Shown here one piece after another: positions 1 through 64,000 of a stretch of DNA of 64,000 bases. Numbering within the stretch: position 1 is the first letter of the stretch; each line of letters begins with the position of its first letter. The notes under the pieces were generated by a model. It saw nothing but the letters and a program-made list of their open reading frames with translations. It made no database searches and was not told the origin of the DNA. The DNA lies in assembly GCA_012839385.1 (NCBI GenBank), contig DUNL01000107.1, forward strand, positions 1,593 to 65,592, read 5' to 3'. Source of the stretch: Clostridiaceae bacterium (GTDB lineage Bacteria; Bacillota; Clostridia; Saccharofermentanales; DTU023). The position numbers and the translations under genes are program-made.

Positions 1-1391
1 TTATAGAAACAAATGCCGGTTGGAAGCGCTGTTACTGTAGCGAACCCTTTGAGCACTACTACGCAACCTGATTTTCGGGCTAGAGCTAAAGCCGCTCCGG
101 CTCGATCTGACGACAGCCGTTCCGCCAATTCGGGAGCGAGGCGGACGAATTCTCCGGGGTGTGGTGTTAAGACAGCCGGGGGCAATCCGCTCTCTACTCT
201 TTTTTGGGTAAGCTCGCTCCAAGACTTTAGAGCGGAGAGATAATTCAAGGCATCAGCGTCCACTACAATTTGTGGCGCTTCATAAAGCAAAGAAGGTAGT
301 AACTGTAACCAAGAACTCTTCCCGGATCCGGGACCTATAGCTACAGCATCTATTTGCCGCAGAAGTTCTAGCGGGTCAGTATCCGGATTAATTTCCGCCG
401 ATAAAGCTGAAGGCAAAGATTTAGCTACCAACGGCAAGATATCAGGCGATGACCTCACGTATGTATAGCCACTGCCGGCTTCCATCATGGCTCTCGCCGC
501 CAAAATAACAGCTCCGGCCATACCGGAACTACCGCCCAGAATTAATCCTCTACCAAAAGAACCTTTATGGTCATCTTGCCGCCGCTCAATTTTCCGAATT
601 TGCAACCATTCATCCGTTATGGCGATATGCAAAACCCTGGAGCGCTCATAAACTTTTGTCAGTTTTTGCTCCTGCCAGTACTCGGGCATACTAATCGGCG
701 CTGTTATAACCTTGCCCGCCAACTTACAGCCGGGAGCAGAGTACAAGCCTACCTTAGGTCTCCCGAAACTAACCGTATAATCAGCTTGTATCGCTTCTGT
801 TATAGCGGCGCCTGTATCGCAATCCACGCCACTGGGTATATCTATAGCAATAACAGCTTGCGCCTTCGCCGCCATTTTATTAATCAATTTAAATGAGCTC
901 GCCAAATCCCGGGACAGTGGTCTGTTTTGAAAACCGGTGCCAAAGATAGCGTCAATGATAAAATCCGGAGCTACAGCTAGTTGACCGAGATCGGAATCGG
1001 AAGCGGAGATGATTTTACCCTGTAAACTCTCAAAAGCTAATTTATTGGCGGCCGCCTCGGGTGGCAAATCTCTACCTCCGGACAAATCAGCTACCATTAC
1101 ATCATGGCCATAAGGAAGTAATTGTCTGGCTGAGGCCCACGCGTCGCCGCCGTTTTGCCCGGCTCCTACCAAGAATAAGATTTGCTTAGGCGCGGATATC
1201 CTCTGACTGTCAAGCGGACATAAGTCAGGGGATATACCGGTCCTTAAATCAGCCGCCGCGTCACGCGACATAATCAAATCCAAAACAAAATAAGTGATCG
1301 CCTGAGCGGCCTGTTCCATCAAGACGGAAAGTAAAAGGCCTGTACTTTCAGTCCAGGCCTTATCCAGCGCGCGTTGTTCATTTCTAGTCAT
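1..1391 (-). CDS. nnr: Bifunctional NAD(P)H-hydrate repair enzyme (YjeF_N epimerase + ADP-dependent dehydratase); 3' end cut by window edge
   Basis: Hand translation of the minus strand gives an open frame from ATG 1391-1389 to base 3 with no stop. A GGTGGTG SD-like motif lies about 8 nt upstream and in-frame TAA/TGA stops lie just upstream. It is absent from the ORF track only because no stop lies in the window. Motifs: LVGAGQNGGDAW and DAIFGTGF (epimerase half); HKGSFGRGLILGGSSGMAGAVILAARA, VVDADAL and LTPHPGEF (dehydratase half). Confidence 0.85.
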   Translation of the reverse strand, partial: MTRNEQRALDKAWTESTGLLLSVLMEQAAQAITYFVLDLIMSRDAAADLRTGISPDLCPLDSQRISAPKQILFLVGAGQNGGDAWASARQLLPYGHDVMVADLSGGRDLPPEAAANKLAFESLQGKIISASDSDLGQLAVAPDFIIDAIFGTGFQNRPLSRDLASSFKLINKMAAKAQAVIAIDIPSGVDCDTGAAITEAIQADYTVSFGRPKVGLYSAPGCKLAGKVITAPISMPEYWQEQKLTKVYERSRVLHIAITDEWLQIRKIERRQDDHKGSFGRGLILGGSSGMAGAVILAARAMMEAGSGYTYVRSSPDILPLVAKSLPSALSAEINPDTDPLELLRQIDAVAIGPGSGKSSWLQLLPSLLYEAPQIVVDADALNYLSALKSWSELTQKRVESGLPPAVLTPHPGEFVRLAPELAERLSSDRAGAALALARKSGCVVVLKGFATVTALPTGICFY

Positions 1392-1484
1392 CAGCAAAAC
1401 ACCACCCTGTGTTGGGTCAGTTGCCGGACTAGAAAATTGGCTGTCTTTTTCTAAATTCGCTATTCCGTTCAAGGAAATACCTCA

Positions 1485-1802
1485 TTAAATATGTTTGTCC
1501 AGAGCACGGACCAGATCCTCAAAGGGTCTGGCGCCTACCAGTTTATCGATAATCTCACCGTCTTTAAAGAGGTAAAGAGTAGGTATGTTCATGACATGAT
1601 AGCGCTCAGCCAACTCATGCTCCTCATCGACATTAACTTTTCCCACTTCCAGTCTACCTTGGTAGTATTCCGCCAATTTCTCTACACTGGGACTGACCAG
1701 ACGGCAAGGTCCACACCAAGTGGCCCAGAAATCAACTAAAAACGGCTTATCACAATTCAGAACTTCCTCGGTAAAATTTCTTTTAGTAATCACTTTGCTC
1801 AT
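1485..1802 (-). CDS. trxA: Thioredoxin
   Basis: 105 aa with the canonical WCGPC active site and thioredoxin-fold length. Confidence 0.95.
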   Translation of the reverse strand: MSKVITKRNFTEEVLNCDKPFLVDFWATWCGPCRLVSPSVEKLAEYYQGRLEVGKVNVDEEHELAERYHVMNIPTLYLFKDGEIIDKLVGARPFEDLVRALDKHI

Positions 1803-1969
1803 TATTATCTTTCCTTTCGTACTTCAGAACGAGATGATCTTAGTTAGTTTTCTCTTTAACCCCTGTTTTCTAAAGCAGGGCGCAAAATAATAATGGGCTT
1901 TATCCGGTATTTAGTAAGTAACCTCAGTTACTTTCCATTGTGGAGCTAACAATCGTCTAGAGACATAGC

Positions 1970-2968
1970 TTAAATAAACTCTTGTAAAATTGAGGTTTCC
2001 GGAACAACTGACGGACTTACCGAAGGCAAGTTAGCGCTTGCCTCTGTTAGTTGCATGGCCTTTTTAACAGCGCGGGGCAGATCTGACCATCCCACAGGAT
2101 TAATGGTATTCCGTGAGGGCTGCAAAGTGCCTTTAAGCAAGCCGTCCAGGGAAACATGAATCTGGTCACGCGCTAAAGTCGCTGTCACCATAAATTCATA
2201 CGGCAACAAAGTATTAATATAGAAATCGGCCGCCGCCAAATAACCGGGAATAAAGTCTTGTTCCGCTCGCTCAATCATAGGCCAATAATCTATCGTAGCC
2301 AAAGCTGATGACCCGCGCTGACGCACATCTCTACTGATCCTGCGCAACATTCGTATATCCGTTCCCGAGAGCATTCTGGCATCCGAATGCACTCGGCCAT
2401 GAGGCATTATAAACAAACCCAAGGACTCCTCCGCCGGCAAGAAATTGATAATCTCCGGCGAGAGGCCATGCAGGCCTTCGATCACCAACACATCTCCTAC
2501 CTCCGGTCGAATAATCTTTTCCGGCTCATAAATTCTAGTTCTGGTCTGGAAGACAAAAGTAGGGAAAGACACTTCTCTGCCTTCATAAAAACGGAGAATA
2601 TCGTCTAACATAAGCCCAATATCTAAAGTCTCTATACTCTCTAAATCAGGTCTGCCGTCACTGTCGTAGCTGATCTCCTCCGTTTTGTAATAATCGTCCA
2701 TAGACAAGAGATAGGTCTTACGCCCGGCAGCACTAAGACGGCTGGTAAAATGGTTGGAAAAAGTTGTCTTGCCGGAAGAGGTGGGGCCGGAAATAAAGAA
2801 TATTTTAATTTGCTTATTCTCGATAACCTTTTCCGCGACAGCTTTAACTTGCTCGAGGAAATTCTGTTCTGATTCTTCAATGAATTGCGACAAACGATTG
2901 CTGCCCAAATTGTTTTCCAGGTCTTCAACTGATAACTCTATTAGTTTACTTAATTCCGCCATGTGCAA
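1970..2968 (-). CDS. Uridine kinase / phosphoribulokinase-family P-loop nucleoside kinase
   Basis: 332 aa with Walker A GPTSSGKTT after a roughly 55-aa N-terminal segment, and a VIEGLHGL segment typical of Udk/PRK-family kinases. Substrate not assignable. Confidence 0.65.
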   Translation of the reverse strand: MHMAELSKLIELSVEDLENNLGSNRLSQFIEESEQNFLEQVKAVAEKVIENKQIKIFFISGPTSSGKTTFSNHFTSRLSAAGRKTYLLSMDDYYKTEEISYDSDGRPDLESIETLDIGLMLDDILRFYEGREVSFPTFVFQTRTRIYEPEKIIRPEVGDVLVIEGLHGLSPEIINFLPAEESLGLFIMPHGRVHSDARMLSGTDIRMLRRISRDVRQRGSSALATIDYWPMIERAEQDFIPGYLAAADFYINTLLPYEFMVTATLARDQIHVSLDGLLKGTLQPSRNTINPVGWSDLPRAVKKAMQLTEASANLPSVSPSVVPETSILQEFI

Positions 2969-3199
2969 AATCCCTTATTCATTAACGAAGGCGGTAAGAA
3001 TTATTACCGCTCATAAATTCTTCTTTTCTTTTATCCGTCTACCGGATTATTTTTACTTTCGGCTAATATAAATATAATTAGTCTAAAAACGAAGTAAAGT
3101 TATAATAGCATATGATTACAGCTAAGAAATGGAACTCAGAAAAATATGTAGATTTATCTACTCAGTGCTGCGATTCAGCACAACGCTCAAGGGGATTGT

Positions 3200-4558
3200 A
3201 TGAAACTTGATTATCGTAAAACTTTTCTAATCGGCTTTGGTTTCCTGGCCAGTTCATTAGCTTGGAGCCTTTACAATGCTTATGTCCCAACTATGTTGGA
3301 AGAAAGATTTGCTCTTTCCACCACTTTAATCGGCACCATAATGACCATAGACAATTTTTTCGGCATTATTTTTCAACCAATAGTCGGGGTACTCAGCGAT
3401 CGCACCCATACCAGATTTGGCCACAGGATGCCTTGGATTATGGTAGGACTTCCCATCTGCGCTACTCTATTCGCTATCATACCCCAGATGTATACTCTGA
3501 CCTCTATGATGATTATCTTGATTGGCTTTAATTTCGTGATGTCACTTTGGCGCTCACCGGTAATCGCCTTAATGCCCGATGTCACCCCACGCCCTCTGCG
3601 TAGTAAAGCCAACGGCGTTATTAATCTCATGGGCGGTATCGGCAGTATCATAGCCTTCTTCTTTGGCGGTAAACTAAGTCAATGGGATCCCAGCAACAAA
3701 GCCGCTTTCCTCATGGGTACGGTGACCATGTTAATCTCTTTGATAATGCTGATGCTCTTCGTCCGAGAACCCTCGGCCTTACCCCGCGGGGCTAAAAATG
3801 ATCCCGCTCTTTTGGCCGCTTGGCAGGATCAGCGCCGTAAGCGTATTGATGAGCAGCGCCGAAAAAGAGCGGCCTTAGCAGAGGATACAGCTCACTTATC
3901 GCGTTGGGCGCGTCTAAAACAAGAGCTATTCGCGTTGCCACCCCCGGAACTACGCTCTTTAATCTTTATGCTTTTGGCTATATTTTTCTGGTTCTGTGCT
4001 TACAACGCTATTGAAACATTTTATACATTATACGCGGTTAACGTCCTCGGGGTTTCTCAAGGTGAGGGCGCGCAAATGTTGACAGCTTTTTCTTTGACCT
4101 TTGTAGCCTTCGCTCTGCCGGCTGGTTTATTAGGTAGTAAGCTGGGACGAAAACGGACAATTTTGATAGGACTAACAGGTATCACTTTAGCTTTCGTCCC
4201 GGTACTCTTCATGGAAAACAGATTAATCGTAACGGCGCTATTAGCTGTAGGTGGTGTTTTCTGGGCTTGTATCAATATTAATTCACTGCCGATGGTTGTA
4301 GAATTGGCCACTAAAGATAAGGTTGGTAGCTTCACAGGATATTATTACTTTTTTTCGTTTTCCGCGGCCATCTTGGCCCCTATCATCTTTGGAGCGATCA
4401 GAGATTTGACTGACAACTATTCTCTGCTCTTTGTCTTCTCCTGCGCGGCTTTTATTCTGGCCTTAATCTCCATGCTCTTCGTTAAACATGGCGAAGCTCG
4501 TCCGGAAGCCGACGAGACATCTGAAACAACTGTTGTTAATAATGATGCTACGATATAA
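3200..4558 (+). CDS. MFS transporter (GPH/SLC45-like), about 12 TM with a basic central loop
   Basis: 452 aa, hydrophobic throughout, with an MFS-like D-R-x-x-x-R-F-G-H-R loop motif (LSDRTHTRFGHRMPW) after TM2. AAGGGGA SD lies before the ATG. Confidence 0.8.
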   Translation: MKLDYRKTFLIGFGFLASSLAWSLYNAYVPTMLEERFALSTTLIGTIMTIDNFFGIIFQPIVGVLSDRTHTRFGHRMPWIMVGLPICATLFAIIPQMYTLTSMMIILIGFNFVMSLWRSPVIALMPDVTPRPLRSKANGVINLMGGIGSIIAFFFGGKLSQWDPSNKAAFLMGTVTMLISLIMLMLFVREPSALPRGAKNDPALLAAWQDQRRKRIDEQRRKRAALAEDTAHLSRWARLKQELFALPPPELRSLIFMLLAIFFWFCAYNAIETFYTLYAVNVLGVSQGEGAQMLTAFSLTFVAFALPAGLLGSKLGRKRTILIGLTGITLAFVPVLFMENRLIVTALLAVGGVFWACININSLPMVVELATKDKVGSFTGYYYFFSFSAAILAPIIFGAIRDLTDNYSLLFVFSCAAFILALISMLFVKHGEARPEADETSETTVVNNDATI

Positions 4559-4584
4559 GTAAAAATAAATCCTCAACCAAAAAA

Positions 4585-4620
4585 CAAATCCGAGACACCA
4601 CTCTCGGATTTGTTATCTTG
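4585..4620 (+). terminator. Rho-independent terminator of the MFS gene
   Basis: Perfect 11-bp stem caaatccgaga / tctcggatttg (4585-4595 / 4602-4612) with a 6-nt loop, followed by TTATCTT, 27 nt after the stop codon. Confidence 0.75.
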
Positions 4621-4724
4621 GAGGAGAAAAGTATGAAAAAAAAGGAGATATTTACTTCTCTATTTGTACATATACAGAATAAACATGATAAATGACAAAT
4701 CTAAATCCTAATTGTAAACAAAAT

Positions 4725-4768
4725 AATAACAAATTCCAGTCATTGTAACCGAACTGAAATTTGTTATT
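4725..4768 (-). terminator. Long hairpin, probable terminator of the 4815-5570 gene
   Basis: 11-bp perfect arms aataacaaatt / aatttgttatt (4725-4735 / 4758-4768) extend inward by ccagt/actg pairing. On the minus strand the hairpin is followed by TTATTTTGTTT. Confidence 0.5.
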
Positions 4769-4814
4769 GTTCATTGTGTATTTTGCCGGGATTGAGGATA
4801 TCAGTCGCGGTTTA

Positions 4815-5570
4815 TTAATCAAGTTTAGTGATGGCCTTATCTAACACCAAATCTGACGGTTGTTCCGGCTCAGAGATATAGAATCCGCCGTTGGGAGTAG
4901 CTATGCGCATAGAGATTGAGTTGGCGCTGACACTGAAATCGGTCTCATCATAGTCCATGACATCCGCCCTTACTTTAGCGTAATCCAAAAACAAGTCGGC
5001 GGCTTGCTTTTCTGTTACTGACTCCTTCAAGACAAGCACGATGGAGTTGTTCTTCATATTCTCGATCGCTATTCCCGTATCGTTTATTAATTCATAATCC
5101 AGATTAGTTACAAACTTTTCTTTAATCTGGCTTCTTTCCTTATTTCTCTTTAGAGACATCAGGAAAGATATTCCTAGGAAAAGCACCAGAATCCCCGCGA
5201 TCAGTGAAGTAATAATGATTCTGGTTTTTAGAGGCATACCCAGATCCGGTACCTCCGGATCTTCTAAGATAAATTCTTCAACTATCTTGCCCTTTACTCT
5301 TCGTTGAGGCACAGGAGGCGCGAAAACCGCGTCACGAACCGGCTGCACGGCCAGTGAAGGGCCTGTGTGCTCAGGCTGTTCTTCGTTAGGGAATTCATGA
5401 TCCGCGGGCAACTGCATCGCCGCGAAAGCGTCTTCGTTAGCGAAGACCGCGCCACAGAAAAGGCACTGTCCTTTTTCCATTTTAGGATCTAATATTAGAA
5501 GCGAGCCACAATTAACACAACGTCCTTCTTTTAAAGCCATAGTAACCACCTTGTCTAGATCATTCGTCAT
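4815..5570 (-). CDS. Zinc-ribbon membrane protein of unknown function
   Basis: 251 aa. N-terminal CxxC...CxxC (CVNCGSLL...CLFCGAVF), one TM helix (IIITSLIAGILVLFLGISFLMSL), and a C-terminal roughly 100-aa soluble domain. Confidence 0.6.
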   Translation of the reverse strand: MTNDLDKVVTMALKEGRCVNCGSLLILDPKMEKGQCLFCGAVFANEDAFAAMQLPADHEFPNEEQPEHTGPSLAVQPVRDAVFAPPVPQRRVKGKIVEEFILEDPEVPDLGMPLKTRIIITSLIAGILVLFLGISFLMSLKRNKERSQIKEKFVTNLDYELINDTGIAIENMKNNSIVLVLKESVTEKQAADLFLDYAKVRADVMDYDETDFSVSANSISMRIATPNGGFYISEPEQPSDLVLDKAITKLD

Positions 5571-5617
5571 GATATTATAAGTGTTAACATCTAGGTTAGC
5601 AAGAAAAGGGACAGACC

Positions 5618-6097
5618 TTGAATTGTAACGACAATATCTACATGAAAAATGATTACCATGATATCTACTTTATGCGACACGCTTTAGAGCTGGCAAAAAA
5701 AGCGGCGGCTATTGGTGAAGTGCCGGTTGGCTGTATTATTGTCGCGAATAATAATATAATAGCAACGGAATTCAACCGCAGAGAAACTGATCGCGATCCT
5801 ACGTCACACGCGGAGCTACTAGCGTTACGATCCGCGGCCGGGAAAAGACCAAGCTGGAGATTAGACGGCTGTGATCTTTATGTTACACTTGAACCCTGCC
5901 TAATGTGCGCGGGGGCAATGATTCAAGCCAGGGTACGCCGTTTAATCTTTGGGGCGGCTGACCCCAAAGGAGGTATGGCCGGTACAGTAATGAACGCTTT
6001 TGAATTGCCCGCTAATCACAAAGTGCAGGTAACAGGATTTGTCTTAGCTGAAGAGTGCGGCAGACTACTAAAAGAGTTTTTTCTGGAACGGCGTTGA
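5618..6097 (+). CDS. tadA: tRNA-specific adenosine deaminase
   Basis: CDA-fold motifs HAE (TSHAELLAL) and PCLMCAGA. A TTG at 5618 has an AAGGGA SD 6 nt upstream; an alternative ATG lies at 5642. Confidence 0.9.
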   Translation: MNCNDNIYMKNDYHDIYFMRHALELAKKAAAIGEVPVGCIIVANNNIIATEFNRRETDRDPTSHAELLALRSAAGKRPSWRLDGCDLYVTLEPCLMCAGAMIQARVRRLIFGAADPKGGMAGTVMNAFELPANHKVQVTGFVLAEECGRLLKEFFLERR

Positions 6098-6111
6098 GCG
6101 CGGAGAACATT

Positions 6112-6816
6112 ATGACTAAAACTAAAAAAGAAGCAAAAAATAAACAGGGAAAACAGTTGATAGAAGTACCTCACAGAGGCTTTTGGGGCCATTTCCTGTT
6201 TGGAATAGGTATGTTTCTGACCAGAACACTGGGACGCTATCGAGTGGTAGGTACCGAGGATATACCCGAACCACCTTATGTCATATCTTCTAATCATGTA
6301 ACCTTAGTGGACGGTATGTGGATTTGCGCCGGCTTGCCCCAGAAACATCAGAAAGTATTCACCGCCATAGCCGGTTCAGATCTGATGACTGATTACGGTC
6401 TATTCGGTCAGATAATGATGTTAGTGGGTAGGGCCATACCGGTCAACCGCTTCGGCAATCCGGTACGAGGTCTAATTATGGCAAAAAAAGCCGTTGATCA
6501 GGGATATATTATGCTGGTACATCCGGAAGGAACTAGGAGTAGTGACGGCAAATTGGCCAAGTTACAGGATGGCGCTTCCTATATCAGTATCAAATCCAAT
6601 GTTCCCATGGTACCAACCTATGTGCATGGCGGCTATGAGGTTTTCTCGCGGCATATGTCAGTACCCAAGCCCTTCGACTGGAAAAAATTTAAACGCAAAA
6701 GCATTACGATCGAATTTGGCAAACCCTTGCTTCCTACAGATTACAATAATGTCAGCGAGATGACGGAAGCTCTGCGACAATGGTTGCTGACAAGGCAAGA
6801 AAAACCTCTAACCTAG
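6112..6816 (+). CDS. plsC: 1-acyl-sn-glycerol-3-phosphate acyltransferase family protein
   Basis: HX4D motif (SNHVTLVDG) and HPEGTRS motif. I moved the start to ATG 6112 (GGAGAA SD at 6102-6107), just after the tadA stop at 6097; the track ORF begins at 6055 inside tadA. Confidence 0.85.
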   Translation: MTKTKKEAKNKQGKQLIEVPHRGFWGHFLFGIGMFLTRTLGRYRVVGTEDIPEPPYVISSNHVTLVDGMWICAGLPQKHQKVFTAIAGSDLMTDYGLFGQIMMLVGRAIPVNRFGNPVRGLIMAKKAVDQGYIMLVHPEGTRSSDGKLAKLQDGASYISIKSNVPMVPTYVHGGYEVFSRHMSVPKPFDWKKFKRKSITIEFGKPLLPTDYNNVSEMTEALRQWLLTRQEKPLT

Positions 6817-6844
6817 GCTAATACCGCTCATAATTGACCAGCTT

Positions 6845-8113
6845 TTAAAGATAAGGTTGCAAAGGACCTGACATGCTATTAGGTATTTTGCCCTTAATAG
6901 CGATACCTTCCTCTAAATATTTTAGTTCCTCAATAATTCCGTTTTCTTGAACATGATTAATCAAACCCGCGTCTTTATAGGGAGCGATAATAGAAAAGTC
7001 TAAAGTTGTTTGGACAGCAAGCTCCGTCAGGACTTCCCTTATTTCCTCCAGACCTGTACCCCGCACTGCCGAGGCGGCGATTGTTTTTTGGTCTCCGGTC
7101 TCCTTTTGATGTAATAACAGCTTCCAATCCTCCGACAAGGCTCGGTCAACTTTATTGAGGATATGTAATCTAGGTTTTGAGGCCACTCCTAAATTGACCA
7201 ATTGCTGTTCTACTACGGCGATTTGCTCTCGATAATCGGGATCAGAGATATCCGTAATCTGCATAATATAGTCCGCCTCTACCACTTCTTCCAAAGTTGC
7301 CGCGAAAGCGTCGAGCAAGTAGCGCGGTAAATCCCGGATAAAGCCAACTGTATCTATCAGTACTAAAGATAAGCCCTGGTCAGTAACTAAGCGTCTGGCT
7401 GTAGGATCCAAAGTCATGAACAATCTATCTTCGGCCGCGATATGCGCGTCACAAAGAGCGTTCACAATAGTAGATTTGCCCGCGTTGGTATAGCCGACCA
7501 CAGCGACCGTGGCAATATCCCGAGAACTCCTATATTCTCTGGTGCGCGCTCTGCGGGTAGCGATAGCTTGTAGGGAACGCCGCAATAAAGAAATACGACG
7601 CATAATATGACGTCGATCCGTCTCTAATTGTGTCTCACCGGGGCCTCTGGTACCAATACCCCCTCCCAGCCGTGACAATTCCTCTCCTCTACCGGTCAAT
7701 CTGGTCAAACGATAGCGCAGTTGAGCGAGCTCAACTTGAATCTTACCCTCGTCCGTCTTAGCCCTGCGCGCGAAAATATCAAAGATGATCAGACTGCGGT
7801 CTACTATCTCCAGTGAACTGAGATCCTCAATCATCCGGACCTGAGTGGGCGAAAGTTCCGTATCAAAAACCAAGATTGAGGCTGACAAAACCTCTGCCAT
7901 TTTTGCCATTTCCATAAGTTTGCCCTTACCCAGCCAATAAGAGCGATCAGGCGCTTCACGTTTTTGAATTATGGTGCCAACAGTCTCGATATTACATTCC
8001 AGAGCCAGACTTTCTAATTCCGCGAGACGCCTTTCACTACTGAGATCCGCTAAAGCGTCTGTTTCAGTTTGAATAGTGGCCAAAATAGCTTTTTTAAACT
8101 TATTGCGATTCAC
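6845..8113 (-). CDS. hflX: GTPase HflX
   Basis: 422 aa. HflX N-terminal domain followed by a G domain with GYTNAGKST (G1), DTVGFI (G3) and NKVD (G4). Confidence 0.9.
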   Translation of the reverse strand: MNRNKFKKAILATIQTETDALADLSSERRLAELESLALECNIETVGTIIQKREAPDRSYWLGKGKLMEMAKMAEVLSASILVFDTELSPTQVRMIEDLSSLEIVDRSLIIFDIFARRAKTDEGKIQVELAQLRYRLTRLTGRGEELSRLGGGIGTRGPGETQLETDRRHIMRRISLLRRSLQAIATRRARTREYRSSRDIATVAVVGYTNAGKSTIVNALCDAHIAAEDRLFMTLDPTARRLVTDQGLSLVLIDTVGFIRDLPRYLLDAFAATLEEVVEADYIMQITDISDPDYREQIAVVEQQLVNLGVASKPRLHILNKVDRALSEDWKLLLHQKETGDQKTIAASAVRGTGLEEIREVLTELAVQTTLDFSIIAPYKDAGLINHVQENGIIEELKYLEEGIAIKGKIPNSMSGPLQPYL

Positions 8114-8225
8114 AAGATTGATAATTTTTCCCTTCCCTATAATCTTATGCTAAGATTATTCCTAAATTACATTCTAACTTATATAAATTAAGAACAATAG
8201 ATGTCTAGGCGCAAAGGATAAGAGA

Positions 8226-8606
8226 ATGGATATATATTCTTGTTTGTACTCATTAAACGGTCTGACTCAAAATGACAGTATATCTTCAGCTCAAATAGCC
8301 TGGATTGATAAACAATCGACTGAGTCACTCCTAAATCTCATTGGGAAAAACATAGGCTTTACAATCAAGCTAAGGCGTAAAAACATAGGCTTTCGGCAGA
8401 TTGATTTGGCCGCTCACGCGAATGTGTCAGCTTCATATATCTCGGATCTGGAAAACGGTAAAGTCTGGTCTAACATCAGCAAAACCATTGAAATTATGCT
8501 GATTTTAAAGCTGGTTCCGATCAGAGTCTTAGCCATCGCTGAGAGTCTGGCCAAACAAACTTTAGTAGCAAATGATTACCAAGGCAAAGAAACGCCTGTC
8601 ATGTAA
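8226..8606 (+). CDS. XRE-family helix-turn-helix protein
   Basis: 126 aa. The segment IKLRRKNIGFRQIDLAAHANVSASYISDLENGK matches the HTH_3/XRE pattern. The true start may be internal. Confidence 0.6.
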   Translation: MDIYSCLYSLNGLTQNDSISSAQIAWIDKQSTESLLNLIGKNIGFTIKLRRKNIGFRQIDLAAHANVSASYISDLENGKVWSNISKTIEIMLILKLVPIRVLAIAESLAKQTLVANDYQGKETPVM

Positions 8607-8663
8607 TTTGCGATAGTTATTTCCAGAATGTCTGTCATCCCGCAATCTGTTATTATGTAATTA

Positions 8664-9821
8664 ATGAATAAAACTAATGGAAAAATAACTTCTTTTAAAG
8701 ATCTTGATCTCTCGAAAGAGACTTTGGATGTGTTATCCCGAATGGGGATCTCGACGCCCAGCACGGTCCAGCGGGAGGCTATACCTCCTATGATGGCCTG
8801 GTACGATGTCATGGCCAAGGCTCCTACCGGCACAGGTAAAACGCTGGCTTTCGGTATTCCTATCATTGAACATATTGAAAAAGAAACCCAAGCGACACAG
8901 GCCTTGATTTTGTCTCCGACTAGAGAATTGGCCTTGCAAATAGGACAGGATCTATCTTATCTGGCCCGTACACGCCCATGGATTGAAGTGGTCGTTCTAT
9001 ACGGTGGTCAGCCTATTCGCAATCAAATGAAAGCCTTGAGACGGAAACCGCAAATAGTCGTCGCAACGCCCGGTCGTCTCATTGATCATCTTAAAAGACA
9101 CAATCTAAATCTTAATCAGGTAGAAATGGTAATCCTGGATGAGGCTGACCGTATGCTAGATATGGGTTTTGTAAGGGATGTGCGCTTTATTCTCGACAAG
9201 ATGCCGCGGGTATCCCAGATCGCTATGTTCTCAGCCACTTTTTCTCGTGATGTAATGGATATATCCTATCTCTACCAACGTGAACCGATAGAGATTGTCG
9301 TAGAAGAAAGTGGCAAAGACAAGCCCGATATATCTGAGTATGTACTGCAGGCAAATGGTGAGGAGAGAATAATCGCGATTAGAACAATTCTAAACAAAGC
9401 GGATATCCAAAGAGGGATCGTGTTCGTCAATATGAGACAGTCAGCCGATATGGTAGCTAAGAAATTGCGACAACGTAAGATCAACGCCGCCGCCATACAC
9501 GGGGATATCAGGCAACAGCAAAGAGAAAGAGTGCTAAGCAATTTTCGCCAGGGAAAGTTACGCGTTCTGGTTGCTACCGATGTGGCTTCCAGGGGACTTG
9601 ATATCAGTAATGTTGATATTATTTTCAATTATGATTTGCCCCTGGAGAACGAGAATTATATACACCGAATCGGCAGAACAGGACGAGCGGGAAAGAGCGG
9701 CATCGCAGTAACTTTCTTAGCGCCTAACGCTCTGGAGAGGCTCAAAGAGATTGAGCTGATAACCGGCACGAAAATGGAAGAAATCACTGATCTCAACAAA
9801 TTTGTTGCTGAGAATCGTTAA
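8664..9821 (+). CDS. DEAD-box ATP-dependent RNA helicase (short form, no C-terminal extension)
   Basis: Q motif, AKAPTGTGKT (motif I), DEAD (II), SAT (III), HRIGRTGRAG (VI). Confidence 0.92.
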   Translation: MNKTNGKITSFKDLDLSKETLDVLSRMGISTPSTVQREAIPPMMAWYDVMAKAPTGTGKTLAFGIPIIEHIEKETQATQALILSPTRELALQIGQDLSYLARTRPWIEVVVLYGGQPIRNQMKALRRKPQIVVATPGRLIDHLKRHNLNLNQVEMVILDEADRMLDMGFVRDVRFILDKMPRVSQIAMFSATFSRDVMDISYLYQREPIEIVVEESGKDKPDISEYVLQANGEERIIAIRTILNKADIQRGIVFVNMRQSADMVAKKLRQRKINAAAIHGDIRQQQRERVLSNFRQGKLRVLVATDVASRGLDISNVDIIFNYDLPLENENYIHRIGRTGRAGKSGIAVTFLAPNALERLKEIELITGTKMEEITDLNKFVAENR

Positions 9822-9970
9822 ATGGCCGGCAAGGCCTTAGATATTAGTTGGATTAGAGTATACTTAGGTTACAGCGCTATATTGTTGCCAATTAAATATA
9901 CGTTGTCGGCGCTACATTGTCGTACAGGTTAAAATCTAAAATTTTTGTAGATAATAAAGAGAGGTAAAAG

Positions 9971-11143
9971 ATGGCAAACAAAAGAATTGTAATTATAGGC
10001 AGTGGAGTGGCCGGTGTCGCTGCCGCGGAGGCTGCGCGCAAGAATGACCCGGACGCGGAAATATTGATTTATTCCGCCGATCCGGATCTACCCTTTTACA
10101 GACTGCGCGTAGCAGAGGTTTTGAAAGACCCCGAGGCTGCAGAAAAACTGTATCTGCATCCGGCGGAATGGTATGAAGAACGCAAGATCAATCTGGTTTC
10201 AGCGACGAATGTAGTAGCATTTGAGTGTCAAGACAAGAAACTGGCTTTAGACAACAATGAGGTAATTGACTGGGATCAGTTGATTATCGCTGCCGGCAGC
10301 AGAAGCTTTATCTTGCCACTCAAAGGTTTTGATCGTGAAAACTGTTTTTCTCTTTGGTCACTGGAGGATGCCAGGGAATTCGCCAAGGCCATCCGTGAGA
10401 AAAATCTCCGGACTTGCGCTATCATTGGTGGCGGCTTACTCGGACTTGAAGCCGCCTGGCAGATTCATCAGGCCGGCTTGAAAGTTAAAATTTTGGAATT
10501 CGCGCCTGCCCTTTTGGCCAGACAGCTTGATGCCCGAGCGTCAGAATTGCTAAAGCAGTATATTGAAAGTTTGGGTATAAGTGTTTTCCTAGGCGCTGAC
10601 TCGCAAGAAATCCTAGGTGAAGGTGAAACCGGCCCAGTAGAAAGTATCATTCTCAAAGATGGTCGCTCCATAGATTGTGACTGTGTTCTGATGTCAGTTG
10701 GCGTACGGGCTAACACGGAAATCGCTTCTAAGGCCGGTCTGGACATTGGCCGTCGTATTAAAGTTGACTCTGAGATGAAGACCTCCTGTCCCGGAGTCTA
10801 CGCGGCAGGAGATGTCTGTGAAGTTGACGACGGTTTCTGGTTCGGATTATGGGCTATTTCTATGAATCAAGGCAAGATTGCCGGCTCCAACGCGACCGGC
10901 GGGAATCTTAAATTTGTTAAAGACATTCCACCCTATATAGTTAACACTATGAATACACGTATTGTTTCTCAAGGTGATTTACCGGCAGAAGAAGGTGAAG
11001 GTTACCGCTTTGAGATTACAGAGAAGGCCGAGACTTACAGTTATAAAAAACTGGTATATAAAGAAGATAAATTGGTTGGTTTTATCTTATTAGGTGACTT
11101 TGCCAACGAAATGATCTCTCTCCAAAAAGCTTTGCAAGAATAG
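9971..11143 (+). CDS. FAD-dependent pyridine nucleotide-disulfide oxidoreductase (NADH:rubredoxin/ferredoxin reductase-like)
   Basis: Two Rossmann GxGxxG motifs (IIGSGVAGVAAA, IIGGGLLGLEAA) and a GD motif (YAAGDV). 390-aa length is typical of NROR-like enzymes. Confidence 0.8.
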   Translation: MANKRIVIIGSGVAGVAAAEAARKNDPDAEILIYSADPDLPFYRLRVAEVLKDPEAAEKLYLHPAEWYEERKINLVSATNVVAFECQDKKLALDNNEVIDWDQLIIAAGSRSFILPLKGFDRENCFSLWSLEDAREFAKAIREKNLRTCAIIGGGLLGLEAAWQIHQAGLKVKILEFAPALLARQLDARASELLKQYIESLGISVFLGADSQEILGEGETGPVESIILKDGRSIDCDCVLMSVGVRANTEIASKAGLDIGRRIKVDSEMKTSCPGVYAAGDVCEVDDGFWFGLWAISMNQGKIAGSNATGGNLKFVKDIPPYIVNTMNTRIVSQGDLPAEEGEGYRFEITEKAETYSYKKLVYKEDKLVGFILLGDFANEMISLQKALQE

Positions 11144-11310
11144 AAAGCAATATTTGTAAAATTTACAAAAGATCGGGTAACAAATGACAGCTGGAGTGAC
11201 CTCTGACAGTTGAACCAAAAACCGGAATCAACTGGAAGGGTCACTCTAACTCGTTCAGTTCCTAGCGCACAACTAGATTTAACAAGGATTGGGGCTGAGG
11301 ATTGGAACAC

Positions 11311-11410
11311 TTAACTTGAGCCACCTTCCCGCGTACGACTGGAAATAAATTTTATATATTGCGCCTAACAGCGGGTTAAGCCCACCTTCCCGCGTACGAC
11401 TGAAAATAAA
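11311..11410. repeat. Two-copy direct repeat with a 21-nt perfect core and 61-bp period
   Basis: ccaccttcccgcgtacgactg occurs at 11321-11341 and again at 11382-11402. Both copies are followed by (g)aaa(a)taaa and preceded by ttaa..g(c). The repeat lies in the convergent spacer between the oxidoreductase gene and cbiP. Confidence 0.85.
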
Positions 11411-11440
11411 CGTTTCCCGCTTCAATAGAGAACAGGAAAA

Positions 11441-12283
11441 CTAAATATTCTCCAGGATATATTGCCAGTCTAATTGCTGTCGTAAAGTAGTGGCCATACG
11501 GTCCAGATCCAGATCTACATCAGCCCAATTGGACGCTCCTACTCGAGGATACAGCGCCGCGTCCTGACTGTCTTCTTCAGGCAAGTTTAATGACATCCAG
11601 GGAATTACTCCTAAGTTGGGGACTTTAGTATGCTCCTCTAATTGTAAAATACCGGGGTCAAGCAAAGATTTATCACCGCGAAATTTATTGATGACTGTGC
11701 CTAATACTCGAGCGCGTTCATCTGCTGTCAATAAGATTAGCGTACCGACCAATTGCGCGAAAACACCGCCACGGTCAATATCGCCAACCAGTATTACTTT
11801 TGAGTCCAGTAATTCTGCCAGACCCATATTAACAATATCGTGAGATCGTAAATTTATTTCAGCCGGGCTACCGGCCCCCTCGATAATAAGAAAATCATTT
11901 TCCTGCGCTAAACTCTCATAGCTAGATAAGATAGTGGGAACCAATTCGCGTTTTAACTTGAAATATTCCGCCGCGCTGTACTGACCACTAATTTCGCCGT
12001 TGAGGATAACTTCCGAGCCGGTATCGCTCAGAGGTCGTAGTAGAATAGGATTCATGCGAACATCCGGGTCTTTACGACAAGCTGTCGCTTGTAGCGCTTG
12101 CGCAGTACTGATTTTCTTGCCGTCCGATAGCCGGCAAGAAAAACGCGACATATTTTGCGATTTAAAGGGCGCGACCCGATAGCCCTCATCGGTCAGCAGA
12201 CGACATAAGCCGGCTGTCAAAAAGCTTTTACCCACGCTGGACATAGTTCCCTGAACCATGATTTTTCTACAGCCTGTATGCAT
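11441..12283 (-). CDS. cbiP: Cobyric acid synthase, synthetase (CobQ/CbiP N-terminal) domain only; glutamine amidotransferase domain absent
   Basis: 280 aa. IMVQGTMSSVGKSFLTAGLC P-loop, APFKSQNMS, EGAGSPAEINL and INKFRGD match CobQ. The protein stops about 45 aa after the LPEEDS hinge, whereas full-length CobQ is about 500 aa. AAGGAG SD before ATG 12283. Confidence 0.8.
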   Translation of the reverse strand: MHTGCRKIMVQGTMSSVGKSFLTAGLCRLLTDEGYRVAPFKSQNMSRFSCRLSDGKKISTAQALQATACRKDPDVRMNPILLRPLSDTGSEVILNGEISGQYSAAEYFKLKRELVPTILSSYESLAQENDFLIIEGAGSPAEINLRSHDIVNMGLAELLDSKVILVGDIDRGGVFAQLVGTLILLTADERARVLGTVINKFRGDKSLLDPGILQLEEHTKVPNLGVIPWMSLNLPEEDSQDAALYPRVGASNWADVDLDLDRMATTLRQQLDWQYILENI

Positions 12284-12309
12284 AATTTACTCCTTTGATA
12301 GCGTTCAGC

Positions 12310-12963
12310 TCATGAGCCGGGATAAAATTCTCTCTTAGTCGTACACTCATACAACAAAGCGTTGACAATAGCGGCCGCTATATTACTACCACCCTTCCTG
12401 CCCCGAGCTACTATAGCCGGCGCGTCCGTCGCCAAAATTTTCTCTTTAGAATACTCGACATTGACGAAGCCGACCGGTACAGCTATCACAAGTTGAGGAT
12501 CAATTTCCCCGTTCTCTATAGCCTCTGCCAGCCGGATAAGCGCGGTGGGCGCGTTACCTATAGCAAAGATCAGTTTTCTATCTAGTGTGAGAGCTTTTTC
12601 TATGCTGGCGACAGCCCGCGTAGTACCTTTTTCTTTGGCCGCCGCGCTGACATCGGGATCAGCTATAAAGCAAAGAGCTTCTCCGCCCAGTTCAGCTAAT
12701 AATCTTTTGTTAATTCCCGCTTTAACCATATTGGTGTCAGTAATGATTACCGCTCCGTCACGGATGGCTTTTTTGCCTTTAGTTATCGCTTCATGAGTGA
12801 AGACCAGATTGTCGGCATAATCAAAATCAGCGCTGGTATGGATAACACGCATAATAATCGGCGCCAATTCAGGATCCAGTGGTCTCGCCAGCTCACTGGC
12901 AATTATCTCAAAACTTCGTTCTTCAATTTCAGAGGGTTTAATCTCTATCCATTCAGATTTCAT
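12310..12963 (-). CDS. cbiC: Cobalt-precorrin-8 methylmutase
   Basis: 217 aa. VIHTSADFDY and GNAPTAL motifs of CbiC/CobH. Confidence 0.9.
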   Translation of the reverse strand: MKSEWIEIKPSEIEERSFEIIASELARPLDPELAPIIMRVIHTSADFDYADNLVFTHEAITKGKKAIRDGAVIITDTNMVKAGINKRLLAELGGEALCFIADPDVSAAAKEKGTTRAVASIEKALTLDRKLIFAIGNAPTALIRLAEAIENGEIDPQLVIAVPVGFVNVEYSKEKILATDAPAIVARGRKGGSNIAAAIVNALLYECTTKREFYPGS

Positions 12964-14353
12964 TTAGTTCTCCCTTCATATATAGGCCGGCGGCAGCGAC
13001 AAAGCGCTCCGCTATTTTAGGCTGTGACAAATAATACAGATATGGCCGCCCGGCAAATATATTGTCGCGCGCCAGCATAGTTTTATATTTTCTGCCGCTA
13101 GACTCACGTTCAGCCTCTAAATCAGCGCCGGAAAAGGTTGACTCAATATAAGAGAATTCATGCGCTCTGACTTGCTCACCGGCTTTTAGTAAAAAATTGT
13201 CCTCTTGAGCTCTGAGATTTATATAACCGAAGTGAGCCAATCTGTCGCCGGTTCGATTCTGACCCTCAAGATACCCCACCATAGATTTACTATTTAAGGT
13301 CTGCTGCAGATAGAAGAAACCGCCTCCCTCAGCGATAGTGGGGGCTCCTCCGGCGATAAGTAATCTGATACTATCTTTCATCCGGACATTGTCGGCCAGT
13401 TCCGCGGCGAAAACATCTTGATAACCTCCGGACAAGTATAGTCCATAGATTCCTGGTGGCAGTTCTTTATCTTTGAGAGGTGAGAAAAAGATCAATTCCG
13501 CGCCCGCCCGCTCCAAGAGATCAATATTTTCCTGATATTGAAAAGCAAAAGCTTTGTCTCTAGCTACCGCGATACGTATACCCCTCTTCTGCGTAGTTTC
13601 TGTGGTCTTTTGATTTGTGTTTTGGGGAGATGCTTCTTTATAACCCGCTACATTAAGTAATAGATCCAGATCAATATTCTCTCTGGCCAGCTCCCCAAGA
13701 CATAAGAGCTTATCCTGAAGTCCTTTTATCTCAGCAGCGGGTACCAAACCAAGCTGTCGATCTTCTAACACCGTTTCAGGCAGATAAGGTAAAGTGCCGG
13801 CATAGAGCAAGCCCATATCTTCAATTAAAGGCTTAAAATAATCCCCCAACTCCTTGCTAATTCCGTTAAGGATTATGGCTTTAACAGCTGATGGTTGACG
13901 ATACTCAACAAAGCCCTTAATAACTGCCGCTATCGATGTACTCATGCCTTTAGCGTTTATTACTAAGACAACCGGTAAATCTAATTGCTCGGCGATAGTG
14001 TAATTACTGGCTCTCCCCTCCAGACCGATACCGTCGTAATAACCCATACAGCCTTCGATTATATTAATATCGCCGCTAGCATATTGCTGATAGTGCTTTC
14101 TAAGTCGCGGAGCATCTAAAAAGAAGGCATCTAGATTGTGGCTTGGTATTCCCATAACCTCTCTATGAAACATAGGGTCAATATAATCGGGACCGGCCTT
14201 AAAGGCGGCAACTTTATAATCACCGCTCCAGGCGCTAAGCAGAGCTAAAGTAACTGTTGTTTTGCCACAACCACTACCCGTCCCGCCTATCAGCAGCCCG
14301 GGAGGTAGGATATTTCCCTCTTGCTTATTATTTCTCATCTTAAATCCTCCCAA
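12953..14353 (-). CDS. cbiA: Cobyrinate a,c-diamide synthase (with intact GATase domain)
   Basis: 466 aa. GTGSGCGKTTVT P-loop, C-terminal GATase_3-type region (IAEGGGFFYL), full length. Confidence 0.92.
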   Translation of the reverse strand: MGGFKMRNNKQEGNILPPGLLIGGTGSGCGKTTVTLALLSAWSGDYKVAAFKAGPDYIDPMFHREVMGIPSHNLDAFFLDAPRLRKHYQQYASGDINIIEGCMGYYDGIGLEGRASNYTIAEQLDLPVVLVINAKGMSTSIAAVIKGFVEYRQPSAVKAIILNGISKELGDYFKPLIEDMGLLYAGTLPYLPETVLEDRQLGLVPAAEIKGLQDKLLCLGELARENIDLDLLLNVAGYKEASPQNTNQKTTETTQKRGIRIAVARDKAFAFQYQENIDLLERAGAELIFFSPLKDKELPPGIYGLYLSGGYQDVFAAELADNVRMKDSIRLLIAGGAPTIAEGGGFFYLQQTLNSKSMVGYLEGQNRTGDRLAHFGYINLRAQEDNFLLKAGEQVRAHEFSYIESTFSGADLEAERESSGRKYKTMLARDNIFAGRPYLYYLSQPKIAERFVAAAGLYMKGELNEI

Positions 14354-14363
14354 GAGAAAAAGG

Positions 14364-15563
14364 TCATTCCCGGGACCTCTCCCCTTGATATTTGCCGCTA
14401 ATAATAAAGATGGGATTGTCAGCTACCAACATTCTCGCTCTTGGTCCACTTCCTCTGGCCGACCAAGTCTGAGTCAGCGCCAAATCCAGCCCCCTGGATT
14501 CCAGAGTTTCCATCGCCCGCGTACAACTATCCAATTTGATGGCTGTGATTACGAAATGGCAATTGCTGTTTTTGGCCAATACCGCGTCAATAATCGCGCT
14601 CAGATTGCCCTTGCTGCCACCAATAAAGCAGAGATCCGGCGCCGGCAGGTTCTCCAGCGCTTGAGGAGCTGTACCGGACACAGTCACAACATTACCCAAC
14701 TGAAAATTAAGTATATTTTGCTCGGTCAGATTAATTGCCTCCGCGACATCATCAATGGCATAGACCTTACCTTCATAACAAGCCAGCGCCAGTTCAACCG
14801 TCACAGAGCCCGTACCACAACCGACATCATAACAGACGGCGGTCGGCCAGGGAGATAGCGCCGCCAGAACCTGCGCCCTTACCGGCGCCTTGGTCATAGG
14901 AATATCTCCTCGTACAAATTCTTGATCAGGGATGCCAAAACGAACGCGATCACAATAGTCCTCATTCTCAATCCACAAGACAGTCAGGGAAGGACATTCT
15001 CTATCTTTCAGTTCTCTGACAGACATTGTTTCAATTTTCTCTGTAGCTAAACCCAGGTCTGAGCCGACAATAACCTTGAGCTCTCCAAAGCCTGACAATA
15101 CTAGTTGAGCAGCTAGTTCGGCTGTGTTTTGGCCTGTGAGAGCAAAGACCTGAGGCTGTCTTCTTACAGCGTCAATGAGATTTTTCTCTCGCCCATGACA
15201 ACTTATCGTATAGACGTCATGTAGAGGTTTTTTCAAGCGAGCGGCAAAATATGTTAAAGAAGAAATTCCCGGTACTAAGACTATCTCCAGTAGGTCTGAC
15301 AACTGTTCCGTGACTTGACGCGCGGCGCTGTAGAAACCGACATCACCGGAAACAATCAGTACCGGAGAGGTCGCCTTCGTCTCATTAATTGCTTGTAGAA
15401 TATCTTCCGCCCGGAAACAATTCAGGGTACGGTGACTAGTCTCATAGGGGGCGATCATTCGGCCTCCACCCATAATAAGGTCGGATTTATTTATGGCCGC
15501 TTCACCTTCTTTGGTTAGTGTCGCCATCCCCATTCCGGTCCCGACTATGGTAAGTGTTGTCAT
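14364..15563 (-). CDS. cbiET: Cobalt-precorrin-6B/7 methyltransferase-decarboxylase, CbiE-CbiT fusion
   Basis: 399 aa. N-terminal tetrapyrrole methylase (IVGTGMG...VSGDVGFYS) plus a C-terminal SAM methyltransferase (DVGCGTGSVTVE). Confidence 0.9.
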   Translation of the reverse strand: MTTLTIVGTGMGMATLTKEGEAAINKSDLIMGGGRMIAPYETSHRTLNCFRAEDILQAINETKATSPVLIVSGDVGFYSAARQVTEQLSDLLEIVLVPGISSLTYFAARLKKPLHDVYTISCHGREKNLIDAVRRQPQVFALTGQNTAELAAQLVLSGFGELKVIVGSDLGLATEKIETMSVRELKDRECPSLTVLWIENEDYCDRVRFGIPDQEFVRGDIPMTKAPVRAQVLAALSPWPTAVCYDVGCGTGSVTVELALACYEGKVYAIDDVAEAINLTEQNILNFQLGNVVTVSGTAPQALENLPAPDLCFIGGSKGNLSAIIDAVLAKNSNCHFVITAIKLDSCTRAMETLESRGLDLALTQTWSARGSGPRARMLVADNPIFIISGKYQGERSRE

Positions 15564-16384
15564 TGGTAGGCCTCCTTTAGGATTTGCTTGATTTTAGCGC
15601 AAGTTAGCCCCGGATCCGACTGTGGTCTTTTCAGGATTAAAACCTCCAGACCCAACTCTTGAGCCGCGGCTATTTTTTCGTTGAAACCACCTCTGGCTCC
15701 GGCTTCCTTAGTGACTAAAAATCTGTAATCGTCACGTCTGAGGAAAGCCAGATTAAGTTCTCGCGTGAAAGGACCTTGCATCATAATCAAATTGGCGGGC
15801 GAGAAACCTAATTTCAGACATTGAGTCAGACTTGCCACGGAAGGTAAGAGGCGTAGCGTTAATCTTTCCTGATAATTCTCTATCTCTACATAGCGCTCTA
15901 ACATTTTACTACCGGTGGTGACAAAGACTTTCCCCTCATTTTGATTCAGATAGTCAAGTAATGTCTCTATATGCTCAAAGTATCTGACCCCCTGGTAAGT
16001 TCGCGAGGGCGGTCTTTCTACCTTCAGTAATGAAAGACTCTTGCCCGCAGTCGGGCTCATATCTGTCGTTGTCTTGACTTTCACTCGCTGTTCACTATCA
16101 GGGGTTAAATAGCGGTTAACGGCAGCTTTAATATTGGCAGTAACTTGAGTGGCGTAGGGATGCGTCGCGTCAATGATGAAGCGCGGGTGTTCCTCTTTAA
16201 ACAAGCGCAACATATCATCTTCGTTCAGCCTGCCGACCCTGACTTGCAGAAAATCTGTTTCCGACAGCATGTTTTCACCATAACAACTGGCCACCAGCGC
16301 AATTGTCCGTACCGACATCTCACTAAGAAACTGCGCCAATTCTCGACCTTCAGAGGTACCACCGAAAAGCAGGACTTCAGACAT
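15560..16384 (-). CDS. cbiJ: Cobalt-precorrin-6A reductase
   Basis: 274 aa. N-terminal LLFGGTSEGREL and DATHPYA motifs of CbiJ/CobK. Confidence 0.85.
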   Translation of the reverse strand: MSEVLLFGGTSEGRELAQFLSEMSVRTIALVASCYGENMLSETDFLQVRVGRLNEDDMLRLFKEEHPRFIIDATHPYATQVTANIKAAVNRYLTPDSEQRVKVKTTTDMSPTAGKSLSLLKVERPPSRTYQGVRYFEHIETLLDYLNQNEGKVFVTTGSKMLERYVEIENYQERLTLRLLPSVASLTQCLKLGFSPANLIMMQGPFTRELNLAFLRRDDYRFLVTKEAGARGGFNEKIAAAQELGLEVLILKRPQSDPGLTCAKIKQILKEAYQ

Positions 16385-17111
16385 CTTTATATCCTCGAAC
16401 AGTTACCATCTTGTTGTTAATTACTTCCGTGTCACTGTTACCAATAAAAACTGTGGTGAACATATCTACCGACAGATCTCGCAACTGAGACAAAGTGACT
16501 AGCTCATAGCCTTCATTTTCTCTGCCGATCTGGCGAGCCAAACCACAAACAGTTGAAGCTTTCCTGTAGTTAAGTAATATGGCGCAGGCTCTCGCTAAAT
16601 GCGTAGATCGTTTTCTACTACCCGGATTATATAGGCAGATCACAAAATCACCCATACCGGCTGCTCGTAGCCTTTTCTCAATCAGATCCCAAGGGGTGAG
16701 TAGATCTGAGAGACTGATTACGCAGAAGTCGTTGGTCAGCGGTGAGCCCAGGAGAGCTGCCCCACTCATCGCCGCTGATACACCGGGAATTATTTCAATA
16801 TCCTTTACGTCCGGATAGTCAGGAGCCAATTGTAAAATCAAGCCTGCCATACCATACACTCCGGCATCACCACTGCAGATCATAGATACAGTCTTAGTCC
16901 GCGCCGCTCGCAAGGCCAGATGGCATCGTTCCACTTCACTGCCCATCGGAGTGGATAGCAGTTGTTTGTCGTCGTCAAACCAGGATTCGACAAGTTCAAT
17001 ATAACCCTTATAGCCGATAATAACTTCGCTCGCTAACAAGGCTTTCTTGGCTTCGATAGTAAGGCCATCCGTATGACCCGGACCAATACCGACTACAAAT
17101 AACAGTCCCAT
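16377..17111 (-). CDS. cbiH: Cobalt-factor III / precorrin-3B C17-methyltransferase
   Basis: 244 aa. VVGIGPG and SGDAGVYGMAG tetrapyrrole methylase motifs. Confidence 0.9.
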   Translation of the reverse strand: MGLLFVVGIGPGHTDGLTIEAKKALLASEVIIGYKGYIELVESWFDDDKQLLSTPMGSEVERCHLALRAARTKTVSMICSGDAGVYGMAGLILQLAPDYPDVKDIEIIPGVSAAMSGAALLGSPLTNDFCVISLSDLLTPWDLIEKRLRAAGMGDFVICLYNPGSRKRSTHLARACAILLNYRKASTVCGLARQIGRENEGYELVTLSQLRDLSVDMFTTVFIGNSDTEVINNKMVTVRGYKDV

Positions 17112-17119
17112 ATCTCTCC

Positions 17120-18214
17120 TTAAAATCTATACTTTTTATTCGCTTTCGCTACAGCTACGGTCACTCCATTCAGAGCTTTCTTCGGCTGAACTAATATCGC
17201 TTCGGATCCCGCGGCCATAAGAGCGGCTCGTTCACATACATTATCTACACCTGTCACTTCCAGCACAAATTCAGACGGTGAGAAGTTACCGGGAAGACTA
17301 GCCAGCTCCGTCGCCGAGGCTGTCACCAAGGGCCAACCAAACTCGCGGCTAAAGAGCAAGAGTCCTGCCTCATCAGCTTTGAGGTCAATAGAACCTATAT
17401 TGTTGATTGCCGTCAAGGGTATGGCTAGATCAGATAGGACTGAAAATACAGCCTGCTTGATCAAGTCGGTTGCGGTGCCGCGCCTGCAGCCGATCCCTAT
17501 ACTAAAGATTGGCGCTATAAGCTGAAGGGGAATTTGCGGTTCTGTACCTTGGCCATCCATTACTCTCGACTTTACGCCATTTTGATTAGAAGGAGCGGTA
17601 GGAGCGAACAACCGCGAGTCAAGTACAATACTGTCAGCAGCAATCTTCCTTAACGTTTCCGATTTGTATAAATTAGCGCCGACAAATTCATAAGCCACGC
17701 CTACAGGCGGCTTGCCCTCGATCGGCAAGGTAGAAAAGAACTTGATTGTTTTTTGATCCAGCAGGGCGGAAGAGACGCGGACAATAGCCTCCGGATTAAC
17801 AATCCTCAGACCTTCTCTTTGAGCCCAACTATCAACCGCGAAGACACCGCGGCGATCAGTCGCTGTAGTAATCACCGCCCGTGAACCTAGAACTCTCGCT
17901 AAGTCAAGCGCGATCTGATTGGCGCCGCCATAGTGCCCGGAAAGCACAGGAATAATATACTCGGCGTCTTCGTCTAAGCATAGTACAGCGGGATCAGATA
18001 TCTTTTCCCGCGCGTAGGGCGCGATTGCCCGGACACAGATACCCAGAGAACCGATAAAAACTAAAGTATTGCCGGTTTTAAAATTGGCGGCTGTCCAACG
18101 ATCTAAACCACCGCCGGAACAACGGGTCAATTCCGCGTCTAACAGATCCGCGAGTCTCCTGCCCAGTGCTTCACCCCGCGCTGTAAAGGCTATGATCTTA
18201 TAAGCTCCATTCAC
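17120..18214 (-). CDS. cbiG: Cobalt-precorrin-5A hydrolase
   Basis: 364 aa. Three-domain CbiG layout with the C-terminal SIGIGCRRG motif. Confidence 0.85.
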   Translation of the reverse strand: MNGAYKIIAFTARGEALGRRLADLLDAELTRCSGGGLDRWTAANFKTGNTLVFIGSLGICVRAIAPYAREKISDPAVLCLDEDAEYIIPVLSGHYGGANQIALDLARVLGSRAVITTATDRRGVFAVDSWAQREGLRIVNPEAIVRVSSALLDQKTIKFFSTLPIEGKPPVGVAYEFVGANLYKSETLRKIAADSIVLDSRLFAPTAPSNQNGVKSRVMDGQGTEPQIPLQLIAPIFSIGIGCRRGTATDLIKQAVFSVLSDLAIPLTAINNIGSIDLKADEAGLLLFSREFGWPLVTASATELASLPGNFSPSEFVLEVTGVDNVCERAALMAAGSEAILVQPKKALNGVTVAVAKANKKYRF

Positions 18215-18990
18215 TGCCGATCTTTGTCCTCAACTTTCTGATGGGCCGGTCTATATCCTGTGGCAAATTCCGGGGAGTATAATTTGCTGCGCTCATCATC
18301 AGCATCCAGACAGTCGCCAACAATTACTAACGCTGTCTTGGTTATATTTTCTTTTCTCGCCATTTCAGGCAGTTGCCCAACTGTACCTCTCACAATTATC
18401 TCATCCGGCCAAGAAACTTTATAGACGATAGCGGCAGGTGTGTCAGCCTGATAGCCACCCTTGATCAGCTCCGCGGTTAGACGTTCCAGATGACCGGCGC
18501 TGAGGAAAATGACCATTGTCGCTTGGTGAGCGGCCCAGTGGGCAATACTCTCGCGCTCGGGCACATCTGTACGTCCGGCAATTCTGGTAATAACTACCGA
18601 CTGAGAAACATTAGGTAAAGTATATTCCAATTTCAGCGCGGCAGCCGCGGCCAGAAAACTGGAAACGCCCGGGCAGACCTCATATTCTATCTCCGCCTGA
18701 TCTAACAGATCCATCTGCTCTTTGATCGCGCCATAGATACTGGGATCTCCGGTATGGAGTCTGACAGTTGTCAAGTTGCGGCTCTCAGCTTCTTTAATGA
18801 CCTCCATTACTTCTTCCAGAGTCATATAGGCGCTGTTGTGCAGTTCACAACCAGGTGGACATAGTTTAAGTAATTCAGGATTTACCAATGAGCCGGCGTA
18901 AATGCAGACATCACATCGAGACAGCAATTCTTGCCCCCTTACTGTGATTAAATCCTCAGCGCCGCTTCCCGCTCCGACAAAATATACCAT
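18211..18990 (-). CDS. cbiF: Cobalt-precorrin-4 C11-methyltransferase
   Basis: 259 aa. VYFVGAGSG and HTGDPSIYGA motifs. Confidence 0.92.
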   Translation of the reverse strand: MVYFVGAGSGAEDLITVRGQELLSRCDVCIYAGSLVNPELLKLCPPGCELHNSAYMTLEEVMEVIKEAESRNLTTVRLHTGDPSIYGAIKEQMDLLDQAEIEYEVCPGVSSFLAAAAALKLEYTLPNVSQSVVITRIAGRTDVPERESIAHWAAHQATMVIFLSAGHLERLTAELIKGGYQADTPAAIVYKVSWPDEIIVRGTVGQLPEMARKENITKTALVIVGDCLDADDERSKLYSPEFATGYRPAHQKVEDKDRQ

Positions 18991-20132
18991 TATACATTTC
19001 CTCTATTACATATATTTTCGATTAGACTTTCAGCGTTAGCAGAACGCATGAGCTCCATCTGCTCCGCTCCACCGACAAAACAAATATAACCGATCTCAAT
19101 GCCGGGAATTACTTGAGCTAACAAAGTATCTTCTATTCTCTGCCCCAAAATTCGCAAAGTTTTCTCACGCAATCCCGCTCGCGTGATAATCTCCAGCGCC
19201 GCTTCCGTTGTCACGCTCTCCAGCACAGCAAGCAATTGATCACGTTCCGCTCCCGCGGCCAAGGCGCAAGCGATCATTGTTTCAATCCTGCCATCGCCAT
19301 GAGAGGAGTGAGTATTGGTGATACCGATGCCCAGCTTTACCATTTTCCCTAAATGTCCCACTAATAATAATTTGGTAAAGCCCTCTTCAATAGCTACCGC
19401 TATCGCGTCGCCAACAAAATTGCTGACCATGGTCTGCGAGGGGAAGTCGCCACCTAAACGCTCATGGACAAAGCGCTGACCGTAATTTCCTATAGTCAGC
19501 AACAAGCCTTGATGACCCTCCGCTCTTAAGACCTTAAGCTCAGAACGCACCGTCTCTACGATTGCCCGGTCACTCATCGGTTCTACTATGCCTTTGGTAC
19601 CGATAATCGAGATGCCGCCAACTATACCCAGTTTAGGATTAAAAGTTTTCGCGGCTAGCTTTTCTCCTTCCGGCACAGAGATAGTAGCAAGTAATCCGCC
19701 CTCATACCCTGCTGCCTCCGCTACTTGATGGAGCGCCTCGGTGATCTGAGCTCGGGGTACGGAATTGATAGCCGCGGCGCCCACGGGCTGATCTAAACCA
19801 GCCTTGGTCACTCGTCCTACGCCGGAGCCGCCTTCGACAAAAAAGCCTGAAGTTCTTTTGCTGACACAGGCCACTATCAGGGCGCCATCAGTAATATCCG
19901 GATCATCTCCCGCGTCTTTGCGCACTGAGCAACAGGCCTGGTCCCGCTCCCGCCAACTTGATTCAATCTCAAGCTCCAGTATATAACCACAGGGCGTTGT
20001 CAGTGTAATAACAGAGGGGGCTGCCCCGGTCAACAAATAAAGCGCCGCTCCTTTGGCAGCCGCGGCGGCGCAACTCCCGGTTGTGATACCCAACCTCATA
20101 AATTTATTATTGACGAATCTAAAATCTTCCAC
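18990..20132 (-). CDS. cbiD: Cobalt-precorrin-5B C1-methyltransferase
   Basis: 380 aa. The GITTGSCAAAAAKGA motif and length are typical of CbiD. First gene of the operon. Confidence 0.92.
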   Translation of the reverse strand: MEDFRFVNNKFMRLGITTGSCAAAAAKGAALYLLTGAAPSVITLTTPCGYILELEIESSWRERDQACCSVRKDAGDDPDITDGALIVACVSKRTSGFFVEGGSGVGRVTKAGLDQPVGAAAINSVPRAQITEALHQVAEAAGYEGGLLATISVPEGEKLAAKTFNPKLGIVGGISIIGTKGIVEPMSDRAIVETVRSELKVLRAEGHQGLLLTIGNYGQRFVHERLGGDFPSQTMVSNFVGDAIAVAIEEGFTKLLLVGHLGKMVKLGIGITNTHSSHGDGRIETMIACALAAGAERDQLLAVLESVTTEAALEIITRAGLREKTLRILGQRIEDTLLAQVIPGIEIGYICFVGGAEQMELMRSANAESLIENICNRGNV

Positions 20133-20221
20133 TTTTAACTCCGCGGCAATGATGATCCAAGTATAGCATTCAGGGTGTTTTGTGTGCTAATCTGGATAGG
20201 CGCGAAGAACAAGGAGAATAT

Positions 20222-20698
20222 ATGTATCATTATTTCCCACTGTATATCCCCTGTCAGGGCAAATTGTTTCTAATCGTAGGTGGTGGAAAAATTGCTTTAC
20301 GAAGGCTGCGGGTTTTAGCGCGGTTTTCTTTCCGGATTAAGCTGGTAGCTACTATCATCAGCCCGGAAATCAAGGCTCTGGCCGCCAATTCAAAATATGA
20401 GAATATTGAGCTATGTGAACGACCTTTCAGGCCGTCTGATCTGGAAGGAGTAAATTATGTCTTAGCGGCTACTTCTGACCATGATCTGCAGACTGAGATC
20501 GCCAAGCTCTGTCATGATCGGGAAATTCCCTGCAGCGTCGCCAGCGACAAGAAGCTTTGCTCATTTTATTTTCCCGGTCTGATTCTAAAAGATGATTTTG
20601 TTGTCTCGGTTTCTTCACAGGGACAAAGTCCCGCCGCGACTAAAGAACTTTTGCTCTATTTGCGTCAAGCGCTGGAGGAAAAGCATGACCAAGATTAG
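20222..20698 (+). CDS. sirC: Precorrin-2 dehydrogenase / sirohydrochlorin ferrochelatase-type (SirC / CysG N-terminal domain)
   Basis: Rossmann motif LIVGGGKIALRRLRVL. I moved the start to ATG 20222 (AAGGAGAA SD at 20208-20215); the track ORF starts at TTG 20180. Confidence 0.75.
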   Translation: MYHYFPLYIPCQGKLFLIVGGGKIALRRLRVLARFSFRIKLVATIISPEIKALAANSKYENIELCERPFRPSDLEGVNYVLAATSDHDLQTEIAKLCHDREIPCSVASDKKLCSFYFPGLILKDDFVVSVSSQGQSPAATKELLLYLRQALEEKHDQD

Positions 20699-21551
20699 GA
20701 TAGGTACCAGAAAAAGCAAACTGGCTATGGCTCAGTCTAAACTGGTCGCGGACGCGATAAAAGCCCATTGGCCTGATGTCGAAATCGAATTGGTACCGAT
20801 GACTACAACCGGCGACAGATTGCCGGGCCCTCTGGACAAAATGGGCGGCAAAGGACTTTTTGTCAAAGAGCTGGACGCCGCTCTCTATGAACGCCGCACC
20901 GATCTCAGTGTCCATTCCTATAAAGACGTTCCTATAGAAGTTGATCCTAACATTCCGATCTTGGCTGTGGGAAGGCGTGATTATACTGAGGATGTACTGG
21001 TGCTACCTAAGAACGGTATCTTTGATACGAGTAAACCTATCGGCACAGCCAGTGTCAGACGCGCTCTGCAAATCAAACTTCTTTATCCCGAGATTGAGAC
21101 CAAGCATATCCGCGGTAATATTTTCACGCGCCTGGATAAATTGGAAACAGGTGAATATGGTGCTCTTATTTTGGCCAGAGCCGGCCTGATGCGGATGGGG
21201 TTGAATGACCGCGTCCATCATATTTTTACGCCGGATGAGATGATACCCGCCTCTTGCCAAGGTGTTCTGGCTGTACAGGGCCGAAAAGATTTTGATAAGA
21301 AATACCTCAAAGGCTTTCACTGCGAAGAAAGTTGGTTTCTGTGCCAAGTAGAACGCAGTTTTATAAGGACTCTTGACGGTGGTTGCAGCTCTCCTTGCTG
21401 CTGTCACGCTGCCCGTGAACAGGATATGATCAGGCTCCGCGCTTTGTACAGTAGAGACAACAAAACAATTGTTACCAAAACAGCGCTGTCTGAACCGGAG
21501 CTGGCTATAGAAACCGCCATAAGATTAGCTGAAAATATCGCGAAAGCATAA
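20685..21551 (+). CDS. hemC: Hydroxymethylbilane synthase (porphobilinogen deaminase)
   Basis: MTKIRIGTRKSKLAMAQS start, and the dipyrromethane cysteine context (GGCSSPC). Start is ATG 20685 with a GGAGG SD, overlapping the sirC stop. Confidence 0.93.
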   Translation: MTKIRIGTRKSKLAMAQSKLVADAIKAHWPDVEIELVPMTTTGDRLPGPLDKMGGKGLFVKELDAALYERRTDLSVHSYKDVPIEVDPNIPILAVGRRDYTEDVLVLPKNGIFDTSKPIGTASVRRALQIKLLYPEIETKHIRGNIFTRLDKLETGEYGALILARAGLMRMGLNDRVHHIFTPDEMIPASCQGVLAVQGRKDFDKKYLKGFHCEESWFLCQVERSFIRTLDGGCSSPCCCHAAREQDMIRLRALYSRDNKTIVTKTALSEPELAIETAIRLAENIAKA

Positions 21552-21608
21552 TTTCGCTTAGCTATCGCGTAAGAAAATCAATCTAGAAACAGAGGTTTAT
21601 CAATAAAG

Positions 21609-23087
21609 ATGAAAAAAGGAAAAGTATATCTGATAGGCGCGGGACCGGGTTATCCCGGTTATCTTACGCTCAGAGGCCACCAACTACTACAAAGATCAGA
21701 TGTGGTACTGTATGATCATTTGATTGGCAAGCCCATCTTGAACTTAATCCCGGATTCAGCCGAACAGATTTATGTCGGCAAACACGGCTCCAAGCATCGC
21801 TACAAGCAGAAGGAAATTAACGACATGATAGTCGATCTCGCTACGGAGGGCAAAACAGTTGCCCGTCTTAAAGGCGGCGACAGCTTTCTGTTTGGACGCG
21901 GCGCCGAGGAGATACTGGCTATTGAAGCTGAAGGTATCGCCTTCGAAGTCGTGCCGGGAATCCCCTCACCAACATCAGTATCTTTGCTGGGCGGCATACC
22001 TCTCACCTGCCGTAACAAATCCAGCAGCATCCATATCTATACCGGACATTTCAGAGCCGGCGGCAAATTAGATTTTGACTACAAGGCTATGGTTAATACC
22101 GGGGGTACGATGGTTTTCCTGATGAGTCTGGGCAATATGCGGGAGATCGCCGCAGGTCTGATGGCAGCGGGACTAGATCCCGATACTAAAGCCGCCGCTA
22201 TTATGGAGGGCAGTCAGCCCGGTCAGCGCAAGGTCTTAGCGCCCCTGCATCAACTCTGTGACGCTATGGAAGCGGCTAATTTTGTTTCTCCGGTCTTGAT
22301 CCTGGTAGGCGCGGTCTGTGATTATTCGGAACAACTTGACTGGTTTACTAAGCGCCCTCTCTTTGGCAAACGGTATCTTGTGACAAGAGTTGAGGACACG
22401 CCGGGCAGGCTCACCTCTCTTCTGGAAGAGGAAGGAGCTGTTGTCGATCATTTTGCCACTGTTGAATACAACGCTCTATCCTTTGTCATACCTGAAAAAT
22501 TTGACTACCTGGTCTTCACCAGTCCACGGGCCGTGGATACCTTTATGACAGCCTTTCTCCAAGACAGAGATCTCAGAAGTCTAGGTGGCATCAAAATAGC
22601 CGTACTGGGAGATCGCACCGGAGCCAGATTAGAAAAGTATCATCTCCGACCCGATTATATCTCTTCTCATCCCACCGGTCGGGCACTGGCTGAAAATCTG
22701 GCCGCCGCTTGTCAAGGAGAAAACCCCGACTTAGTACTTGAAAAAGGAAAAACCATGCTCTTGCCCCGTTCAGCTGGAGGCAGTACTGAAATAAACAAGA
22801 TTTTAAGTCCATACTATGATCTGATAGATCTCCATCTCTATACAGTACGGCCACTAGAATTTGCGGGTGATATCTCAGGCTACGATCAACTACTCTTCAC
22901 CAGCGCGTCCGCCGTGCGAGGTTTCAGCAAACTAAATATGCAAGGAAAACCTGCTCTTTGTATCGGAGAGATTACCGCTCAAGCAGCTAAAGAACTGGGT
23001 ATGGATATTACAGTCGCTAGAGAGGCCAGTTTAGAAAGTATGGTCGAGACTTTGGTCGCGCAAGAATCCATCATAAAACAAAAGTAG
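21609..23087 (+). CDS. cobA-hemD: Uroporphyrinogen-III C-methyltransferase / uroporphyrinogen-III synthase fusion
   Basis: 492 aa. N-terminal SUMT (VYLIGAGPG, LKGGDSFLFGRG) and a C-terminal HEM4-like half. Confidence 0.9.
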   Translation: MKKGKVYLIGAGPGYPGYLTLRGHQLLQRSDVVLYDHLIGKPILNLIPDSAEQIYVGKHGSKHRYKQKEINDMIVDLATEGKTVARLKGGDSFLFGRGAEEILAIEAEGIAFEVVPGIPSPTSVSLLGGIPLTCRNKSSSIHIYTGHFRAGGKLDFDYKAMVNTGGTMVFLMSLGNMREIAAGLMAAGLDPDTKAAAIMEGSQPGQRKVLAPLHQLCDAMEAANFVSPVLILVGAVCDYSEQLDWFTKRPLFGKRYLVTRVEDTPGRLTSLLEEEGAVVDHFATVEYNALSFVIPEKFDYLVFTSPRAVDTFMTAFLQDRDLRSLGGIKIAVLGDRTGARLEKYHLRPDYISSHPTGRALAENLAAACQGENPDLVLEKGKTMLLPRSAGGSTEINKILSPYYDLIDLHLYTVRPLEFAGDISGYDQLLFTSASAVRGFSKLNMQGKPALCIGEITAQAAKELGMDITVAREASLESMVETLVAQESIIKQK

Positions 23088-23141
23088 CCTTGCGAAAAAA
23101 TACAACCTGTCTGGGTAGGAAAAAATTTTAAGGAGTAATTT

Positions 23142-24122
23142 ATGTTAAGTAGAGGAAGAAGACTTCGTCACAATCAACTTATCCGAGACCTAAACCGCGA
23201 AACACGCATTAGCGCTAAATCATTAATTTTTCCGCTCTTTGTTGAACATGGAACGGGCATGTCGAATCCCTTGGAGACAATGCCGGGCCAAAGCCGCTAT
23301 ACAGTAGACAAGTTAGGTCCCGTAGTGAATTCACTTTTAGAGGCGGGTGTTAACAAATTTATTCTCTTCGGCGTCCCCGAACACAAAGACCTGGAGGGTA
23401 GTGACGCCTGGTCTGACCAAGGCATCATTCAACAAGCCATGCGCCGGATCAGACAAGAATTTGGTCATGAAGTCTATCTGATCGGAGATGTTTGTATGTG
23501 CGAATATACTTCCCACGGCCATTGCGGTATTTTGGACGGAGAATATATCGACAATGATAAGACACTAGAATATCTAGGTCGTATTGCCGTGGCCCAAGCC
23601 GAGGCGGGAGCTGATATGGTAGGTCCTTCCGGCATGATGGATGGACAGGTGGCAGCAATTAGAAGGGCTCTTGACGAACGCGACTTCTTAGAGGTCGGCA
23701 TCATGAGTTATGCCGTAAAATACGCCTCCGGCTTTTATGGCCCCTTCCGTGAGGCAGTTGACAGCGCGCCTTCTTTCGGAGATAGGAGAAGCTACCAGAT
23801 GGATATGCATAACAAGCGAGAAGCTCTTCGTGAAGCCAAGCAAGATGAGGCAGAGGGAGCGGATATCCTTATTGTAAAGCCTGCTCTCAGTTATCTGGAT
23901 ATCATCTCAGCGGTAAAGGCAAACACGCTCCTACCTGTCTGCGCCTACAATGTCTCGGGGGAATATTCCATGATAGAGGCCGCCGCGGCCAAAGGCTATA
24001 TAGAAAAAGAAAGAGTGATTGACGAAGTCGCGGTCAGTTGTTTTCGGGCCGGAGCTCAAATGCTAATTAGTTATCACGCGGCGGAAATCGCCACAGCGAT
24101 ACGGGCCGGGAGAATCGGTTAG
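23142..24122 (+). CDS. hemB: Porphobilinogen synthase (Zn-type)
   Basis: 326 aa. Cys-rich Zn site DVCMCEYTSHGHCG and Schiff-base lysine contexts (ILIVKPAL). Confidence 0.95.
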   Translation: MLSRGRRLRHNQLIRDLNRETRISAKSLIFPLFVEHGTGMSNPLETMPGQSRYTVDKLGPVVNSLLEAGVNKFILFGVPEHKDLEGSDAWSDQGIIQQAMRRIRQEFGHEVYLIGDVCMCEYTSHGHCGILDGEYIDNDKTLEYLGRIAVAQAEAGADMVGPSGMMDGQVAAIRRALDERDFLEVGIMSYAVKYASGFYGPFREAVDSAPSFGDRRSYQMDMHNKREALREAKQDEAEGADILIVKPALSYLDIISAVKANTLLPVCAYNVSGEYSMIEAAAAKGYIEKERVIDEVAVSCFRAGAQMLISYHAAEIATAIRAGRIG

Positions 24123-24366
24123 GCTAGAGTGATATAATTTTTGCTTATAATATAGACTAAGCTTTTATATGGAAGGAAAGTTTATTTATAGTCAATTTAT
24201 ACAAAAAGATAAACAAAAGCTTGCAATATCTTCTCTCATCTTAATTGCATGGGGCTATTGAAACTTAGCGATATACATGGTCTAATATCCATGGTAGAGC
24301 TTGAGCTACACAATATAAGTGATAGTGACAGGCACTATACAAAACAAATGGAGGGTTATGGTTCTT

Positions 24367-25425
24367 ATGGCAAAAACAATGAAAGCTTTGGTTTACCATG
24401 GTAAAGGCAACATCTCTCTGGATGATGTACCTATGCCACAGATTATTGAGCCGGATGACGCTATTGTCCGTGTTACTACCTCAACCATCTGCGGAACAGA
24501 CATTCATATCTGGACAGGCGGTATGCCCGAAGTAGAGCCCCCCAGGATTGTTGGGCATGAATTTTGTGGTGAAATTGTAGAAGTCGGTCCCGCGGTCAGA
24601 AATGTAAAAGTTGGAGATCGCTGTGCCATTTCCTGCGTAACTCAGTGTGGTGAGTGTTTCTACTGTAGGCGCGGTCTCTATTCACATTGCGTAACCGGAA
24701 GTTGGATTTTCGGATACATGATAGATGGCTGTCAGGCTGAATATGTGCGTGTACCCCACGCTAATCTAGGTTGCCATATTATTCCCGAGGGCTTAACGGA
24801 TGAAGATGTACTCTTCGTCGGCGATATCCTGTCTACAGGCTATCTCGGCGCTGAAAATGCCCGTATAGAGCCGGGCGATACCGTCATGGTATCCGGTTCC
24901 GGCCCCGTAGGAATGTGCGCTATGGTTTGCGCCAAATTGTATGGCCCCAGTAAGGTTATCGCGGTTGATCTCAACCAGGAGCGTTTAGATTTTGCCGTCG
25001 AAAACGGCTGGGCGGATGTCGGCCTAAACCCGGACAATGTTGACGTTGTTGAAGCTGTCAAAGAAATGACCGACGGTCGTGGAGCCGATGCCACTATTGA
25101 GGCCGTAGGCGTCGCGCCCACTTTCCAGCTCGCGCTGGACGCGGTACGTCCAGGTGGACGCGTATCAGTAATTGGAGTCTTTGAAAAGCCTTTTGAGCTG
25201 GCGATGAATACTCTCTGGATTAAAAACATCTCCATCAGCATGGGACTCGTTAACGCTAACCGCATTCCTGAACTTATCAATCTAATCAAAGAAGGCAAAA
25301 TTGACATGACACCTTTGATTACACATCGTAGACCGCTGAATAAAATCCTTGACGGTTATGACGTCTTTGGAGAAAAAGCTGACAGTTGCGTGAAATGGGT
25401 TGTCACTCCTTACGAAAGAGAATAA
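24367..25425 (+). CDS. Zinc-dependent medium-chain alcohol dehydrogenase family
   Basis: GHEFCGE catalytic-Zn motif, structural-Zn cysteines (CGECFYCRRGLYSHC), GSGPVG NAD motif. The start is likely ATG 24367, 11 nt after GGAGGG at 24350-24355. Confidence 0.85.
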   Translation: MAKTMKALVYHGKGNISLDDVPMPQIIEPDDAIVRVTTSTICGTDIHIWTGGMPEVEPPRIVGHEFCGEIVEVGPAVRNVKVGDRCAISCVTQCGECFYCRRGLYSHCVTGSWIFGYMIDGCQAEYVRVPHANLGCHIIPEGLTDEDVLFVGDILSTGYLGAENARIEPGDTVMVSGSGPVGMCAMVCAKLYGPSKVIAVDLNQERLDFAVENGWADVGLNPDNVDVVEAVKEMTDGRGADATIEAVGVAPTFQLALDAVRPGGRVSVIGVFEKPFELAMNTLWIKNISISMGLVNANRIPELINLIKEGKIDMTPLITHRRPLNKILDGYDVFGEKADSCVKWVVTPYERE

Positions 25426-25575
25426 GCAAATTACTACTTGCCTTCCATAAGGCATAAGAAACAAAGCATATAATAGCCCCCAAAAGTTGGCCCCGGAAGG
25501 AGCGCTAACCGGAGGGGGTTATTCGTGTCAGCAGGCAATAGACCCATAAAGATTAAAACCATATTTATTGTGGAA

Positions 25576-25600
25576 AATCTCCCGGACAAAACGGGAGATT
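25576..25600 (-). terminator. Intrinsic terminator after the MATE gene
   Basis: 9-bp stem aatctcccg / cgggagatt with a 7-nt loop, 16 nt past the MATE stop. On the minus strand it runs into a short T tract (ATTTTCC). Confidence 0.6.
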
Positions 25601-25615
25601 AAAAAAGCATTTCTC

Positions 25616-27016
25616 TCAATGGTTGATTCGGGGACTGGTAAACCATTTACCTTTATAGTAGAGCCTGAGCTCAATCGGGATCAGTAGCATATTTGAAGCC
25701 AACATAGCAATCCAGATGCCTGTGGCACCAAGATTAAAAATGTTCTGTAAAGAAAGCACGATTGGCAAACGAAGACCCCACAGTCTCATGATGGACAGGA
25801 AGGCCGAGTAGCGATGATAACCGGCGCCGATAAAGATACCTGAAAAGGCTCCAAAAAAGCCCATAGCGGGGGTCATAACAGCGATATAGTAAACATATTC
25901 CAAGGCCAGAGACCAAACCAGGGCAGCATCCTCTCCCGACTCACGGATAAACAGATTTAATAAAGAGTGACGGAGCACAATTAACAAAATTCCGCTTGCT
26001 ACCGTAATTATAGTAATTGCCTTAAAGGCCGCTCTATTAAACTTCTTTACCCTCTCTCCTTGACCAGCGCCCAAATTCTGACCCACTAGAGGAGTCAGAG
26101 CGTTACCGATGCCTTGAGCCGGTTGTAATAGGAAGCCACTGACCCTGTTGACAGACGCGTAAGCCGCCAGAGTCGCCTGACCACAAGACACTACAATGCT
26201 ATTCATCAATGTAAAGCCCAGCGCGGTACTACTTTGACCAAGGGCTGTAGGAAAGCCTGCCCTACCAATCTCAATAAACTGTTTACTGGTAAGTTTTACT
26301 TTTCTTAATCTGAGAACAATTTCATTATCTTTAGAACGCATGGCGCCGATACCCAGGACAACTCGTAAAAACTGAGACAAGACAGTCGCCCATGCGGCAC
26401 CCGCGATGCCCATATTCAGACCTTTAATCCCTACAATAGGCACAGTCTCAAAGATGAACAAAGGATCCAGGACCACATTCACCACAGAAGTAATAAGGCT
26501 GATCTGTGTCACAACTCTGGTTTTACCTTGCGCTCCTAAAATCGCGTAAAAGGCTAAGTAAATCATTTCAAAGAAATAGCTGACCATAATGATGGAAAAA
26601 TACGTTATAGATCTCTCCGCTAATAAGCCGGTGGCACCCATCCAACCTATGATAGTCGGAGCCAACACGACAGCCAAAATACTGCAAAAGATCCCTACAC
26701 CCAAGCAGAAATAAAATACATGTGTCGCGTATGATTCCGCTCTGTCATGATTACCGGCGCCAATTAACTGTGAAATAATTGAAATTCCGGCCATAGATAT
26801 GCCCATGCCTAAAGAGACAAAAAGAAAATGGGGCGGCCAGATAAATGAGGTAGCGGAAAAGTCCACCAGAGAAACCTGCGCTATCCAGAGTCCATCAGCC
26901 AGGTTGTATAATGACATGATCATATTATTGATCATGAGAGGAACCGCGACAGCAAAAAGAACCTGTACCACAGGTCCATTTACGATATCAATTTTCTTAT
27001 TTTGAATTTTACCCAT
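25616..27016 (-). CDS. MATE-family efflux transporter
   Basis: 466 aa, 12 predicted TM, with the MATE-like N-terminus (PVVQVLFAVAVPLMINNMIMSLYNLADGLWI). Confidence 0.88.
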   Translation of the reverse strand: MGKIQNKKIDIVNGPVVQVLFAVAVPLMINNMIMSLYNLADGLWIAQVSLVDFSATSFIWPPHFLFVSLGMGISMAGISIISQLIGAGNHDRAESYATHVFYFCLGVGIFCSILAVVLAPTIIGWMGATGLLAERSITYFSIIMVSYFFEMIYLAFYAILGAQGKTRVVTQISLITSVVNVVLDPLFIFETVPIVGIKGLNMGIAGAAWATVLSQFLRVVLGIGAMRSKDNEIVLRLRKVKLTSKQFIEIGRAGFPTALGQSSTALGFTLMNSIVVSCGQATLAAYASVNRVSGFLLQPAQGIGNALTPLVGQNLGAGQGERVKKFNRAAFKAITIITVASGILLIVLRHSLLNLFIRESGEDAALVWSLALEYVYYIAVMTPAMGFFGAFSGIFIGAGYHRYSAFLSIMRLWGLRLPIVLSLQNIFNLGATGIWIAMLASNMLLIPIELRLYYKGKWFTSPRINH

Positions 27017-27189
27017 CTACAAATTAAACTAAAATGAATTATTGTAACCACTCTAACAATTATTGATTAGTAAATGCAAGCTATCACCATTCTAAGCAGG
27101 TATAGAGCTAGCGCGGTAATAACCACTCAACGCCATACTCCTGAAATATCTCCTACCCGAGATGACAATTACTGTAATTAAGTGATCGC

Positions 27190-28350
27190 TCAGTGACTGC
27201 TTAATTGACGCCTGCCGATAGTCAGATATAAAACTAAAGCAATCGCGACAGAAGCGGCAGACCAGAGAAACATATCGCCGTAACTGGATATCGCGGCAAC
27301 CTGCCCCAAGATAATAGAGCCAAAACCAATCCCGGTATCAAAGCCGATGAAGAAGGTTGAATTGGCTAAGCCCATGCGATCTCTAGGCGCGCTAGTAACT
27401 GCCATGGCTTGCAGACTGGTTTGCGTAGCTCCAAAACCTATACCATAAGCGGCGCCGGAAATCAGAAATAATGGTAAAGTCGTAGCTTTGCCCAGCAATA
27501 ACATTGAGATCATAATGATTAATAAGCCTGGAATCACCGCTAAGCTAAAACCAAAGCGATCGACAAGCATACCAAAAAGAGGTCGGGAAATTACCATGGC
27601 AATAGCCATAACGGTAAAAAAAGTTCCGGCCTTAGTAAAACCCCTTTCCTGCGCATAAAGGGCTAAAAAGCTATTTATCGCGCCATATGTTACCGTCGTA
27701 AAGAACATAATAACGGAAGGACGTACAGATGTCATTTCAAATAGTTCGAGTTGTTTTTGAGCTTTCTTCTCAGTCGTGACCGGCTTATATTTAAGCGCGA
27801 AAGATAAGAATAAGGCTACCAAAACAAGGCTGGTAGCTAAAAGAGAGGCCGCCTTAAAGCTATAGTTCGCGATAATATATAGCCCAATGCCCGGGAAGAT
27901 AGCCATAGCTACATTGGCGGCAAGGGTGAAATAGCCCATGCCTTCACCAAAGCGCTGGCCGGGAATAACGTCTGAGGCAATAGTATTGGTAGCTGTGCTG
28001 GCAATCCCCCAACCAAGACCATGAACAAATCTCACCGCTAATATTAAACCTACTGTCGGTAACCAACTATAAGAAGCCGTAGCCACGATAAAGACAATTA
28101 AACCAAACAGGAAAATTATTCTTCTGCCAAGCCTATCAAGCGCGCTACCGGTAAACGGTCTGACCAATAAAGCGGCAATAGTAAAGATACCGGTTACCCA
28201 ACCAATAGTATTGTCACTGATCCCTAGGCTCTTAACATACACAGGTAATATAGGAGTCAACAATTGAAAACCAAAGAAAATTGTTAGATTAATGGTAGTG
28301 ATAAGGACAAACTGAAAGGTCCATAACTTTTCTTTCTTTTTACTGTTCAT
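27190..28350 (-). CDS. MFS transporter
   Basis: 386 aa, 12 TM, with the MFS loop motif GSALDRLGRR. Confidence 0.85.
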   Translation of the reverse strand: MNSKKKEKLWTFQFVLITTINLTIFFGFQLLTPILPVYVKSLGISDNTIGWVTGIFTIAALLVRPFTGSALDRLGRRIIFLFGLIVFIVATASYSWLPTVGLILAVRFVHGLGWGIASTATNTIASDVIPGQRFGEGMGYFTLAANVAMAIFPGIGLYIIANYSFKAASLLATSLVLVALFLSFALKYKPVTTEKKAQKQLELFEMTSVRPSVIMFFTTVTYGAINSFLALYAQERGFTKAGTFFTVMAIAMVISRPLFGMLVDRFGFSLAVIPGLLIIMISMLLLGKATTLPLFLISGAAYGIGFGATQTSLQAMAVTSAPRDRMGLANSTFFIGFDTGIGFGSIILGQVAAISSYGDMFLWSAASVAIALVLYLTIGRRQLSSH

Positions 28351-28546
28351 TATTGGCCTCTTTGCCTATTATTTGTAGCTTAGATTTATATTATACCTTT
28401 GAAGTAAAGGATAAACTTTTTACGAGCAATTCGTAACGATACCGTACCTGATCAATATTATTTACTCATTACTTACAATTGTACTCACAAGAATTTGATA
28501 CATTGCGATACACTAATGTGATAGGAAAAAAGGAGAGATACTTTCA

Positions 28547-29446
28547 ATGAATTACGCGGTTATCGATGTGGGTTCTAACTCCGTCCGCACCAGTGTATAT
28601 GATGTAAATGACAACGGTTTCAAGCCATTATTCAGCAAAAAAGTTCAGGTAGGCCTGACGGCCTATATCAAAAGCAGACAGTTGTCCCAGGAAGGGATTT
28701 CCCGTCTTTGCTCTACTTTGATCGGTTTCCAGACTCTTCTGGAACAAGTTGGAGTAATCGCAACCGGGGTCTTCGCGACAGCTCCTCTGCGCAATATTAA
28801 TAATTCCGAAACAGTCCTTGATCTGGTCAGGAGAAAAACCGGATATTCTATGGATGTATTAGATGGAGAAAGCGAGGCTATGCTGGACTACTGCGGTATT
28901 CTACACAATATGGATAGCCCCCATGGAACTTTATATGATATTGGTGGCGGTAGCACAGAGATTGTTGCCTTTAAGGAAAACAAACCTTATCTGATAAAAA
29001 GTATTCCCTTGGGTTCACTAAGCCTATATATTAAACATGTCTCAGATTTTCTACCCACAGAGAAAGAACAGCGTCATATCAACAAGAAGATAAAAAACGA
29101 ATTGAAGAGTGTACGCTTCAGTAGAATTCCAAATGCCGAAAATATTGTGGGAGTGGGTGGATCAGCTCGAGGAGTAGTAAAACTCATTAACGCTTTATAC
29201 AAGTTACCACCGGATAATATGCTAATTACTGAGGAGCAGCTAAACAGGTTATTTAGCATAGTTGCCAAAGGAGATCATTTTGCCAGGACACTGATTTTAC
29301 GTAACTGTCCCGATCGCATTCACACTATTGTGCCCGGATTAATGGTGATGTTGCAAATAATTGATAATCTGCGTGGCTCGGACATAATTATTAGTAAATA
29401 CGGTGTCAGGGAGGGATATCTATGCCAGAAAATGATCAATTGCTAA
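28547..29446 (+). CDS. ppx: Ppx/GppA-family phosphatase (exopolyphosphatase-like, short form)
   Basis: AVIDVGSNSVR and DIGGGSTE ASKHA-fold motifs. Overlaps ppk1 by 25 nt. Confidence 0.85.
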   Translation: MNYAVIDVGSNSVRTSVYDVNDNGFKPLFSKKVQVGLTAYIKSRQLSQEGISRLCSTLIGFQTLLEQVGVIATGVFATAPLRNINNSETVLDLVRRKTGYSMDVLDGESEAMLDYCGILHNMDSPHGTLYDIGGGSTEIVAFKENKPYLIKSIPLGSLSLYIKHVSDFLPTEKEQRHINKKIKNELKSVRFSRIPNAENIVGVGGSARGVVKLINALYKLPPDNMLITEEQLNRLFSIVAKGDHFARTLILRNCPDRIHTIVPGLMVMLQIIDNLRGSDIIISKYGVREGYLCQKMINC

Positions 29447-31596
29447 GTGATCAAGCATTGAAAACAAGAGATTTCAGCTACACGCAACATCGGGAGTTAA
29501 GCTGGCTTTGTTTCAATCAACGAGTCTTGGAAGAAGCTACCGATACCAGTGTGCCATTGTTGGAACGACTTAAATTCATTTCCATCTTTACCAGCAACCT
29601 TGATGAGTTCTTTATGGTGCGAGTAGGAAGCTTATTTGATCTTTCTGTCATGACACCGAACATCATCGATAACAAAACCGGCCTAACGCCATCTGAACAA
29701 CTTGATGTCGTCTTCGCCGCGGTATCGCCCTTGATTGAAATGCGGGATGAGGTATACAAAGACGTCAGCGCTCAGTTGAGGAAGGAAGGCATCTTCGATC
29801 TGCGCGTGGAGGAACTGACCCGCCAGGAGCTTAAGGATGTAGAAAAATATTATAAGAACTATATTCAACCGATATTATCGCCGCAAATCATAGACCCGCT
29901 CCATCCTTTCCCCCATCTGCCGAACAAGCTATTGCATATCGCGGCCATATTACACGACAAGCAGGGCAATACTTCTTTAGGATTGATCCCTGTACCCTCT
30001 TCCCTGCCTACACATATTCATCCTCTTGATAATCCGGAGAGATTTGTCCGCGTAGAAAATATTATCCTGTCACATGTCTCAGAGTTATTTGGAATTTACA
30101 CGCCGCAAAGTTGCAATATTGTCGCTGTGACTCGCAATGCCGATATCAGTTTTGATGGCGATAAATTTGATGATGAAGAAAATATTGACTATCGACATCA
30201 TATGTCTAAACTACTGAAAAAGCGCAGTCGTCTAGCGCCGGTTCGCTTGGAAATGCAAGGTAAAAATAAAAAGCTGGCCGCAATTTTATGTCAGAGGCTA
30301 AAACTTGATGACTATCAAGTCTACTACAGTGAATGTCCGCTGACCATGAAATATGTTTACTCTCTGTTCTCGGAAATTTCGCCCCATTTGTTGTGGAACT
30401 TGGTCTATCCGAGTTATAGCCCTCAATACCCGGCTTATCTGAACCGCTCACAGTCTATGACCAGCCAGATTATGCAAAGAGATATAATCCTCTCATATCC
30501 CTTTGATTCGATGGAACCCTTCTTGCAATTGCTGAGAGAATCAGTCGCCAACCCTGATGTTCTCTCAATAAAAATAACTATCTACCGCCTGGCTCCCAAT
30601 TCGATCGTCGCCCAGCAGCTTGTTATCGCGGCTGAAAATGGCAAGGACGTTACCGTGCTGATTGAACTGCGCGCGCGCTTCGATGAGGCTCATAACATCG
30701 CTTGGGCAGAACGCATGGAACAAGCCGGCTGCCGTGTCATCTACGGAATTGGCAACTATAAATGCCATTCAAAACTGTGTTTAATCACAAGAAAAGAAAA
30801 TGGGCAATTAAAGTATATTACTCAGATAGGTACCGGCAACTATAATGAAGATACCGCGGAATTGTACGCGGACTTTAGCTTAATGACCGCTGATGAAGCT
30901 ATTAGTCAGGACGCTATCTCTTTCTTTCAAAATATGCTAATCGGCAATCTGAATGGAAGTTACGAAAAGCTGTTAGTGGCTCCGGTCTCCATGAAATCGA
31001 CTATTACAAAGTATATGGACGATGAAATCAAAAAAGGGGCGGCGGGACGCATTATTATCAAAGCTAATTCGCTGACAGAAAGAGACATTATCGATAAGTT
31101 GGTTGAGGCCTCTCAGGCCGGCGTGAAGATTGAGCTCATATTACGCGGCATATGCTGTATCCGTCCCGGCATAGAGGGTAAAACTGACAATATTAATGTC
31201 ACCAGTATCGTGGGGCGTTATTTGGAGCATGCCAGAGTCTATTGCTTCGGCTCCGGAGAAGAAACGAAGTACTATATTTCTTCCGCCGATATGATGACAA
31301 GAAACATTGTCCGACGAGTCGAAGTCGCTTGCCCGATACAGGATCCGGCCATTAAAAAATATTTGCAAGACTTCCTGGATCTACAACTGCGCGATACTCT
31401 GAAAGCTAGACAGTTGCTGCCTAATGGAACTTATATCAAAAAAGAAGACCCGGCGTTACCGCCACTAGACAATCAACAATGGCAAATGGAAAATAGACCT
31501 GAATTTGAGCCTTCCCGTATAGATGAGAAACCATCCTTATCTTTGTGGCAACACATAAAGAGAATGTTCTCTCTAAAGGGCAAGAGTATCATATAA
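29422..31596 (+). CDS. ppk1: Polyphosphate kinase 1
   Basis: 724 aa. NRELSWLCFNQRVLEEA N-terminus and two PLD-like HxK-type C-terminal domains (CHSKLCLI ...). GGGAGGGA SD before the ATG. Confidence 0.95.
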   Translation: MPENDQLLSDQALKTRDFSYTQHRELSWLCFNQRVLEEATDTSVPLLERLKFISIFTSNLDEFFMVRVGSLFDLSVMTPNIIDNKTGLTPSEQLDVVFAAVSPLIEMRDEVYKDVSAQLRKEGIFDLRVEELTRQELKDVEKYYKNYIQPILSPQIIDPLHPFPHLPNKLLHIAAILHDKQGNTSLGLIPVPSSLPTHIHPLDNPERFVRVENIILSHVSELFGIYTPQSCNIVAVTRNADISFDGDKFDDEENIDYRHHMSKLLKKRSRLAPVRLEMQGKNKKLAAILCQRLKLDDYQVYYSECPLTMKYVYSLFSEISPHLLWNLVYPSYSPQYPAYLNRSQSMTSQIMQRDIILSYPFDSMEPFLQLLRESVANPDVLSIKITIYRLAPNSIVAQQLVIAAENGKDVTVLIELRARFDEAHNIAWAERMEQAGCRVIYGIGNYKCHSKLCLITRKENGQLKYITQIGTGNYNEDTAELYADFSLMTADEAISQDAISFFQNMLIGNLNGSYEKLLVAPVSMKSTITKYMDDEIKKGAAGRIIIKANSLTERDIIDKLVEASQAGVKIELILRGICCIRPGIEGKTDNINVTSIVGRYLEHARVYCFGSGEETKYYISSADMMTRNIVRRVEVACPIQDPAIKKYLQDFLDLQLRDTLKARQLLPNGTYIKKEDPALPPLDNQQWQMENRPEFEPSRIDEKPSLSLWQHIKRMFSLKGKSII

Positions 31597-31657
31597 AACT
31601 GCTTTGCTTTTAAGTACTCGCTTCAATGATAAATCGCAATATTAACAGAGGTATCGC

Positions 31658-32041
31658 ATGAGCAAAATAATAATAACTAATAACGCGCTAGTTTACGAAA
31701 AGTATCACAATAAGTATGAGGTCATTTTCTTGGAAAATGCCCAGCTCCTAGAGGTCCTCTATGAGGCGAGAGATAAAATCCATCAAGGTTTTGTTCTCCT
31801 AACTCATCCTATGTCAGGCAGCATAAAGCCTAATCAGACCCCCTTCAAGTCAATAATAATTACACCCGGCGAAGAAAGAACCGACTATGAGAGCTTAACT
31901 TTAATTGAAAATAGCATCGCGGTAACCCTAAAATTATTGAACTATAAAAAAACTCCTAACTGGAATGAGAAAGCGCTTGATGATTTCAGAACGATTGATC
32001 TTTCATTAATTGAAAATGTAATAGAAACATCTATGTTGTAG
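31658..32041 (+). CDS. GrdX-like small protein (function unknown)
   Basis: 127 aa. From memory, IIITNNALVYEKY...VLLTHPMSGSIKPNQTPFKS resembles the GrdX family usually found with glycine/betaine reductase operons. No grd genes are in this window. Confidence 0.5.
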   Translation: MSKIIITNNALVYEKYHNKYEVIFLENAQLLEVLYEARDKIHQGFVLLTHPMSGSIKPNQTPFKSIIITPGEERTDYESLTLIENSIAVTLKLLNYKKTPNWNEKALDDFRTIDLSLIENVIETSML

Positions 32042-32053
32042 GTTAGTATGAGG

Positions 32054-33064
32054 TCACTGCTTGTTAATTTTTATACGCGCGTAGTCTTTTGAGGCCAGAT
32101 TGCTTAAAAAGTATTTGGTCTGTAATTGTCTGTAAACCAGACTCCAGAGATAAGAAATAAGCGCTATTAGCGCTGCTCCTAGGGCAAACGAAAGGAAACC
32201 GTTTTTTGTAAGGACAATAAACCATTCAAAGAACAGTGTTCCGAACAGCATCTGAAAGCAATAAAGTTCTAGGGTTATTTTACCCAAAAAAGCAAAAATT
32301 CTGGCTTCGCCCACAGAGAAAACAATATCCGCAAGTAATACAACACCTAGTACATAGGGAATCGTAAGGATATAAAATATATCGCTGATAAGAAAATCTG
32401 TCTTGCCCGGATAGCTAAACTGCCAGGCTAGTAAAACACCAGAACACAACAACAAGATGCCCACGATCACCTGATATCCTTTTTGCCATTTCCCCTCATA
32501 TTTAGCTAAAGCAATTCCAAGCATGATAATAGGAACTCTACACATAAAGATATTAATGCTATGGTTACTCACAGTTTTTTCTAAAAGTAATATGAGCATT
32601 AACCAAGCCAAAAATGCAAACAATAAAACCGGGAAGCTACCAAATTTCTTTTGAAGTTTCTTATACAAGGGAACAGTAAGATAAAAGATCATAATAGCAG
32701 GTAAAAACCACAAAAAGGATCCGCCACCTCTACTGAACAACTCGATCCCCAATAATGTCAACAAGGCTTTGGGGAGGGAGATTTTACCCATGAAGACAAA
32801 GATAGCGCAGGAGATGATAAAAAGAGGGTAAATCCTTATTAGCTTTTTCCTAATATATATTGTATTGTCGTCCAAAGCAGAGAAAAAGGACATATATCCG
32901 GCCAGGAAAAAGAATAGATCTACACCTATATATGATGTTGTAATAACATATCTAAGAAAAACTGACAAAATAGAGTCATTACGAGGGATAGGGTACAGGT
33001 GGTAAAACAAAATTAACAGTGCTGCCAGACCCATAATGGGCTGTTTTGTTTCCTTTAGTCTCAA
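32054..33064 (-). CDS. Acyltransferase-3 family integral membrane O-acyltransferase
   Basis: 336 aa, about 10 TM, with an N-terminal LILFYHL histidine motif. The gene is A+T-rich. Confidence 0.7.
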   Translation of the reverse strand: MRLKETKQPIMGLAALLILFYHLYPIPRNDSILSVFLRYVITTSYIGVDLFFFLAGYMSFFSALDDNTIYIRKKLIRIYPLFIISCAIFVFMGKISLPKALLTLLGIELFSRGGGSFLWFLPAIMIFYLTVPLYKKLQKKFGSFPVLLFAFLAWLMLILLLEKTVSNHSINIFMCRVPIIMLGIALAKYEGKWQKGYQVIVGILLLCSGVLLAWQFSYPGKTDFLISDIFYILTIPYVLGVVLLADIVFSVGEARIFAFLGKITLELYCFQMLFGTLFFEWFIVLTKNGFLSFALGAALIALISYLWSLVYRQLQTKYFLSNLASKDYARIKINKQ

Positions 33065-33089
33065 ATTAGAATCCTTTCAGCCAAGCCGG

Positions 33090-33620
33090 TTAATGATTGA
33101 TATCAAGAAATTTAACAGGATCTGAGCCCACAAACTCCAGAAAGTTGTTCTGAAGATCATCTAAGACGTCATTATATGTCATAATCATTAATACATACGC
33201 TTTCGCATAAAAAACTTTACCCACCTCAGCCTCAACACAAACCCATTTACGCGTGTCAGCTTTCTCTGCTATGTTTTTTGCCAACAATTCGGCGTTTTCC
33301 GTTTGAGTTCTTATAAGAACAAGAGAATGAGCGGAAGTGGTTATTTTGCCTTCGGAACAGACAGCCTCTATACTCTTGTCCCAAGGGACAAAACTATAAT
33401 CTTCAAAATTTGACTGATCCAAAGTAAAAACATCATTCGCGGGAAGATCTACGCCCTCGCAGATCTCGTTCATAATATCTGTTAGACTTACAGAAGCATT
33501 CTCAGTGTTACTAGCATTTATATCGCTAACAGAGATGTTCTCACTTGAACAGGAGATAAGTGTGAAAAGAGTTATCGCGCACAGAATAATGACAATAGTT
33601 TTTTCATTCTTCAACCTCAT
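33090..33620 (-). CDS. Lipoprotein (DUF4358-like)
   Basis: Signal peptide plus lipobox LISC (MRLKNEKTIVIILCAITLFTLISCSS). 176 aa. The family call is from memory only. Confidence 0.55.
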   Translation of the reverse strand: MRLKNEKTIVIILCAITLFTLISCSSENISVSDINASNTENASVSLTDIMNEICEGVDLPANDVFTLDQSNFEDYSFVPWDKSIEAVCSEGKITTSAHSLVLIRTQTENAELLAKNIAEKADTRKWVCVEAEVGKVFYAKAYVLMIMTYNDVLDDLQNNFLEFVGSDPVKFLDINH

Positions 33621-33853
33621 AATTCTTATATATTAGTCGAACTGATTCAATACATATTGTTTTAGAAAACTTTCATCTTATTCTTTTTTCAGGGTGTACT
33701 CTTTATGAAGCCTAATAAGTCTCAATTAACATGACTACATTTATATCATCAACATTAGATCATTGCAACGATAATTTATAAACAACGGGATGCGTTCTGT
33801 TTACAATTTTTCTTAACTATTAGCCTATATCGCCAAAACGGAGTCTTGAGATA

Positions 33854-34591
33854 TTAACTAGCCTGGAAAAGGTCGGATACGACGGAGATAAGAACGGCAA
33901 CCGGTAGAGCCGGTAGAAAATTCGCTACTCTAATTTTAGTCTTCCACAGCATATTTATGCCGATACAGCAAATCATTAATGAACCAACAAAAGATAAGTT
34001 AAAGATTATGATATCGCTCAAATACGGTTCTATCATACCCGCCAGAAGCGTAATTGTTCCTTGGTACAGAGCCATGGGCAAAGCCGCGAACAGCACTCCG
34101 GCTCCATGGCCGGAGGCTAAGATCATGCAGATAATACCATCAAGGGCTGATTTGGCATAGAGCATGGAAGGGTCACGCGCGAGCGCGTCTTGAATCGGCC
34201 CCACTATAGCCATTGCCCCGACACAGATTATTACTGTTGTAGTCACAAAACCCTCAACAAACCTGCTATCTTCATCTCGGGCTTTTGCTAGAGATTTTAG
34301 GCGCTCTCCGACAGAGTTCAAACGAGCTTCCAGTCGCCACCATTCGCCCAAAAGAGCGCCTAAAACCAAACTAGCGATCATCAAGAGAGTATTGTCAGTC
34401 TCGAGTATATTGGCATTTACTTTAAGCAGACCTCGTAAGCCGCCGGCTATTCCTACAAAAAGTACTGATAGACCTAATGCTTGTAGGAGAATTTCTTGAA
34501 AACGAGCCTTCAGACCATGTTTAATTAAGAGGCCTGCTCCGCCACCAATTATTACGGCTATAGTATTAACAATAGTACCTAAACCTACCAA
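33854..34591 (-). CDS. DUF554-family membrane protein
   Basis: 245 aa. The GLGTIVNTIAVIIGGGAGLL start and multi-TM layout are typical of DUF554. It begins 17 nt downstream of hyuB. Confidence 0.7.
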   Translation of the reverse strand: MVGLGTIVNTIAVIIGGGAGLLIKHGLKARFQEILLQALGLSVLFVGIAGGLRGLLKVNANILETDNTLLMIASLVLGALLGEWWRLEARLNSVGERLKSLAKARDEDSRFVEGFVTTTVIICVGAMAIVGPIQDALARDPSMLYAKSALDGIICMILASGHGAGVLFAALPMALYQGTITLLAGMIEPYLSDIIIFNLSFVGSLMICCIGINMLWKTKIRVANFLPALPVAVLISVVSDLFQAS

Positions 34592-34608
34592 GTCTTCTAC
34601 ATGCCTAT

Positions 34609-36384
34609 CTACTCAGACTTTATACTAATACGATCCGCGCTTTCACTGATGAGATTTAATTCCTCATCAAGATTGACCCCGTAATCATCTGCTGCTTGTT
34701 GCCTGCTAATATAGCCGTTTTTAACATCAGAAATTACAGATTCCACCGGTCGAAGCAAAGGATTTCCGTAACCACCGCCCGTACTGGTAACCATGCGAAC
34801 ATAATCACCCTTGTTCAAAACTTTACGGGCAACTATACCGAATGGACCTTCTTTAGTACCGTCAGCTCTAAAAATCTCAAAATAATTGTTTGATCCCGCG
34901 GCGCCCTCGTTCATCCCCCAAACCGGGAACTTGTTGCGTCCAAATGAGGCTGTAAACAGTTGACCGTCAGTCATAGCTCTATAAATTCTAACCGCGCCGC
35001 TACCACCTCGGAATTCACCACTGCCGGCACCATCCGTATTGAGACTATATTCATCAATCATAATTCCGTAACGTCTCTCGGCCATCTCGACAGGGACATT
35101 ATAGGTCTCCCCGTCACCAACACAGAATTGACCTACTTCTCCATCCTTACCGAGACTTGCGCCCCAACCACCCCCAGTAGGTTCGACTATTAGGAACTGC
35201 TGATCATTAAGATGATGCTGTCCCGACATGACGACAGAACATACGGACAACATATGTCCTGCCCCGAGGGCCTCGGGGAACACCGGCGCCAGCGCGTGCC
35301 AAACCGTATCGATAGCATAGATCATGCTCTCAAAATAGCAAGAAGTGGGGGCAGGTCTGGTGCATTGTAAGACTGAGCCCGGTTCAGAGATGATCTTCAT
35401 CGGTTTAAACACGCCATCGTTAACGTCCAATTCCGGATTAAGGATTGCCATATAAACTACTTTAACAGCCGCTTCTAAAGAACTGGTACCTGTATTGATA
35501 GGACTTTTTACCTGGGGACTGCTACCGGTAAAATCAGCGATAAATTCATCTTCAGTGATTGTTACCTTGACCTTGATCTTGACCGGATTGCCGTGTCCAT
35601 CATCGTCCATAAAATCTTCCGCTTCCCAACTGCCCTTCGGAAATTCCTTAATTCTCTGGCGCGCGAGTTGCTCGCCTTGCTCAAGCAGTCTGCGCATTGA
35701 TAGCAACAGTGTTTCGACCCCATATTTGTCAGCCAGGTCAATCAGTCTGCGCTCACCCGTACGGAGGGAAGCAATTTGTCCCCACATATCCCCGTTAGCC
35801 GCTTCCGGGAATCTGACATTGGATTGAATTATGCCTTGCAATTGAGGATTAAGCTTTCCTTTTTCAACCAATTTGAGACCGGAAAAGCATATGCCTTCTT
35901 GGAAAACCTCGGTGCTATCGGTCGTAAACGAGCCGGCCGCCATACCGCCGACATCTCCCCAGTGCGCTTTATTGCCGACAAAGGCAATCAGGCGTTCGCC
36001 ATAAAAAACAGGCATGGCCATACCTATATCAGATAAATGAGAGCCACCTCCCATATAGGGGTCATTGATGATGAACACATCACCGGGATACATATTCTCT
36101 TTGCCATATTTAGCGATCAGTTCTTTAATCAATGGCGAGATCAGACCAATAAAGCCGCAAGCTCCGTTACCTTGGGTTAGGAGATTGCCGTCGGCATCCG
36201 CGATGCCGCTGGCGTAGTCAAGTGTTTCATATATAATCGGACTCATGGATGTACGCGCGAAAGCGTGAAAAACTTCATTACCGACCGCTATTAAAGCGTC
36301 TTTGGCAATATCCAAAGTTACTTTATCAATTTCAGGCGTGACTTCTTTATCAATTGTATTAACTTCATTGTTTTGGGTGGCCAT
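34609..36384 (-). CDS. hyuB: Hydantoinase B / oxoprolinase family subunit
   Basis: 591 aa with HyuB-like sequence throughout (DPYMGGSHLSDI, GGGWGA). The start lies 1 nt after the hyuA stop. Confidence 0.9.
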   Translation of the reverse strand: MATQNNEVNTIDKEVTPEIDKVTLDIAKDALIAVGNEVFHAFARTSMSPIIYETLDYASGIADADGNLLTQGNGACGFIGLISPLIKELIAKYGKENMYPGDVFIINDPYMGGGSHLSDIGMAMPVFYGERLIAFVGNKAHWGDVGGMAAGSFTTDSTEVFQEGICFSGLKLVEKGKLNPQLQGIIQSNVRFPEAANGDMWGQIASLRTGERRLIDLADKYGVETLLLSMRRLLEQGEQLARQRIKEFPKGSWEAEDFMDDDGHGNPVKIKVKVTITEDEFIADFTGSSPQVKSPINTGTSSLEAAVKVVYMAILNPELDVNDGVFKPMKIISEPGSVLQCTRPAPTSCYFESMIYAIDTVWHALAPVFPEALGAGHMLSVCSVVMSGQHHLNDQQFLIVEPTGGGWGASLGKDGEVGQFCVGDGETYNVPVEMAERRYGIMIDEYSLNTDGAGSGEFRGGSGAVRIYRAMTDGQLFTASFGRNKFPVWGMNEGAAGSNNYFEIFRADGTKEGPFGIVARKVLNKGDYVRMVTSTGGGYGNPLLRPVESVISDVKNGYISRQQAADDYGVNLDEELNLISESADRISIKSE

Positions 36385-36385
36385 A

Positions 36386-38431
36386 TTATTTTACCCCCGT
36401 TTCTATAATCAAATGACCATATTCATCAACGGTCAGCTCTTGTTCGGGCAACACCACTGTTGTAGCTGTTTTTTCATCAATAAGCAAAGGACCGGTTCCT
36501 GTGAAACCTGCTTTTAAATCCGAACGCTCATAAACCGGAGTTGTTCTCCACTTGCCATCATCGTATAGTACATCGCGCTCGCCTACAGGTTCTATTATTT
36601 CATGGCCCAACACAGGTATTTTAGATAGTTCAGGTTTAGTCAGAACGCCTAACGCTATAAGATGGAAGTTTACAATCTCTACGGGCGTTCCGTCTAGTCT
36701 ATAGGTATAGAAATGCTCGTGATTGCGGTGGAAAGATTCAATCAGTCCGTCACCTGTATTATCGTCCCAGTTGCCCGCGGTTGTGTTGACAGGAACTGTA
36801 TGTTCTTGTCCCTGATAGCGCATATCCAGCATAGCTTGATAGATGATCTCTTTATCACTCAAACCCTCTTCATGCATACGCTCATATGCTTTTTCTTTCA
36901 GCTCGTCCCAAATAGCGTTGATATCCGTAGCCGCGGTTGTCTCCAAAGGACAGATATGGGTTCTGATCCAATCATGCCTGATGTCTGTCATCAACATGCC
37001 CCAGGCGGAAAAAACTGCCGCGGAGTTGGGAACAATAACACGATGAGCCATCAGATCACGCGCCAGAGCGGCGCTATGCATAGGTCCACCCCCACCATGA
37101 GCTACCATTACGAACTCTCTGGGGTCATAACCTCGCCGTACCGAAATTAGTTTCAGCGCGTTGACCATATTGGCCTCCGCGACTCTGATTATATCCAAAG
37201 CGGCCTGATCAACACTGATGCCCAAAGGCTTAGCGACCTTCTCTTCAATAGCGGCCCTGACTTTATCAAGATCTACTTCAGCTTCGAAATTGTCCGCGGA
37301 CAAGCGACCGGTAACCAGACAAGCGTCTGTAGTAGTGGGTTCAGTGCCACCAAGTCCATAAGCGACAGGGCCGGGCATAGCGCCAGCTGACTCGGGTCCT
37401 ACACGAAGTGATCCGGCAGCGTCTACATGCGCGATTGAGCCACCGCCATTACCTATTTCGACTATATCAATAACAGGTATCATCACAGGATAACCGGCAT
37501 AGCGTTCAGTACGCTCAATTCTGTACTCAGTCGTTACTCGAGCCTGACCGCGGTCAATGAGAGAGCATTTGGCAGTAGTTCCACCTATATCCATGGAAAT
37601 GATATTTTCTTCATTTACCATCTTCCCTAAAATAGCTGAGCCTAAAACCCCCGCCACCGGACCTGATTCTAAAAGATTTATCGGCGTCTGGCGCGCTTGC
37701 TCAAAGGTAGTGCTACCGCCATTTGATTGCATAACGTATTTTTTGCCGACAAAACCTTCCTTCTCCAATTTTGTCTCCAGGCGGTCAAGATATAAAGAAG
37801 CAATGGGCAGTACATAGGAATTCAGGACAACTGTAGAGGTTCTCTCGTATTCACGCCATTCTCTGGTCACTTCCGCCGACGCCGTCACGAAGATCTCAGG
37901 CCAGGCGCGCCGAACTATCTCCAACGCCTTCATCTCATGCTCGTCATTGATATAAGAATTCAGGAAACAGATGGCGATACTCTCTACTCCTTCCTGCTTA
38001 AACTTCTCTACGCAATCTAATACATCTTCTTCTACTAAAGGTTCTAACACGGAACCGTCAGTAGCTACTCTTTCTGTAACCTCTAGTCGCAAATATCGGG
38101 GAACAAAGGGACGTGGTTTCGCGAAAACCAGATTAAACAAATCCGGTCTGTTGCAACGAGCGATTTCCAGAATATCTCTAAACCCGCGGGTCGTAATCAG
38201 CGCGGTTTTAGCGCCCTTGCGCTCAGTAAGAGCATTGATTATTGTTGTTGTGCCGTGGAGGAACATCTCAATTTCATCAGCAGCCAGTCCACTTTCTTTA
38301 ATGACATTGAGCACACCGTCCTCAAAATTTGGAGGTGTCGTGTGACTCTTAAGAGTTACTACCTTACCGTCATTATCAAGTGCTACTAAATCAGTGAAAG
38401 TTCCGCCAATATCTGTTGCTACTCTTGTCAT
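36386..38431 (-). CDS. hyuA: Hydantoinase A / oxoprolinase family subunit (ATP-binding)
   Basis: 681 aa. VATDIGGTFTDLV N-terminus and DIGGTTAK ASKHA motifs. Confidence 0.9.
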   Translation of the reverse strand: MTRVATDIGGTFTDLVALDNDGKVVTLKSHTTPPNFEDGVLNVIKESGLAADEIEMFLHGTTTIINALTERKGAKTALITTRGFRDILEIARCNRPDLFNLVFAKPRPFVPRYLRLEVTERVATDGSVLEPLVEEDVLDCVEKFKQEGVESIAICFLNSYINDEHEMKALEIVRRAWPEIFVTASAEVTREWREYERTSTVVLNSYVLPIASLYLDRLETKLEKEGFVGKKYVMQSNGGSTTFEQARQTPINLLESGPVAGVLGSAILGKMVNEENIISMDIGGTTAKCSLIDRGQARVTTEYRIERTERYAGYPVMIPVIDIVEIGNGGGSIAHVDAAGSLRVGPESAGAMPGPVAYGLGGTEPTTTDACLVTGRLSADNFEAEVDLDKVRAAIEEKVAKPLGISVDQAALDIIRVAEANMVNALKLISVRRGYDPREFVMVAHGGGGPMHSAALARDLMAHRVIVPNSAAVFSAWGMLMTDIRHDWIRTHICPLETTAATDINAIWDELKEKAYERMHEEGLSDKEIIYQAMLDMRYQGQEHTVPVNTTAGNWDDNTGDGLIESFHRNHEHFYTYRLDGTPVEIVNFHLIALGVLTKPELSKIPVLGHEIIEPVGERDVLYDDGKWRTTPVYERSDLKAGFTGTGPLLIDEKTATTVVLPEQELTVDEYGHLIIETGVK

Positions 38432-38599
38432 ATTGGCCTCATTTCATTAAAAAATAATGTACGCTTAACAGTTCAGTTTGCGCATATATATAAAATATGT
38501 TAAATCAATATACTTTTCAAGTAAGAATAGTAAAATAAGACCCGCGTAAGTCCTCAGGCCGGAAGATTTACTTGTACCTTAACGAAGTCGCTAAATAAA

Positions 38600-40018
38600 T
38601 TATTTTTTATCATCAATTAAAATTGTACTGAAATAACCAAGCTCAGTATCCACCACCTCCGAGATGTCGGAAAAGATACTCTCGTCGGGCAAACCACAGT
38701 TTACTACCATGCCTGTATTTTTTGTCAGTCCTTTTTCCTTTAATAGTTCTAGCAAAGTTGACAAATCACGTGACGGTTTCATGATTACTTTGGATCCGTC
38801 TCTATCCAGAGCATCTTCCAGATTCGTATAGGCAGCGGGCAAGATCGTCAACGGCAGATCTCTGCTCGTAAGGCTGCGTCCCAATTTTGCCGCCGCGGCG
38901 CTGTAACTTGTTATGCCGGGTACTATATAGGCTTCAACTCCGGCCAATTTCAATAACGGGTAGAGATAGTGAACAGTGGAAAAAGTACTGGCGTCACCTA
39001 AATTTAGCATGGCGACATCTTGTTCTAAATCCAGTACGTCTAACAGTCTAAAAGTTTGAACTACATGGTTAGCCTGAGACACTTTCTTATCACGGGTCAT
39101 AGGAAAGTCAAGATAAATCAATTCTTTGTCTTTACTAGAAACAGCCTTTTCGACAATATCCAAAGCCAAAGTATTTTCGCCCATGGTTCGAGGTACCGCC
39201 CAGACAGGACATTGTTCAAGTATTCTAACTGCTTTGAGAGTTAAGAGTTCCGGATCACCCGGCCCTACTCCTACCCCATAAAAGCGACCACGCAGACAAT
39301 TTCTTACTTGTTCCGTAACCAAACGCTGGATTTCCTCATATTCACCCAAGCCTCTTGGCTCACCCTCAAGCACGTAACCTTCAGCAGACAAGGCGGAGTG
39401 AATACCGTCCTCGCCGAAAATATCATTCAAGGCGTGATCTCCGGCTACATACAATAAGGGAATCAGTTGAATCGTTCGCTCCGGAGAAAGACGTTCTTTA
39501 AGTCCGGAAATATTATTCTTACCCTCCAGAGTCGCGATTATTGTATCCTCCCCTAACAAAGCTTCCAGGCGGTCATAATTCCGATCTTGAGCATGCGCGG
39601 TACCATGGCCGATAAAAAGCCTGGTTATTCCCGGACGCGGCGGGTAAATCTCGTTCAGGGCGGAGGCGAAATCCGCTCGATCTAATTCAGTAGTAAGCAA
39701 AGGTCTACCCAGGCGAGGAAGATAATTAATATGTTTATTTATCAGGCCCAGAGCTTTTTCATATTCGAAGCCTGGTAATAGATGAGTGAAAACAAAGATA
39801 GCTTCTCTCTCTCCCAATTCAGTGAGAACTTCCGGCAGGTCAGGATAATGAATTCCTTGTTTAGACAGGGTTTTACGCACCATTTGACTAGTAAAAGCCA
39901 TATAGACAGGGTGTTCAGGAAAGCTATCATTTAGTCTTGTCATCAAGACATCATATGATAGCTTTCTGGCCGTCTCATAACTAGTACCAAAACTAACCAC
40001 CACGATTGCTTTTTTCAT
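38600..40018 (-). CDS. cbiKL: Fusion of sirohydrochlorin cobaltochelatase (CbiK) and cobalt-factor II C20-methyltransferase (CbiL)
   Basis: 472 aa. Residues 1 to about 240 are CbiK-like (AIVVVSFGTSY, THLLPGFEY). Residues about 243-472 are a tetrapyrrole methylase (FYGVGVGPGDPELLTLKA, GDASTFS). Confidence 0.88.
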   Translation of the reverse strand: MKKAIVVVSFGTSYETARKLSYDVLMTRLNDSFPEHPVYMAFTSQMVRKTLSKQGIHYPDLPEVLTELGEREAIFVFTHLLPGFEYEKALGLINKHINYLPRLGRPLLTTELDRADFASALNEIYPPRPGITRLFIGHGTAHAQDRNYDRLEALLGEDTIIATLEGKNNISGLKERLSPERTIQLIPLLYVAGDHALNDIFGEDGIHSALSAEGYVLEGEPRGLGEYEEIQRLVTEQVRNCLRGRFYGVGVGPGDPELLTLKAVRILEQCPVWAVPRTMGENTLALDIVEKAVSSKDKELIYLDFPMTRDKKVSQANHVVQTFRLLDVLDLEQDVAMLNLGDASTFSTVHYLYPLLKLAGVEAYIVPGITSYSAAAAKLGRSLTSRDLPLTILPAAYTNLEDALDRDGSKVIMKPSRDLSTLLELLKEKGLTKNTGMVVNCGLPDESIFSDISEVVDTELGYFSTILIDDKK

Positions 40019-40099
40019 TTAGCTCATCCTCCCTAGTTATTGTCTGTTCAAGTTAAAGCACTAAAATTAAGTATACTCAACGCAAGTTTCCACGCCACA

Positions 40100-40921
40100 T
40101 TATGAAAAAGCATTTAGCATTTCGGCCAATTCCTGATGAGAACGAGGAATTGAGCCCGCGGCGATTAGGCCTGCTTTTTGTAGCAATGAAGCTGTTTTAA
40201 CCAGGTCCGGCAAAACCAGATTGGCTTGCCTTAAAAGAGATTCATCTATTAAAACTTCCTCCGGCGATCCCTCTTTAATCAACATACCTTGATTCAAAAT
40301 GAATATCTTGTCGGCCAGGCGTAGGGCAAGATTAACGTCATGAGTAGCTAAAAGTAATGTCTTTCCTTCTGCTTTTAAATCCTTCAAGATTTCTTCAACA
40401 ACAGAAGCATGAAGTGGATCAAGTGATGACATCGGCTCATCAAAAATCAATAGCTCCGGTTCCATTACTAAAATACCCGCTAAAGCAACCTTTTGCTTCT
40501 CTCCACCACTGAGATAAGCGGTAGGTTGGAAGCGCAAGTCGGTCAATCCCATTTTATCTAGGATCCTGTCAATCCGCTTATTTGTTTCCGCGGGAGATAA
40601 CCCCAAATTTAACGGTCCAAAAGAAACATCTTCCTCCACTGTCGCGCCAAGAATTTGATCATCCGGATTTTGAAACAACAAGACAACTCGGGATCTCAAG
40701 GCTGACAAACTGCTATTGTTATATTTTAAGGGTTCACCACAGTAGAAGATCTCGCCCGAATCAGGCTTCAGCAAACCGTTAAGATGGAAGAACAATGTGC
40801 TTTTGCCAGCCCCGTTCTCACCTAAAATTACATGGCATTGACCTTTTTCTAAGCTTAAACTAAGTTCCTTTAATACAGGTTTTTCTTTCTCATAGGAGAA
40901 ACTTACTTTATCTAATCGCAT
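40100..40921 (-). CDS. cbiO: Cobalt ECF transporter ATPase
   Basis: Walker A GENGAGKST, signature LSGGEKQ, Walker B LLIFDEP. Start placed at ATG 40921 (MRLDKVSF), overlapping the cbiQ TGA by 1 nt. Confidence 0.88.
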   Translation of the reverse strand: MRLDKVSFSYEKEKPVLKELSLSLEKGQCHVILGENGAGKSTLFFHLNGLLKPDSGEIFYCGEPLKYNNSSLSALRSRVVLLFQNPDDQILGATVEEDVSFGPLNLGLSPAETNKRIDRILDKMGLTDLRFQPTAYLSGGEKQKVALAGILVMEPELLIFDEPMSSLDPLHASVVEEILKDLKAEGKTLLLATHDVNLALRLADKIFILNQGMLIKEGSPEEVLIDESLLRQANLVLPDLVKTASLLQKAGLIAAGSIPRSHQELAEMLNAFS

Positions 40922-41790
40922 CAAATCCAAGCCAAGACTCCTCCCAAACGCAAACCGATTACTGTTAAATAAAGCACCGCGAACAGCAAATGCCAAATTC
41001 TATGCTTGACAGGCCGTGTCAAAAATGTCAGCTTACCATTATAGCCACGGGCTAACATCCCATCATAAGACGAACGCGCTTGTTCTAAGCTTCTGCGCAT
41101 TAATTGACTCCAGATCAAACCGGTAGAACGGATGCCGTTCTTGAAAGTACTGTTACCACATCTAGACCGCGAAGCCTGTCTCATTTTTTCATACATGGTG
41201 GAAAAAATATAGACAAACTTGAGCATCAGTGTCATAAATTCAATAATTAATGCCGGTATTCGCATTTTTTGTAAAGTCTCTATCAATACAGAAAGTGGTG
41301 TCGAAAATATCAGAGCATACAAACAGGATATAGCGGCAAATACCCTTGCCGTCAGCAACCAGCCGAACTGAGTTCCGGCCTCATCTATTGACAAACTCAG
41401 TGGAGAGAAACTGAGATCATAGCGAAAAACTAACATACCGGCCAGCACAAAACTAATGGGAATAAATAGAGCCGATAAATATATTCTGAGCGGTACTTTG
41501 CCAACAAATACGGTAATAATAGCCATGCTCAAAATAACAAATATAAACAGCACCGGATCAGATTGTGATACGCAAATAATCAGCACGGTTAGGAAAAAAA
41601 GTAGTTTAGATATTCCCGGGATCTTATGGAGTGGACTTTTATAAGCATATTTGTCAATAGCCGTTATCTGATGAAAATGATCATGCACAAAAAAAGTGAG
41701 CACAAAACCGGCGATAACAATCCCGGTTTTTGTGCCCAACAGATAAAGGACTATGCCTATAAAAACAGCTTTAACAAGGCGTCTTGTCAT
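40921..41790 (-). CDS. cbiQ: Cobalt ECF transporter T component
   Basis: 289 aa polytopic membrane protein between cbiN and cbiO, with a C-terminal SRCG/ARGY-type coupling motif region. Confidence 0.82.
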   Translation of the reverse strand: MTRRLVKAVFIGIVLYLLGTKTGIVIAGFVLTFFVHDHFHQITAIDKYAYKSPLHKIPGISKLLFFLTVLIICVSQSDPVLFIFVILSMAIITVFVGKVPLRIYLSALFIPISFVLAGMLVFRYDLSFSPLSLSIDEAGTQFGWLLTARVFAAISCLYALIFSTPLSVLIETLQKMRIPALIIEFMTLMLKFVYIFSTMYEKMRQASRSRCGNSTFKNGIRSTGLIWSQLMRRSLEQARSSYDGMLARGYNGKLTFLTRPVKHRIWHLLFAVLYLTVIGLRLGGVLAWI

Positions 41791-41798
41791 AATTTAGA

Positions 41799-42104
41799 TT
41801 AAGCGCGATCAGCATCAGTTTGCGTTACGTTCTTTTTACGAGCTACCAGATAGCCAAAACCAAAACCAATTACAATCGCGCCGAGAGCTGCCTGTAACGC
41901 GAACAACAAGCTCTCCGTCTCACCCCCCGGCGGTTCCATAATATTCTCCGCCCAAGGCTCATAGTCCGGATTGATAGCTGACACTCTCTCCTCAGCCTCA
42001 CCATCGGCACCTTCAAATTCACTATCTTTAATAAGAATCAAAGGAATAACTGTTACGGCTATCGCCAAGAGAATTAGTACAATAACCAATGTTTTTCTAT
42101 TCAC
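41799..42104 (-). CDS. cbiN: Cobalt transport protein CbiN
   Basis: 101 aa with two TM helices flanking an acidic loop, overlapping cbiM by 4 nt. Confidence 0.85.
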
Positions 42105-42853
42105 GCCCTTGCCTCCTCAAAATAACCCAATCCCTTCAGTTCCGGTCGGGCATAGCTTTCAAAGCCGATAATTACTATAACCGTTATCAATCCTTCAATT
42201 ATCGCGATTGGGACCTGAGTAATAGCGAAGATGCCCATAAACTCTGTGAGAGAAGCGGCAAATCCACCATTGGCAGCGGGGTGGGCCAAAGCAAGCTGGA
42301 AAGAAGTGACAACATAAGTAAGGAGATCACTCAAGGCCGTAGCTAGGAAAATGCCTACCAAGCGGTTGATTTTCAGTTTCTTAGTTAAAAGATAGACACC
42401 GACAGCGACAAAGGGACCCACAATACCCATACTAAAAGTATTTGCCCCCAGTGTAGTTAGACCCCCATGAGCTAGCAGTAAAGACTGGAATAATAGCACC
42501 AGCACACTGATAAAGGCCATGGGTAGAGCGCCAAAAAGAACTGCCCCTAGACCGGTACCGGTAGGATGAGATGAACTACCGGTCACACTGGGAATTTTTA
42601 GAGCCGATAGCACAAAGCAATAGGCCCCTGCCATAGCAAAAATAAGTAAAAGCTTTCTGTTCTCCCTAATTTTTTTGCGAATACTGAAGTAGCCGCCAAT
42701 AACGAAGGGAAGCGCGATAACACCCCAAATAACCGCATGTACTAATGGAAGATATCCTTCCATTATATGCATAGCATTTATAACCGGAGAAACGGCCAGA
42801 AACGCTGTCGTCATTAGGGCTAGACCCAGTATAAGTTTCCCTTTAGACTTCAT
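42101..42853 (-). CDS. cbiM: Cobalt ECF transporter substrate-capture component CbiM (with signal-like leader)
   Basis: 250 aa. A 27-aa leader precedes the conserved MHIMEGYLP metal-binding N-terminus. AGGAGG SD at 42860-42865. Confidence 0.92.
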
Positions 42854-42865
42854 TTAATACCTCCT

Positions 42866-42903
42866 TTAAAATAAAAACACTTCCCGCATAGTGGGAAGTG
42901 TTT
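42866..42903 (-). terminator. Expression-platform intrinsic terminator of the cobalamin riboswitch
   Basis: On the minus strand, AAACACUUCCC-ACUAUGC-GGGAAGUGUUU (11-bp stem) is followed by UUAUUUU and ends immediately before the cbiM SD. Confidence 0.8.
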
Positions 42904-42941
42904 AGCCTCCTCTATGCCTCGTAGAGCTGCTATATAACAAT

Positions 42942-43021
42942 CTGATGAGGCAGTTTTCTGGCTTAAATCACAGTGGCGGGACCGCAGAGAATTCTCATCT
43001 CATTTGCCTGCTTGTCATCAG
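42942..43021 (-). promoter_or_regulatory. Cobalamin (B12) riboswitch aptamer
   Basis: The minus-strand RNA is CUGAUGA...GAGAUGAGAAUUCUCUGCGGUCCCGCCACUGUGAUUUAAGCCAGAAAACUGCCUCAUCAG. It contains the conserved GCCACUG core, a B12-box-like AGCCAGAAAACUGCC, a GAGA/UCUC hairpin with a UGAGAAU loop, and a closing P1 CUGAUGA/UCAUCAG. Recognised by eye against the remembered RF00174 consensus. Confidence 0.82.
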
Positions 43022-43040
43022 CTAAATTGTCTATTTATGT

Positions 43041-43069
43041 ATTTTAGCACGAGTGTGTGACAAAAACAA
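43041..43069 (-). promoter_or_regulatory. Putative sigma-70-type promoter for the riboswitch-cbiM operon
   Basis: On the minus strand: TTGTTT (43069-43064), a 17-nt spacer, then an extended -10 TGCTAAAAT (43049-43041). Confidence 0.45.
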
Positions 43070-43146
43070 TTCCTGTTAACCCCGGAACATTATTGGAGTT
43101 TCATATGAATAATATTAATTCTCTAAAAGAACAACAGTCACGGTAA

Positions 43147-44592
43147 CTAGCAATTTTTTTCAGTCCAAACTGAGACTGTCCTGCCGTTTACCGTAAAATC
43201 CGCTCCACCCTTCTCGTCCAGAACTAATTGCTCCGACCGATTTCCGGTCATATCATACCAGGTCTGACCGAAACGATCGGCGCCTAATTCAATATAGACA
43301 CTGTTTTCAGCTCCAGTAGAAAGAATGCAAACCAGGCCGGAGTGTGGATATTTGAGATCACCTTCACGAACAAAGGCGATGGCATTTTTGTCGAAAAAGT
43401 AATCTTTCTCCGGTCCATAGGCCCTTTCTTTCCTAGCCAATAATAATGGTCTCAAGACATCCGCTAAGCCCTCACCTCCTGCGATACCATAGTAATCACC
43501 ATAGAAAAGGCAAGGATAGCCATCGCGACGCAGCAAAATTAAAGCATACGCCAACGGTTTGAACCAGTCCGCCACAAAAGACTCTAAAGCTTGTCCGGGC
43601 TGTGAGTCATGATTGTCAACAAAGGTAACAACATTGAGGGGATTGACTTGAACCAATGTATTGTCAAAAACTTCTCGTAAGTCGAAGGCACTACCTTCAT
43701 TAGCGGCTCTTTCAAAGTTAAAGTGCAAAGCAACATCAAACAACTGCATATGATAATGGACATTGTCCAAATATTGACGCATGCGCTCAATATCAGCAGT
43801 CCAGTATTCACCAACTACATAGATATCAGATTTTACACGCTTACGCATTTCTTCAATAAAGCCCAGCATAAATGGCTCGTCAATATGTTTGACAGCGTCC
43901 AAGCGCATACCGTCAAAATCAAAACGAGATAGATACCATTCTGCCCAGTTATAAAGCTCACGAATTACATCCGGATGCGAAGTATCAATATCCGCGTGCA
44001 TTAAATAATCATAGTTACCATATTCCGGATCAACCGCCATACCAAAGCCTTTATTTTCACCAACAATTCTAAAAACACCGGTTTGGCCTGTAGCTTGATC
44101 AAAGTCTATAGCAGCGAAATGTTCAAAAGTCCACTTAAACTGAGAGTATTTATCACCCCGGCCCGGAAAGGTAAATTTAGTCCAGCCTTCAATCTCTCTC
44201 GGCTCACCAATTTCTACAGTGCGATCTTTAGGATCAACAGGAACTGCCATGAAACGTTCCGTTTCATCAGCTCCGGCTTTGTGGTTAAGTACAACATCCG
44301 CGTAAACTCGAATGCCAGACTCGTGCATGACGGCAACTAGTTGTTGTAATTCAGTAGCTGTACCGTATTTTGTGGGAATAGTATCCTTTTGCCGGAACTC
44401 ACCAATATCGTAAAGATCGTAGGCGCTATAACCGGTATCGAATACAGATGTACCCTTATAAGCTGGAGGTAGCCAGATGCCGGTAACGCCTATTTCTTTG
44501 AGTTCGGGAGCCATGTTAATCAAACGTCGCCAATGTCTACTATCTGCCGGCAAATACCAACAAAAACCTTGAAACAAAAGTCCATTAAGCAC
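43147..44592 (-). CDS. Cytoplasmic GH13 alpha-amylase
   Basis: All four GH13 regions are present: DVVLNH, GMRLDAVKH, VGEYW, FVDNHD. No signal peptide. GTG start with an AGGAGGTG SD. Confidence 0.92.
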   Translation of the reverse strand: MLNGLLFQGFCWYLPADSRHWRRLINMAPELKEIGVTGIWLPPAYKGTSVFDTGYSAYDLYDIGEFRQKDTIPTKYGTATELQQLVAVMHESGIRVYADVVLNHKAGADETERFMAVPVDPKDRTVEIGEPREIEGWTKFTFPGRGDKYSQFKWTFEHFAAIDFDQATGQTGVFRIVGENKGFGMAVDPEYGNYDYLMHADIDTSHPDVIRELYNWAEWYLSRFDFDGMRLDAVKHIDEPFMLGFIEEMRKRVKSDIYVVGEYWTADIERMRQYLDNVHYHMQLFDVALHFNFERAANEGSAFDLREVFDNTLVQVNPLNVVTFVDNHDSQPGQALESFVADWFKPLAYALILLRRDGYPCLFYGDYYGIAGGEGLADVLRPLLLARKERAYGPEKDYFFDKNAIAFVREGDLKYPHSGLVCILSTGAENSVYIELGADRFGQTWYDMTGNRSEQLVLDEKGGADFTVNGRTVSVWTEKNC

Positions 44593-44708
44593 AAATAGTC
44601 ACCTCCTGAAACAATAAAGACAATTTAAATTGGGGACTATTGCCATTAAATTTCCCTACAATCAATTTAGCGCTACATGCTACTGCATTATAATCTGTTT
44701 CTAAAGCG

Positions 44709-47700
44709 CTAATTAAGAAGTCCTTGCGCTCTTGATAAATGCTTGTATAGAACCCGCAAAGCATAATCAATCTGCTCCGGCTTATGCGCTGAAGTAAGAC
44801 AATAGCGAAGTCTTGCCTGTCCCATCGGTACAGCGGGGAAGATAGCCGGCGGCACAATGATACCATCTTCCATCATATCGACACTGAGCTTAAAGGCAAG
44901 ATCGTCAGGTCCTATCATAATAGGCACAATAGCTGTATCTTTGGCTAAACAGGTGTCAAAACCTAACTCATGCGCTCGCTTGAGAAAATAGGCTATATTG
45001 TTTTGTAGTGCTTTGACTCTGCTGTTATCTCTAGCCATTATCTCTAATACTTTAAGGGCGGCGCCTGTCAGAGCAGGACTTAAGCCCACTGAGAAAGTAA
45101 AACCCGGCAAATTATAGCGCAGATAATCTATCAGTAATTTGTCACCTGCTAAATAACCACCACAGGTACCTAACCCTTTAGACAAAGTACCCATTTTAAT
45201 ATCGATATCGTCAGGAGCTAGCCCGAAATATTCATCAACACCTTCTCCATTTTCACCTAAAACACAAGCAGAGTGAGCTTCGTCTACCATAAGAAAGCAA
45301 CCATATTCTTTCTTGATGCGAACAAACTCAGGTACCGGAGCCACATCACCGTCCATGCTATAGGCTCCTTCAATAATTATGAGAACCTTCTCATAATCAT
45401 CCCTATGTTGTCTAAGATAATCTTCTAAGGCTTGGTAGTCGTTATGGGGGAAAAATTTACTACTGGCTCGAGAAAGCAAAATTCCCTGTATAACTGAATT
45501 ATGACTAAGCCGATCGTATATGATCAGGTCGCCTGAACCGCAAAAATTGCCGACAAATGTAACATTAGTAGCATGTCCGCTGACCAAAACCAGAGCGTCC
45601 TCTGTCCTCTTCCAGCGAGCGATTGCTGCTTCTAATTTCTTATGAATATCCTTTTCCCCGGCCAATAATCTACTACCGCTAGCTGAAGTTCCATATTTCT
45701 CTACCGCGGCGATAGCTGCAGCGTTTACTTCCGGATCTCCTGACATGGCCAGGTAATTGTACGAACCTAGATTTATCATTTCCCGCCCATTCATGTAGGA
45801 TACATCCTTGAGAGGTGATTCCTGAGCTATAAAGTAAGGATTAAACATATCGCTACTCGCTAACAACGTTTCAGAGCGTTTGGTAAACTGTTTAATTTCT
45901 CTAATCTTGTCAAAACTATCCACACGCTCTTCAGGCGATCTAACTTTCGTTTCCAGCGAAATCCTTGATTCTTTATCTCCCTTGCCGGAACCGGCTACAT
46001 GTTGGTGAATAAGTGATGTTATATCATTCAAATTCATACAACTATAGTACTCATCATCAACTATGGCGATATTGTATTCTTTCTCCAAAAGGTTGAGCAA
46101 AGTAAGGCTAGATAAACTATCACCACCCAAATCAAGAATAAAATGTCCTGTGTCGGATATTTCATCCTCTTCCAGATCTAGAGCTTCGGCAAAGAAGCCT
46201 TTGACGGTTTCTTTAATTTCACTGATAGAGAGTCCGGAGTCCGTAGTACCATGATTTTCCTGATCTGTAAGGCTGGAAGTCTTACTATGCTCTTCAGAGA
46301 TTTTAACGTCATCCTCAACTGCCTTAACATCGCTAGTTTCTATTTTTGTATCTTGCGCCGAATCATTAGCTGTTATTTGTTCCTCGATGTATTTAGATAA
46401 GGTCATAGTTGGCCAGGATCCTTGATTAATTTGTTGAGCCAGAATTTGGCGTTTAACCTTTCTGGTTGTAGATAGCGGCAGAGGTTCCAAACTAATCAAC
46501 ACATTAGAAATGGCTGAAGAAGGCGGTAATTTAACCATACGGCCTCTTAATGCCTCTTGCAATTCGATAAGATTAGCATCCGGTACCAACTCCAAAAGCA
46601 AGTTGGCATATTTATATTTGTCTGATTGGATACCAATTACCGTTAGCTCACGAACGCCGGGTAAATCTTGGAAGTTTGCTTCGACAGTATCAGGATAGAT
46701 ATTCTCGCCGGAAGGGCCGATAATAACTTCTTTAATTCTAGCGTCAATGTAAATAACATTGTTTTCTATACGACCGACATCACCTGTGCGGAACCACTCG
46801 CCACTCCTGTAATCAACAGCATGGAAGCGGCCAGACTTTAGGACACCTATATATAAACTCTCACCTCTCAGAAGAATCTCGCCTTCAGGTGAAAGCTTGA
46901 TAACTTCGGGTAATATAGCTTCACCAACGCTGCCCGTCACGCGTTCACTAACATTTTCAGTATTGCAAACTGAGACAATATTGGCCTCTGTCAAACCATA
47001 ACCCGAACTGAGATAATAGCCAAGACCATTGATTACACGCAATACATGCTCAGGAATATATCCGCCTCCGCTACAACCAAGATAGATATCATCACCAAGT
47101 AATTGTTCCCTGATTAACTTGAGTTTTTCCGCGTAATCCGGGGGGAGTTCTACGCCCGCCGCTTGTGCTTCAAGACTGCTCTCAATCATCTTTTCAAAAG
47201 CGGCCAGAGCGTCCTTGCCCTCTAACATACGAATTTTTCTATAGAGTCCCTTGACAACAGCATTCCAAAAAAGAGGAATACTGATAATCTGCGTGACTTT
47301 GTGTCGACGACAACACTCGAGAACAACTTCAGGAGCCATACCGGTAGGAAAAACCAAAGTATTACCCGCAACATGAGTTAACATAAATACAGCCATCAGT
47401 CCAAAGACATGATTAAAAGGTAGAAAAGACAAACACTTCTCAGTAAATCCGAACCGCAGCCAACGATCAGTCTTTTTTGAAAGCAGGACCAGGCCCTCTA
47501 CCATACTTAGTATGCCCGCGCTGTCATGCACGAAAACTCTGGCATCCCCGGTAGTACCGCTGGTACAAAGAGCGATCCTATCTCCCCAGACCGAATTTAA
47601 CGGGAAGTCAGAAGCTTCTTCAATCAATGAAGCTGGAGGCAAATACGAGATGTCCTCAGATAGTTGATCCGTAATCAAAGTCTCTGTTCCCGCTTGTGCC

Positions 47701-48035
47701 ATAAGCTCTATCGCGCTATCCAAATCATGTAAATAATTCAACAAAAGCAAATCATATCCTGCTGCCAAGATAGCCCAGAACAGAATGCAAAATTCGGGAC
47801 TATTCGGAAGTCTAAGCGCAATATATTTATCTTTAGAACCAACTTTCTCTCGTAATTTATGAGCGGTACCCTTGACCAAACGATCATATTCTTCATATGA
47901 AGTCTGAATCAAAATATCATCTTGATAATATTCAAAAATATGCTTATTCCGGCCATTACTGACTACGAATGCGTAGCAATCAGAAAAACTACTTGAAGTC
48001 TTAATGTTCTGAATCAACTGTTCAATTGTAAGCAT
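44709..48035 (-). CDS. Tri-domain enzyme: ANL adenylate-forming (fatty-acyl-AMP/ACP ligase-like) domain, carrier protein, and alpha-oxoamine synthase (AONS/SPT-fold PLP) domain
   Basis: 1108 aa. Adenylation motifs: TSGTTG (158-163), GYGLTE (345-350), TGD (417-419), RKVK (525-528). An acidic/Ser-Thr linker spans about 550-600. Carrier motif LDLGGDS with Ser640 (codon 46116-46118). AONS motifs: GSYNYLAMSG, SGHATN, DEAHS (918-922), TLSK with Lys953 (codon 45177-45179). Confidence 0.9.
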   Translation of the reverse strand: MLTIEQLIQNIKTSSSFSDCYAFVVSNGRNKHIFEYYQDDILIQTSYEEYDRLVKGTAHKLREKVGSKDKYIALRLPNSPEFCILFWAILAAGYDLLLLNYLHDLDSAIELMAQAGTETLITDQLSEDISYLPPASLIEEASDFPLNSVWGDRIALCTSGTTGDARVFVHDSAGILSMVEGLVLLSKKTDRWLRFGFTEKCLSFLPFNHVFGLMAVFMLTHVAGNTLVFPTGMAPEVVLECCRRHKVTQIISIPLFWNAVVKGLYRKIRMLEGKDALAAFEKMIESSLEAQAAGVELPPDYAEKLKLIREQLLGDDIYLGCSGGGYIPEHVLRVINGLGYYLSSGYGLTEANIVSVCNTENVSERVTGSVGEAILPEVIKLSPEGEILLRGESLYIGVLKSGRFHAVDYRSGEWFRTGDVGRIENNVIYIDARIKEVIIGPSGENIYPDTVEANFQDLPGVRELTVIGIQSDKYKYANLLLELVPDANLIELQEALRGRMVKLPPSSAISNVLISLEPLPLSTTRKVKRQILAQQINQGSWPTMTLSKYIEEQITANDSAQDTKIETSDVKAVEDDVKISEEHSKTSSLTDQENHGTTDSGLSISEIKETVKGFFAEALDLEEDEISDTGHFILDLGGDSLSSLTLLNLLEKEYNIAIVDDEYYSCMNLNDITSLIHQHVAGSGKGDKESRISLETKVRSPEERVDSFDKIREIKQFTKRSETLLASSDMFNPYFIAQESPLKDVSYMNGREMINLGSYNYLAMSGDPEVNAAAIAAVEKYGTSASGSRLLAGEKDIHKKLEAAIARWKRTEDALVLVSGHATNVTFVGNFCGSGDLIIYDRLSHNSVIQGILLSRASSKFFPHNDYQALEDYLRQHRDDYEKVLIIIEGAYSMDGDVAPVPEFVRIKKEYGCFLMVDEAHSACVLGENGEGVDEYFGLAPDDIDIKMGTLSKGLGTCGGYLAGDKLLIDYLRYNLPGFTFSVGLSPALTGAALKVLEIMARDNSRVKALQNNIAYFLKRAHELGFDTCLAKDTAIVPIMIGPDDLAFKLSVDMMEDGIIVPPAIFPAVPMGQARLRYCLTSAHKPEQIDYALRVLYKHLSRAQGLLN

Positions 48036-48101
48036 AAAACACCTCTAAAATTACTCTAAAGAAATTTATATATCTATCAATTTATTATTTCTTAGACATA
48101 T

Positions 48102-49130
48102 TTACTCCCGTGACAGTCCATTAATATAATCCATATGAACTTTTGACCATAGCCCCGGAGCGCCACCGGTATGAACAAAAATTACTGTATCCTCAGCGGT
48201 AGCCTCTTGTTCCAAAAAAGTCAAAAGCGCTCTGCCGGCCTTGCCGGTATAACATGGGTCCAGGATAATCGCCTCATTAGCCGCGAATTCATTAATAGCG
48301 GCAAAAGTCTTCCCATCCGGCATATTGTAGCCTATACCGCTAAAGGGAGCATCTTCCGGACCATAATCAATTTCATAATTACGAGATAATGTAAGCATGT
48401 CTTTGCTACCTATGAGTTCAATAGCAGCCTGTATAAGGTTATCGGTACGCTCTACTATATTCATCTCTCCGGGTGGGAAAACAGGAATACCTCTGATCTG
48501 AAGATTACGCATACCGAACAATTGGGCGCCCAAAGAAATTCCGGCCAAAGTACCGGCTGATCCAACAGCCACAAAGAGATGAGAAGGATCAATATTATTA
48601 GCTTTTATTTGTTCGGCGAGTTCCGCCATCATAACAATATAGCCAAGCGTGCCGAGACCATTACTTCCGCCCATGGGAATAATGAAAACTTTATGGCCCA
48701 GAGCCTCGTATTCAGACACAATTTCTTCAACATACTCTCTTTTGTTTCTAGTACCTACAAAGCGTAAATCCGCTTGCAAGAATTTGTCAAGCAACAGATT
48801 ACCGCTAAAACAATCCGGTTTTTCTCCATCCAAGACCAGAATTGATTTCAGGCCGTAAACTGTAGCGACCGCGGCAGTTAACCTACCATGATTGGTCTGA
48901 GGCCCACCAAAAGTTAGCAATGTATCCGCGCCTTCATTCAAGGCCGCGCGTAAATGGAATTCCAGCTTTCTAATCTTATTTCCACCTAACGCGATATCCG
49001 TCAGGTCATCTCTCTTAATCCAAAGCGAAGGGACAGCGTATTTTTTCCCTAAGCGCGACAATTGCTGAAACGGTGTGGGAAAATTCCCAATACGTATTCT
49101 TTGTCCCAAGACCTCCGCGTACTTACTCAT
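48102..49130 (-). CDS. ACC deaminase / D-cysteine desulfhydrase-family PLP-dependent enzyme
   Basis: Tryptophan-synthase-beta fold with the PLP-lysine motif LGGNKIRKLEF and a glycine loop region GSAGTLAG. The start is probably ATG 49130 (GGAGGT SD 5 nt upstream); the track starts at TTG 49142. Confidence 0.85.
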   Translation of the reverse strand: MSKYAEVLGQRIRIGNFPTPFQQLSRLGKKYAVPSLWIKRDDLTDIALGGNKIRKLEFHLRAALNEGADTLLTFGGPQTNHGRLTAAVATVYGLKSILVLDGEKPDCFSGNLLLDKFLQADLRFVGTRNKREYVEEIVSEYEALGHKVFIIPMGGSNGLGTLGYIVMMAELAEQIKANNIDPSHLFVAVGSAGTLAGISLGAQLFGMRNLQIRGIPVFPPGEMNIVERTDNLIQAAIELIGSKDMLTLSRNYEIDYGPEDAPFSGIGYNMPDGKTFAAINEFAANEAIILDPCYTGKAGRALLTFLEQEATAEDTVIFVHTGGAPGLWSKVHMDYINGLSRE

Positions 49131-49369
49131 CAATACCTCCAACTCCTACCTGGCTATTAATCCAAACCACAACCATCGACAAATCAATAAAACTATGGGC
49201 TACGGATCAATATTTATTTTCTAAGACTGCCAATGATTATAGCACTTATAAACGGATCAAATGAAAGCTTACTGTAAAGACAAAACACCTGCGGCTACTT
49301 GACTGAGTTATAATAACAGATAGAAAACCGGACGTCTAAAGAAGTAATTGTCAAAATGAGGGGGTAAGA

Positions 49370-49990
49370 TTGCCAGTAAGCAATAAAAATAAAGTCGGGT
49401 TATATATTCTAATCCTGTTGTCTATTTGTATATTAATTGGCAGCTTATTTGTGATCGCCGGATGCTATAAAGAGAAAGACTCTATTGACTCTGTCTTTAC
49501 TCATCCTCCAGTAGTTCAGACGCAAAAAGCGACAATTTCCGCTGACGATGTCAACAACGATCTCCCCGCTTGGTGGTTTATGCCGGACAAAGAAAGCTAT
49601 TTCCCGGTCGCGAAAGTTGTAGATGGGGATACTATTGTTGTCAGAATAGATGGTTGGCATCGTAAGCTTCGTCTAATTGGTATTGACGCTCCCGAATCCG
49701 TACATAACGACCCACAAAAAAACACTCCGGAAGGAGAAGAAGCATATAACTTTCTTAATGATCTTATTGCCGGACAGAGCGTACGCTTGGAATATGACAT
49801 TGAGTATCGCGACCGCTTTGAACGAGACCTATGTTATTGTTACCTGCCTGACGGTACTTTTATCAACGAGGCTATTGTTAGAGCAGGTCACGCAAGACTT
49901 ATGACATTACCGCCTAATATTAAATATGTTGAGTTACTGGAGGCTGCTTCGCGAGCGGCCCAGAAGGATAAATTAGGCATCTGGCGCTGA
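49370..49990 (+). CDS. Thermonuclease (SNase-fold) lipoprotein
   Basis: Signal peptide with lipobox VIAGC. SNase motifs DGDTIVV, RLIGIDAPE and the C-terminal KLGIW. Confidence 0.85.
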   Translation: MPVSNKNKVGLYILILLSICILIGSLFVIAGCYKEKDSIDSVFTHPPVVQTQKATISADDVNNDLPAWWFMPDKESYFPVAKVVDGDTIVVRIDGWHRKLRLIGIDAPESVHNDPQKNTPEGEEAYNFLNDLIAGQSVRLEYDIEYRDRFERDLCYCYLPDGTFINEAIVRAGHARLMTLPPNIKYVELLEAASRAAQKDKLGIWR

Positions 49991-50053
49991 CAAATTAAAG
50001 CAGTCAAAATTAATTCAGCGCCGGAAATATTTTAGAAAAACAGGAAAATAATA

Positions 50054-50746
50054 TTGCGCGTATTAATAATTGAAGATGAAAAAAAACTTGCTTTGGCTCT
50101 GGTAGAAATTCTACGCTCCGAGCAGATAGAGACCGATGTCGCTTATGACGGTAAACAGGGCTTAGATGACGCTCTGTCCGGTATTTACGATGCCATTATC
50201 CTGGATCTGATGCTACCTGCTTTGGATGGTATGGAAGTTTTATCTCAGCTTAGAGCTGCTAAGCTCGATACTCCGGTATTAATCTTGACGGCCAAAAGCT
50301 CATTGGACAGTAAAGTTGAAGGCTTGGACAGTGGTGCTGATTACTATCTGACAAAGCCGTTTGAAAAGGAAGAACTTATCGCCGTTTTACGTGCCATTTC
50401 AAGACGTAGTGGGAAAATACAGCCACATATTTTGAGCTACGGTGATCTCACGCTAGACAGGAGAAACTTTACCATATCTTCCGGCGATATAGAGATAAGT
50501 CTCGCTTCGCGCGAGTTTCAGGTCATGGAATTGCTACTGATAAATAGAGATCAGATCAGCGCTAAAGAATACATTCTGGTCAAGGTCTGGGGTACAGAAT
50601 CAGAAGCGGTGGAAAACCATGTCGAGGTCTATATCTCTTTCCTACGTCGTAAACTGAGACGACTTAATTCCAAAGTTGAGATCAGAGTTAGGCGTGGTCT
50701 CGGCTACTATTTGTACTATCAGGAAACAGAGAGAACACAAGCATGA
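50054..50746 (+). CDS. OmpR/PhoB-family response regulator
   Basis: Receiver domain (DLMLP phospho-Asp context, LTAK) plus a winged-helix trans_reg_C domain (VEVYISFLRRKL). TTG start. Confidence 0.92.
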   Translation: MRVLIIEDEKKLALALVEILRSEQIETDVAYDGKQGLDDALSGIYDAIILDLMLPALDGMEVLSQLRAAKLDTPVLILTAKSSLDSKVEGLDSGADYYLTKPFEKEELIAVLRAISRRSGKIQPHILSYGDLTLDRRNFTISSGDIEISLASREFQVMELLLINRDQISAKEYILVKVWGTESEAVENHVEVYISFLRRKLRRLNSKVEIRVRRGLGYYLYYQETERTQA

Positions 50747-52047
50747 CTCTTTCTTCAAAACAACAGACAAAACATAATACGACACAAAAATTAGCCCTTA
50801 AGCGTCTTCGTCGCAGATTCATCTTGTTAGCGACAAGTATTGTGACACTATCATTGCTACTTGCTTTCGCCCTGCATTTGTTGATTTACTGGCAACAGCA
50901 ATCAAGGATCGCTTATCAGACTTTAGAGCTGGCTTTAGCCAAGGATACTATTTCACGACGCGTAATTCCCGATTGGCCCGGCACCAAAGGCCAAGAACAG
51001 CGCCTTCACTTGCCTACGCTGATCGTATCAGTGAACCCGGATCACAGCTTGGGAATTGTCAAGAATGAAAATTTTTCTTTTGAGAGTGTTAATAGCCTAA
51101 CAAATCTGGTCAATACAGTTCTCGATAATAATAGAGATCGGGGTTTGCTCTGGAAATGGCGATTAAGATTTCTGCGGACTAAAGAAGCTTCAGGTGCTTT
51201 ACAATTAGGTTTTCTAGACATGTCTAATGAGCTTTCCGCGCTGGCAACGCAGGCCAAATCATATTTGCTAGTGATATTAATAGTCGTGATTATTTTTCCA
51301 ATGATTGCTTATTTGTTGTCACAGCGTATGCTACGACCGATTATTGTAGGTTGGCAGAAACAAAGAGACTTCGTTGAGATGGTATCGCATGAACTAAAGA
51401 CGCCATTGTCCGTTATCAGCGCCGATCTCGATGTGGTACAACAAAGTCCTCTCAGCACCATCAAGGATAATAGCAAGTGGCTGGACGGTATCAGGCAAGA
51501 ACTACGTGTTATGAATACTATGCTTAATCAAATGCTGGATCTGGCGCGACTCGAGGATCAGCCCCGGATCTCAGAAAAAGAAGTCGTTGATCTGACCAAA
51601 TTAGCTGATGATGTAGTATCCGATCTGGAAAGTCTGGCCTTTGAACACGGTAAACCTATTGCGTATACTTACGACACTAATCATCAGATCAGAGCTAACA
51701 GCGCGGAGATCAGGCAATTAATACTCATCCTGCTCGACAATGCTCTTAAATTCGGTGATAAGCGACAAATGATAAATCTAGATATTAGAAGAGAGCTACT
51801 TGAGGGGCAGGAAGCTATAACGTTAACCGTAAGCAATAGAGGCGAAGCCATCCCTGCTAAAGAGCGGGATTTGATTTTCCAACGTTTCTACAGGGGCTCC
51901 CAACATAGACAAAAAGGGATTGCAGGTTCGGGACTGGGACTTGCGATCGCCAAGGCGATCACAGACCGTAATCTAGCTGAGATCAATGTTTACAGCGATG
52001 ATAATATGACTAAATTTCAAGTTGTTTTCCCCTACCATGAGATTTGA
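50743..52047 (+). CDS. Sensor histidine kinase
   Basis: Two TM helices flank a roughly 130-aa extracytoplasmic loop. H-box SHELKTPLS, N and G boxes (LDNALKF, GSGLGLAI). Overlaps the RR gene by 4 nt. Confidence 0.9.
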   Translation: MTLSSKQQTKHNTTQKLALKRLRRRFILLATSIVTLSLLLAFALHLLIYWQQQSRIAYQTLELALAKDTISRRVIPDWPGTKGQEQRLHLPTLIVSVNPDHSLGIVKNENFSFESVNSLTNLVNTVLDNNRDRGLLWKWRLRFLRTKEASGALQLGFLDMSNELSALATQAKSYLLVILIVVIIFPMIAYLLSQRMLRPIIVGWQKQRDFVEMVSHELKTPLSVISADLDVVQQSPLSTIKDNSKWLDGIRQELRVMNTMLNQMLDLARLEDQPRISEKEVVDLTKLADDVVSDLESLAFEHGKPIAYTYDTNHQIRANSAEIRQLILILLDNALKFGDKRQMINLDIRRELLEGQEAITLTVSNRGEAIPAKERDLIFQRFYRGSQHRQKGIAGSGLGLAIAKAITDRNLAEINVYSDDNMTKFQVVFPYHEI

Positions 52048-52117
52048 ATAGAGATCGCGTTTGCAGCCTACCGGGTTACTAGTTACAATATATTTACTAT
52101 TTTTGCCGGGAGTATCA

Positions 52118-52630
52118 ATGAGGATAGCCAAGTTAGAATTCAAAAAATCTTTTTTATCAATTGCGGCCCTCTGGGTGAGTGGAAATATTTTTCTCCTGGC
52201 AGTATGGCGCTATTTCCTCGTAAAGCGTCGAGAAGATCTCAGTTTAAAGGAGCTGGTAAAAGAAAACGACGCTCCACCTCAACTAAATAAAGAAATTCTA
52301 ATCAATCTAAACCAATCCTATAGTCAGCAACTGTTAATCGGTAGCTTGATTATTTTAGCTCTGACTTTGTTACTAATCTTCTTTTTCCGGAAATATCTAG
52401 TTGAGAATCTGACACTTAACCATGTTCTGGTCAGGACAGCTATGACTCTGGGTACTCTCACTATCGGCAGATGGCTGGTGAGCAGACTGTCAGAATATTC
52501 TTTAGCAATAGCTCTGCTCGTAGTTATCGTATTTTTAGCGCTCATCTACTATTTGCGACAGTTCCTGTACAAACTGGAACAAAAACTGCGATCCGGTCAG
52601 ATCAACTCCGGTCAAGAAGATCCGGAATAA
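52118..52630 (+). CDS. Small polytopic membrane protein, unknown function
   Basis: About 170 aa from ATG 52118 (GGGAG SD) with about 4 TM segments, directly downstream of the kinase gene. Confidence 0.5.
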   Translation: MRIAKLEFKKSFLSIAALWVSGNIFLLAVWRYFLVKRREDLSLKELVKENDAPPQLNKEILINLNQSYSQQLLIGSLIILALTLLLIFFFRKYLVENLTLNHVLVRTAMTLGTLTIGRWLVSRLSEYSLAIALLVVIVFLALIYYLRQFLYKLEQKLRSGQINSGQEDPE

Positions 52631-52645
52631 CGACTATTTATTAGT

Positions 52646-54490
52646 CTATAGTTTCTTTGTATTCAGGGCTCGGAAGGAATTGAGAATTGCCAATACCGCG
52701 ACACCGACATCGGCAAAAATAGCTGCCCACATTGTTACCATTCCCAATGCGCTTAACAACAGCACCAGAACTTTTACTCCGATTGAAAATACCACATTCT
52801 GACGAGCAATATTCAAGGTTTTGCGCGAGATGCGAATCGCGGTAGGTATCTTAGATATCTCATCAGTCATAATTACAATGTCGGCGGCTTCAATGGCGGC
52901 ATCAGAGCCTAGCGCCCCCATAGCGATACCTATATCCGCTCTGGCCAAAACAGGCGCGTCGTTAATACCATCGCCGACAAAGGCTAACCTACTGCCGGTT
53001 GTTTTTCGTGACAGCAATCTTTCTACTTCCGCTACTTTACCCATTGGCAGTAAGTCAGCTATTACTTCATTAATACCAAGCCGGGTACCAATTTGATCTG
53101 CTGTAGACTGATTGTCGCCTGTTAGGAGGACTAATTTCTTAATACCTTCCCGCTTCAAATCATCAATCGCCCCGCCAGCGTCATCTTTAATCTGATCTGA
53201 AATGACAATATTCCCCACATACTCCCCGTCAATGGCCAGATAGACAACGGTACCGTTAATCGCGCTCGGCGCGTGGGGTATATTATGTCGCTTTAGCCAG
53301 CGAGAATTACCGGCAATAACCAGTTGACCATCAAAAAAACCTTTGACACCATGTCCGGCCAACTCCTCTACCCCGCTTAGCCGTGAGGAATCTATATTTT
53401 TGCCATAGGAGCGCTGTAAGGATTCTGAGATGGGATGACTAGAAAAACTCTCTATATATGCCGCCGTCTCTAAGAGACCATCAGCGCTGATAGTTTGAGA
53501 ATTAATTTCCGCTACGTCGAAGACTCCCTTCGTCAGAGTTCCTGTTTTGTCCATAACCATAATGTCAGTCTTCGCTAAAGCTTCCAGATAATTACTGCCC
53601 TTAATCAAAATTCCACGCCGCGAAGCTCCTCCTATGCCACCAAAAAAACTTAGCGGGATTGAAATCACCAGAGCGCAAGGACAGGAAACCACCAAAAAAG
53701 TGAGAGCTCTGTAAAACCAAGTACTGAAAGTTCCCGCGCCCGGTATTAAGGGAGGCACTACCGCCAACAATACGGCCAGCCCCACTACGATAGGCGTATA
53801 GTAACGGGCAAATCTAGTAATAAATTGTTCGGATTGTGACTTTTTGCTGCTGGCATTCTCTACCAAATCCAAGATTTTGCTAACGGTTGATTCCCCAAAT
53901 TTCTTATCTACCTTAACCTCAATCGTACCCCTAAGATTAATGAAACCACTGAGGATCTCCTCACCCACAGTAAGCGCTCTCGGTACCGATTCTCCTGTCA
54001 AGGCGGAAGTATCAACATAAGTAGAACCATCAACCACTGTGCCGTCCAGAGGAACTTTTTCTCCTACTTTAACAACTATGACATCCCCTATCTCCACCAC
54101 AGCGGGATCAACACGCGCCAAACCGGTGTCACTCTTAAGATTGGCGTAGTCCAGCCTTATATTCATCAGCTCCGCTATTGACTTTCTCGACTTGCCTACA
54201 GCATAACTCTCGAAGAGTTCTCCGATCTGATAAAAAAGCATGACAGCAACGCCCTCCGGATATTCTCCAATGGCGATCGCGCCGAAAGTAGCTATGGTCA
54301 TCAGCAAGTTCTCATCTAAGGGACGTAAGGAAAGAATACCGTTCAGCGCCTCTAAAATGACCCGGAAGCCCACAATCAGATAGGCAAGTAAGAATAGAAC
54401 GATAGCGACAGTTTCATGCAGATTTCTAACGATAAAAGCCAATATAATCAAAAACAGAGCGACAATTATACGCCACAAATTTTGTTTCAT
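52646..54490 (-). CDS. cadA: Heavy-metal (Cd/Zn/Co-type) P1B-type ATPase without an N-terminal HMA domain
   Basis: 614 aa. CPC in TM6 (VSCPCALVISIP), DKTGTLT, GDGINDAP. The protein starts directly with TM helices. The substrate call is tentative. Confidence 0.88.
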   Translation of the reverse strand: MKQNLWRIIVALFLIILAFIVRNLHETVAIVLFLLAYLIVGFRVILEALNGILSLRPLDENLLMTIATFGAIAIGEYPEGVAVMLFYQIGELFESYAVGKSRKSIAELMNIRLDYANLKSDTGLARVDPAVVEIGDVIVVKVGEKVPLDGTVVDGSTYVDTSALTGESVPRALTVGEEILSGFINLRGTIEVKVDKKFGESTVSKILDLVENASSKKSQSEQFITRFARYYTPIVVGLAVLLAVVPPLIPGAGTFSTWFYRALTFLVVSCPCALVISIPLSFFGGIGGASRRGILIKGSNYLEALAKTDIMVMDKTGTLTKGVFDVAEINSQTISADGLLETAAYIESFSSHPISESLQRSYGKNIDSSRLSGVEELAGHGVKGFFDGQLVIAGNSRWLKRHNIPHAPSAINGTVVYLAIDGEYVGNIVISDQIKDDAGGAIDDLKREGIKKLVLLTGDNQSTADQIGTRLGINEVIADLLPMGKVAEVERLLSRKTTGSRLAFVGDGINDAPVLARADIGIAMGALGSDAAIEAADIVIMTDEISKIPTAIRISRKTLNIARQNVVFSIGVKVLVLLLSALGMVTMWAAIFADVGVAVLAILNSFRALNTKKL

Positions 54491-54864
54491 TCAGTTTCCT
54501 CACCGTAGATATGACATATATGATCTAAACCTTGGTCTATAATCATCCGCACATGGTCGTCATCAGGAGCATAAAATACAGTTTTACCTTCACGTCGACT
54601 CTTGACTAACTTAGCCTGCTTTAAAACCCGCAACTGATGGGAAATGGCAGACTGAGTCATATTCAGCAGATAAGCGATATCACAAACACATAACTCCTGG
54701 ATCTCAATTGCTTTCAAAATCCGGATTCTGGTCGAATCGCCGATAACCTTAAACAATTCAGCTAATTCAAATAGCTGTTCTTCCGGCGGCATACCTGCCC
54801 TCGCCCGTTCTACCGACTCTTCATGTATGGCTTCTATTTCGCAACCACCGCTACTGGTACACAT
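54487..54864 (-). CDS. cadC: ArsR/SmtB-family metalloregulator (CadC-like)
   Basis: From ATG 54864 (AAGGGGAGAG SD): N-terminal cysteines MCTSSGGCE, the ELCVCD metal site and a winged HTH (LSHQLRVLKQAKLV). The stop overlaps the ATPase start by 4 nt. The track ORF extension to 54993 runs through its own promoter. Confidence 0.85.
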   Translation of the reverse strand: MCTSSGGCEIEAIHEESVERARAGMPPEEQLFELAELFKVIGDSTRIRILKAIEIQELCVCDIAYLLNMTQSAISHQLRVLKQAKLVKSRREGKTVFYAPDDDHVRMIIDQGLDHICHIYGEETE

Positions 54865-54934
54865 ATCTCTCTCCCCTTTATCACAATTCACAAGGCCACA
54901 AAAATGACATATTTTTGAGACTACTATAGGCCCT

Positions 54935-54958
54935 ACATATGAACAGTTGTTCATATGT
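54935..54958. promoter_or_regulatory. Perfect 11-2-11 inverted repeat, probable ArsR/CadC operator
   Basis: ACATATGAACA-GT-TGTTCATATGT lies just downstream of the predicted -10 and resembles remembered SmtB/CzrA/CadC 12-2-12 operators with TGAACA/TGTTCA half-sites. Confidence 0.7.
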
Positions 54959-54961
54959 TCA

Positions 54962-54990
54962 AGTATAGAGCCCTTCCCTCTTGTTGTCAA
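54962..54990 (-). promoter_or_regulatory. Sigma-70-type promoter of cadC-cadA
   Basis: On the minus strand: TTGACA (54990-54985), a 17-nt spacer, then TATACT (54967-54962). Confidence 0.6.
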
Positions 54991-55097
54991 CATTTTGTCG
55001 AACGCTACCGATTTTACTACCGCTGGCCTTGATTCTTTCCGGCGCTTTAACTATGATTGGCAAATAACAAGGCATATCTTGTCATCGCGGGAGGACT

Positions 55098-55808
55098 ATG
55101 GAGAAGCAAAATTCTGCCTATAAAAGAGGGTTAATCTCCGGTATACCTATAGCCCTAGGCTATTTCGCCGTAGCGCTTACCTTCGGTATTTATGCTGTAG
55201 CGGGTGGCTTTACTCCTCTCCAGGCAACTATCACTTCCCTCACTAATCTGTCTTCTACAGGTCAGTTAGCTGGTGTAAATATCCTATCTCAATTAGGTGG
55301 TTATCTGGAATTGGCAACAGCGGTTTTCATCATTAATCTGCGCTATATGCTTATGTCTTTTTCTCTGGCGACTAAAGTAGATCTAAAGCTACCTACGCCC
55401 AAAAGATTAGTGATCAGTTTCGGCATTACCGACGAAATCTATGCACTGGCCAGTCTAGAAAAAGGTGTGTTGGATGAGCATTTCTTCTTCGGTCTAATGA
55501 CTTTACCGATTCTGGGCTGGACTACCGGCACATTGGTTGGTTCCTCCCTGGGGCCAATTCTGCCTCCCCTCGTATCAAGCGCCTTCGGCATAGCAATTTA
55601 TTGCATGTTTATCGCAATAATCGTACCGCCGTCCCGCGGTAACACGAAAATATTGTTGGTAATTCTGGCAAGCATCACGCTTAATCTGTTATTTATTAAA
55701 TTACCTTTTCTGAGCAAATTAGCTGTCGGCTGGCGACTGACAATCGTGTCCATCATCATAGCAGGTATCGCGGCCATGATCTGGCCTAAGGAGACGGTCG
55801 ATGAATGA
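55098..55808 (+). CDS. azlC: AzlC-family branched-chain amino acid exporter subunit
   Basis: 236 aa polytopic protein with an AzlC-like N-terminus (GIPIALGYFAVALTFG), paired with azlD and overlapping it by 8 nt. Confidence 0.85.
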   Translation: MEKQNSAYKRGLISGIPIALGYFAVALTFGIYAVAGGFTPLQATITSLTNLSSTGQLAGVNILSQLGGYLELATAVFIINLRYMLMSFSLATKVDLKLPTPKRLVISFGITDEIYALASLEKGVLDEHFFFGLMTLPILGWTTGTLVGSSLGPILPPLVSSAFGIAIYCMFIAIIVPPSRGNTKILLVILASITLNLLFIKLPFLSKLAVGWRLTIVSIIIAGIAAMIWPKETVDE

Positions 55809-56118
55809 GGACAGGATTTTTATTGGTCTTATCGTGATGGCGACCACAACATATTTACCGCGAGTATTACCCATGCTGTTGTTAAGAAGACCGATCCGAA
55901 ATCTCAGGCTGTTGGCTTTCTTTGAATATGTACCTTTCGCGGTAATTGCCGCTATGGCTTTCCCGGATATATTTTACTCCACGGCATCATTACCTTCTGC
56001 TTTGATCGGCGCTACTATAGCCTTGATTTTAGCCTGGTTTCGCAATTCATTATTTACGGTAGCGCTGGGAGGCATGGCCGGAGTAATACTGACCGAGCTG
56101 ATTCAAACTTGGCTCTGA
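55801..56118 (+). CDS. azlD: AzlD-family small membrane subunit
   Basis: 105 aa with 3-4 TM, in the typical azlCD arrangement. Confidence 0.8.
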   Translation: MNEDRIFIGLIVMATTTYLPRVLPMLLLRRPIRNLRLLAFFEYVPFAVIAAMAFPDIFYSTASLPSALIGATIALILAWFRNSLFTVALGGMAGVILTELIQTWL

Positions 56119-56249
56119 GACTTAATCTAGATGTTTCTAATAGATAATTTAAAAGTTATTAAATAGAATTCTTCCATAGGGCTTTGTCTTGGAATGTTAA
56201 TCCTTTATCCATCAGCTCTAACAGCATTATTCGCGAGCAATTAAGCAGG

Positions 56250-56278
56250 TTGACAAAATCAGATAAAGTATATAATGT
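56250..56278 (+). promoter_or_regulatory. Putative promoter of the ATP-grasp gene
   Basis: TTGACA (56250-56255) followed by TATAAT (56271-56276, 15-nt spacer) or TAATGT (56273-56278, 17-nt spacer). Confidence 0.4.
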
Positions 56279-56340
56279 AATCTAGCTTAGACATAAACAC
56301 CAAGAAATGAGTGTTGTCAGATTAGAGGAATAGAAAATAT

Positions 56341-57558
56341 ATGCAAGATTGCTTGAATTTTTTACCTGTAATTCTTGGTACCGATATAAATAGCTATGGC
56401 ATGGCTAGATCCTTCCATCAGGCCTATGGGTTAAAGTCTCTGGCCTTGGGGCGAAAAAAACAATACTTTACGGATGATTCCGCGATCATGGATGTGATAA
56501 TAACTCCTGAGTTCGACACGGAACCAGTTTTCCTGGAGCGAATTGTCCAAATCGGCTACGAATTAAGTAAACTTGATTTACCTCTCTTATTAGTTCCTTG
56601 TTCAGATGTTTATGTAGAGCTGGTCACAAAAAATCATGCGGCAATTAAACAGTTTTTTTACTTCAACTGTGTTGATGAAGAATTGCGTCTCGAATTAGAA
56701 AATAAACAAGACTTTTATGCCGCCTGTCAAAAACATGGTCTCCACTATCCGGAAACTGTAATTGTTAACAGAGGGTCCTATGAATCATTGGAACTCCCTT
56801 TTGGCTTCCCAATTATCGCGAAAGCGGACGACAGCATCGCCTATTTCAAAACTAAATTCGCAAACAAAAATAAGGCCTATACAGTCAACAGTAAGCCGGA
56901 ATTGAAAAGAATTTTGGATACTGTATATAGCGCGGGCTATAAGGGAGATATGATATTGCAGGACTTCATACCGGGTGGAATGGAAACAATGTATGTCCTC
57001 AATGCCTATGTCGATAAAAGCAATGAGGTGCGCTTTACTAGTACCGCTCGTTGTCTGTTGGACGAATGTCTACCTGCTGACATAGGTAACTATAATGCGC
57101 TTGTTACCGGCGATTTCCCGGAAATCGACGCGCAATGTAAGTCGTTTCTTGAAGCCATAAACTATAGAGGTTTTGCCAATTTTGATTTTAAATTTGACCA
57201 CCGTGACGGTAAGTATAAGGTATTTGAATTAAATCTACGCCAAGGAAGATCCAGCTTTTACACTACAGCTGCAGGTTGCAATCTGGCAACCTGGCTGGTC
57301 GAAGATTTACTTGGCGAAGGATGTTCAGGATACTTAAGACATACTGATGAGCATTTATGGCTTAATGTTGCCAAAAAAGTACTCCGCGAGTACACCCCCC
57401 AAGAAATGAGACCATTAGCCAATAGATTAATCGCGGAGAAGAAATTTAGTTACACTCTCGACTACAAAAAGGATCGATCCTTGAAAAGACGTTTGGCATT
57501 TTTGAGGCGAAAATTATCTACTATTCATTACTATCCACGTTACTGCAAACTTGACTAA
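56341..57558 (+). CDS. ATP-grasp carboxylate-amine ligase (D-aspartate-ligase-like)
   Basis: 405 aa. Pre-ATP-grasp N-terminus (PVILGTDINSYGMARS), ATP-grasp core (LQDFIPGG, FANFDFKFD, FELNLRQGRS). Substrate unknown. Confidence 0.7.
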   Translation: MQDCLNFLPVILGTDINSYGMARSFHQAYGLKSLALGRKKQYFTDDSAIMDVIITPEFDTEPVFLERIVQIGYELSKLDLPLLLVPCSDVYVELVTKNHAAIKQFFYFNCVDEELRLELENKQDFYAACQKHGLHYPETVIVNRGSYESLELPFGFPIIAKADDSIAYFKTKFANKNKAYTVNSKPELKRILDTVYSAGYKGDMILQDFIPGGMETMYVLNAYVDKSNEVRFTSTARCLLDECLPADIGNYNALVTGDFPEIDAQCKSFLEAINYRGFANFDFKFDHRDGKYKVFELNLRQGRSSFYTTAAGCNLATWLVEDLLGEGCSGYLRHTDEHLWLNVAKKVLREYTPQEMRPLANRLIAEKKFSYTLDYKKDRSLKRRLAFLRRKLSTIHYYPRYCKLD

Positions 57559-57600
57559 GAACCATAAATAATTTAATTAGGCGCGAAGCTAGCAATTTTG

Positions 57601-58245
57601 TTAATCTCTTTTATACCCTCTGGCTAAATCTTCGTCATAAATCGCCCTGTCGCCACCTATTGTTTTGGGCCTGGTACGGGCAGCGGTGACGTGAGCGAAA
57701 CCAATATTTTTCACCTGCAATCTAACTGAGACAACTACATCCTTAAGATGCATGCCAATAAAAGTATCTCCAATATCTAATCCGGCGTCAGCCTTTATTT
57801 TCTCGACAGCGACAGGGTGCTTCATAGTTTCGTACGCTCGCGCGGCAAAAGAGCCGCCACCCTTCTGCCAAGGAATAACATTTACTATTTCCGCATCGGG
57901 GACTACCGCGCGCTCGATGATTATACAACGGTTCAAATGCTCACAGCATTGAGCGGCAAGATGTATTTTGTTTTGGGCCAACACTTCCGCGATTGTATCG
58001 TATATGACATTGGCAATTTCGGTACTAGGAGAAGAGCCGATCCTATGACCACTAACTTCACTACTGGAACAGCCTACTACAACTATTATGCCCGGTGTTA
58101 AATGCGCGTCATTGACCAACTGAGTGATAGCTGACCTGGTTTCATTTTCAATCTCGCGTAGAAAACTTTGGTCTTCAGACAACTGCTTATCGCCTGAGTC
58201 CATATTGCTTAGAGTCGCTTCTCTTTTCTTTGCCTCATCTGTCAT
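57601..58245 (-). CDS. TIGR01440/UPF0340 (YwlG-like) family protein
   Basis: The VVVGCSSSEVSGHRIGS motif is characteristic of this family. The roughly 35-aa hydrophilic N-terminal extension suggests the start may be internal. Confidence 0.65.
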   Translation of the reverse strand: MTDEAKKREATLSNMDSGDKQLSEDQSFLREIENETRSAITQLVNDAHLTPGIIVVVGCSSSEVSGHRIGSSPSTEIANVIYDTIAEVLAQNKIHLAAQCCEHLNRCIIIERAVVPDAEIVNVIPWQKGGGSFAARAYETMKHPVAVEKIKADAGLDIGDTFIGMHLKDVVVSVRLQVKNIGFAHVTAARTRPKTIGGDRAIYDEDLARGYKRD

Positions 58246-58380
58246 CTAACCATCTTCCTTTCTTAATTAGTAAAGCTATTTAACTTTTATTTCTCAACTA
58301 CAATTATAAGCTTAATCGCGACCTTAATATAGTTCAGGCAGACAAAATAATTTATATGCTCGCGGGAAGAAACTTCTATA

Positions 58381-59031
58381 TCAGCAAGACATGCGCGCTC
58401 TGATATAGGGATGTCTCTCCAAAACCGTGATAATAATAAAACCAGCGACAAGTCCAAAGGCTCCCTGACCTAGATTGCCTACAATCCCCACCGAGGCTCC
58501 GAGACCCATACCCAAGATAATCGCTTCATAGATAAAATAACCTAAAACCATAAACAGTTCAGCCACAATGCCACTGATAATTCTAGGTATAATGCGCGCG
58601 TTTTTGCCACGTCTAGATAATAATGTGAACAAGCTGGAAGCAATAAAGGCTACCCCACCCTTGATAATCAAAGTTCCGGGAGCGAACATAGTATATCCCG
58701 CGATCAAATCCGCCAGCATGGAACCGATGCCAGCCGAGGCAGTACCGTATACAGGGCCCAGAATCCATGCGGAAACAAGAACAACGACATCTCCCATATT
58801 TAGAAAACCTCGTGAAGGAGTAGGTATCTGAACCAGCAAGGTAGCTACTGTTGTCAAGGCTGCCAGCATACCCGCGATTACCAGTTTTTGCACTGAACTT
58901 AGCCTCGCGTTACTGTCGGTATCGTAGCTACTCACATCCGAGTTTCTCTGTTGATCTTTGTTTACGTTCTTTGCCTCACGATTGATTTCTTCGACCGCAT
59001 TCTCAGTCTCGCCATTATAATTTTTTCTCAT
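58381..59031 (-). CDS. ECF transporter S (substrate-capture) component, substrate unknown
   Basis: 216 aa. A roughly 50-aa polar N-terminal tail is followed by 5-6 TM segments with an ECF-S-like GFLNMGDVVVLVSAWILGP segment. Confidence 0.65.
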   Translation of the reverse strand: MRKNYNGETENAVEEINREAKNVNKDQQRNSDVSSYDTDSNARLSSVQKLVIAGMLAALTTVATLLVQIPTPSRGFLNMGDVVVLVSAWILGPVYGTASAGIGSMLADLIAGYTMFAPGTLIIKGGVAFIASSLFTLLSRRGKNARIIPRIISGIVAELFMVLGYFIYEAIILGMGLGASVGIVGNLGQGAFGLVAGFIIITVLERHPYIRARMSC

Positions 59032-59172
59032 TATCCAGTTACCTCTAAAAATCTATTTTTACTATCATTAATTTTGCTTTAGTCCGCATTTGTTAAGACA
59101 TATATCCATAAATTCTTGCCATAATAAACTCCCACAAACCCTTCATATTTATTGTAGCATTGAATGTAAATG

Positions 59173-61026
59173 CTAAGGACAAGCTGATTTATCCGCGGGT
59201 TGAACCTGGTAGCTCTCCAATCTGTGATTTAGCGCGTAATTAGTGCGGCTTTTGTTATCTTTTGGCAAACGGTATTTGTCTCGATAAATTTCGTATCTTC
59301 TCCTAAAGCCCATACTGTCTTTTTTAACATGGGCAAGATATTCATGAGTATTAAAGCCATTCGCGTGGATCTCAATCATAGCTACTGAAATATTACTGCA
59401 ATGATCCGCGATCCTTTCCATGCTGGTTGTAATATCGGAAAAAATAAATCCAAGCTCTAAAGTACATGTAGCGCTGGTAAGTCTAACAATATGCCTGGCG
59501 GTCAACTCATCATTGAGTCGGTCTATAACCTCTTCCAAAGGCTCAACCTGAGTCGCGATATCAATATCCTCAAAAAGCAGAGCTCTGAAAGCAAGCTCTA
59601 CACATTTTCTGACCGCGTCCTGATATACTTTTAACTCATTACGAGCCTGTTCGGAGAAATTAACTTTCTTCTCATACATCTCGGCGGCGGAATTCGCTAC
59701 ATGAACTGAATGGTCGGAGATACGCTCCAATTCAACTATATTCTGCAACCAAATCGCGATTGATTTGTATTCGTCTTCTTGTAATTCCCGGGCCGACAAC
59801 TTAACCATATAAGATCCCAGTTTATCTTCATAGCGATCAACCAACTTCTCCAGGGATGTGACCTCAACCAAACCCTCATGACTGAAATCACTCAAGAGAT
59901 CAAAAGCTTTATACAAGCCTTGTTGTGTTTTTTCAACCATATCGGCTACTAATTTTCGGCATTGTTCAACCGCTAAGGCAGGTGTGTCAAAAAATCTTGT
60001 ATCCAATAATTTGAATCTCTCTTCAATCTGACTGGCCACAATGTCTTGCTCTTTATCAGGCACAATCATGTGGCAAAATTTTTCCATTTTGGTTGTAAAG
60101 GGCAACATCAATAAAGTGCCGAAGATATTAAATAATGAGTGAACAATGGCGATACCTACAGGTGTAATATCAGCGTTTAAAAAATTGAAATTTATGAATA
60201 CGTCTAACGAATAAAAGCCTATTAAAAATACCGCCGTGCCCATTACATTAAAGGTAAGATGAAAAATTGCCACTCGCTTGGCATTGCGATTTGCTCCTAT
60301 GGAAGAAATCAAGGCAGTGACTGTAGTGCCAATGTTTTGACCCATAATAATCGGTATCGCGGAACCAAAAGAGACCATGCCAGTGCGCGACAAGGCTTGT
60401 AAAATACCAACTGACGCCGATGAAGACTGGATGACAGCTGTTAGCAAGGCACCCACTATAACTCCAAAAATTGGATGCGCGAACAAAACAAATAGTTTTC
60501 TGAAACCCTCTAATTCCGCCAAGGGGGCAACAGATTCCGACATTGCTTCCATTCCGAACATCAAGATAGAGAAACCCAAAAGGATTCTGGCGATATTATG
60601 CTTTCTTTCATTTTTAGTAAAGAGGATAAAAACTACACCGATAATGGCCATGATAGGGGTAAAAGATTTGGGGTTTAGCATGCGTATTAAAAAATTGTCT
60701 CCACCGATACCAATCAAGCTTAAGATCCAAGAAGTGATAGTCGTACCGATATTGGCGCCCATAATCACTGTCATAGCATTTGTTAACCCTATAATTCCGG
60801 CATTAACCAAGCCCACAAGCATGACCGTGGTAGCAGACGAAGATTGTATAATGGCTGTTATGCCCGCTCCCAGAGTGACACCTTTTAAACGATTGGAGGT
60901 GAGATTCTCTAAAATAGATTGTAATTTGGAACCGGATAGTCTAGTAAGTCCTACACCCATAAGATTCATTCCATAGAGAAAAAGCGCGAGGCCACCGGTT
61001 AGCGATAATATACTAAATAAATCCAT
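59173..61026 (-). CDS. Na+/phosphate cotransporter family protein with C-terminal PhoU-like repeats
   Basis: 617 aa. Duplicated Na_Pi_cotrans QSSSATT/QSSSASV motifs and two PhoU-type E-R-I-(S/A)-D-H motifs. Confidence 0.9.
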   Translation of the reverse strand: MDLFSILSLTGGLALFLYGMNLMGVGLTRLSGSKLQSILENLTSNRLKGVTLGAGITAIIQSSSATTVMLVGLVNAGIIGLTNAMTVIMGANIGTTITSWILSLIGIGGDNFLIRMLNPKSFTPIMAIIGVVFILFTKNERKHNIARILLGFSILMFGMEAMSESVAPLAELEGFRKLFVLFAHPIFGVIVGALLTAVIQSSSASVGILQALSRTGMVSFGSAIPIIMGQNIGTTVTALISSIGANRNAKRVAIFHLTFNVMGTAVFLIGFYSLDVFINFNFLNADITPVGIAIVHSLFNIFGTLLMLPFTTKMEKFCHMIVPDKEQDIVASQIEERFKLLDTRFFDTPALAVEQCRKLVADMVEKTQQGLYKAFDLLSDFSHEGLVEVTSLEKLVDRYEDKLGSYMVKLSARELQEDEYKSIAIWLQNIVELERISDHSVHVANSAAEMYEKKVNFSEQARNELKVYQDAVRKCVELAFRALLFEDIDIATQVEPLEEVIDRLNDELTARHIVRLTSATCTLELGFIFSDITTSMERIADHCSNISVAMIEIHANGFNTHEYLAHVKKDSMGFRRRYEIYRDKYRLPKDNKSRTNYALNHRLESYQVQPADKSACP

Positions 61027-61397
61027 AAATCTTCCTATAGATATACCTGATTAGTTATCTTTGCCTAACATAGTTTTTTACATTCTGTATAAATAGACTC
61101 TATTGCAAGTGGATTTCTTTCATTTGCTTACATATAGCTTACACAAATTTAACATATATCGCTAGCAGTAAAACTTCTTAAACGGGAAAAATCTCTTGTT
61201 GATTTGGCTCTTAAAAATATTTACCTGCGAACTCAGCAGGGAATCAAATTGGATTTTTATATGCTAATCTGTTAACAAAGGCATTTATAACACTTAGTGA
61301 GTTATACTATTGGAATGTATCAATATAATCTTGTTCTATCATAGTCTGTAGTAAAGGATAATCTGCGCGCAGTAGCAGTAATTAGGAGTAATATACA

Positions 61398-62435
61398 ATG
61401 TTGCAACAAATTGAAAATATTAGTCAGCAAGCGATGGTAGCACTGAGGAACGCCAGTAGCGAGGAAGAATTACAGAAAATATCCCGGCAATATATGGGTA
61501 AAAACGGTGAATTAACTACCGTCTTAAAGGGACTGGGGGCCTTAGAGCCAGAAGCGAGAAAAACCACCGGGCAGGCAGCAAATAAGGCTAAAAATATGCT
61601 ACAGCAGCTGCTTGAAGAGAGAAAAATCGAGATTAGTAATAACGCTCCGGTATTAGATCATCCGCTTGATCTGACCTTGCCCGGTCTCAGACCTCCAGAC
61701 GGAGGATTACATCCAATTACACAAATGAGCTATGATCTCAATGACGCTTTCTTGTCTCTGGGCTTTGTTCTCTTTTCGGAGTCTGAGATCTCAAGTGAGT
61801 TATTCGCGTTTGATAATCTCAACTTCCCGCCCGACCATCCCGCTCGTGAGTCAATGGACACATACTGGCTAGATAATACTGAAGATAAACAAGGTGCCGA
61901 ACGCCTTTGTCTGCGTCCACATCTGACCGGGGCCAGCGTAAGATATCTTAGAAAATACGGTGCCCCCGCCCGCTTTATCTATCCGGGCCGAGTCTATAGG
62001 AACGAGTCTACCGATGCCCGCCATGAGCGAGCTTTTTTCCAGTATGAGGCGCTGATCGTTGAAAAGGACTTCCCCTTTGCCTCCGGTCGGCTTTTGATCA
62101 ATACAATCCTGGAAAAGGTCTTCGGCCATAAGGTTAACACGAGAATGAGGGCTGGATTTTTCCCCTTTGTAGAACCCGGTTTTGAAATAGATATGGAATG
62201 TCAGGTCTGTGGCGGCGAGGGTTGTCGTGTCTGTAAGAATGTTGGCTGGATTGAAGTCATGCCCGGCGGCACCCCGCATCCCAATGTGCTTAGAGCCGCG
62301 GGATTAGATCCCAATGCTTGGAGTGGTTTCTACATCAATATCGGGCTCGATAGGCTGGTGATGATGCGCTATGGCGTGGAAGATGTCCGACTATTTCACA
62401 GTGGGGATCTGCGTTTCTTATCTCAGTTCAGATAA
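61398..62435 (+). CDS. pheS: Phenylalanine--tRNA ligase alpha subunit
   Basis: 345 aa. Class II motifs (FPPDHPARE, GRVYRNE, GLDRLVMM). TAGGAG SD. Confidence 0.95.
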   Translation: MLQQIENISQQAMVALRNASSEEELQKISRQYMGKNGELTTVLKGLGALEPEARKTTGQAANKAKNMLQQLLEERKIEISNNAPVLDHPLDLTLPGLRPPDGGLHPITQMSYDLNDAFLSLGFVLFSESEISSELFAFDNLNFPPDHPARESMDTYWLDNTEDKQGAERLCLRPHLTGASVRYLRKYGAPARFIYPGRVYRNESTDARHERAFFQYEALIVEKDFPFASGRLLINTILEKVFGHKVNTRMRAGFFPFVEPGFEIDMECQVCGGEGCRVCKNVGWIEVMPGGTPHPNVLRAAGLDPNAWSGFYINIGLDRLVMMRYGVEDVRLFHSGDLRFLSQFR

Positions 62436-62528
62436 GAGATCCTACCCCCGTTGATCGCGTTCGTCAAAACATGAGTCCGGTAATAAATACTGTAGTTAAA
62501 AGGAGGAGGCTTTGTAGCCTTTAGAGAT

Positions 62529-64000
62529 ATGAAGGTTTCGTTGAATTGGATAAGAGATTATGTTGATCTGAGTGGGTTGGAGGCCAGTGAGCTGGCGCAT
62601 GAACTGACAATGCGCACTGTTGAGGTGGAAGATATCATTGTCCAGAAAGAGACCTACGACAAGATCGTAGTTGGCTTAATAAGTGAACTTAGAAAGCATC
62701 CTAACGCTGATAAGTTAAAAGTGACCATTGTTGATGTCGGCGCTGATGAGCCTGCCACCATAGTTTGCGGGGGCTGTAATCTCTATGAGGGACAAAGAGT
62801 TATCGTAGCTCTCCCCGGATCGTATGTAAGGTGGCATGGCGAAGGAGAGCCGGTTGAAATCAAGAGCACAAAGCTTAGAGGCGTTATGAGTTACGGTATG
62901 ATCTGCGCCTCTGAGGAAGTTGAGCTTGGAGAACTGTTTCCGGCAAGTAAAGAAGCTGAAATTGTTGATCTGAAGGATTTTGACGTACCGGCAGGTATGC
63001 CTATCTCGGAAGCTTTGCAACTTGATGACATCATTTTAGAGATAGACAATAAATCACTCACCAATCGCCCTGATCTTTGGGGCCACTACGGTATCGCTCG
63101 CGAGTTCGCGGCTATCTTCAAACGTGAGCTAAAACCGCTGACTACTTACACTCTTGATACAAATCTCAGAGGCACAAAAGATGCTCTGCCTATAACCATT
63201 GAAGCTCCTGAACGCTGTTTACGCTACGCGGGCTTGGTCTTTACCGGTGTAGATGCCCGGGAGGCCCCTTACTGGATGCGACTACGTCTTAGTTCAGCGG
63301 GAATGAGTCCACATAATTGTCTGATAGACATCACCAATTATGTCATGTTGACTACCGGCTGTCCTACTCATGGTTTTGATCGCCGTTTTGTTGAGGAGGA
63401 AATTATTGTCAGAGAAGCCAAACCGGGAGAAACACTGGAGTTACTGGACGATACTTTCTTGGAATTGACCGGTGAGGATCTGGTTATTTGTGACGCTAAA
63501 GAACCAATGGCCTTAGCCGGCATCAAGGGCGGGAAAAAGGATTCCCTTCACGAGGACACAACTGAACTCGTCCTGGAGGTGGCGATCTTTGACGCTATTA
63601 GTATTCGCAAAACCGCGCAACGCTTTAATATTCGCACCGAAGCCTCCGCGCGTTATGAGAAAGCTCTGGATACGCCGCGAGCTGATCAGTCACTAGCTTT
63701 GGCCTGTGATTTGATTTTCAAGCATTTTCCCGCGGCTAAACTTCTCGGCTATGAGGATGTGGTGGCCAAGCATACCGAACCAGTCGTGATTCAAGTAGAT
63801 ATTGAGGATTTATCGAGAAATCTGGGCCGAAAGACTACCGTAAATGATGTCCGTTCTATCCTGTCAGCATTGGGTTTCACCGTCACGGGCGATGAAATCT
63901 TAACTGTGACCGCCCCCAGTTGGCGCTCAACCGGAGATATTGAGGAATTTTGCGACATTGTTGAAGAAGTCGCCCGTATCATCGGCTATGAGAATTTTGC
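62529..64000 (+). CDS. pheT: Phenylalanine--tRNA ligase beta subunit, 3' end beyond the window
   Basis: Hand translation from ATG 62529 (AAAGGAGGAGG SD at about 62499-62509) is open to the window end. It reads MKVSLNWIRDYVDL..., with the tRNA-binding domain (KHPNADKLKV), LEIDNKSLTNRPDLWGHYGIAREF and the B3/4 domain. It is absent from the ORF track because no stop lies in the window. Confidence 0.93.
   Translation, partial: MKVSLNWIRDYVDLSGLEASELAHELTMRTVEVEDIIVQKETYDKIVVGLISELRKHPNADKLKVTIVDVGADEPATIVCGGCNLYEGQRVIVALPGSYVRWHGEGEPVEIKSTKLRGVMSYGMICASEEVELGELFPASKEAEIVDLKDFDVPAGMPISEALQLDDIILEIDNKSLTNRPDLWGHYGIAREFAAIFKRELKPLTTYTLDTNLRGTKDALPITIEAPERCLRYAGLVFTGVDAREAPYWMRLRLSSAGMSPHNCLIDITNYVMLTTGCPTHGFDRRFVEEEIIVREAKPGETLELLDDTFLELTGEDLVICDAKEPMALAGIKGGKKDSLHEDTTELVLEVAIFDAISIRKTAQRFNIRTEASARYEKALDTPRADQSLALACDLIFKHFPAAKLLGYEDVVAKHTEPVVIQVDIEDLSRNLGRKTTVNDVRSILSALGFTVTGDEILTVTAPSWRSTGDIEEFCDIVEEVARIIGYENF

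Follow-up and report, generated by a model that had tools for sequence, protein, structure and literature searches.

The capacity to make sphingolipids is now attributed chiefly to Bacteroidota and to some Proteobacteria. In the AasR–AcpR–Spt system of Rhodobacteria (Caulobacter CC_1165, CC_1163, and CC_1162), a dedicated synthetase loads a dedicated carrier, and the acyl thioester is handed to a PLP-dependent AONS-family enzyme to give 3-oxo-sphinganine; acyl-ACP synthetase, ACP, and Spt are herein separate proteins, as shown biochemically (PMC9386255). In the SgaAB system of Pseudomonas fluorescens MYb115, carrier-tethered acyl chains feed an AOS that yields sphinganines (PMC12134224), and PKS proteins ending in ACP–AONS likewise present a tethered acyl chain to an AOS. 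ThAOS from Thermus (7POA/8S1Y) acts on acyl-CoA as a stand-alone enzyme. SulA/CapB (7U7H; PMC9304779), from an anaerobic gut bacterium, has the AONS fold and prefers a carrier-bound acyl donor. Further points of comparison are the Bacteroides 3-ketosphinganine reductase BT_0972 (NF049977 KdsR; PMC9278070) and the PLP enzymes DcyD, CuyA, and Pyrococcus PH0054 (4D8T, 1J0A), of which CuyA acts on D-cysteate (PMC11193023).

The stretch of DNA analysed here—a contiguous 64 kb, referred to as the window—stems from an anaerobic, uncultured Clostridia bacterium. One ORF (44709–48035, minus strand) encodes a 1108-aa megaenzyme in which an AMP-binding (A), a PP-binding carrier (T), and an AONS domain are all intact. 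Its three activities and their order are those of AasR–AcpR–Spt, in one polypeptide instead of three proteins. A preceding sequence-only reading had described three modules in a single frame and had taken them as the fused counterpart of the separate Caulobacter proteins. Both statements hold: the Pfam scan returns PF00501 (AMP-binding, residues 43–392, E 8.5e-32), PF00550 (PP-binding, residues 610–675, E 9e-11), and PF00155 (Aminotran_1_2, residues 752–1096, E 2e-46). Every motif position given there is exact, namely TSGTTG 158–163, GYGLTE 345–350, TGD 417–419, and RKVK 525–528 in the A domain, LDLGGDS 634–640 in the carrier, and GSYNYLAMSG 757–766, DEAHS 918–922, and TLSK 950–953 in the AONS domain. 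Invariant across 19 homologues are T158–T162, E350, D419, R433, K526, D639–S640–L641, D918, H921, and R1077, and the carrier Ser640 and PLP Lys953 fall on the catalytic positions. Judged by these residues, the tridomain megaenzyme is predicted to be catalytically complete. It is a real fusion counterpart of AasR–AcpR–Spt and a variant of a known pathway design, itself uncharacterised. It differs from the Rhodobacterial system in its host, a Gram-positive-type anaerobe, and in that CerR and bCerS genes are not seen nearby.

Table 1. Positions in the window of the megaenzyme domains, the neighbouring PALP gene, and the associated signals.
Feature	Coordinates	Strand	Remarks
ANL adenylate-forming domain, residues 1–557	46365..48035	-	PF00501; three-helix insert ~254–312
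Carrier (T/ACP) domain, residues ~604–680	45996..46226	-	PF00550; Ser640 phosphopantetheine codon 46116–46118
AONS domain, residues ~745–1108	44709..45803	-	PF00155; PLP Lys953 codon 45177–45179
PALP gene, 342 aa, D-cysteine desulfhydrase / CuyA / ACC-deaminase-homologue family, fold-type II PLP	48102..49130	-	PF00291
Extended -10 element TGCTATAAT upstream of PALP gene	49236..49244	-	read directly in sequence
66-bp A+T-rich PALP–megaenzyme gap	48036..48101	-	carries megaenzyme RBS GAGGTG

The A domain displays motifs A3, A5, A7, A8 (R433), and A10 (K526) of the ANL superfamily, all invariant, K526 being the counterpart of the A10 lysine in FadD13. Its nearest solved relatives are FadD13 and the feruloyl-, malonyl-, and o-succinylbenzoate-CoA ligases. 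Since the domain is about equally close to short-, aryl-, and fatty-acyl-CoA ligases, by a match that spans the C-terminal half only, the chain length of the acid is read from gene neighbours in other clades. No FAAL model is among the best 25 NCBIfam matches listed, where FACL, MenE, and malonyl-CoA ligases appear instead. The insert, modelled as helical in a domain with pLDDT mostly 75 to 95, falls between A4 and A5, a site that presumably differs from that of the FAAL insertion by which use of CoA is blocked. In the carrier, S640 is invariant and constitutes the predicted phosphopantetheine site; the modelled helices (604–618, 640–654, and 669–680) are bordered on either side by disordered linkers (558–600 and 682–701). 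The AF2 model hence shows three folded domains linked by flexible segments, which fits what a swinging-arm mechanism needs. A PPTase was not found among the window ORFs scanned.

The AONS domain combines the PF00155 fold with the PLP lysine, stacking His, ring-binding Asp/His, and carboxylate-binding Arg of the AONS family. In alignments with ThAOS, human SPTLC2, and S. multivorum SPT, K953 falls on the PLP lysine, and N760, H845, D918, H921, K953, and R1077 together match the catalytic residues of ThAOS, SPT, and SulA. Among solved structures, ThAOS is nearest in both fold and sequence (phmmer E 1e-75 to 7POA, 36–37% identity), shares all PLP-site residues, and is followed by SPTLC2 (7e-67) and SmSPT (5e-66); Foldseek gives a TM of ~0.87 to ThAOS, SmSPT, and KBL. 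The Gly-rich loop YGTSASGSRLLAGE is similar to the aligned SPT loops and carries Ser788 where ThAOS has V79, a residue changed to Ala in the V79A entry 8S1Y. [quoted passage not shown] The match to SulA (E ~2e-47) is also weaker than that to SPT or ThAOS. Two substitutions close to the active site are specific to the clade of the window: R842, which precedes the PLP-stacking H845 by three residues, and T980 in the FSVG loop.

Equivalog calls compare the whole-protein score with the curated NCBIfam cutoff. By this measure, the AONS domain stays below the SPT models NF047600 (299 versus 640 bits), NF047599 (269 versus 500), and NF047603 (225 versus 670, the alpha-proteobacterial SPT cutoff and hence a further difference from AasR–AcpR–Spt), as do five relatives. 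It likewise scores under the cutoffs for ALAS (228 versus 339) and the CqsA type (149 versus 428) and, when set beside ThAOS, under TIGR01825, KBL (311 versus 460), and bioF TIGR00858 (345 versus 426.45), although the last is nominally its best model. No AONS domain of the family attains the curated cutoff for BioF, KBL, SPT, ALAS, or CqsA.

The A–T–AONS fusion of Clostridia was found at 44 distinct loci (~15–20 clusters at 50% identity), and no characterised member turned up. Trees of the A domain and of the AONS domain agree, which marks the fusion as ancient and co-evolving; it is an old Clostridia family, inherited vertically. An SDR neighbour lies within 2 kb at 18 of the 44 loci, DegV—a fatty-acid-binding family—at five, and an acyl-ACP thioesterase at three; SDR genes also flank five of 14 stand-alone AONS genes. 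Among curated models, the flanking SDRs come closest to KdsR (3-ketodihydrosphingosine reductase, NF049977), the model of BT_0972, at 194 to 320 bits, below the cutoff of 400. Planctomycetota carry a FAAL–ACP–AONS analogue whose N terminus is a clear FAAL. The gene context of the relatives thus points to fatty-acid-derived sphingoid bases. The 64-kb window itself is devoid of homologues of the relatives' KdsR-like SDR, DegV, or thioesterase, which extends to its whole length the earlier remark that no ketoreductase is adjacent. A bacterial sphingolipid cluster (Spt, 3-KDS/ceramide reductase, and ceramide synthase) is seen neither in the window, which has no homologue of the KdsR-like SDR, nor in the relatives, which have the SDR only. 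An unfused A–T relative (P0021) adjoins a PlsC acyltransferase and an MFS transporter, and the T–AONS part of the megaenzyme aligns at 44 to 48% identity to the C-termini of many proteins of 1,400 to 2,800 aa.

With moderate confidence, we interpret the megaenzyme as a self-contained loading and condensing enzyme that makes a long-chain α-amino ketone of the 3-ketosphinganine type. Because an acid-activating enzyme, a carrier, and an SPT-like condensing enzyme are fused, such an amino-ketone (sphingoid-base-type) precursor is probably made unaided. The ANL domain would adenylate a free carboxylic acid (a fatty acid being the likeliest), and the acyl group would pass to the phosphopantetheine arm at Ser640 of its own carrier. 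Herein the protein departs from SgaAB, where SgaA is an iterative PKS and the AOS is separate, whereas the megaenzyme has no KS, AT, or KR. The AONS domain, with PLP on Lys953, would then join a small L-amino acid—beyond glycine, with serine or alanine likeliest—to the tethered thioester in a decarboxylative Claisen condensation, and the long-chain α-amino ketone would be released. In many relatives, the adjacent KdsR-like SDR may act as a reductase that turns the ketone into a sphingoid-type amino alcohol; none is adjacent in the lineage of the window. The sequence-only reading had supposed self-loading of a probably fatty acid and its condensation with an amino acid; the fatty-acid or sphingoid-type side of this gains support from the KdsR-like SDR, DegV, and thioesterase neighbours of the relatives and from the planctomycete FAAL. 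Counting against this interpretation, Firmicutes are, to our knowledge, not established sphingolipid producers. So do the sub-cutoff scores of the AONS domain, the unspecific ligase matches of the A domain, the want of a characterised family member, the missing reductase, DegV, and thioesterase homologues in the window and the missing PPTase among its scanned ORFs, and the hairpins in the PALP–megaenzyme gap of relatives.

The PALP gene shares the strand of the megaenzyme gene and stops exactly 66 bp short of the ATG of the latter, as had been stated; its product matches PF00291 (E 5e-37). The previously assigned TTG start at 49142 gives way to a likelier ATG at 49130, behind a GGAGG ribosome-binding site. 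Of the assignment to the ACC-deaminase/D-cysteine-desulfhydrase family, the desulfhydrase/CuyA-type lyase part fits better (YTGK). ACC deaminase itself was rejected (TIGR01274, 127 bits versus a cutoff of 392); in that enzyme, Glu follows the catalytic Tyr (YEGK). All family scores remain below cutoff: TIGR01275 251 (289), CuyA 243 (450), XcbE 238 (450), and, for further equivalogs in the D-Cys-desulfhydrase test, 174 to 188 bits versus 429 to 610. The best PDB matches are 1J0A and 4D8T. With DcyD, CuyA, and PH0054, the protein has in common the fold, the PLP lysine, Asn, QxNH, YTGK, and HTGG (here N51/K52, QTNH, CYTGK, and HTGG, all intact) as well as the Tyr that deprotonates D-substrates in this group (PMC11193023); the reference residues Asn50, Lys51, Asn79, Tyr287, and Thr315 are present, and Ser78 is replaced by Thr. 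As a partner of the megaenzyme, the gene is restricted to the window's own clade (six loci: L001, L002, L034, L087, L088, and L089). Its active-site motifs are the same as in ~113 homologues from unrelated contexts, with L195 as the sole clade-specific change, which leaves a functional link to the megaenzyme putative; the next-closest homologues (45–46% identity) reside in housekeeping surroundings. The functional cassette proposed earlier is thus not borne out, being confined to one lineage, and the tie between the two genes is weak. The PALP may serve as an accessory amino-acid lyase, or it may simply happen to lie next to the megaenzyme gene.

The extended -10 element reported upstream of the PALP gene is present, with its hexamer one base away from the earlier coordinates, at 49241–49236. 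An alignment of the six clade loci shows it in each as TGnTATAATCAT, the conserved form being TGnTATAAT; the L088 counterpart scores 10/12 and has the TG extension. The RBS block GAGGTG is also kept across the six loci. The gap of the window is free of terminator-like hairpins. That of relatives holds stable hairpins, which could attenuate read-through. Consistent with the two-gene operon suggested before, PALP and megaenzyme are probably co-transcribed from the conserved extended -10 promoter, as judged from these signals. The GC contents (megaenzyme 0.421, PALP 0.447, cbiQ/O 0.40–0.42, cbiM/N 0.455, window 0.442) do not bear out the impression of somewhat more A+T than in the neighbouring cbi genes.

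The same evidence bears on other readings. It is rather unlikely that the lineage of the window goes no further than the amino ketone or its spontaneously formed pyrazine dimer, acting as a diffusible signal or bioactive compound of the CqsA/LqsA kind and not as a membrane sphingoid lipid. Such a role would suit the lack of reductase, N-acyltransferase, and kinase genes near the gene in all six clade loci and the sister Mageeibacillus group, the compactness of the two-gene unit, which has a conserved promoter of its own, and the many PKS-like proteins that end in T–AONS modules. However, few AONS models match as poorly as the CqsA type, vertical inheritance places the gene within a group of relatives linked to SDR, DegV, and thioesterase genes, and adjacency of reductases is not required. 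A true two-enzyme pathway, in which the PALP makes or edits an unusual amino acid (e.g. cysteate or another β-substituted alanine) for the AONS domain to form a capnine-/sulfonolipid-like or other non-serine amino-ketone lipid, is improbable. The pair has stayed intact in six loci while both flanks rearranged, the promoter is conserved and the gap short and terminator-free, CuyA and XcbE are the top equivalog-type matches, and R842 and T980 lie near the AONS active site. Yet these loci form a single lineage whose upstream gene order is conserved, the PALP homologues closest to those of the clade occur in unrelated contexts with identical motifs save L195, every PALP score is under its cutoff, the SulA-defining lysine is Val983, and CuyA and DcyD are degradative and D-isomer-specific (PMC11193023).

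Very improbable is a biotin enzyme, with a BioW-like A domain activating pimelate and the AONS domain acting as BioF to give 8-amino-7-oxononanoate. TIGR00858 is the top NCBIfam model for the megaenzyme and all relatives tested (345–365 bits), and a natural BioW–BioF fusion is known (PMC9544090). The scores, however, stay below 426 in every case, and the A domain belongs to the ANL enzymes and is no BioW. The genes to which relatives are linked are the KdsR-like SDR, DegV, and acyl-ACP thioesterase instead of bioA/bioD/bioB, and bio genes are absent from the window ORFs scanned and from the relatives' called-gene lists.

Tentatively, and with considerable doubt, the interpretation as a self-loading sphingoid-type synthase may be widened: anaerobic Clostridia (Saccharofermentanales, Christensenellales, Oscillospiraceae, and rumen/digester lineages) might make sphingoid-type long-chain bases via an as yet uncharacterised single-polypeptide synthase that scavenges free fatty acids, to which the window's lineage would add a D-Cys-desulfhydrase-like lyase for a non-canonical amino-ketone lipid or signal. 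Sphingolipid-like chemistry would then reach a phylum to which it is not ascribed. Should the megaenzyme act in the way set out above, it would represent the most compact known route to a sphingoid-type backbone, one protein leading from free fatty acid to amino ketone, and gut, rumen, and digester Clostridia would be able to make sphingolipid-like molecules, which bears on host signalling. A CoA-independent, self-loading Claisen biocatalyst would also be of use to AOS engineering (ThAOS, BioWF). One carrier of the fusion, Clostridium sp. 19966 (L009), is cultured, and the question is thus open to direct test.

The megaenzyme gene is real and intact, and the three-module ORF of 1108 aa proposed in the sequence-only reading was recovered: an ANL adenylate-forming (A) domain is followed by a carrier protein (T) and an α-oxoamine synthase (AONS) domain. 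The four Pfam families expected at the locus were all matched, three in the megaenzyme and PF00291 in the PLP enzyme encoded upstream (PALP), and every motif listed earlier lies at its residue number. Aligned with Thermus ThAOS, human SPTLC2, and S. multivorum SPT, K953 falls on the PLP lysine. Alignments also match DEAHS 918-922 and the stacking His845 (YDRLSHNS) to their counterparts in solved AONS enzymes, and K526 to the A10 lysine of FadD13. Across 19 full-length homologues, the A3, A5, A7, A8, and A10 residues, D639-S640-L641, D918, H921, and R1077 are invariant. The AlphaFold2 model (mean pLDDT 77) folds into three domains with disordered linkers between them, as a swinging carrier domain requires. 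In Foldseek, the C-terminal domain lies on ThAOS, SmSPT, and KBL at a TM of about 0.87; the whole-model search is dominated by AONS matches and adds nothing on the A-domain pocket. A 93-aa ORF without a Pfam match overlaps the 3' end of the gene, where the source assembly has a 59-aa gene; it is probably spurious, since the relatives have no gene call there.

Features of the window and of related loci (L numbers) with their coordinates
Feature	Sequence	Position	Score or remark
Megaenzyme ORF	window	44709-48035 (-)	
AMP-binding (PF00501)	megaenzyme	residues 43-392	E 8.5e-32
PP-binding (PF00550)	megaenzyme	residues 610-675	E 9e-11
Aminotran_1_2 (PF00155)	megaenzyme	residues 752-1096	E 2e-46
Disordered linkers	megaenzyme	residues 558-600, 682-701, 723-744	AlphaFold2 model
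Extended -10 of PALP	window	49244-49236	TGCTATAAT
93-aa ORF	window	44585-44866 (-)	
AdoCbl (B12) riboswitch (RF01482)	window	42898-43035 (-)	56.5 bits
cbiM-cbiN-cbiQ-cbiO	window	40100-42853	
Anaerobic cobalamin pathway	window	11441-24122, 38600-40018	
Megaenzyme-to-DUF554 interval	window	33854-44592	about 10 kb
Gap hairpin	L087	9856-10000	
Gap hairpin	L034	1440-1621	
Gap hairpin	L002	9923-10000	
Gap hairpin	L089	2655-2731	
Gap hairpin	L088	9888-10000	
T-AONS didomain	L044	8004-9590	example
FAAL-ACP-AONS	L064	6663-10103	example
Unfused A-T didomain locus	L095	5780-10013	
Bacterial SECIS (RF01990)	L002	17586-17623 (-)	63-64 bits
Bacterial SECIS (RF01990)	L089	9783-9820 (-)	63-64 bits

With this architecture and these residues observed, the best-supported model has four steps, for which we infer the substrates and the fate of the product. 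A free fatty acid would be adenylated by the megaenzyme and the acyl group self-loaded onto Ser640; a PLP-dependent decarboxylative Claisen condensation with a small amino acid would follow, and a long-chain α-amino ketone would be released. The closest proven system is the AasR-AcpR-Spt pathway (PMC9386255), which employs three proteins instead of one polypeptide. A second precedent is SgaAB, in which a carrier-tethered acyl chain feeds the AOS to yield sphinganine (PMC12134224). No characterised A-T-AONS tridomain member was found in the literature searched. A 2013 survey modelled an "AMP-binding enzyme" of Synechococcus PCC 7002 (B1XHP8) with an embedded Aminotran_1_2 domain (PMC3870968), and the Nostoc "SPT" paper describes a stand-alone BioF-like protein (PMC8895605). 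The enzymology first proposed was right, and the megaenzyme follows a known pathway logic in a single, uncharacterised polypeptide.

The AONS domains of the window and of the relatives tested fall below every curated NCBIfam cutoff: bioF (window 345 bits, relatives 344-365, cutoff 426), KBL (window 311, cutoff 460), SPT (window 225-299, relatives up to 326, cutoff 500-670), ALAS (window 228, cutoff 339), and CqsA-type (window 149, cutoff 428). The family appears to form a distinct AONS branch. Among 5.8 billion proteins searched by word index, 19 full-length clusters emerge at 90% identity; HMMER, run exhaustively on 1.84 billion representatives at 50% identity, gives about 15-20 full-length ones. 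In HMMER, the T-AONS part also aligns at 44-48% identity with the C termini of many proteins of 1,400-2,800 aa, which suggests wide use of a carrier protein joined to AONS for off-loading. Scanning one genome per species gives 44 distinct Clostridial-type fusions, 14 stand-alone AONS or T-AONS genes (58-62% identity), and 26 Planctomycetota proteins of about 1,150 aa. The Clostridial-type fusions stem from Saccharofermentanales/Mageeibacillus, Christensenellales, and Oscillospiraceae; numerous MAGs from rumen and digesters contribute, as do two Bacteroidales bins and a single isolate, Clostridium sp. 19966. The Planctomycetota proteins (loci among L060-L086, mostly Pirellulaceae) begin with a clear fatty-acyl-AMP ligase (FAAL) and carry an AONS domain 45-49% identical to that of the window. 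No short-chain dehydrogenase (SDR) adjoins their genes at the 26 loci; DUF1501 and BBP7 porin-like genes are among those that recur beside them. Among the other relatives, T-AONS didomains without an A domain (507-528 aa) occur at L042, L044, and L048, and further ones are plain AONS proteins of about 418 aa; a KdsR-like SDR adjoins several of these genes. Such forms may be intermediates of fission or fusion within the family.

Across the Clostridial fusions, identity is about 60-66% in the AONS domain and only about 32-39% in the A domain. The trees of both domains are congruent and track taxonomy, with the window clade as sister to the remaining Saccharofermentanales sequences, and the fusion is old and vertically inherited. 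Horizontal transfer or a compositional island is rejected on this congruence and on ordinary G+C: the lower G+C that had been suspected relative to the cbi genes was not found (megaenzyme 0.421, PALP 0.447, adjacent cbiQ/O 0.40-0.42, window 0.442). The idea that the window clade's A domain is an outlier activating a different acid was likewise dropped, as A domains diverge everywhere (window versus others 32%, others versus others 39%).

For gene neighbourhoods, the ORFs of all fetched loci were clustered, the clusters annotated, and neighbours counted within 2 kb; clusters 1-3, 5-10, and 21 were discarded as spurious, being by coordinates antisense or overlapping ORFs inside the large gene or the SDR (10 and 21 have no Pfam match). 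The neighbour that recurs most is an SDR of about 273 aa. It is present within 2 kb of 18 of the 44 fusions and 5 of the 14 stand-alone genes, in most cases immediately upstream and in the same orientation. Among curated models the SDR matches bacterial 3-ketodihydrosphingosine reductase (KdsR) best, scoring 194-320 bits, below the cutoff of 400. The isolate Clostridium sp. 19966 (L009) has both the fusion and a KdsR-like SDR. A DegV gene (fatty-acid-binding family) lies downstream of the fusion in five loci, and in three loci of the sister clade an acyl-ACP-thioesterase-like gene diverges from the fusion. Genes for an MFS transporter and a PlsC-type acyltransferase diverge from that of the unfused A-T didomain P0021 (670 aa, 34% identity), an order resembling the Aas/LplT system by which E. 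coli re-acylates lysophospholipids. Taken with the FAAL of the planctomycetes, the neighbours support a fatty acid as the acid activated by the family and, for much of it, a sphingoid base (a reduced amino alcohol) as the product. The window itself, mostly cobalamin and tetrapyrrole genes, has no SDR homologue in its 64 kb, in line with the ketoreductase-free surroundings noted at the outset; nor does it hold DegV or thioesterase homologues, and no PPTase or biotin genes are among the ORFs scanned. Sphingoid-type lipid synthesis in Clostridia by the megaenzyme, possibly with a lineage-specific partner, seems to us a tentative and rather doubtful proposition.

The candidate partner is PALP, whose gene indeed ends 66 bp upstream of the megaenzyme start; it likely begins at ATG 49130, preceded by a GGAGG site, and not at TTG 49142. 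Of the initial ACC-deaminase/D-cysteine-desulfhydrase label, ACC deaminase is rejected (YTGK motif; 127 bits, cutoff 392). PALP is probably a DcyD/CuyA-type lyase for D-configured, β-substituted amino acids, because the active-site residues of Salmonella DcyD are kept (Asn50, Lys51, Gln77, Asn79, His80, Tyr287, Thr288, Thr315; Ser78 is Thr); against CuyA, XcbE, DcyD, and TIGR01275 alike, it stays below cutoff. PALP adjoins the megaenzyme only in the window's clade (L001, L002, L034, L087, L088, L089), with identities of 65-72% for the megaenzyme and 61-71% for PALP. The pair is unbroken while its flanks differ, with SNase or an AI-2E transporter upstream and DUF554, hydantoinase, or amylase plus cbiMNQO downstream. 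The extended -10 described upstream of PALP is present, a TGnTATAATCAT element is common to all six loci, and the gap has no coding-strand terminator in the window, L002, or L088; neither PALP leader nor gap matches Rfam. An operon is hence plausible. As a functional unit the cassette is weak: the six loci are one lineage with conserved upstream synteny, and the next-closest PALP proteins (45-46% identity) sit in unrelated housekeeping contexts. The QTNH, CYTGK, and HTGG motifs equal those of 113 homologues of this latter kind, only L195 being clade-specific, which speaks against a neofunctionalised PALP. SulA-type use of cysteate by the AONS domain is rejected too, and a cysteate/sulfonolipid reading is further weakened because Lys281, the only published SulA determinant, corresponds to Val983. 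Five AONS positions are fixed in the window clade and different in all other fusions, namely I714, R842 (three residues before the stacking His), T980 (in the FSVG loop, three residues before V983), I1065, and Y1078; they may serve as leads, not as evidence for a new substrate.

In the relatives, the gaps of the pair contain stable GC-rich hairpins (MFE -28 to -45 kcal/mol), and a conserved 5' stretch, ...CTGAGGAGA..., is common to L087 and L034. They give no Rfam match or canonical terminator call and could be an attenuator or uncharacterised leader; the 66-bp gap of the window is without this element. DUF554 follows the megaenzyme directly, or after hydantoinase A/B, in L002, L087, L088, and L089. 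In the window, hydantoinase A/B, cbiK-L, the riboswitch-cbiMNQO operon, and an α-amylase intervene, so local insertions occurred and the pair was never split. The AdoCbl riboswitch directly precedes this cobalt ECF transporter operon. Of the large cobalamin pathway, the minus strand encodes cbiC, cbiA, cbiET, cbiJ, cbiG, cbiF, and cbiD, and the plus strand hemC, cobA-hemD, and hemB; a separate fused CbiK-CbiL gene (472 aa; chelatase plus precorrin-2 C20-methyltransferase) lies near the pair. In the flanks of L002 and L089, SECIS elements adjoin glycine-reductase grdB genes and mark selenoprotein genes.
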